DNA of 27,073 bases from a virus (lineage: Duplodnaviria; Caudoviricetes): positions 1 to 27,073 of IMG/VR virus record IMGVR_UViG_3300028586_000350. One strand, written 5' to 3'. Below are positions 1 to 27,073 of the stretch, in pieces (positions within the stretch are counted from its first letter, which is position 1; every line of letters begins with the position of its first letter). The notes below the pieces were generated by a model. That model was not told the DNA's origin. It made no database searches and worked only from the letters and a program-made list of their open reading frames with translations. The translations under genes and the position numbers were made by a program.

Positions 1-53
1 CAGGCAATGATCGGGTCACGTCCGTCGAGACTGGTCGGCGCTACTGGAAACGA

Positions 54-127
54 TGGAGCGGGTAACGGGAATCGAACCCGTGTATTCAGCTTGGAAGGCT
101 GCTGTACTACCATTGTACTATACCCGC
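54..127 (-). tRNA. tRNA-Gly(TCC), intact, CCA encoded
   Basis: The reverse complement reads GCGGGTATAGTACAATGGTAGTACAGCAGCCTTCCAAGCTGAATACACGGGTTCGATTCCCGTTACCCGCTCCA. Acceptor stem GCGGGTA/TACCCGC, anticodon loop CT-TCC-AA, T-loop TTCGATT, 3' CCA. Confidence 0.97.
90..127. repeat. Left att core (38-bp direct repeat, 5' half of tRNA-Gly up to the anticodon loop)
   Basis: CTTGGAAGGCTGCTGTACTACCATTGTACTATACCCGC is identical to 26948-26985. Confidence 0.95.
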
Positions 128-134
128 ACGACGT

Positions 135-205
135 TGAAAAACCGTGGTTTTTCAGTCGAGGCCCGCGTCCATTCCGACATTCGTTCCGTTGGAATTCCAA
201 CATCC
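135..205. promoter_or_regulatory. Putative left att arm: palindrome and integrase arm-type repeats
   Basis: TGAAAAACC-GT-GGTTTTTCA (135-154), CATTCCGACATT (170-181) and ATTCCAACAT (194-203). The TTCC(G/A)ACAT motif recurs inside the right end. Confidence 0.6.
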
Positions 206-318
206 CAATGGGGCGGGTGCCTTGCTCTTATTCAAACGCGTGCCCCGGTGCAAGGCTCGTGGCGCCCTGATATAAAGCCGATACGCTTGCCACGGAGCCG
301 ACTTTCCAAGCCAATGCG

Positions 319-966
319 CTATGAGAATTCGTCTATCGCATCCAATAGCTGTACAACGCCAACGAACGGATTGACGTGGTACGGTTTATCAGCGCCCGCT
401 GCTGCACAAGTTACCCCCTCCGCATTGATCCTTTTGGCGCGAGCGCGGGCGGCTTTTAGGCCGGGTTTAAGAATATCAAAGACAGCATAATCTGACTTCG
501 AATAATCAACGCCGCTCGCTTTTTTAAACTCGCGTCTGAATGGGCTCGTTGTTATCAAGTTATCGTAGCTTGAGTATGGTGCGTCGGTTTGCATCAAATG
601 CAATAGAAGCCAATACTCGAAGCACACATTTGTCAGTGCAACGTTTACTCCAGCTCGTCCTGCCTGAGAGTATGCTCGGGCGTGAAGAGCGTTCGAGTAC
701 TTTGATACAGACTCGCGGTCATAAACGACCCAAACCTCGTCATCAGGCGTGCAGTTGGCCGAACCCAAAAACTTGATTGCCTCACCCACTAATTGGACCG
801 CGGTCGTCTTTGGTGTCGGCTCAACTTCGATGACTGACTGGCGGTTGTCGCGGCCAATCGAATCTAGGTATGCGTTCAAGTAGCTAGGTTCGGTTTTTGC
901 GCCTTCACAGAAAATCCGCATTGTTTTCAAAGGGCGAAGTTGCGCAGGCTTACGGGGTTTCGGCAT
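319..966 (-). CDS. rloB: RloB-family (AbiLii-like) Toprim-like protein
   Basis: Motifs IFCEGAKTEPSYL, VWVVYDRE, ALTNVCFEYWLLLH and NPFVGVVQLL are typical of RloB. It starts 3 nt after the ATPase stop codon. Confidence 0.88.
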   Translation of the reverse strand: MPKPRKPAQLRPLKTMRIFCEGAKTEPSYLNAYLDSIGRDNRQSVIEVEPTPKTTAVQLVGEAIKFLGSANCTPDDEVWVVYDRESVSKYSNALHARAYSQAGRAGVNVALTNVCFEYWLLLHLMQTDAPYSSYDNLITTSPFRREFKKASGVDYSKSDYAVFDILKPGLKAARARAKRINAEGVTCAAAGADKPYHVNPFVGVVQLLDAIDEFS

Positions 967-969
967 ATC

Positions 970-2262
970 TCAGCCCTGCTCGTCGATGCTGGCTAGGGCC
1001 TTCAGCAGCGCTCTGCGGACCTTGCCAATTGGCAAGCGAGGGAGCGCACCAAGTCGGCCGTCGCGGTAAAAGTCCTCAAAAGGACTGTCTACCTTAACAA
1101 AAGCTCGTTCATACTCGTCTAGGCTCTTTAAAGTTGAATTGCCATCATCCTTAGATACGAACCATATCTGATCACGTCTTAGCATTGTGGGGTCCAAGAC
1201 GTTTGTATCATGCGTTGTAAAAACTAATTGGGCGCCAAGTTTGTTAATTTGGTTATCATGAAAAAGCTTTAGCAATAATTGAATTATGTCTGTGTGCAAA
1301 TTTGCATCAAGTTCATCAACAATGACGGGTGATCCGTCAGTAAATGCATGCATAATTACGGGTAAAAGCTCCACCAACCGCAATGTCCCGCTAGACATAT
1401 CATCCTCATCAAATTCCATAAGCTCACCGGATGCCGCTTTAATCCAGTAGCTTGCGCGCCTTTTATTGTCCGCAATAATATTCTCTTTAACGCTGTCAGG
1501 TAAGTTATCCGGCAGTCTGATCTCGCCCGGATCCTCGTTATCCTCGACCGTGAGGCGGCTTATTCCCGTGTCGGCTAAGCAAATCAGCTCGCTGATCGCT
1601 TGCACCATGGCTTCGTCCGCAACCGACAGGCCTGGAGAAATTCTGCTTCCGGCGGGAATGTACGTCAGCCGCAAAAAGTACTGATATATCTCGCGAATGG
1701 AAGCGGGGGCAGAGGCGTCGTTCCCCGCGCGCGAAAGATATGCGGCGTTTTGGAAGAAAGGAAAGCGACGTGTGCCGCCCTTATAGGTGCCGCCAAGTTT
1801 CATTGTCATCCAGGTATCGTCTGAATTCCGCTCAAAGACGAGAGCGCGCGATCGCTTGGCGAAAGAATATAAGCTCTCTGAAACAACCCGTGAGGAATTA
1901 TACGAAATGGAATATCGATACCGAATCCCAGATGGGACTACGAACTCAATCTCCATCGAGACGGGCTGTGCCGCGTATGCATCCGATAGAAGATACGGCT
2001 CGTAAGGGCGTATTGAAGAGCCATCTTTGCGTGCATCGGATTTGATTACCATCCAGCGCAGTGCAGCCAAGGCGCGCACTACATTAGACTTTCCGGCGGC
2101 GTTTGCTCCGAGGATAGCCGCGGAGCGCAGGATTGCGTACCGGCCATCCTCAATCAAGGTGAAGTTTTCCGGTAGCCTACTGCGCGCATGTTCCACGTTG
2201 AGGCTGAGCGTCTGCTCGTCCCGAATGGATCGGAAATTTGAAATGGTAAAATCAACAAGCAT
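970..2262 (-). CDS. rloA: RloA/AbiLi-like ABC-type (AAA_21) ATPase
   Basis: N-terminus MLVDFTISNFRSI, Walker A GANAAGKSN, signature MSSGT, Walker B VIVDELD, H-loop FTTHD, LRRDQIWFV and YRDGRLGALP. The ATG at 2262 is preferred over the TTG at 2307. Confidence 0.9.
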   Translation of the reverse strand: MLVDFTISNFRSIRDEQTLSLNVEHARSRLPENFTLIEDGRYAILRSAAILGANAAGKSNVVRALAALRWMVIKSDARKDGSSIRPYEPYLLSDAYAAQPVSMEIEFVVPSGIRYRYSISYNSSRVVSESLYSFAKRSRALVFERNSDDTWMTMKLGGTYKGGTRRFPFFQNAAYLSRAGNDASAPASIREIYQYFLRLTYIPAGSRISPGLSVADEAMVQAISELICLADTGISRLTVEDNEDPGEIRLPDNLPDSVKENIIADNKRRASYWIKAASGELMEFDEDDMSSGTLRLVELLPVIMHAFTDGSPVIVDELDANLHTDIIQLLLKLFHDNQINKLGAQLVFTTHDTNVLDPTMLRRDQIWFVSKDDGNSTLKSLDEYERAFVKVDSPFEDFYRDGRLGALPRLPIGKVRRALLKALASIDEQG

Positions 2263-2535
2263 ATCGGTGTCTCGAATTCGAGGCGGTTTTTTGTGATCTG
2301 AGCTCAAATTGCTGCGAAATCGTTATTGCGCTAACGATGCGGATCTGTCCACTGCCAAGCCGTTTGAGGCCAGCCGTAGGCGTTGGCGACAGCGTGGCCG
2401 GCCGAACTGGGGGGCGTGGTCAGTTAAGTGCGAAGCCGCTGCCGCGATTAATGGAACGCTTGAGAGTCGGCGGCATGCTCATTGTGCGTATGTCTTTCAC
2501 GTGGCGCGACTGCCGGGAGCTGGTTAGGCTGAGCC

Positions 2536-3810
2536 ATGAGTGATGACGTTGAGCTCTATGTAGGGCAGTTAGCTGTGCCGGATGCGGCGTATATGCCTTG
2601 GCAGGCTATCAGTGAGATGATCTTCTACGAGGGGGATATGTATCACCGACCACCGAAGGCGGCGCATGCCGTGGTGCGGCGGACGTGTGGTCTGTATTAT
2701 GACGAGGCGCCGGAATTTTATCATTACCTTCTGGCGCCGGCGGCGACTGTTCGCAAACGTCTGCTAATAAACGGCTATACGGACGAGTTTTGCGCGAGGG
2801 CATGGGAAGCTGCGCGAAGCGATGAAGTAAATTTCAAAGAGAAATATGCAGCCGAATCTGGCGGGGTTCGCGACGCTGATTACCAATTGATCAAGCATGT
2901 CACTCTGTCCGAATGGCTGCAGCTCATTAGGGACGAGGTTGCCGCCTCTCCTGGATCTATAATCGCTGGTAAAGTGAATCCCTGGCGCATCCCAAGACTT
3001 TTAAGTGGGGCTGGTGATGTTTTCGTCAAACTTGCTCTTCTCCTGCAAGTATTCCCAAAATCGCCTGTTTGGATGGAGTGCGGGTACCTCTACGACCATG
3101 AGGAGGAGCCACGATCACCGCAGCAGATCGCGCGTGACGAAGATAAACAGCTAGCTGACTTCCCATCAGGGAAAATAATAGTTCTAACTGAAGGAAAGGC
3201 GGACACGCGTCTGATAACGGCTGCTTTGCAATCGTTTTATCCAGAGTATGCGGAAGCTTACCAATTTCTGGACTTTGACGAGTTCCGAATCGAAGGTGGC
3301 GCATCGCTTTTGGCTCGAATGATAAAAATCTTATCTGGCGCTCGCGTGCAGAACAGGATGATTGCGCTATTCGACAACGATGCAGCAGGACTTGAGGCTT
3401 ACCGATCGTTACATTCCGTTCGCTTCCCGCGTCATGTTCGATTGATGTTGTTACCTGACACGAAGCTTGCGGCCAGTTACCCGACGCTAGGTCCTGCCGG
3501 ATTGACGCAGATGAACATAAACGGTGCTGGAGCATCGATTGAGCTCTATCTCGGCCGTAGTTCTCTAGCGACGTCAAGTGGTGACATGCGGCCCGTCCGT
3601 TGGGCGCAATGGATGGAAAACGTCGGCCGATACCAAGGGCAAATACAAGACAAGGATGCTATCTCAAGGGCATTTACCAACTCGCTTAAGCAAGGGGTCC
3701 CCCCGAAAGATATGCGTCGACAATTTCCGGAAATGGATCACTTACTGCAAACAATATTTGCTGCATTTGAAAACTTGCCACCATCTCCAATAGAAGCACT
3801 CTACGACTAG
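2536..3810 (+). CDS. HEPN/Toprim-associated N-terminal domain plus Toprim domain protein (putative defence nuclease)
   Basis: Toprim motifs IIVLTEGKAD and ALFDNDAAG, plus GASIELYLG. The N-terminal segment (VRKRLLINGYT) resembles HEPN/Toprim-NTD1. Low GC. Confidence 0.75.
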   Translation: MSDDVELYVGQLAVPDAAYMPWQAISEMIFYEGDMYHRPPKAAHAVVRRTCGLYYDEAPEFYHYLLAPAATVRKRLLINGYTDEFCARAWEAARSDEVNFKEKYAAESGGVRDADYQLIKHVTLSEWLQLIRDEVAASPGSIIAGKVNPWRIPRLLSGAGDVFVKLALLLQVFPKSPVWMECGYLYDHEEEPRSPQQIARDEDKQLADFPSGKIIVLTEGKADTRLITAALQSFYPEYAEAYQFLDFDEFRIEGGASLLARMIKILSGARVQNRMIALFDNDAAGLEAYRSLHSVRFPRHVRLMLLPDTKLAASYPTLGPAGLTQMNINGAGASIELYLGRSSLATSSGDMRPVRWAQWMENVGRYQGQIQDKDAISRAFTNSLKQGVPPKDMRRQFPEMDHLLQTIFAAFENLPPSPIEALYD

Positions 3811-3826
3811 AAAACTATAGCGTCGT

Positions 3827-4390
3827 TTAATTTTGCCATTCATCGGGTGTAAGTGGAATATTTGATACGAGCGCTGGATAGCTGATTGCCATGGGGTGTG
3901 TGCTCAAAACGGTCCTTGGGTAAGAATAGCACTTTATTTCGTCGGATCGAGCAGTCCAAAGAAAGTTGTATTTTTCGTAGAATGGTACCGGTGTTCGATC
4001 GCTGTTAAAAGTATCATGTTTTACGCCAATCGGCAAAATGTTGGCTTCAGGGTGATAGTCGTGCGCCCATGCTAGCATGGCGTTCATCATGATTGCGCCA
4101 AGACCGTGCCGTTTCAGCAAGGCATGTACTTCAAAATACCCGCCAGGTATCTTAACGCCATTGTCTCGAACCTCGCTGTAACTTGAAATTTGCAATGTGC
4201 GTTTCGGGCCAATACCCCGTTGGATAAGCCCAGTATGTCCGACAATGCGGATTCTAACGTCAACCTTGAGTTGGGAACGTAAAATGTCGACCGTCGCATA
4301 CAGCGGACCAGACTCGCCTTCGACGCGTCGATCGCCATCGAGATCTAAACGATAGAGCTCAGTAACTGTGCTTGGTGCAACAAGGGGCAT
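3827..4390 (-). CDS. GNAT-fold acetyltransferase-like protein
   Basis: Motif A-like FEVHALLKRHGLGAIMMNAMLAWA and C-terminal PFYEKYNF. Low GC, directly downstream of the integrase. Confidence 0.6.
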   Translation of the reverse strand: MPLVAPSTVTELYRLDLDGDRRVEGESGPLYATVDILRSQLKVDVRIRIVGHTGLIQRGIGPKRTLQISSYSEVRDNGVKIPGGYFEVHALLKRHGLGAIMMNAMLAWAHDYHPEANILPIGVKHDTFNSDRTPVPFYEKYNFLWTARSDEIKCYSYPRTVLSTHPMAISYPALVSNIPLTPDEWQN

Positions 4391-4459
4391 GGCACTGAGA
4401 TAACGCTTCCTAGGTACAAGTTAAATGCTTGTCGCATCGCTTTCCTTATACCCCAAGCC

Positions 4460-5737
4460 TCAAACGATCTTCGCTGGGCGGCTGATCTGGCGCGGCGCGC
4501 GGTCGTGGGTGAGGTCGACGGCGAGCATCGCCATGCCGGTCGTGCGGGGCAGGTAGGTTTCCAGGATCTTCTTGACGCTGTCGAGCCGGTGCCCGGTGAT
4601 CGCGGCGATCAAGTGGTCAGGGATCCCGCGCTGACCCATCGTGACGACGCAGGTGCGGCGGAAGTCGCGAAACTCAATGTCGGCGACCTCCGCCGCCAGC
4701 TCGAGGTCGCCGGCCTTGGTGAGCGTGGCAGCTGCGCGCAGGCGGATCCGGTTGAACCGGAACTGGAACTGAGTCTGGCGGGTGCGGCGCTCAGCCGGGT
4801 CGCTGCTCGTCCAGGGGCGTTCGTTCTTCTCGTCGTACAGGATCGTCGTCAGTCCGAGCTTGCGCGAAGCGGCGATCGCCGCCTCGATATGGACGCGGGC
4901 GGGGCCGACGATCGGGACGCTGACCCAGCGGTCGGTCTTTCCCTGGCGCATTCGGATCCCCATCACGCGGCCGTCGGGCTCGCGCGCGGCGAGGCGGGCA
5001 TAGACGGCGGGATCGTCCGCCTCATAGGGCTGGATCTCGTTGTAACGGTTCTGCTGCATCTTCAGCAGATCCTCCTGTCGCTGTCCGATCGTCCAGGCGA
5101 GGAACATCGCGGCCGCCATATTGACGCGGCCGTGCGCGAGTGCGTCGGCGATCAGCGCGTTCTGGCACAGCTCGCTCGCGAACTGCTGGCGCGGCGCCGG
5201 CGTCGCGGTGTCGAGATCGCCGGCGGCCGGGTTGACGGGGATCCGCTCGTTGTTGAGCGCCCAGCCCCAGAGGCTGCGCAGCACCTTCAGCGTGTTGAAG
5301 GCGGTGGTCGCGCGGATCTCACCATCCTTGCGGGGCGCATAGAGCGCGTCACGCAGCTGCAGGATGTTGGTGCGGGTGATCGCGTCCATGCGCTCCGTCC
5401 CCGCCCATTTGCTGATCATCCGGAGCTTCGACGCATATTCGGTGCGCGTCTTCTCCTTCAGCTTGGGGAAGCGGTGCAGCTTGAATTCGGCGATCACCGC
5501 GTCGACCGTATGGGCCTTGTCCATTTTGCGGACGTCCGCGGGGTCGGCGGTGCCGGCGCGCCAGGCGGCGACCTCGTCATTGCGTGCGCGGGCGGCGGTC
5601 ATCGCGGCGCCCTCGTCCTGCCCGAGGACGAGGGGCTTCCAGCCCGCCGCCTTCAGCGTCGCGGACGGTTGCCAGTAATAGCGGACACCGCCGGCGGTCT
5701 TCTTGACGGTGAGCATCGGGATCGAGATCTTCGCCAT
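4460..5737 (-). CDS. int: Tyrosine recombinase, phage integrase
   Basis: Catalytic pattern GQRQEDL (R), QGKT (K), FRDFRRT (RxxR in place of HxxR), ITGH and ETYL (Y), with an N-terminal arm-binding-like region (VRYYWQP). Confidence 0.93.
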   Translation of the reverse strand: MAKISIPMLTVKKTAGGVRYYWQPSATLKAAGWKPLVLGQDEGAAMTAARARNDEVAAWRAGTADPADVRKMDKAHTVDAVIAEFKLHRFPKLKEKTRTEYASKLRMISKWAGTERMDAITRTNILQLRDALYAPRKDGEIRATTAFNTLKVLRSLWGWALNNERIPVNPAAGDLDTATPAPRQQFASELCQNALIADALAHGRVNMAAAMFLAWTIGQRQEDLLKMQQNRYNEIQPYEADDPAVYARLAAREPDGRVMGIRMRQGKTDRWVSVPIVGPARVHIEAAIAASRKLGLTTILYDEKNERPWTSSDPAERRTRQTQFQFRFNRIRLRAAATLTKAGDLELAAEVADIEFRDFRRTCVVTMGQRGIPDHLIAAITGHRLDSVKKILETYLPRTTGMAMLAVDLTHDRAPRQISRPAKIV

Positions 5738-5788
5738 GGCGGGGGCTCCTTCGGCGGATTTGAGTGTGACGCGGCTCGCGTCGATCGG

Positions 5789-6262
5789 TCAAGCGGCTGC
5801 TGCGCGGCGCTCCGTGGCGGCTCTGGCCGCGATCGCGTCGTCCGACCATGTCATGTGCCACGTCATGTCGTGGATGCTCTCCAGCAGGCGCAGGCGGAGA
5901 TCGGCGGTGGCCTGGTCGACGAGCCCGCGTTCGACATAGGCGGGATAGTCGGCGCGCCGGATCAGGATCTCACGGCGCAGGCACTGGATCCGTTCGGTCC
6001 AGCTGGCCGTTCCGCGGGGCGGCGCGCCGGCGCGGGCCAGCGTGCCCGTCAGATCGTCGGCGATCGCGCCCATCACGCGCAGCTCGCGATCGGCGTCGGC
6101 GCGGGACAGCCGGCCCTTCTGGATCATCCCCGGGTAGAGGCGGATCCGGATCTGCAGCTCGGCCTCGGCCTCCGCCGCCATGTCGCCGAGCGTTTCCAGC
6201 GCGAGGACGTCGCGATCGTCGCGGTAGAAAATGAAGGCGAAGTCGAAGGTGGCGGCGGTCAC
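5789..6262 (-). CDS. Hypothetical phage early protein with an internal two-fold repeat
   Basis: Probable GTG start at 6262. It contains two similar units, ELQIRIRLYPGMIQKGRLSRADADRELRVMGAI and EILIRRADYPAYVERGLVDQATADLRLRLLESI. Confidence 0.7.
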   Translation of the reverse strand: MTAATFDFAFIFYRDDRDVLALETLGDMAAEAEAELQIRIRLYPGMIQKGRLSRADADRELRVMGAIADDLTGTLARAGAPPRGTASWTERIQCLRREILIRRADYPAYVERGLVDQATADLRLRLLESIHDMTWHMTWSDDAIAARAATERRAAAA

Positions 6263-6435
6263 GACCTGGGTTTTCCGGGCGTGAGGCGTTGATGTTGCTC
6301 GAGGGCTTCCTTGGCGATCCGTGCCTTGCTTTTTAGCCTGACGCGCGGCGTCGGTGTGGGCATGACTGGCGCGGCAATCGCCGGCGCCGAGCTCGGCCGA
6401 TCGAACTTTCCCGCATTGCGTTCCCAGGCGTTCAC
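6259..6435 (-). CDS. Small hypothetical protein (58 aa)
   Basis: GTG-started ORF (MNAWERNAGK...TPGKPRS) whose TGA overlaps the next GTG (GTGA). It is below the ORF-track cutoff. Confidence 0.35.
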   Translation of the reverse strand: MNAWERNAGKFDRPSSAPAIAAPVMPTPTPRVRLKSKARIAKEALEQHQRLTPGKPRS

Positions 6436-6475
6436 CGGAACTCCGCATCGGCGTTCGTGCTGACACGTATCGCCA

Positions 6476-6814
6476 TCACGCCGCCCTTCGATGTTCGAGC
6501 GCCACGGCTGCGCGGATCTCAGTGCCGTGCTGGTTGAGCGTGTAGAAGGGCATCGTCGGTGCGTTGATGAAGACGGTCTTCAGCGGCAGCTCGCGAACGA
6601 GGACTGGTCGCCACGGCTTGGTGAACTGCAGGCGATAGAGGACCTGCCAGCGGATGCTGTCGCGCAGGCGCAGGTCGGTCTGGTGGCGCGGAACCGCGAA
6701 GTCGAGGACGTGGAGCGCACGACGCTGGGCGGGGGGCAGGCGCTTGTAGATCGCCAGGCGGGCGGCGTGGCACCGCCGGCAGCGGCAACCGAGGGCGGGG
6801 CTCGCGTGCGTCAT
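6476..6814 (-). CDS. Hypothetical phage protein with CxCxxC (112 aa)
   Basis: ATG at 6814 with GGAGG just upstream and an ATGA overlap with the preceding remnant. Sequence MTHASPALGCRCRRCH...EHRRAA. Confidence 0.7.
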   Translation of the reverse strand: MTHASPALGCRCRRCHAARLAIYKRLPPAQRRALHVLDFAVPRHQTDLRLRDSIRWQVLYRLQFTKPWRPVLVRELPLKTVFINAPTMPFYTLNQHGTEIRAAVALEHRRAA

Positions 6815-6935
6815 GCCTCCGCATCCTGCTCGACCGGCACTGAACCGAAGAAATCGGGATAGGTCGCGGCCGAGGCGGTGCAGGCCGGGCAGGCGGGAAA
6901 ATCCTCGCCTGCGGCGTCTTGGACGGCGAACCTCC
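6811..6935 (-). pseudogene. C-terminal remnant of a small Cys-motif early protein
   Basis: FAVQDAAGEDFPACPACTASAATYPDFFGSVPVEQDAEA* is coupled to the next gene. Upstream of about 6935 this frame is only the antisense of the portal. Confidence 0.55.
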
Positions 6936-7537
6936 CGATCGGGATGGAGATGATCGAGGGCGAGCGCGCGGACATCCGCACCGGCTTCCTCGAGGACTTC
7001 TTCAAGATCCTGACGGATCCGTCGGATCGCATGACCGCGACGCAGGTCCTCGAAATGGTCGGCAAGCAGGGCGTGCTCGTCGCGCCCTATGCCGGGCAGT
7101 ACGAGACCGAAAAGCAGAACCCCGTCACCATGCGCGATCTCGACCTGGCGATGGCGGCCGGACAGATCGATCCGTTCCCCGACGTCGTGCTCGAGGCGGG
7201 GGCGTATCCGAAGATCGAGTATGAAAACCCGCTGACGCGGATGGCGCGTGCCGAGGAAGCGGCGGGCCTCACGCGGTGGTTCGAGGCGATGACGCCGCTG
7301 GCGCAGATCGATAACGGCGCGGTGTTCGACCATATCGACACGGACAATGCGGCACCGGGCCTGGCGGACGTGCTGGGCGTGCGGCCGAGCTGGGTCGCGA
7401 CGCCGGCGCAGGTCGCGGCGAAGCGCAAGGCGCGGGCGGACAGCGAAGCCGTCGCGAGCGGGGCGGGCCAGCTGGCCGACGTCGCCGGCGCGTACAAGGA
7501 CATCGCATCCGCCAACCAGATCACGGAGGCGGTATGA
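6926..7537 (+). pseudogene. Portal (head-tail connector) protein, C-terminal ~200 aa only
   Basis: RMTATQVLEMVGKQGVLVAP, IEYENPLTRMARAEE and DHIDTD...LADVLGV match the C-terminal part of T7/BPP-1-type connectors, which are normally over 500 aa. The N-terminal part is absent. Confidence 0.85.
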
Positions 7538-7749
7538 TGGTACGGCCAACCTTTTCCGCGCCTCCGGTCCTCGACGGCGAGCGATATGATCAATATTTTC
7601 ATCGCCTCATCAAGGCGTTTGAAGATCATGTAAACGGTCCAGCGCCGCTCGAGCTGGTCGCCAAGTCCTGCGACTGCACGTGCGGAACGCCGTGCCCGCA
7701 GGGCAAGGCCGGTTCGTCCGTGCGTTGCACGATCATGGTGCGGCCATGA
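7534..7749 (+). CDS. Small Cys-rich hypothetical protein
   Basis: ATGA overlaps at both ends, GGAGG RBS and the motif CDCTCGTPC...C. Confidence 0.65.
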   Translation: MMVRPTFSAPPVLDGERYDQYFHRLIKAFEDHVNGPAPLELVAKSCDCTCGTPCPQGKAGSSVRCTIMVRP

Positions 7750-8018
7750 CGCCTGCATTGATCGAAATCGTTCCCACAAGTGGGAGCAGGATGGGGCGGG
7801 AAGCGCGTCGGCTGGTGCTGTTCGAGCGGGCGAAAGAGGCGGTCGGCGGATCGCGCAAGCTCGGCCTGATCATCGATCAGGGGCGCCGATCCGTCAATCA
7901 CAAGCTCGTCGCGGAGCGGAGCCTGACCAGCTGGGAGCTGAAGCTGACGGCCGACGCGCTCGAAGTGATGGCGCGCGAGCTCGACCTGCTCGTCGCCGAT
8001 ATCCGGAAGGTGATCTGA
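7746..8018 (+). CDS. Small putative HTH DNA-binding protein
   Basis: ATG at 7746 overlaps the previous stop. AKEAVGGSRKLGLIIDQGRRSVNHKL has a Cro/Xre-like HTH pattern. Confidence 0.55.
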   Translation: MTPALIEIVPTSGSRMGREARRLVLFERAKEAVGGSRKLGLIIDQGRRSVNHKLVAERSLTSWELKLTADALEVMARELDLLVADIRKVI

Positions 8019-8392
8019 TGAACAACGCGCAGCGAAAGCTGGTCCTGACCCTGTCGCGTGACTGGAAAACGATCCTGCCGCAATTGTCGGCGCCGGCATG
8101 GTTGCGGGCGATCGCCGGGTTGCTCGTCGCGATCGTCGGGCGGGGCTGGGCGTACCGCATCACCTTCATGGCCGACGACCGCGTGCTGCGCATCGCGGCG
8201 CATCACGTCCTGGCGGATCTCCGGACGTTCTGCTGCGCGACCGCGGACGGACGCCGCCCGATCTTTTCATCCGATCCCCTCGTCATGGCGCGCCGGCTTG
8301 GCCGCCGCGAGGCGTTCGATCGGATCATCAAGTACCTCAATCTGGACGAGGCACAGGTCCAGAAAATCATGGAGATAGACGATGGTATCTGA
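8018..8392 (+). CDS. Bbp19-like conserved phage head-region protein
   Basis: VLADLRTFC...FSSDPLVMARRLGRREAFDRIIKYLNL, located between portal and scaffold. Confidence 0.75.
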   Translation: MNNAQRKLVLTLSRDWKTILPQLSAPAWLRAIAGLLVAIVGRGWAYRITFMADDRVLRIAAHHVLADLRTFCCATADGRRPIFSSDPLVMARRLGRREAFDRIIKYLNLDEAQVQKIMEIDDGI

Positions 8393-9341
8393 GAATGGTG
8401 GCGAGGGCGGCGGGGATTTCGGCGGTGCGGCCGATCTGCTGCCAGCCGGTTCGAGTGACGGCGGTGCCGCTGGCGGCGCAGCCGGTGGTGATGGCGGTTC
8501 GGACGCCGGCGGTGCGGGCGGCGGTGCCGCTGTTGGCCAAGGCGGCGGCGGAGAAGGCGGCGGCGGTGCGGCGCCCGACTGGTTCGAGAAGGTTTCCGCG
8601 ACGGCTGGCGAGGGGGAAACATCCTCGAACCGCGACTGGCTTGCGGCGAAAGGCGTGAAGGATCTCGACACGCTCGTCAAAAGCTACCGCGAGGCGGAAA
8701 AGTCGATCCGTGACGGCGGGCGGATCAAGGTCCCCGGGGAAGGCGCAAAGCCCGAGGAATTGTCCGCGTTCCACAAGGCGATCGGCGTGCCCGAAGCGGT
8801 CGAAGGCTATGAGATCAAGGGCCCCGAGGGCGTGCCGCTCAACGAAGCGTTGCTCGGATCCCTGCGCGAGAGCGCGCTGAAATACGGCACGCCGAAGGCC
8901 GCATTCGAGGGGCTGGTCGGCGACTTCATCAAGGCGCAGCTCGACGAGGCGGCGACCGAGGCGAAGCGGCAGGACGATCTGGCGTCCGGCTGGTTGAAGG
9001 AGCAGGGCGGCAAGGCGGACGAGCAGCTGGCGCACATCAACGCCGCGGCGCGGTCGCTCGGCTTTACCAAGGCGGACATGAGCGGATTGCGGGCGGGGCT
9101 CGGTGCCGATCGTGCGCTCGGCCTGCTGGCAAAACTCGGCAGCGGCATGGCCGAGGACGTCCTGATCACCGGGGGCAGCAACCGGTTCGGCGTGTCGGGC
9201 GCCGAGGCGCAGGTCGAGCTCGATCGGCTCAAGGGTGATGCCGATTTCCAGAAGAAGAATATCCCCGGTTCGGCCGAGCGGACGCGCTGGGATCGTCTCA
9301 ACAAGCAAGCCGCCGAATTCCAGGCAGCGAGGCCCGAATGA
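8382..9341 (+). CDS. Capsid scaffolding/assembly protein
   Basis: Gly/Ala-rich N-terminus, then LVKSYREAEK, FHKAIGVPE..EGY and LLAKLGSGMAED. It precedes the major capsid gene. Confidence 0.8.
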   Translation: MVSENGGEGGGDFGGAADLLPAGSSDGGAAGGAAGGDGGSDAGGAGGGAAVGQGGGGEGGGGAAPDWFEKVSATAGEGETSSNRDWLAAKGVKDLDTLVKSYREAEKSIRDGGRIKVPGEGAKPEELSAFHKAIGVPEAVEGYEIKGPEGVPLNEALLGSLRESALKYGTPKAAFEGLVGDFIKAQLDEAATEAKRQDDLASGWLKEQGGKADEQLAHINAAARSLGFTKADMSGLRAGLGADRALGLLAKLGSGMAEDVLITGGSNRFGVSGAEAQVELDRLKGDADFQKKNIPGSAERTRWDRLNKQAAEFQAARPE

Positions 9342-9451
9342 CGTAATTGTGCCTTTTATGTAACAATCTGTGTTTATGAACTGTATCTTAGTACTTGAGC
9401 ATTGATCTGTTTGTGATGAGAGACGACATCGCCGCGACGCCCTCGAAATGA

Positions 9452-9482
9452 GGAAGCCCCAGCGGACTAGGCCGGGGCTTCC
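9452..9482. terminator. GC-rich hairpin, possible terminator or processing site
   Basis: GGAAGCCCC (9452-9460) pairs with GGGGCTTCC (9474-9482). Only a weak U-tract follows, on the minus strand. Confidence 0.4.
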
Positions 9483-9586
9483 GATCGGGGCACCAGGCGG
9501 CTCTTGTACGGAACGCATGGTAGAAGCCCGACGTCCGCTTCCAAAGCGGCGTTGGGTTTCCGCGTCAAGTCCGTTCGTGACTAAAA

Positions 9587-9922
9587 TTGGAAACTATCGT
9601 GACTACTATCAACGGAAAGAATGTTCTCGCAGCCGGTACAATTCTCTTTAATACCGGCGATGTCGTTCGTGTCGCCTCGAATCCATCGATCATTTTTCAG
9701 GCGAATGAAGCCGCGCCATACGGCCTCGTCGGCTCAGTCGACAGTGCCGGCAATTTTGTGCTTTCAATTAATGGCATGGCAACAAACAGCGATGTCGCCA
9801 CGCATGGGACCGGGCTTATGAACGGTGCGCCGATGCGGTTTAGCGCGTATGCCTTCCGGGCCGCATCGGCGAGCCCGACCAATCATCTTTACAAGGTCGA
9901 TTATAGCTTCGTTGCAGCCTAA
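9587..9922 (+). CDS. Moron-like hypothetical beta-rich protein (111 aa)
   Basis: TTG start, lower GC than its flanks, inserted between scaffold and capsid genes. Confidence 0.65.
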   Translation: METIVTTINGKNVLAAGTILFNTGDVVRVASNPSIIFQANEAAPYGLVGSVDSAGNFVLSINGMATNSDVATHGTGLMNGAPMRFSAYAFRAASASPTNHLYKVDYSFVAA

Positions 9923-9924
9923 CG

Positions 9925-9955
9925 CTTGACGAGCGAATCGCTCTCTGATTCATAG
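9925..9955 (+). promoter_or_regulatory. Putative late promoter for the capsid operon
   Basis: CTTGACGAGCGAATCGCTCTCTGATTCATAG has a TTGACG -35, two GANTC sites and a matching copy at 22753-22783. Confidence 0.65.
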
Positions 9956-10097
9956 GGCACTATGCCGCGTGGGAAGTCGCACGTGATCCACACGGTATAG
10001 TGCCCGCCAAGCCTCGATCGCCCGGGTCCCCCTGCTGGAGTGCAGCGCCGATCGCGGGCGTTAAACGATAGAGCGGCCGGACCCACGTCCCCAAGCC
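9955..10097 (+). ncRNA. Structured 5' leader of the capsid mRNA (candidate cis-regulatory RNA)
   Basis: 13-bp stem GGGCACTATGCCG/CGGTATAGTGCCC, then a multi-stem domain flanked by CCAAGCC direct repeats. Confidence 0.45.
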
Positions 10098-10131
10098 AAT
10101 CGAAATCGGTATCAACCTTTTTCGTGAGGCC

Positions 10132-11064
10132 ATGATGGCAGACGTCAACACAACCGCAAATTATGAATTCAAGAACAACCTGGAGCTTAAGCTTCAGCAA
10201 AACGAGTCGGTCCTATGGGATGCGACGGAAGAGCAGGATTGCACCGGGACCGAGAAGGAAACGGTCAAGGATCTGCTCGACGCCGGCCTGCCGCAGGAAG
10301 CCGACGAACGCTATGGCGATCTGAAGCGTACCGCGGTCGACCACGACCGCGTGTGGATCGTCAAGCCGAACGAACTCTACTTCAACGAGTATATCGAGGG
10401 CGCCGACCAGCTCGGCACCAAGATCGGGCTCGAGGGCGGGTTCACGATGGCGGCGATGGGGATGATGCACCGCAGCTGGGACAGCCGGATCCTCGAGGGG
10501 ATGTATGGCTCGATGCTGATGGGCAAGGACGGCACGATCACGTCGCCATTCCCCGCCGGCAACGTTGTCCCCGTCACGACCGGCGGTGCGTCGGGTGCGC
10601 AGCGGATGAACGTGGCGAAGGTTCGGCAGGCCAAGGTGCAGCTGGGCCAGGCGTTCAATGATCCCAGCGACAAGCGGTATCTCGCGCTGAGCGAGGTGCA
10701 GGCCGACGATCTGCTCAACGAGGTGCAGGCGACGTCGGGCGACTATGCCAAGGCGTTCGGGATCCGGCTGGATGCCGAGGGGAACCTGATCGGGATCCTT
10801 GGTTTCAACATCGTCCGGATCGAGCTGCGCAACCCGAAGCTGCTCGCGTTCCAGCGTGGCCTGACGGTCACGGGCACCGGCTACACCCGCAACCCGTTCT
10901 GGGTGCGATCGGGCGTGCGCAAGGGTGTTTGGCGCAAGCTGCGCACCGCGATCAAGGACCAGCCGTCCAAGGTCGACGTCCGCAGCGTCTTCGCCGGTAC
11001 GACCGTCGCGGCGACGCGTACCCAGGCCGGCAAGGTCGGCATCATCGAAAACAGCGAGGCTTAA
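10132..11064 (+). CDS. Major capsid protein
   Basis: 310 aa, position after the scaffold, GAGG RBS. NNLELKLQQNESVL, MHRSWDSRILEG and GILGFNIV resemble BPP-1/epsilon15-type capsid proteins. Confidence 0.85.
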   Translation: MMADVNTTANYEFKNNLELKLQQNESVLWDATEEQDCTGTEKETVKDLLDAGLPQEADERYGDLKRTAVDHDRVWIVKPNELYFNEYIEGADQLGTKIGLEGGFTMAAMGMMHRSWDSRILEGMYGSMLMGKDGTITSPFPAGNVVPVTTGGASGAQRMNVAKVRQAKVQLGQAFNDPSDKRYLALSEVQADDLLNEVQATSGDYAKAFGIRLDAEGNLIGILGFNIVRIELRNPKLLAFQRGLTVTGTGYTRNPFWVRSGVRKGVWRKLRTAIKDQPSKVDVRSVFAGTTVAATRTQAGKVGIIENSEA

Positions 11065-11065
11065 A

Positions 11066-11509
11066 ATGGCTGACTTTTACGCGCTCGAATTCGTGGGCGG
11101 TCCCGACGGGACCGTCATGCCGCCCCGGAAGCTCGACGGCCGGGTCGTCAGTGCCAAGAAGCGTCGCACCCGTGCCGTCAAGCCGACGACGAACATCCTG
11201 GCGGTCGGCGACCGGCTGTATGTCGGCAAGCTGCCGCAGGACGGCGTGCTCAACAAGCTGGAAGGCATCACCGGCACTTCGCTCGGCACGACGACGCTGT
11301 CGTTCGGTACGACCGCGACGCCGGCAAAGTACGCCAGTGCGGTGACGTTGACCGCGCTTAACACGCCGGTCGCGCTGGGGCCGCTCGCAGCGGCGGCCGT
11401 CCTCGCGCCGACGACGGTCGACGAGGATATCTGGATCACGATCGGCGTCGCGGCGATCCCGGCCGCGGTCGTTGCCGCCTTCTATCTGGAATACACGATC
11501 GCGACCTGA
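11066..11509 (+). CDS. Capsid cement/decoration protein (putative)
   Basis: ATG at 11066 directly after the capsid stop. Beta-rich 147 aa with GDRLYVGKLP..., at the position of the BPP-1 cement gene. Confidence 0.7.
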   Translation: MADFYALEFVGGPDGTVMPPRKLDGRVVSAKKRRTRAVKPTTNILAVGDRLYVGKLPQDGVLNKLEGITGTSLGTTTLSFGTTATPAKYASAVTLTALNTPVALGPLAAAAVLAPTTVDEDIWITIGVAAIPAAVVAAFYLEYTIAT

Positions 11510-11562
11510 GGGTCGCCACACAACTCGGACCGGGACCTGCGGGGGCGCAGGGACCGACTGAG

Positions 11563-11599
11563 GCCGGGCGGCGCCGTCATCGCCGCCCGGCACCCCTTT
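11563..11599 (+). terminator. Putative terminator/attenuator after capsid and cement genes
   Basis: Perfect 11-bp stem GCCGGGCGGCG/CGCCGCCCGGC followed by ACCCCTTT. Confidence 0.55.
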
Positions 11600-11627
11600 C
11601 GGAGCCCCAGTCTTTTGGAGTTTAGCG

Positions 11628-11825
11628 ATGGCGCAGGTCAAACTCACGGTGGTTCGCGGCAAGCCCCAGATCAAGGATATCACGCAGAGCGCCGGCACGG
11701 CGATCTCCGGATCCGATGCGATGGAACTCAACATCGATTATACCAAAATGACCAAGGGCGACGCCCTGGTCATGATCGACAATCTCCGTGCGGAGATCTT
11801 CGCGTCCCCCTGGCCGATGCTCTGA
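11628..11825 (+). CDS. Small hypothetical virion-region protein (65 aa)
   Basis: GGAG RBS, phage-like codon usage, in-operon position. Confidence 0.75.
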   Translation: MAQVKLTVVRGKPQIKDITQSAGTAISGSDAMELNIDYTKMTKGDALVMIDNLRAEIFASPWPML

Positions 11826-11833
11826 GCAGGTAG

Positions 11834-12442
11834 GTGGCGGACTTCGTCACCATCGCCAATCTTGCGGCCTCGTCCTTGGGCGAGGACGACCAGCTGCGTT
11901 CGCCCGACGACGACACGCATCTGTCGCGATCCGTCAAAGCCGTCTGGAGCGTCGAGCGGCGTGCCGCGCTGCGCGACCATAGCTGGAATTTCGCGATGCG
12001 GCGCAGGGCGCTGCCCGCGTCCGCGTCACAGGATGCGACGCCGTTCGGTTTCGCCTATCGCATGCCCTCCGAAAGCATCCGCCTGATTGAGGTGCTCGGC
12101 TATCGCCGCGGCGACTACCAGCTCGAGGGGCCGTTCATCTTGTCGGATGCGGCCGCGCCGCTGTCGATCCGGTACATCGCCGACGTGGAAGAGCCCGCCG
12201 AATGGGATGACATGTTCGCCAAGGCGTTCGCGATGCGTGTCGCATGGCAGATCGCCGACCGGATCACCGGCGACACCAACCGCGTCCAGATGGCCGAGCG
12301 CAAATATCGCGCGGCACTGTCCGAAGCCAAACGCGTCGACGCGCGCGAAAACCCGCAGGTCGCGTCGGTGCCGACCGGCTGGGAGCTGGCGCGGACGGGC
12401 GGCGGGGAGATCGTCGACCGCAACGGGCTCGTCTGGCCATGA
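11834..12442 (+). CDS. Head-tail adaptor / tail tubular protein A (T7 gp11-like)
   Basis: VTIANLAASSLGE, ALRDHSWNFAMRR, FAYRMPSESIRL and WDDMFAKAFAMRVA motifs. Confidence 0.85.
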   Translation: MADFVTIANLAASSLGEDDQLRSPDDDTHLSRSVKAVWSVERRAALRDHSWNFAMRRRALPASASQDATPFGFAYRMPSESIRLIEVLGYRRGDYQLEGPFILSDAAAPLSIRYIADVEEPAEWDDMFAKAFAMRVAWQIADRITGDTNRVQMAERKYRAALSEAKRVDARENPQVASVPTGWELARTGGGEIVDRNGLVWP

Positions 12443-14655
12443 CGCTGCAGCGCCCGATCGCGACGAGCTTCAATGGCGGCGAGATCTCGCCCCGCATGGG
12501 CGGGCGCGTCGACACCGCCGTGTACCAGGTCGCGGTCGACCAGGCGCAGAATTTCGTCCCGACCGTCGAAGGCGCGATCGTCAAGCGGCCGGGCTTCGAA
12601 TATATCCGCGGCGCCGCGGCGACCGCCAGCTGGCTGACGCAGTTCCGGTTCAACCTCACGCAGGATTATGTGATCGAGTGGAGCGACGGGAAACTGCGCT
12701 TCTACACCAACGAGGCGCGGATCGAGACGTCGCCGAACGTGCCCTATGAGGTCGCGGTGCCCTATACCGCCGCGGAAGCGCCGTTCGTCTCGTTCCAGCA
12801 GAGTTTCGATCGCCTGTATCTCGATCATCCGGCGCATCCGCCGGCGCGGCTGACGCGGACGTCTGCAACGACGTTCGTCTATGAGGTCCTGCCCTTCGCC
12901 GATGGTCCGTTCGCCGACCGCAACACCAACCAGGCCGCGCTGGTCACGGCGAGCGGGACGACGGGCGTCGTCACCCTGACGTCGACGACGCCGATCTTCC
13001 TGGGGGGGCATGTCGGCGCACCGTTCCGCCTCGAGGCGCTCGACTTCTCGACGATCACGGCCTGGGAAGCACAGATGAAGGCCGTCACGATCGGCGCGAT
13101 CCGTCGATCGGAGGGCCGGGCCTATACCGCGGCGACCGCGGGGACGACGGGCACGATCCAGCCGATCCACAGCACCGGCAGCGAGTGGGACGGTTCGAAT
13201 ACGAACGACGTGAACGACAAGGGGCCGTTCGGGATCCGATGGACGTATCGGCACGACCAGTTCGGGCAGTTGCGCATCGATGCGGTGACGTCGCCGACGA
13301 CCGCGACCGCGACCGTCATTCGGACGTTGCCCGACAGCGTGACCAGCGTCGGGTCCTGGCGCTGGACGCATGGCGCGTTTTCGACCGCGGCCGGCTGGCC
13401 ATCGGTGGTCATCGCCTGGGCGGGACGGCTGTGCCATTTTAAAAACTTCGAGCTGCTCGCGTCTGTCGCCGGGGATTATCTCAACCATGCCGCCTATACC
13501 GCCAGCGGCATCACGCCGGCGGATCTGGCGTTTCGCCGCACCCTGTCGACCGAGGATCCGGTGCTTTGGGCGATGGGCGACCGCAAGCTGATCGTCGGCA
13601 CGGCCAGCCGCGAAATCGCGATCGGCGCGATCAATTCGGCGTCGGCGGTCGCAGGCGACAATATCGAGGCGGTGCCGCAGAGCTTCTATGGCAGCGAACG
13701 CGTGTTCCCCGCCCAGATCGGGACGACCGGCGTCTTCGTCCAGCGCGGCGGCCGCAAGTTGCGCCAGGCCGAATATGACTTCGCGCGCGATCGCTATGCG
13801 GCCGCGAACATGACGGTGTGGTGCCGGCACATTACCCGGGGCGGCATCACACAGATGACGTTCCAGAAGGAGCCCGAAGAGCTGCTCGTCGCGGTGCGCG
13901 GCGACGGCCAGCTGATCGTCCACCCGCACGCGCCGGAACAGGACATCAAGGGGTTCGCGCGGATCCTGCACGGCAATGGTCGCGTGCTGTCCGCGGTGTG
14001 CTGCGCGAATTCGAGCGGCGACCAGGACGCGCTCTGGGTCCTCGTCGAGCGGGCTGACGGCGTGCGCAGCGTCGAGTGCATGGCGACCTGGCACGACGAC
14101 GAGGATCCGATCGAGGACGCGTTCTATGTCGACAGCGGGACGACGGTGATGGCCGCGGCGGGGCAGACGCATTTCACCGGAGCGACGCATCTGGCGGATC
14201 GGGCGGTTTCGATCCTTGCCGCGGGTGGCGTCGTGACGGGCGTGACGGTGGCGGCGGACGGCAGCTTTACGGTACCGGCTTCGGTCGTACCGGCGGACCG
14301 CGCCTATCGCCTGACGGTCGGCTTGCCGTACACCGCCCGCGTCGTGACGCTGCGACCGGAGCTGCGCGGCAGTGGCGAGACGTCGCAGGGCAGGCGGCAG
14401 CGCCTGGTCAAGATGGTCCTGCGACTGATCGCGACGACCGGCATCAAGATCGGCGCGAAGGGCGGGATCCTCGACAATCTCGTCGACCGCGCCAGCGACG
14501 AATTCATGGACTCACCCGTGCCGCTGTTCACCGGCGACAGCGAAAGGTCCGTAAGCGGTGGATGGGACCGCAACGGGCAGGCGGTGTTCGAAAGCGACGC
14601 CCCGCTGCCGGCGACGATCGTCGCCGCCATGCCGACGCTGGCGGTCACGTCATGA
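12439..14655 (+). CDS. Tail nozzle / tail tubular protein B (T7 gp12-like)
   Basis: ATG at 12439. SFNGGEISPRMGGRVD, EGAIVKRPG, GWPSVV...GRL and VGLPYTARV motifs, 738 aa. Confidence 0.88.
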   Translation: MTLQRPIATSFNGGEISPRMGGRVDTAVYQVAVDQAQNFVPTVEGAIVKRPGFEYIRGAAATASWLTQFRFNLTQDYVIEWSDGKLRFYTNEARIETSPNVPYEVAVPYTAAEAPFVSFQQSFDRLYLDHPAHPPARLTRTSATTFVYEVLPFADGPFADRNTNQAALVTASGTTGVVTLTSTTPIFLGGHVGAPFRLEALDFSTITAWEAQMKAVTIGAIRRSEGRAYTAATAGTTGTIQPIHSTGSEWDGSNTNDVNDKGPFGIRWTYRHDQFGQLRIDAVTSPTTATATVIRTLPDSVTSVGSWRWTHGAFSTAAGWPSVVIAWAGRLCHFKNFELLASVAGDYLNHAAYTASGITPADLAFRRTLSTEDPVLWAMGDRKLIVGTASREIAIGAINSASAVAGDNIEAVPQSFYGSERVFPAQIGTTGVFVQRGGRKLRQAEYDFARDRYAAANMTVWCRHITRGGITQMTFQKEPEELLVAVRGDGQLIVHPHAPEQDIKGFARILHGNGRVLSAVCCANSSGDQDALWVLVERADGVRSVECMATWHDDEDPIEDAFYVDSGTTVMAAAGQTHFTGATHLADRAVSILAAGGVVTGVTVAADGSFTVPASVVPADRAYRLTVGLPYTARVVTLRPELRGSGETSQGRRQRLVKMVLRLIATTGIKIGAKGGILDNLVDRASDEFMDSPVPLFTGDSERSVSGGWDRNGQAVFESDAPLPATIVAAMPTLAVTS

Positions 14656-15110
14656 CGGTGCAGATCGCCGCGATGCGGCCGGCCGACATGATCGAGATCC
14701 AGCGCCAGGCGTCGCAGCTCGTCCAGCTGGGGATCGAGCGCCACGTATCGATCGAGGAAGCCGAGCAGATCGCGGATGGCCCGGGCGAGGCATGGACCGC
14801 GCGTTATCATGGGCGGATTGTCGCGTGCCTGGGGCTGCGCGAAACCTTCCCCGATCGGCAGGCGGTCGCGTGGGCGGTGCTCGCTGAAGGCATTGGCGGC
14901 GCGCACCTAGCGATCACGCGGTTCGCGCGGGCGCGCATCGCCGCCAGCACGCTCGGCCGGATCGAGGCGATCGTGCGCGAGGCGGTGCCGGCGGAAGGTG
15001 CCTGGGCGAGCCTGGTCGGACTGGCGCCGGCGCACGTGCTGCGGTGTTTCGGGGCGATGAGCGAAACGCATATCCTGTGCGAACGCATCCGCGAGCGGGG
15101 GATGCGATAA
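14652..15110 (+). CDS. T7 gp13-like virion assembly protein (GNAT-like fold)
   Basis: ATGA overlap at 14652, GRIVACLG...AVAWAVL...WASLVGL, positioned between nozzle and ejection genes. Confidence 0.65.
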   Translation: MTVQIAAMRPADMIEIQRQASQLVQLGIERHVSIEEAEQIADGPGEAWTARYHGRIVACLGLRETFPDRQAVAWAVLAEGIGGAHLAITRFARARIAASTLGRIEAIVREAVPAEGAWASLVGLAPAHVLRCFGAMSETHILCERIRERGMR

Positions 15111-15527
15111 ATGGCGGAGCTGACACAGGCGGCCGGGAACGTGATTGGCGGCGTCGCCGGCTATGAGGCGGGAAAGTACAGTGCCAAGGCCGCGAACACC
15201 GAGGCGATCGAAACCGAGCGTGGTGGCGTGGCCGAGGAAAGCCGCGTCCGTGAAGATACCCGGATGCAGATGGGACGCCAGATCGCCGGGCAGGCGGGCG
15301 GCGGTTTTCAGATCGGTACGGGATCCGCGCTCGATGCGCTGACGCAGAGCCAGGTCAATTCCGCGTTCGACGCGCTGACGATCCGGCGCGAGGCGGCCAG
15401 CCGCGCCCGCGCCCAGCGGATGCAGGGCGCGATTGCCAAGGCCGAGGGCGCGAACGCGCTGACGCAGGGCATGGTCGGCGCGGCGTCCAAGGCGATCGAC
15501 TGGGCCAGCAAACAGAAGGGCGGATAA
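15111..15527 (+). CDS. Small internal virion / ejection protein (gp14-like)
   Basis: Ala/Gly-rich, GRQIAGQAGGG...TGSALD motif, expected position. Confidence 0.75.
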   Translation: MAELTQAAGNVIGGVAGYEAGKYSAKAANTEAIETERGGVAEESRVREDTRMQMGRQIAGQAGGGFQIGTGSALDALTQSQVNSAFDALTIRREAASRARAQRMQGAIAKAEGANALTQGMVGAASKAIDWASKQKGG

Positions 15528-17521
15528 TGCCGGACGAGAGAGGCTATGAACGCCGCGTCGGATCGGCGAAGCCCGTGGCCTTGCCGCGGGCGTCGGCAGC
15601 GTCATTCGGAGCCGGGGTCGGCGCCGCTGTTGCGGACGTGGGCGAGGCGCTGGCGCGATCGCGCGAGATCGATCGCCGCAATACCGCGGACAGCGAGGCG
15701 GCCGACGCGGCGGTCAAGCTGGCGGCGGTCCGGCAGCGTCTCGACGCGGCGCGGGACGAGGCGAGGGCGGCGCCCGGCGTCGGCGCGGCGGATCACGTCA
15801 AGACCATGGAAGCGACGTTCGACACGACCGTCGCGGGGCTGGCCGATACGATCACGGATCAGCGCGTGCGGCGCAGCGTCACGACGCAGATTGCAGACCT
15901 TCGATCGAATTTTATCAGTGGCGAGCATAGCTGGCAGACGGTCTATGTCGCCAAGAAGAGCGCGACGGATATCGGTACCCTGATCGATCGGGGGTCCGCG
16001 CGGATTTTCACGAGCACCGATCCGCAAGCCTATGGCCAGGAGAGCCAAGCGTTCGACGAGGCGCTCGACGCGGCGCCGGGATTCGGCGCCGACCTGCGCG
16101 AGGCCGTGCGGCGCGAGGGGCATGCCAAGCTGGCGATCGCGCAGGCGGGGCGCATGGAGCGCGACAACCCGGCCGGCCTGATCGCCGCGGTCGATGGCGG
16201 CGCCTTCAACGACGTGCTCAACGCCGACCAGCTCGACCGGCTGCGCACGGGCGGCGCCGCGCAGTTGCGGATGATCGAGGCGCAGCAGCGCGCGCAGGCG
16301 GCCGCGCAGGTGACGGCAACGCGCGAGCAGCTGGCGACCAGGCGCGCCGAGCTCGATACCGGCGCGGGGAAGCCACAGGACTGGGTGACGCTCGCGGACC
16401 AATATGAGGCGATCGGCGACACGTCCGCAGCGGTGACGGCGCGCGCGTCGGGCGAGGCGATGATGGCGGGGCTGGCGCATCGCGGCGACAGCGTCGGCGA
16501 GCTCGACACCCAGATCGCCACCCTGACCGCGAAACAGGGGCGCGGCGGCCTGTCGCCGGCTGAGGCCGCGACGCTGAAGGGCGTGACGTCGCTGCGGGAC
16601 CAGAAGGCGCAGCGGCTCGGGCAACCGGGCGGGGCGTTGCTCGAGATGGAATTCGCCACGGGGCAACCGATCGCGCCGCTCGATCCGCGGGATCCGGCGT
16701 CGGTGCGGCTGCGCGGGCAGCAGGCGGCGCAGGCCGCGCAGCTGGCGGGGCGGCCGAATGCGATCGAGCCGTTCAAGCCGACCGAGTTGCCGGCGATCAA
16801 GGATCTGATGGAGAACGGCGCCGGCGGGCGGATCCAGGTCCTGCAGACGCTGGCCGCGTTCGGCGACGCGCGCGTGATCGACGGCGCGGCGCGGCAGGTA
16901 TCGGGCAGCGGCGACGGCGCGTTCCGGATCGCATCGCGAATGCTGACCTATCCGGCGGGGCAGGCGGTGGCGACGGCGATCGTGCGCGGTGACGAGCTGC
17001 GCGGCAAACAGCCCTGGCCGGAAAAGGCACAGCGCCTGGCGCGTGCAGATTTCCTGAAATATTATGGCGGCGCGATGCGGGGCGGCGACCTGCCGCCCGG
17101 CTATATCAACGACCTGTTCGACGGCGCGATGGCCTTCTATGCCAGCCGATCGAACGGCGGGGCGTATGACGCCGGCCGGTTCGCGGAAGCGACCGAGGCA
17201 GTACTGGGACGCAATGGCGGTCGCGGTGGTGTTGCGCGCGTCCCCGGGCAGGGCATCGTCATCGCCCCGCCGACGATGGCGCCCGACGCGATGATGACCC
17301 GGTTCGCGCGCGCCAAAAACGAGGACTATCAGGCCGCAGCCGGCGGGCGCGCACCGATCTATTCGGATGGTACACGTCTGACGCGAGGGGCGTTGCGCAC
17401 GATGTTGCCGACCCTGCTGGCGGATGGCCGCTATGGCTTTCGCGGGGCGAACGGCGCGCTGCTGCATGACGATCGCGGCGGGATCTATGCGGTCGACCTC
17501 GAGCGGCTGCCCGCACGATGA
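15527..17521 (+). CDS. Internal virion / ejection protein
   Basis: 664 aa, Ala-rich and helical, translationally coupled in the ejection gene block. Confidence 0.7.
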   Translation: MPDERGYERRVGSAKPVALPRASAASFGAGVGAAVADVGEALARSREIDRRNTADSEAADAAVKLAAVRQRLDAARDEARAAPGVGAADHVKTMEATFDTTVAGLADTITDQRVRRSVTTQIADLRSNFISGEHSWQTVYVAKKSATDIGTLIDRGSARIFTSTDPQAYGQESQAFDEALDAAPGFGADLREAVRREGHAKLAIAQAGRMERDNPAGLIAAVDGGAFNDVLNADQLDRLRTGGAAQLRMIEAQQRAQAAAQVTATREQLATRRAELDTGAGKPQDWVTLADQYEAIGDTSAAVTARASGEAMMAGLAHRGDSVGELDTQIATLTAKQGRGGLSPAEAATLKGVTSLRDQKAQRLGQPGGALLEMEFATGQPIAPLDPRDPASVRLRGQQAAQAAQLAGRPNAIEPFKPTELPAIKDLMENGAGGRIQVLQTLAAFGDARVIDGAARQVSGSGDGAFRIASRMLTYPAGQAVATAIVRGDELRGKQPWPEKAQRLARADFLKYYGGAMRGGDLPPGYINDLFDGAMAFYASRSNGGAYDAGRFAEATEAVLGRNGGRGGVARVPGQGIVIAPPTMAPDAMMTRFARAKNEDYQAAAGGRAPIYSDGTRLTRGALRTMLPTLLADGRYGFRGANGALLHDDRGGIYAVDLERLPAR

Positions 17522-18522
17522 CCGACCAGCGCGGCGGGCCGCTATCGACGTACCTGCCGACGCCCAATCCAATCGGGCCGGGCGTCCCCAAGCCGATCGA
17601 GCGGCCGACGCTGGGGCAGGTGTACGACGCCGCGACGACGACGTCGCGCGCCGACCTGCCAAGCGCCGAGCGGGACCGGCTGTACGAGGCGTACAAACCG
17701 ATCGTCGACGAGCTCAATCAGGGGCGATCGTGGTTCCGGCGCTATCACAATCCCGGCGCCGGCGGGGCGAACCTCGAAACCTACCTGTTCAACGACGACG
17801 GCAACCTGGTCGCGTCGGCACCGGGCGCCGAGGCGCAGGAGGATCATCTGTGGCGCGCGATCGACACCGCGCGCCTCGCCAACCCCAAGGCGTTCCCGGG
17901 CGTGCCGGCGACGCGGGACGATTTCCACGCGCAGATCCTCGCCAATGCCAAGACGAAGCTGCGGGGCGCGCGCGACACCATCGGGCGAAACGAGAGCTGG
18001 GCGGGCACCGGCGCGGAGATCGCCGCGGGGGTCGCCACCAGTTTTCGCGATCCGGTCAACATCGCGGCAATGCCGATCGGTGGCGTCGGGCGGAGCGTGG
18101 CGACGCGGATCGTCACGTCGGCGCTGGCGAACATGGCGGTCGAAGCGATCGAACAGCCGATCGTCGCCACGCAACGCGAGAAGCTGGGCGAAAAGCTGAC
18201 GATCGGCGAAGCGGCGACCAACGTGGCCATCGCCGGCGTGTTCGGTGGCGTGCTGCAAGGCGCCGGGGAACTTGCCGCGCCGTTGCTGGGCGGTGCGATC
18301 GGTCGCGGCCGTGCGCTGGCAGCGAAGGCCCGCGAGCGGATCGGCTGGGAGAACATGACCTCGCCCGAAAAGGTCGCGGTGCTGTCGCTGGAACGTGATG
18401 CCGATATCGCCGCGACCAGCCCGTTCAAGCCGGGGGCCGGTACCGACGCGCATGTCGATCGGATCGAGAGGACGGTCGCGGGGCTGAAGGCGGGCGAAGG
18501 TGTGCCCCGCCGGCGCCGGTGA
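17518..18522 (+). CDS. Ejection protein, N-terminal part (possibly frameshifted into 18519-20141)
   Basis: DPVNIAAMPIGG and Gly-rich hydrophobic helices typical of injection proteins. It ends abruptly in VPRRRR. Confidence 0.65.
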   Translation: MTDQRGGPLSTYLPTPNPIGPGVPKPIERPTLGQVYDAATTTSRADLPSAERDRLYEAYKPIVDELNQGRSWFRRYHNPGAGGANLETYLFNDDGNLVASAPGAEAQEDHLWRAIDTARLANPKAFPGVPATRDDFHAQILANAKTKLRGARDTIGRNESWAGTGAEIAAGVATSFRDPVNIAAMPIGGVGRSVATRIVTSALANMAVEAIEQPIVATQREKLGEKLTIGEAATNVAIAGVFGGVLQGAGELAAPLLGGAIGRGRALAAKARERIGWENMTSPEKVAVLSLERDADIAATSPFKPGAGTDAHVDRIERTVAGLKAGEGVPRRRR

Positions 18523-20141
18523 AGCCGCGGTTCGACTTCAACACCTGGTCGAACCGGGTGGGCGGCGCCGAGAATGGCGGCAAATGGCAGGGCGGTTCGT
18601 CGAGCTCGTCCGCCTATGGGATGTACCAGATCACCCGGGACACCTGGCTGCGCTATGCCGAAAAGGCGCGGGTCAAGGGCGTCGACGATGATGCGACGTG
18701 GGGCAAGCGCACGAACCCGACCGCGCAGGAGGCCGTGTTTACCGCGCTGACGCGGGACAACCGCGATGCGTTGGCGCGGATCGGCGCGCCCGAAACCTAT
18801 GGCAATCTGTACCTGATGCACTTCGCCGGCAGCGGCGCCGGCGCGAAGATCCTGAAGGCGGCGCCGGGCACGCCGATCGAATGCGTGCTGTCGCAAAAGG
18901 CGATCGCGGCAAACCCGTTCCTGGTCGGCAAGTCGACCGGCGATGTCGTCGCCTGGGCACATGCCAAGATGGGCGAGACCCCGAACGCGGGGCCGGTGCT
19001 GTCGCGCAGCGGGTTCGACGAACATGACGCCGGCGACGCCGAGTGGCGCGCGGCGCAGGCGGAGGTTGAGGCGGCCGAGCGCCAGATCGGTGACGCGAAC
19101 CGCGCCGACGTCGACGAGGCGATGCCGCGGTCCGCGACCGACAACGACATTCCGTTCGACCTGGACGAGAATGGGGCGACGCGCAGTGGTCAGCAGCGCG
19201 ATCCGTTCGCCGACCTGCCCGACGATATGGTCGACGCCCGGCCGGTCCGCATCGACGGGTCGATGGACGCGGAGCCGGTTCGCCCGACGCTGTCCCAGGC
19301 CGAGGCGGCGGATCTCGAGGCCCGAGGGCTTGGCCCCGCGTCCGCGCTGTCGTTCGTCAGCAAGGAAGGCCCTCCCGGGGTTTCGTTCGTCAATGAGGGC
19401 GGCGATTATGCCACGGCGATCTACCGCGACCAGAGCGGCGCCGCGCGCGGGATCGTGCGGATGCCGATCAGCGACGAGGCGCGGAAGATCAGCAACGAGG
19501 TCAGCAGCTATGTCGTGCCCGAGTTGCGCCGGCAGGGCATTGCGACCCAGCTGTACGACAGCATTCGCGCCAACGGGTTCGACGTCGACGGTTTGAGCGG
19601 CACCGCGGACCTGACCCCCGACGGTGCGGCGTTCGTCAACGCCCGTCGCGCCCGACCGGCCGACGCGCCGGCGCCGTCATCGGTCCCCCGCCGCTATCAG
19701 GACTGGCAATCGCCCAACGACGAGCTCGACACGTACTGGCGGTATCAGGCGGAAACGCCCGAGGGGATGCAGCCGGTATGGGCGATGCGCGACGCGAGCG
19801 GCGCGATCGTCAAATGGGCGCCGTCGAAGCGCGCGATCGCGCGCGAGCTCGACCGCGAATTCTTTCCCGAGAATTTCACCGTCGGGCAGGTCGAGCCCAG
19901 TCTGCGTGGCGCGGAGGCCGAGCCGATGCCGGCGCCGATCGCCGGGTTCGACAATCCGGACGACATCGCGGCCACGCGCCAGATCGACAGCATGGTCCAC
20001 GACCTGAAGATGCTCGTCGACGAGGTGCCCGACATGCGCGTGCGCGTCGGTGACGATGGGGTCGATCATCCGCTGGCGGACGTGCTGGCCGAGCTCGACG
20101 CCGACGAGGCCGCGATCGACGCCGCGCGCAAGTGCATGTGA
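18519..20141 (+). CDS. Ejection protein part with a lytic transglycosylase-like domain and a GNAT-like domain
   Basis: AENGG...SSAYGMYQITRDTW and LYLMHFAG (lysozyme-like/SLT), and YVVPELRRQGIATQLYD...LTPDGAAF (GNAT motif A). Confidence 0.75.
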   Translation: MKPRFDFNTWSNRVGGAENGGKWQGGSSSSSAYGMYQITRDTWLRYAEKARVKGVDDDATWGKRTNPTAQEAVFTALTRDNRDALARIGAPETYGNLYLMHFAGSGAGAKILKAAPGTPIECVLSQKAIAANPFLVGKSTGDVVAWAHAKMGETPNAGPVLSRSGFDEHDAGDAEWRAAQAEVEAAERQIGDANRADVDEAMPRSATDNDIPFDLDENGATRSGQQRDPFADLPDDMVDARPVRIDGSMDAEPVRPTLSQAEAADLEARGLGPASALSFVSKEGPPGVSFVNEGGDYATAIYRDQSGAARGIVRMPISDEARKISNEVSSYVVPELRRQGIATQLYDSIRANGFDVDGLSGTADLTPDGAAFVNARRARPADAPAPSSVPRRYQDWQSPNDELDTYWRYQAETPEGMQPVWAMRDASGAIVKWAPSKRAIARELDREFFPENFTVGQVEPSLRGAEAEPMPAPIAGFDNPDDIAATRQIDSMVHDLKMLVDEVPDMRVRVGDDGVDHPLADVLAELDADEAAIDAARKCM

Positions 20142-20154
20142 CGAAGGATAGACG

Positions 20155-22752
20155 ATGTCGTTAGGTGCCTGCATTCCCGATATGCTGAAGCGGGGCGAGA
20201 TCGACCCGACGCGGGCCGCGCGGATGAAGACGTTGTTCGACGAACTCGAACGCCAGTATCGCACCCGCATGTCGCCGGCCGCGGCCGCGGCCGAGGCGAG
20301 CGAGAAGACGCTGACGAAACTCGTCTACGAGGCGCGGCTGAAGAAGCGCCAGACGCTGCTCCAGGTGACGGCACAGCACCGGCTGACGCGCGAAATGGAG
20401 AGTTTCGCGGGCGGTGGTCACGACAAATATCGCTCGGCCGCGGCCGCGGTGTTCGATCGCGATTGGAAGGGCAGGGCGCAATACGGCAGCATCGAGGGGC
20501 GCCGGCGCGCGATCGTCGGGCAGGCGCATGCGATGATGGCCGACGTGCTCGAGCGGCATCACCGCGGGTTCGTGACCGGCGGGCAGCGCAACAAGGCGGA
20601 CCTGGTCGACCTCGAGCGCGAGGCGTTCGGCGAGGACAGCGGCAATGCGGCCGCGAAGGAGCTGGCGGCCGCGTGGGACGACACGGCCGAATGGTTGCGG
20701 CAGCGGGCGAACGCGGCCGGCGCCGATATCGGTAAGCTCGACAAATGGGGCTTTCCCCAGCGGCACAATTCGCAGGCGGTCCGCGAGGCGGCAGACGCCA
20801 ACCCGGAATACCGTGCGCTTGAAGCGGAGCTCAAGACGGCGCGTGCCGAGGGGCGCAAGGGCGACGTGACGCGGATCGGCGATCGCATGGTCGACATGGC
20901 CTCACAGAGCTGGCGCGATTTCATCACGCCGCGGCTCGACCGGGCGCGGATGATCGACAAGACCACGGGCGAGGCCTTCACCCCCGAGGCGCTGGACGCG
21001 GCGTTGGACGGGGTGTTCCGGACGATCCGCACCGACGGATGGGAGGGCCGGGCGCTGGGCGCGATGGGGGGCAGCAAGCTGGCCAGCAGCCTGAGCGAAG
21101 AACGGTTCCTGATTTTCAAGGATGCGGCCGGATGGAGCGACTATAACGAGCGGTTCGGCGCGGGAAATTCATTCGATGCAATGAACAATCATATCGAACG
21201 GATGGCGCGCGACGTCGCGCACATGGAGCTGCTGGGACCGAGCCCGGCCGCACAGGTCAAGTGGATGAACGACCTGGTCGAGAGCAAGCGCCAGCTGACG
21301 CCGGACAGCAAGAAGACCGGTCAGAAGGCTGACGGGCTGCTGGTGTCGATCGACAACCTGTTCGCGACGACGTCGGGCGCGCTGTCGGCACCGGTCGATC
21401 CGAATTTTGCCAAGCGCATCGGATCCGCCCGCAACCTGCTGGTCGCGGCCCAGCTCGGCAGCGCGGTGGTGACGGCGGTGCCGACCGACATCGCCTTCAG
21501 CACGCTCGCGCGGGTCTATCGCGGGTTGCCGATCATGCGCGGCGCGTGGGAATTCGCGCAGCTGCTGAAGGCCGGCGATCGTCACGACGCGATCGCGTCC
21601 GGGCTGATCGCGGAGGAAGCCAGCCGGTCGCTGCAATCGGGCAACCGGTTCGTCGCCGACGAGCAGATCGGCGCGAAATCGGGGTGGCTGGCCGAGCGCC
21701 TGATGAACCTGTCGCTGATCGCGCCCTGGACGCAGACTGCGCGGTGGACGTTCGGGCGGGGCATGCAGGCCGAGCTCGGCAAGCAGGCCGCCCGGCCGCT
21801 CGACCAGGTGCCGGCGCGGTTCCAGCAGATGCTGCGCGAATATGGTTTGAGTAACGGAGAATGGGAGCAGGTTCGCAAGACTGCCCTGACCGATGGCGTG
21901 TTCCTCGAGCCGATGAAGATCGAGAACCGGGGCCTGCGCGATCGCGTGCTCGAGATGATCCTGATGGAGACGGACGCCGCGGTCCCGGCGACGACCGTGA
22001 CGGGGCGCGCGGCCCTGTCGTTCGGGCAGCGCCCCGGATCCGCGGGCGGCGAATTCCTGCGCAGTATCGGCCAGTACAAGTCGTTCGGCGTCAGCTTGAT
22101 CCAGATGCAGGCCGGGCGGATCATGGCGGAGAAGGGGGCGGGCAACAAACTCCTGTACCTGGCGGGGCTCAGCGCGCTCGGCACGGCGGGCGGGCTGATC
22201 GCCAACTGGGCGCGCGACATCCGCAGCGGCAACGATCCGCAGCCGCTAGACGAGGCGACGATCGGCAAGGCGTTCCTGACGGGGGTCGGCTTCGGCGTGT
22301 TCGGCGATTACCTGACGGCCGTCACCAGCGATCGCGCGGGCGCCTGGCCGGCCGCGGTCGCCGGGCCGCTGGTCGGTGCGACCGGGGAATTCGGTGAAGT
22401 CGCGGTCGGATCCGCCTTCGAGACGTACAAATGGGCGAAGGAGCCCGATGAAGATCGGGATGGCGATCCCAAGACCTGGAACGAGCAGACGCATGCGGGC
22501 CGCAAGGCCGTGCGCCTGGTCAAGCGATACACCCCCGGCACGAACATCTGGTACGCCCGCAAGGCGGCCAAGGTGATGCTGTGGGATCAGCTGCAATATC
22601 TGTTCGATGACAACGCGCAGCAGTCGTTCGATCAGGCGTCCCGCAACCGCGCCCGCGAGGGCCGCGCCGACTGGTGGCAACCGGGCCAGATGGCACCCGA
22701 GCGAGCGCCGAACATGGACCTGGGGCGCGAGCGGGATCCCGACAAGGAATAG
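20155..22752 (+). CDS. Large internal virion / ejection protein
   Basis: 865 aa, AAGGA RBS, AAGADIGKLDKWGFPQRH and GEFLRSIGQYKSF motifs, hydrophobic C-terminal helices. Last gene before the tailspike. Confidence 0.78.
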   Translation: MSLGACIPDMLKRGEIDPTRAARMKTLFDELERQYRTRMSPAAAAAEASEKTLTKLVYEARLKKRQTLLQVTAQHRLTREMESFAGGGHDKYRSAAAAVFDRDWKGRAQYGSIEGRRRAIVGQAHAMMADVLERHHRGFVTGGQRNKADLVDLEREAFGEDSGNAAAKELAAAWDDTAEWLRQRANAAGADIGKLDKWGFPQRHNSQAVREAADANPEYRALEAELKTARAEGRKGDVTRIGDRMVDMASQSWRDFITPRLDRARMIDKTTGEAFTPEALDAALDGVFRTIRTDGWEGRALGAMGGSKLASSLSEERFLIFKDAAGWSDYNERFGAGNSFDAMNNHIERMARDVAHMELLGPSPAAQVKWMNDLVESKRQLTPDSKKTGQKADGLLVSIDNLFATTSGALSAPVDPNFAKRIGSARNLLVAAQLGSAVVTAVPTDIAFSTLARVYRGLPIMRGAWEFAQLLKAGDRHDAIASGLIAEEASRSLQSGNRFVADEQIGAKSGWLAERLMNLSLIAPWTQTARWTFGRGMQAELGKQAARPLDQVPARFQQMLREYGLSNGEWEQVRKTALTDGVFLEPMKIENRGLRDRVLEMILMETDAAVPATTVTGRAALSFGQRPGSAGGEFLRSIGQYKSFGVSLIQMQAGRIMAEKGAGNKLLYLAGLSALGTAGGLIANWARDIRSGNDPQPLDEATIGKAFLTGVGFGVFGDYLTAVTSDRAGAWPAAVAGPLVGATGEFGEVAVGSAFETYKWAKEPDEDRDGDPKTWNEQTHAGRKAVRLVKRYTPGTNIWYARKAAKVMLWDQLQYLFDDNAQQSFDQASRNRAREGRADWWQPGQMAPERAPNMDLGRERDPDKE

Positions 22753-22783
22753 CTTGGCGGCGAATCTGCAGCCTGATATATAG
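22753..22783 (+). promoter_or_regulatory. Putative late promoter for the tailspike and lysis genes
   Basis: CTTGGCGGCGAATCTGCAGCCTGATATATAG reads TTGGCG-N17-TATATA, contains GANTC and matches 9925-9955. Confidence 0.65.
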
Positions 22784-22847
22784 CGGCCTCCCGGTGATGA
22801 CGGCACCGGTCCCACGCCCCCGATGACTAACGCCCGGGGTGTGGTGA

Positions 22848-25229
22848 ATGACCGTTGCTGCGCTGCCATCCGTTGCCGACTATCTGGAAGACGGCGTAAC
22901 CACGGCGTTTCCAGCCCCCTTTCGTTTCAAGGCCGCGACCGACCTGATCGTCGAGCGCATCGTCGCCGGCGACGTCATCACGCTTGCGATCGGCGTCGAT
23001 TATGCGGTCGTCGGCGGACAGTCGGACAGCGGTGGCACCGTGACGCGCACGGCTGCGACGGCCGGCGCGACGCTGCGGATCCGCCGCAACACCGCACGCG
23101 CCCAGCCTATGGTCTATACCACGGGCGATCGTTTTCCAGCCGTAAGCCACGAAGAGGCGCTCGATCGCCAGATGCTGATCGCGCAGGAACAGGGGGATGA
23201 TGTCGCGGATCTGACCGACCGCGCCTTGCTCCTGCCGCCCGGCGAAGCGTCGATCAACCTACCGATCGCCGATCTACGCGCCGGCGCCGCCTTGGTCTTC
23301 GACGAGAACGGGCAGCCGGTTGCGAAGCCTATCGGTAGCTTCCCGGCAGGGCCTACCGGCGCAGCCGACAACACCTATACCAGCCGCTCGCTGCTTCGGT
23401 CATCCGAGAAGACCCGCAAGACCGCCTCGCTGGTTGGCGACGATGCAGTCGCAGATGGCCGTTTCAACTACGAGACGGACAATGCGCCCTACACCGACGA
23501 CGACGGCTTCACGACGCTTGTTCCGCCGGGCGACCTGGTAGGCGCATGGGTAAGGCAGAGATCCGGTGGACTGACCTTCACGCAATCAGGCACCGGCGCC
23601 GTGTCGCGTACCCAGGAAGACAAATCCGGCGAATTCGTCTCTGTCCTCGACTTCCAGCGCCCGAGCGATCCGAACGACACGCTGTCTTTCCAGCGAGCGC
23701 TGGAGACGGGGAAGCGCATGCTGATCCCCTACGGTCGCGCGATAGCGTCGGATGGCATCTACCGCGCCAGCAACGTCGCGCTGCACAGTGGCGCCTCGAT
23801 CTATAGCGACAACGCGCTGACGGTCATCCGCCCATCGGCTCCATTTTTGCGCGCCATTTTCAACGCGAATAGCGGCAGCGCGACGAACTTTATCGAAGGC
23901 ATCACACTTTCCACCTTCACCATGCGCGGCTTCGTTGTGGAGAACGGGTTTTCAGAACATCATCACTTGCTCTGCCTGAATGGTGTGCGCGGCGCAGTGA
24001 TCGATCAGGTTAGCTTTATCGGCGCGCAGGGGGATGCCTTGTATGTCGGTTCAGGCGATGTTTTCGGTGATGAAAGACATAATTTCGGCTGGCACGTTCG
24101 CAACTGCCGCTTTGATGGGCTCATCCGAGACAATCGAAACGGCATTTCGATTATCGACGGCATCGACTGGTCGATCGTCGGTTCTCGTTTCCAATCCCTA
24201 TCGCGGTCCAACATGCCGGGGCCTATTGATATGGAGCCAGACAGCCAGTCTTTTCACCGGATCTCAGATGGATTGATCGCAAGCAACAGCTTCGACGGAA
24301 ACGGCGGAAATCTTGGACAGATCGGTATACTCTTCCCGACCTCCGTTCCGCTGCCATCGCGCATAACGATCCGTGACAACACCTTTACGAACTATCTTGG
24401 GGTCGGCGCAGAGATCGCCATCGACGTTAAGCGGACGATTTTGTCGTCGGACTATTCGATGGATGTTCTGATTGACGGCAACAAGGGATCTAATGGCGTT
24501 CGTCCGATCGATATCTATGCGGCCAAAGGTGTTTCGATGCTGGAAACCAACTCCTTTCAGGATTATACAGGCCCAGCCTTTGTTGGGTTCAACGGCACCA
24601 CCGATACAGCGTGGAATACCACCTTCGCCCCGGTTCTACGTCGGGTCGGTATCGCGTCCACTCGAGGCGTGCTGGTCGGGAAGGTCAATGGCTTGGATTT
24701 CGGGCCAACTATCGAGGAAAGTGGGACCGACACGCCCACGTCCTTCCCATTACAGTTCGTCAACGTCGCCTCGACTGCCGTACGTATCAGCGGCTTGCGG
24801 CTGAAGAAGCGTCCAAACCAGACTGTCGGCATAAATCTGGCCGGAGCTACCCTCGACACGGCCAGCAACCGGTATCTGAACAATGATCTGGACGGCCTTG
24901 CCAACCAGTTCACCAGTTCAACCACAAGCCCCGCTGACCTGTCGCTGATGAGCGGGTGGACGAACGCCGGCACGACCAAGCTATACCGAAGCACTGTCGG
25001 GTTTGTGACCGTGGTGCTTAATATCACCGGCGGAACAACGTCAGTAGCAACACAGGTGGCTCTGCTTCCTCCGGAGTACCGGCCACCTACGGCGGTCAGC
25101 CAAGCGTTTGTCTCTGGCACGGGAATGTCCGCTCTGCGGTTTGATCCAAATGGAGCCGTCTTCATCACGCCGACAGCAGCACCATCCGCGGCGCTGATGG
25201 GCACCGTTACCTTCCCAACAGGACAATGA
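22848..25229 (+). CDS. Tailspike / receptor-binding protein with a right-handed beta-helix (putative depolymerase)
   Basis: N-terminal gp17-like anchor (DGVTTAFPAPFRF...HEEALDR), FTQSGTGAVSRT...VSVLDF...DTLSFQRAL (pectate-lyase-3-like start), Asn/Gly-rich beta-helix rungs and a C-terminal LPPEYRP domain. Confidence 0.88.
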   Translation: MTVAALPSVADYLEDGVTTAFPAPFRFKAATDLIVERIVAGDVITLAIGVDYAVVGGQSDSGGTVTRTAATAGATLRIRRNTARAQPMVYTTGDRFPAVSHEEALDRQMLIAQEQGDDVADLTDRALLLPPGEASINLPIADLRAGAALVFDENGQPVAKPIGSFPAGPTGAADNTYTSRSLLRSSEKTRKTASLVGDDAVADGRFNYETDNAPYTDDDGFTTLVPPGDLVGAWVRQRSGGLTFTQSGTGAVSRTQEDKSGEFVSVLDFQRPSDPNDTLSFQRALETGKRMLIPYGRAIASDGIYRASNVALHSGASIYSDNALTVIRPSAPFLRAIFNANSGSATNFIEGITLSTFTMRGFVVENGFSEHHHLLCLNGVRGAVIDQVSFIGAQGDALYVGSGDVFGDERHNFGWHVRNCRFDGLIRDNRNGISIIDGIDWSIVGSRFQSLSRSNMPGPIDMEPDSQSFHRISDGLIASNSFDGNGGNLGQIGILFPTSVPLPSRITIRDNTFTNYLGVGAEIAIDVKRTILSSDYSMDVLIDGNKGSNGVRPIDIYAAKGVSMLETNSFQDYTGPAFVGFNGTTDTAWNTTFAPVLRRVGIASTRGVLVGKVNGLDFGPTIEESGTDTPTSFPLQFVNVASTAVRISGLRLKKRPNQTVGINLAGATLDTASNRYLNNDLDGLANQFTSSTTSPADLSLMSGWTNAGTTKLYRSTVGFVTVVLNITGGTTSVATQVALLPPEYRPPTAVSQAFVSGTGMSALRFDPNGAVFITPTAAPSAALMGTVTFPTGQ

Positions 25230-25387
25230 TCATGCGCTACCTTTTCGAACCTGAGCCCGGTGTCAGCATGGCTCGCGAGATCGGCGAGCTCGTATCCCAA
25301 GACGGTGACACGATCATGCTGCTTTGGAACGGTCAGGAGTACACCCGCAACCGTATGACGGACTTCGTGCGCGAGGTGATGGAGTGA
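25226..25387 (+). CDS. Small hypothetical protein (53 aa)
   Basis: ATGA overlap with the tailspike stop; MIMRYLFEPEPG...FVREVME. Absent from the ORF track because it is under 60 aa. Confidence 0.6.
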   Translation: MIMRYLFEPEPGVSMAREIGELVSQDGDTIMLLWNGQEYTRNRMTDFVREVME

Positions 25388-25420
25388 TCGCGCTTCGCAT
25401 CCTCAGCGGGGTGGTGGCTC

Positions 25421-25882
25421 ATGCCTAATTCCGGATCTTTTCTGGACGATGCACTAGCCCCGCGGATGGCCGGGTCAACGGAAGCTATGACGCTACAGGT
25501 GCTCGCTCAAATCCGGGACAGCCTGTCCGCGCAGAGCCGTGATTTCCGATCTGTATCTGAAGGTATTGCTGACGTTCGCGAACGGGTCATCCGCCTTGAG
25601 GAACGTGACCGACGGCTCGACGAGCTCGAATTTGACATGAAAGCGACCGATACAAAGGTCGGCATTTTAATGCGTGACAAGGACAATCGCGACGGTGCGA
25701 CGAGCTTTCTGAGCAAGGTACCAACGTGGTTGTCTTTCGTTATCGCGCTCGGAAGCGTGTTTTCGGCGATCTATTTGCTTGGCCGGCAAGTTGGATTTGT
25801 TCCAGCTCCACCTTCACGCTTCGAAACGATCACACCGCGGGACGAGCGTCGAGCTCAAGGCGTTCTAGGGGGGCGACAATGA
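25421..25882 (+). CDS. Coiled-coil plus single-TM membrane protein (holin/antiholin candidate)
   Basis: Heptad region (IADVRERVIRLEERD) then hydrophobic WLSFVIALGSVFSAIYLLG. It overlaps the endolysin start. Confidence 0.6.
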   Translation: MPNSGSFLDDALAPRMAGSTEAMTLQVLAQIRDSLSAQSRDFRSVSEGIADVRERVIRLEERDRRLDELEFDMKATDTKVGILMRDKDNRDGATSFLSKVPTWLSFVIALGSVFSAIYLLGRQVGFVPAPPSRFETITPRDERRAQGVLGGRQ

Positions 25883-26463
25883 CGACACTCGCAGAGGTCG
25901 TATTTGACCTTGAGGCCGAATTGAATGAACTGATTGAGCGGGAGGGTGGGTTCGTCGATCATCCAAACGACAGGGGCGGCCCCACCAGATACGGCATCAC
26001 GCAGGCGGTGGCGCTCGCCAATGGCTGGAACGGCCGCATGCAGGATCTGTCGGTGGCGTTCGCCAAAGATATCTATCGCCGGAAATACTGGTCAGCGCCT
26101 GGCTATGACAAGATCGCAGCGATGGGCCTGCCGCTGCTCGCGGCCGAGCTGTTCGACACCGGCGTCAACATGGGGCCGACGACGCAGGGCAAGTGGCTGC
26201 AGCGCTGGCTCAACGCGCTGTGCGGGCAATATCCAAACTATGTACATATCGGCGTCGACGGTGCTGTCGGCGCCGGTACCCGGGCTGCGATCGCCTATCT
26301 GATCGGCAAGCGCGGTTTGAAGGCGACGCAGGACGCCCTGGTCGATGCGGTCAACTGTTCGCAGGGCGCGCGGTATCTCGAGCTGGTCGAAGGACGCGCA
26401 GCCAATGAGGCGTTTATCTGGGGATGGCTGACCAGCCGGATCTCCCTGGCAGTCGCGGCATGA
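25879..26463 (+). CDS. Endolysin, glycoside hydrolase family 108 with a PG-binding C-terminus
   Basis: ATG at 25879. EGGFVDHPNDRGGPTRYGIT, LFDTGVNMG, VDGAVGAGT and FIWGWLTSRI motifs. Confidence 0.93.
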   Translation: MTTLAEVVFDLEAELNELIEREGGFVDHPNDRGGPTRYGITQAVALANGWNGRMQDLSVAFAKDIYRRKYWSAPGYDKIAAMGLPLLAAELFDTGVNMGPTTQGKWLQRWLNALCGQYPNYVHIGVDGAVGAGTRAAIAYLIGKRGLKATQDALVDAVNCSQGARYLELVEGRAANEAFIWGWLTSRISLAVAA

Positions 26464-26756
26464 CGTTCCCCATCGTGATCCGGATCGTCCGGCCCAGTGA
26501 CGCGCGCGGGTGGATCGGTCTGGGCGTGTTCCTGCTGACGATCATGGTCTTCGTCATGACGGCGACTATCCCGGCGCTGCGCGAAAACGAGTATTTCAAG
26601 ACGCTCGGCACGCTCGTCGTCGGTGCGTTCATCAAGGACGTCGTCGGCTGGGCCTACAGCGCGACCAAGGGTGGCGGCGAACTTGCCGACCAGAATGCCG
26701 CGATCGTGCGGCGCCAGGCGGAAGGCAATCCGTCACTTACCGGAGACGTCAAATGA
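26460..26756 (+). CDS. Putative holin (two hydrophobic segments)
   Basis: ATGA overlap at 26460. WIGLGVFLLTIMVFVMTATI and TLGTLVVGAFIKDVVGWAYS segments. Confidence 0.7.
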   Translation: MTFPIVIRIVRPSDARGWIGLGVFLLTIMVFVMTATIPALRENEYFKTLGTLVVGAFIKDVVGWAYSATKGGGELADQNAAIVRRQAEGNPSLTGDVK

Positions 26757-26866
26757 AGCTTAATCTGAAGGCGATCGCCAAGGTCGTGATGGCTGTCGCG
26801 CCGATCGTTTTGCCGATCATCCCGGCGGTCAAGGCCGCTGTGAAAGGTGCCAAAAAGCAGCAGTAG
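26753..26866 (+). CDS. 37-aa cationic hydrophobic peptide (lysis-associated)
   Basis: GGAG RBS and ATGA overlap. MKLNLKAIAKVVMAVAPIVLPIIPAVKAAVKGAKKQQ has 7 Lys and no acidic residue. Confidence 0.7.
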   Translation: MKLNLKAIAKVVMAVAPIVLPIIPAVKAAVKGAKKQQ

Positions 26867-26930
26867 CATTCCGACATTGCCCGCAGGCTTTTGGAATGTT
26901 GGAACGATATAGCGTTCTAAGTGCTTGAAA
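26867..26930. promoter_or_regulatory. Putative right att arm: arm-type repeats and an IHF-like site
   Basis: CATTCCGACATT (26867-26878), inverted copy ATGTTGGAA (26896-26904) and TAAGTGCTTGAAA (26918-26930), whose reverse complement has one mismatch to WATCAANNNNTTR. Confidence 0.6.
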
Positions 26931-26947
26931 TTGCGTGCGGGGTGCAA

Positions 26948-26985
26948 CTTGGAAGGCTGCTGTACTACCATTGTACTATACCCGC
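26948..26985. repeat. Right att core: orphaned 5' half of tRNA-Gly with the host upstream flank
   Basis: Identical to 90-127. Sequence to its left (26941-26947) does not continue the tRNA. Confidence 0.95.
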
Positions 26986-27073
26986 GAAGCCGGCGTTGCC
27001 GCGGCCTGCGCCCCCGCTCTGACCGTCGCGAAGGCGAGACGGGTGGCAGAAGGTGTAGGGTCGCGATAGCGCG

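Follow-up and report, generated by a model that had tools for sequence, protein, structure and literature searches.

Approximately 13% of the phages of Gram-negative hosts have been reported to have no identifiable spanin, and the available part of the same 2026 paper describes the use of disruptins by such spanin-less phages as open and notes that disruptin diversity hampers prediction (PMC12819732). The nearest described counterpart of the peptide considered here is gp28 of phage phiKT, which, according to the accessible portion of its report, has 56 aa and a net charge of +7, substitutes for lambda Rz/Rz1, associates with both membranes, and was proposed to displace cations from LPS; the same source gives a cut-off for disruptin candidates of a net charge of at least +4 and a length below 80 aa (bioRxiv 10.1101/515445). 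It has also been described, in the part of the source available, that Sphingomonas have no lipid A and that their outer membrane bears anionic glycosphingolipids (PMC9393093). A literature search, with little coverage of subscription journals, found gp28 as the only tested disruptin and no sphingomonad phage for which such peptides had been described. The available text on a Sphingobium phage mentions an unassigned ORF of 48 aa that follows the candidate endolysin (PMC5648845).

The window analyzed here is the whole 27,073-nt stretch of DNA of IMG/VR record IMGVR_UViG_3300028586_000350, in which a direct repeat bounds an entire integrated element carrying integrase, capsid, tail, and internal virion genes (Table 1). 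The portal is reduced to its C-terminal 219 aa, the portal N-terminus and the terminase are absent, and approximately 13-16 kb is missing relative to two related prophages (G433 and G434). Since the terminase and most of the portal have been lost, the prophage probably makes no virions, and the working context of the peptide is the intact relatives of this prophage. A second record (L197) is identical over 207-14068, spanning the deletion junction, and a 26,880-nt contig from another study carries both att copies at its ends and is identical over the compared region (25300-26977). Moreover, the whole peptide gene is covered without difference by contigs of three of the four sequencing runs compared. 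Relatives of the capsid gene (61-83%) were found in four of the 301 genomes examined from the genus to which G029 (a Sphingomonas) belongs, three of them with the att repeat, and the host is therefore probably Sphingomonas.

Two further features of the element were observed. The att repeat corresponds to the 5' half of the tRNA, so that the phage supplies the 5' half and the upstream region of the restored tRNA-Gly; tRNA-targeting elements mostly restore the 3' part. In addition, a cargo of approximately 4.2 kb (319-4390) lies between att and the integrase and is absent there in G433 and G434. It encodes RloB and an AAA_21 ATPase (an Abi-like pair) together with 424-aa and 187-aa ORFs without family match, and may account for the persistence of the deleted prophage, unchanged, in several plant-associated metagenomes.

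Table 1. Features of the prophage ends and the lysis region in the window
Feature	Position	Strand	Basis or remark
Intact tRNA-Gly(TCC)	54..127	-	contains left att copy, 87-127
Integrase	4460..5737	-	phrog_1, E 3e-21
Portal gene, C-terminal fragment	6878..7537	+	right of internal deletion of ~13-16 kb
ORF of up to 153 aa, second holin-like candidate	25421..25882	+	no family match
GH108 endolysin with PG_binding_3 domain, 194 aa	25879..26463	+	phrog_315, E 1e-40; PF05838, PF09374
Holin-like membrane protein, 98 aa	26460..26756	+	ATGA overlaps with endolysin and peptide; 126 homologues
GGAG Shine-Dalgarno-like site	26742..26745	+	7 nt upstream of peptide ATG
Cationic peptide gene, 37 aa, family A, candidate spanin substitute	26753..26866	+	translation, homologues, pN<pS; final ORF of the prophage
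Stem-loop 3' of peptide stop	26866..26945	+	-33.6 kcal/mol, z -3.3; without U-tract
Attachment repeat, 41 nt, 5' half of tRNA-Gly(TCC)	26945..26985	.	right end of prophage

The peptide ORF is a real gene, whose GC content by codon position (0.59/0.32/0.78) is close to that of the holin-like, endolysin, and capsid genes. The initial annotation had described a 37-mer with seven Lys and no Asp or Glu, a GGAG site, and coupling to a holin, and translation of the ORF bears out this composition (net charge +7, Cys absent). The GGAG site and the coupling were also recovered, the latter as an ATGA overlap between the peptide start codon and the TGA of the 98-aa ORF, whereas the name holin for that upstream ORF has no Pfam or PHROG match behind it. 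Since the att repeat starts 78 nt after the peptide stop, no phage gene lies downstream, and a spanin beyond the contig end was ruled out on the same basis. Sequence 74-80% similar to the stem-loop region lies ahead of att in sister prophages. Two alternative frames, 26510-26866(+) and 26654-26971(-), were rejected, neither of which matches any family.

Two Lys/Ala helical segments around a Pro hinge had also been proposed. The C-terminal segment is clearly amphipathic, its moment being reached by 208 of 10,000 composition shuffles, whereas the N-terminal segment does not clearly differ from shuffles (2391 of 10,000 equal it); both segments jointly were equaled in 42 of 10,000. AlphaFold2 models gave a single continuous helix over residues 5-36 without a hinge (pLDDT 82-83, pTM 0.35), and because AlphaFold2 is a weak test for a 37-mer, the hinge is neither shown nor excluded by them. 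The window peptide has a GRAVY of 0.81 and 16 uncharged residues, compared with -0.06 and eight for gp28, and is the most hydrophobic member of its family and could reside in the inner membrane; the scores of the family as a whole fall mostly outside the transmembrane range. No match was found in PHROGs, Pfam, PDB sequences (E<=10), or annotated phages, and the ESM Atlas neighbors reached only 0.78-0.79, which is under the useful level. On the other hand, the expectation that gene callers would easily miss such a gene did not hold, as the exact sequence is present in the ESM Atlas and homologues sit in predicted-protein collections.

The 98-aa protein upstream has one clear hydrophobic helix and a second, marginal one. 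It matched no named PHROG holin, and Phage_holin_3_6 was matched by one of 65 members of its family, at E 0.053; the holin role is presumed from position and the hydrophobic helix. The 153-aa ORF, which overlaps the endolysin, has a charged N-terminal part and one C-terminal hydrophobic helix.

Homologues of the peptide were collected by searches yielding three and then nine proteins; of the nine, one duplicated an earlier match, and another, a repeat-containing caspase-like protein of 539 aa, was excluded. The resulting alignment of family A comprises 12 rows of 37-57 aa with net charges of +2 to +8 (at least +4 in 11 of the 12), in which M-K at the start and a C-terminal helix with lysines are conserved and Ala-Pro is invariant. 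pN was below pS in five of six family A pairs with DNA (the exception being one pair with pN 0.34 and pS 0.29), and in 65 of 66 and 63 of 66 pairs of two other slot peptide families, B and C, respectively. Family A, which the initial annotation had regarded as possibly new, is a new peptide family under purifying selection. A separate observation concerns P0128, a Peptidase_C14 (caspase-like) protein whose five terminal repeats, amphipathic and Pro-containing, score with the peptide profile at E 1e-6.

A peptide-first search of genomes with profile A matched eight of 401 genomes at the genus level and five of 401 at the family level, corresponding to 12 distinct sphingomonad genomes. In all 12, the peptide gene directly follows the endolysin or an endolysin-adjacent membrane (holin-like) gene; in G500 a gap of approximately 200 nt separates it from the upstream gene, and the G817 cassette repeats that of L221. 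The upstream partners vary and include the 98-aa family, several unrelated membrane genes, and a GH19 endolysin, while other upstream endolysins are, by their motifs, presumably lysozyme-like and peptidase-like. A degenerate DNA pattern search gave eight matches, namely two family members and six unrelated sequences, and was set aside. Two loci (L247 and L250, from G053 and G159) contain a GH108-like endolysin, a membrane protein, and an A-like peptide, with no phage genes evident nearby. This three-gene cassette directly precedes what we take to be hslV-like host genes, and is possibly a domesticated lysis cassette. Another locus (L182, G029:C1:845000-865000) has a stretch doubled approximately 9.7 kb apart beside a peptide-bearing prophage, which is either a duplication or an assembly artefact.

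What occupies the slot after the holin-like gene was surveyed in 68 loci (89 fetched, minus 19 duplicates and two cut-off genes). Short peptides were found in 33 of them, spanin-type genes in 20, lone lipoproteins in eight, and one 120-aa protein in another, while the remaining six have no filler or too little DNA; a filler was absent despite ample downstream DNA in only three loci (L046, L075, and L077). The short peptides include four of family A or A-like, 14 of family B (counting one interrupted gene and one located further downstream), 13 of family C, and two of family D, in which the net charge is low or zero. Families A and B have, by eye, an N-terminal pattern and the Ala-Pro motif in common; since profile B does not recognize the window peptide, their kinship is unproven. 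In sister phages, the spanin-type genes occupy the same position with the same ATGA coupling as the peptide, and eight of ten tested i-spanin-like fillers matched PHROG Rz-like spanin families (E<=0.05). The spanin label changes at least eight times on supported branches of the holin tree, which is poorly resolved (61 rows, 100 columns). Cut-offs for a short, cationic, and amphipathic product were passed by 27 of 31 slot peptides and by none of 147 other ATGA-coupled ORFs in the same genomes, the cut-offs having been chosen after the peptides were known and the background ORFs requiring an upstream ORF of 100 codons. The endolysin-first loci (L011-L033), of which L011 alone was inspected, are distant.

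Other fillers were observed in the same slot. The lone lipoproteins (L035:10270-10506, L092, L073, L074, L076, L104, L120, and L122) are 41-119 aa long, with Ala-rich helices and without an i-spanin partner. They may resemble unimolecular spanins or be lipidated disruptors of the outer membrane; the complete record G016 contains no spanin pair. Two non-spanin fillers, of 120 aa (L050:10303-10665) and 101 aa (L213:7838-8143), have a cationic amphipathic N-terminus and no Pfam match, and their records (G019 and G434, respectively) are near-complete and without spanins.

For 28 virus records, the remainder of the record was also scanned for spanins, and 22 of these are at least 90% complete. Twelve of the 22 contain a peptide only, eight a spanin pair without an A, B, or C peptide, and two neither (Fisher p 1.4e-4, the records not being independent). 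Three peptide records (G003-G005) have more than 30% of their DNA in common and count as one cluster, so that there are ten peptide clusters, and G008 (peptide) clusters with G025 (spanin). Relatives with both a peptide and spanins, which had been named in advance as evidence against a disruptin, were not seen in any of the 22, nor was a spanin pair found in any of the 11 scanned peptide-first loci (flanks of up to 10 kb per side, less for G685, G459, and G736; the 3.6-kb contig of G053 lies outside this set). The pair scan recovered 14 of 19 positive controls and leave-one-out phmmer 15 of 18, giving a sensitivity of 74-83%. Four spanin-pair matches in three peptide-bearing records were dismissed by eye as spurious, as was an antisense match in L241 (E 9e-4). 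Exceptions were also found: G018 (84% complete) lacks both peptide and spanin, and the complete G027 has a family B gene (L065:10231-10390) with an in-frame TAG, reflecting a read error, a pseudogene, or read-through, and no detected spanin. Taken together, these two suggest that some phages may lyse without either. Moreover, a DUF1190 lipoprotein lies directly downstream of the peptide in G051, and lone lipoproteins occur elsewhere in G009, G010, G011, and G029.

The exchange can also be followed within the prophage's own lineage, defined by the same capsid, integrase, and att. In the complete G435, an unrelated holin-like gene precedes a family A peptide, and there is no credible lipobox ORF; a weak i-spanin match there (E 0.007) was rejected, being a soluble protein of 242 aa encoded between the terminase and portal genes. 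In G618, a 36-aa, +5 A-like peptide fills the slot; its profile A score is weak, being reached by 3 of 1000 shuffles, and the late strand of G618 has no lipobox ORF. G501 and G520 have instead an i-spanin with an overlapping lipoprotein and no A, B, or C peptide, and G618 and G520 have the GH108 endolysin class and the att site in common with the window. The 101-aa non-spanin protein fills the slot of G434. No credible lipobox ORF was found in the whole element of the window, the deleted 13-16 kb lying outside what could be inspected, and G435 and G434 have no spanin in the region that the window prophage lost. The slot is uninformative in G552, a decayed element in which the fibre is fused to the remnant of a lysin, and in G433, G436, and G437, whose sequence stops at the holin-like gene or shortly beyond it.

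There is direct support for the gene and its conservation, for its coupling within the cassette, and for the alternation of peptide and i/o-spanin pairs in one slot. On this basis, the peptide is probably a disruptin-like spanin substitute whose role would be to break the outer membrane during lysis, resembling gp28 in its proposed function and being neither a spanin nor detectably homologous to gp28. It would be made together with the endolysin and holin and, having neither signal peptide nor lipid anchor, would partition into membranes as a helix with a lysine face. It might then get to the outer membrane before or through the holin lesions and bind anionic outer-membrane lipids, which would be glycosphingolipids if the host is Sphingomonas, so that the weakened outer membrane would rupture after wall removal. 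A broader proposal may tentatively be put forward as a reasonable possibility: the phages of LPS-free sphingomonads could have a plug-in outer-membrane slot with interchangeable fillers (spanin pairs, cationic peptides of three or more families with hardly any relation to one another, and lone lipoproteins), peptides being the commonest, in which the glycosphingolipid membrane would be broken other than by displacement of LPS cations and slot exchange could serve as a general disruptin finder.

Different roles for the peptide were also considered. It is unlikely that the peptide is an inner-membrane lysis accessory (a holin helper, trigger, or antiholin, comparable to LambdaSo Lcc6 or Mu releasin) with the outer membrane handled otherwise. 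Such a role would fit its 16 uncharged residues flanked by lysines, although five of the 12 members have only 12-13. Likewise, its best 17-residue insertion score (3.3) is the lowest of the 12 members and better than two of 18 i-spanin anchors, whereas all 12 members score 3.3-9.1, compared with at most 2.3 for the other 16 anchors; the scale values used for peptide and anchors are those that we take to apply. Moreover, the gene directly upstream of family A is in some genomes the endolysin and in others one of several unrelated holin-like genes, so that the family has no cognate holin. Small unexpected lysis factors working at the holin level have been described, and Lcc6, in the part of the source available, coexists with spanins (10.1101/2024.01.23.576932). 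A holin helper would not be expected to exclude spanins. The outer-membrane step itself might be dispensable, with sphingomonad outer membranes rupturing without a third lysis protein, spanins being often lost, and the peptide having another late role, such as killing or permeabilizing neighboring cells after release. The lack of both genes in G018 and the interrupted gene in the spanin-less G027 are consistent with this, and the rules of lambda may not hold for Sphingomonas without lipid A (PMC9393093, as far as its available text goes). It nevertheless seems quite improbable, as spanin-type genes are retained in 20 of 68 loci and only three loci with ample DNA have no filler; furthermore, a lysis-independent role would permit peptide and spanins together, a combination not seen.

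It is also very doubtful that the ORF is a remnant, such as an i-spanin stump, or that peptide-bearing phages hide unrecognized spanins elsewhere. Some i-spanins do start, by eye, with a cationic amphipathic stretch, the scan is incompletely sensitive, and the window has a large deletion. However, profiles A, B, and C match no spanin-bearing record at E<0.03, and purifying selection and conserved length are found across unrelated cassettes. A sensitivity of approximately 80% also makes missing spanins in all 12 near-complete peptide records unlikely, and no spanin was seen in G435 or G434 in the region absent from the window. A disruptin-like spanin substitute remains the favored reading. The locus provides natural matched pairs of peptide and spanin in the same lineage and att site (and, for G618 and G520, the same endolysin class), by which the disruptin question can be reduced to a simple swap. 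If active, these would be genetically tractable membrane-active peptides for an anionic-glycosphingolipid, not LPS, membrane.

Compared with two-component spanins (lambda Rz/Rz1), the peptide has the same genomic slot and ATGA coupling as the spanin pairs of sister phages, whereas it lacks an N-terminal anchor with a periplasmic coiled coil, Cys, and a lipoprotein partner, and is too short to span the periplasm. Like unimolecular spanins (T1 gp11), it is a single gene in the outer-membrane slot, without their lipobox, Cys, and C-terminal transmembrane anchor after a periplasmic domain (for both spanin types, the accessible text of PMC6139136). LambdaSo Lcc6 is likewise a small, otherwise unassigned, lysis-linked phage protein; it differs in having an N-terminal transmembrane helix and in sitting outside the cassette (available part of 10.1101/2024.01.23.576932). 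The closest resemblance is to phiKT gp28, in that both are short, have a net charge of +7, are predicted to be helical, lack a lipobox or signal peptide, and lie in the lysis cassette of a phage with no detectable spanin; at 37 aa and +7, the window peptide also falls within the size and charge cut-off for disruptin candidates. No homology to gp28 (sequence from NC_019520) was detected with profile A (-1.3 bits, a score reached by 604 of 1000 shuffles) or the 12-row profile (-0.5 bits), and the likeness to gp28 that family B and the C-terminal end of the peptide show by eye did not stand out from either plain or class-preserving shuffles. The window peptide is 19 aa shorter than gp28 and more hydrophobic, has a conserved Ala-Pro core, and is the last gene, whereas gp28 lies between endolysin and holin. 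Its probable host is without LPS, and the proposed LPS-cation mechanism of gp28 cannot apply unchanged if the host indeed lacks LPS. Moreover, whereas gp28 had one near-identical homologue in the part of its report available, several sister phages of the present prophage show a direct swap between peptide and spanin.
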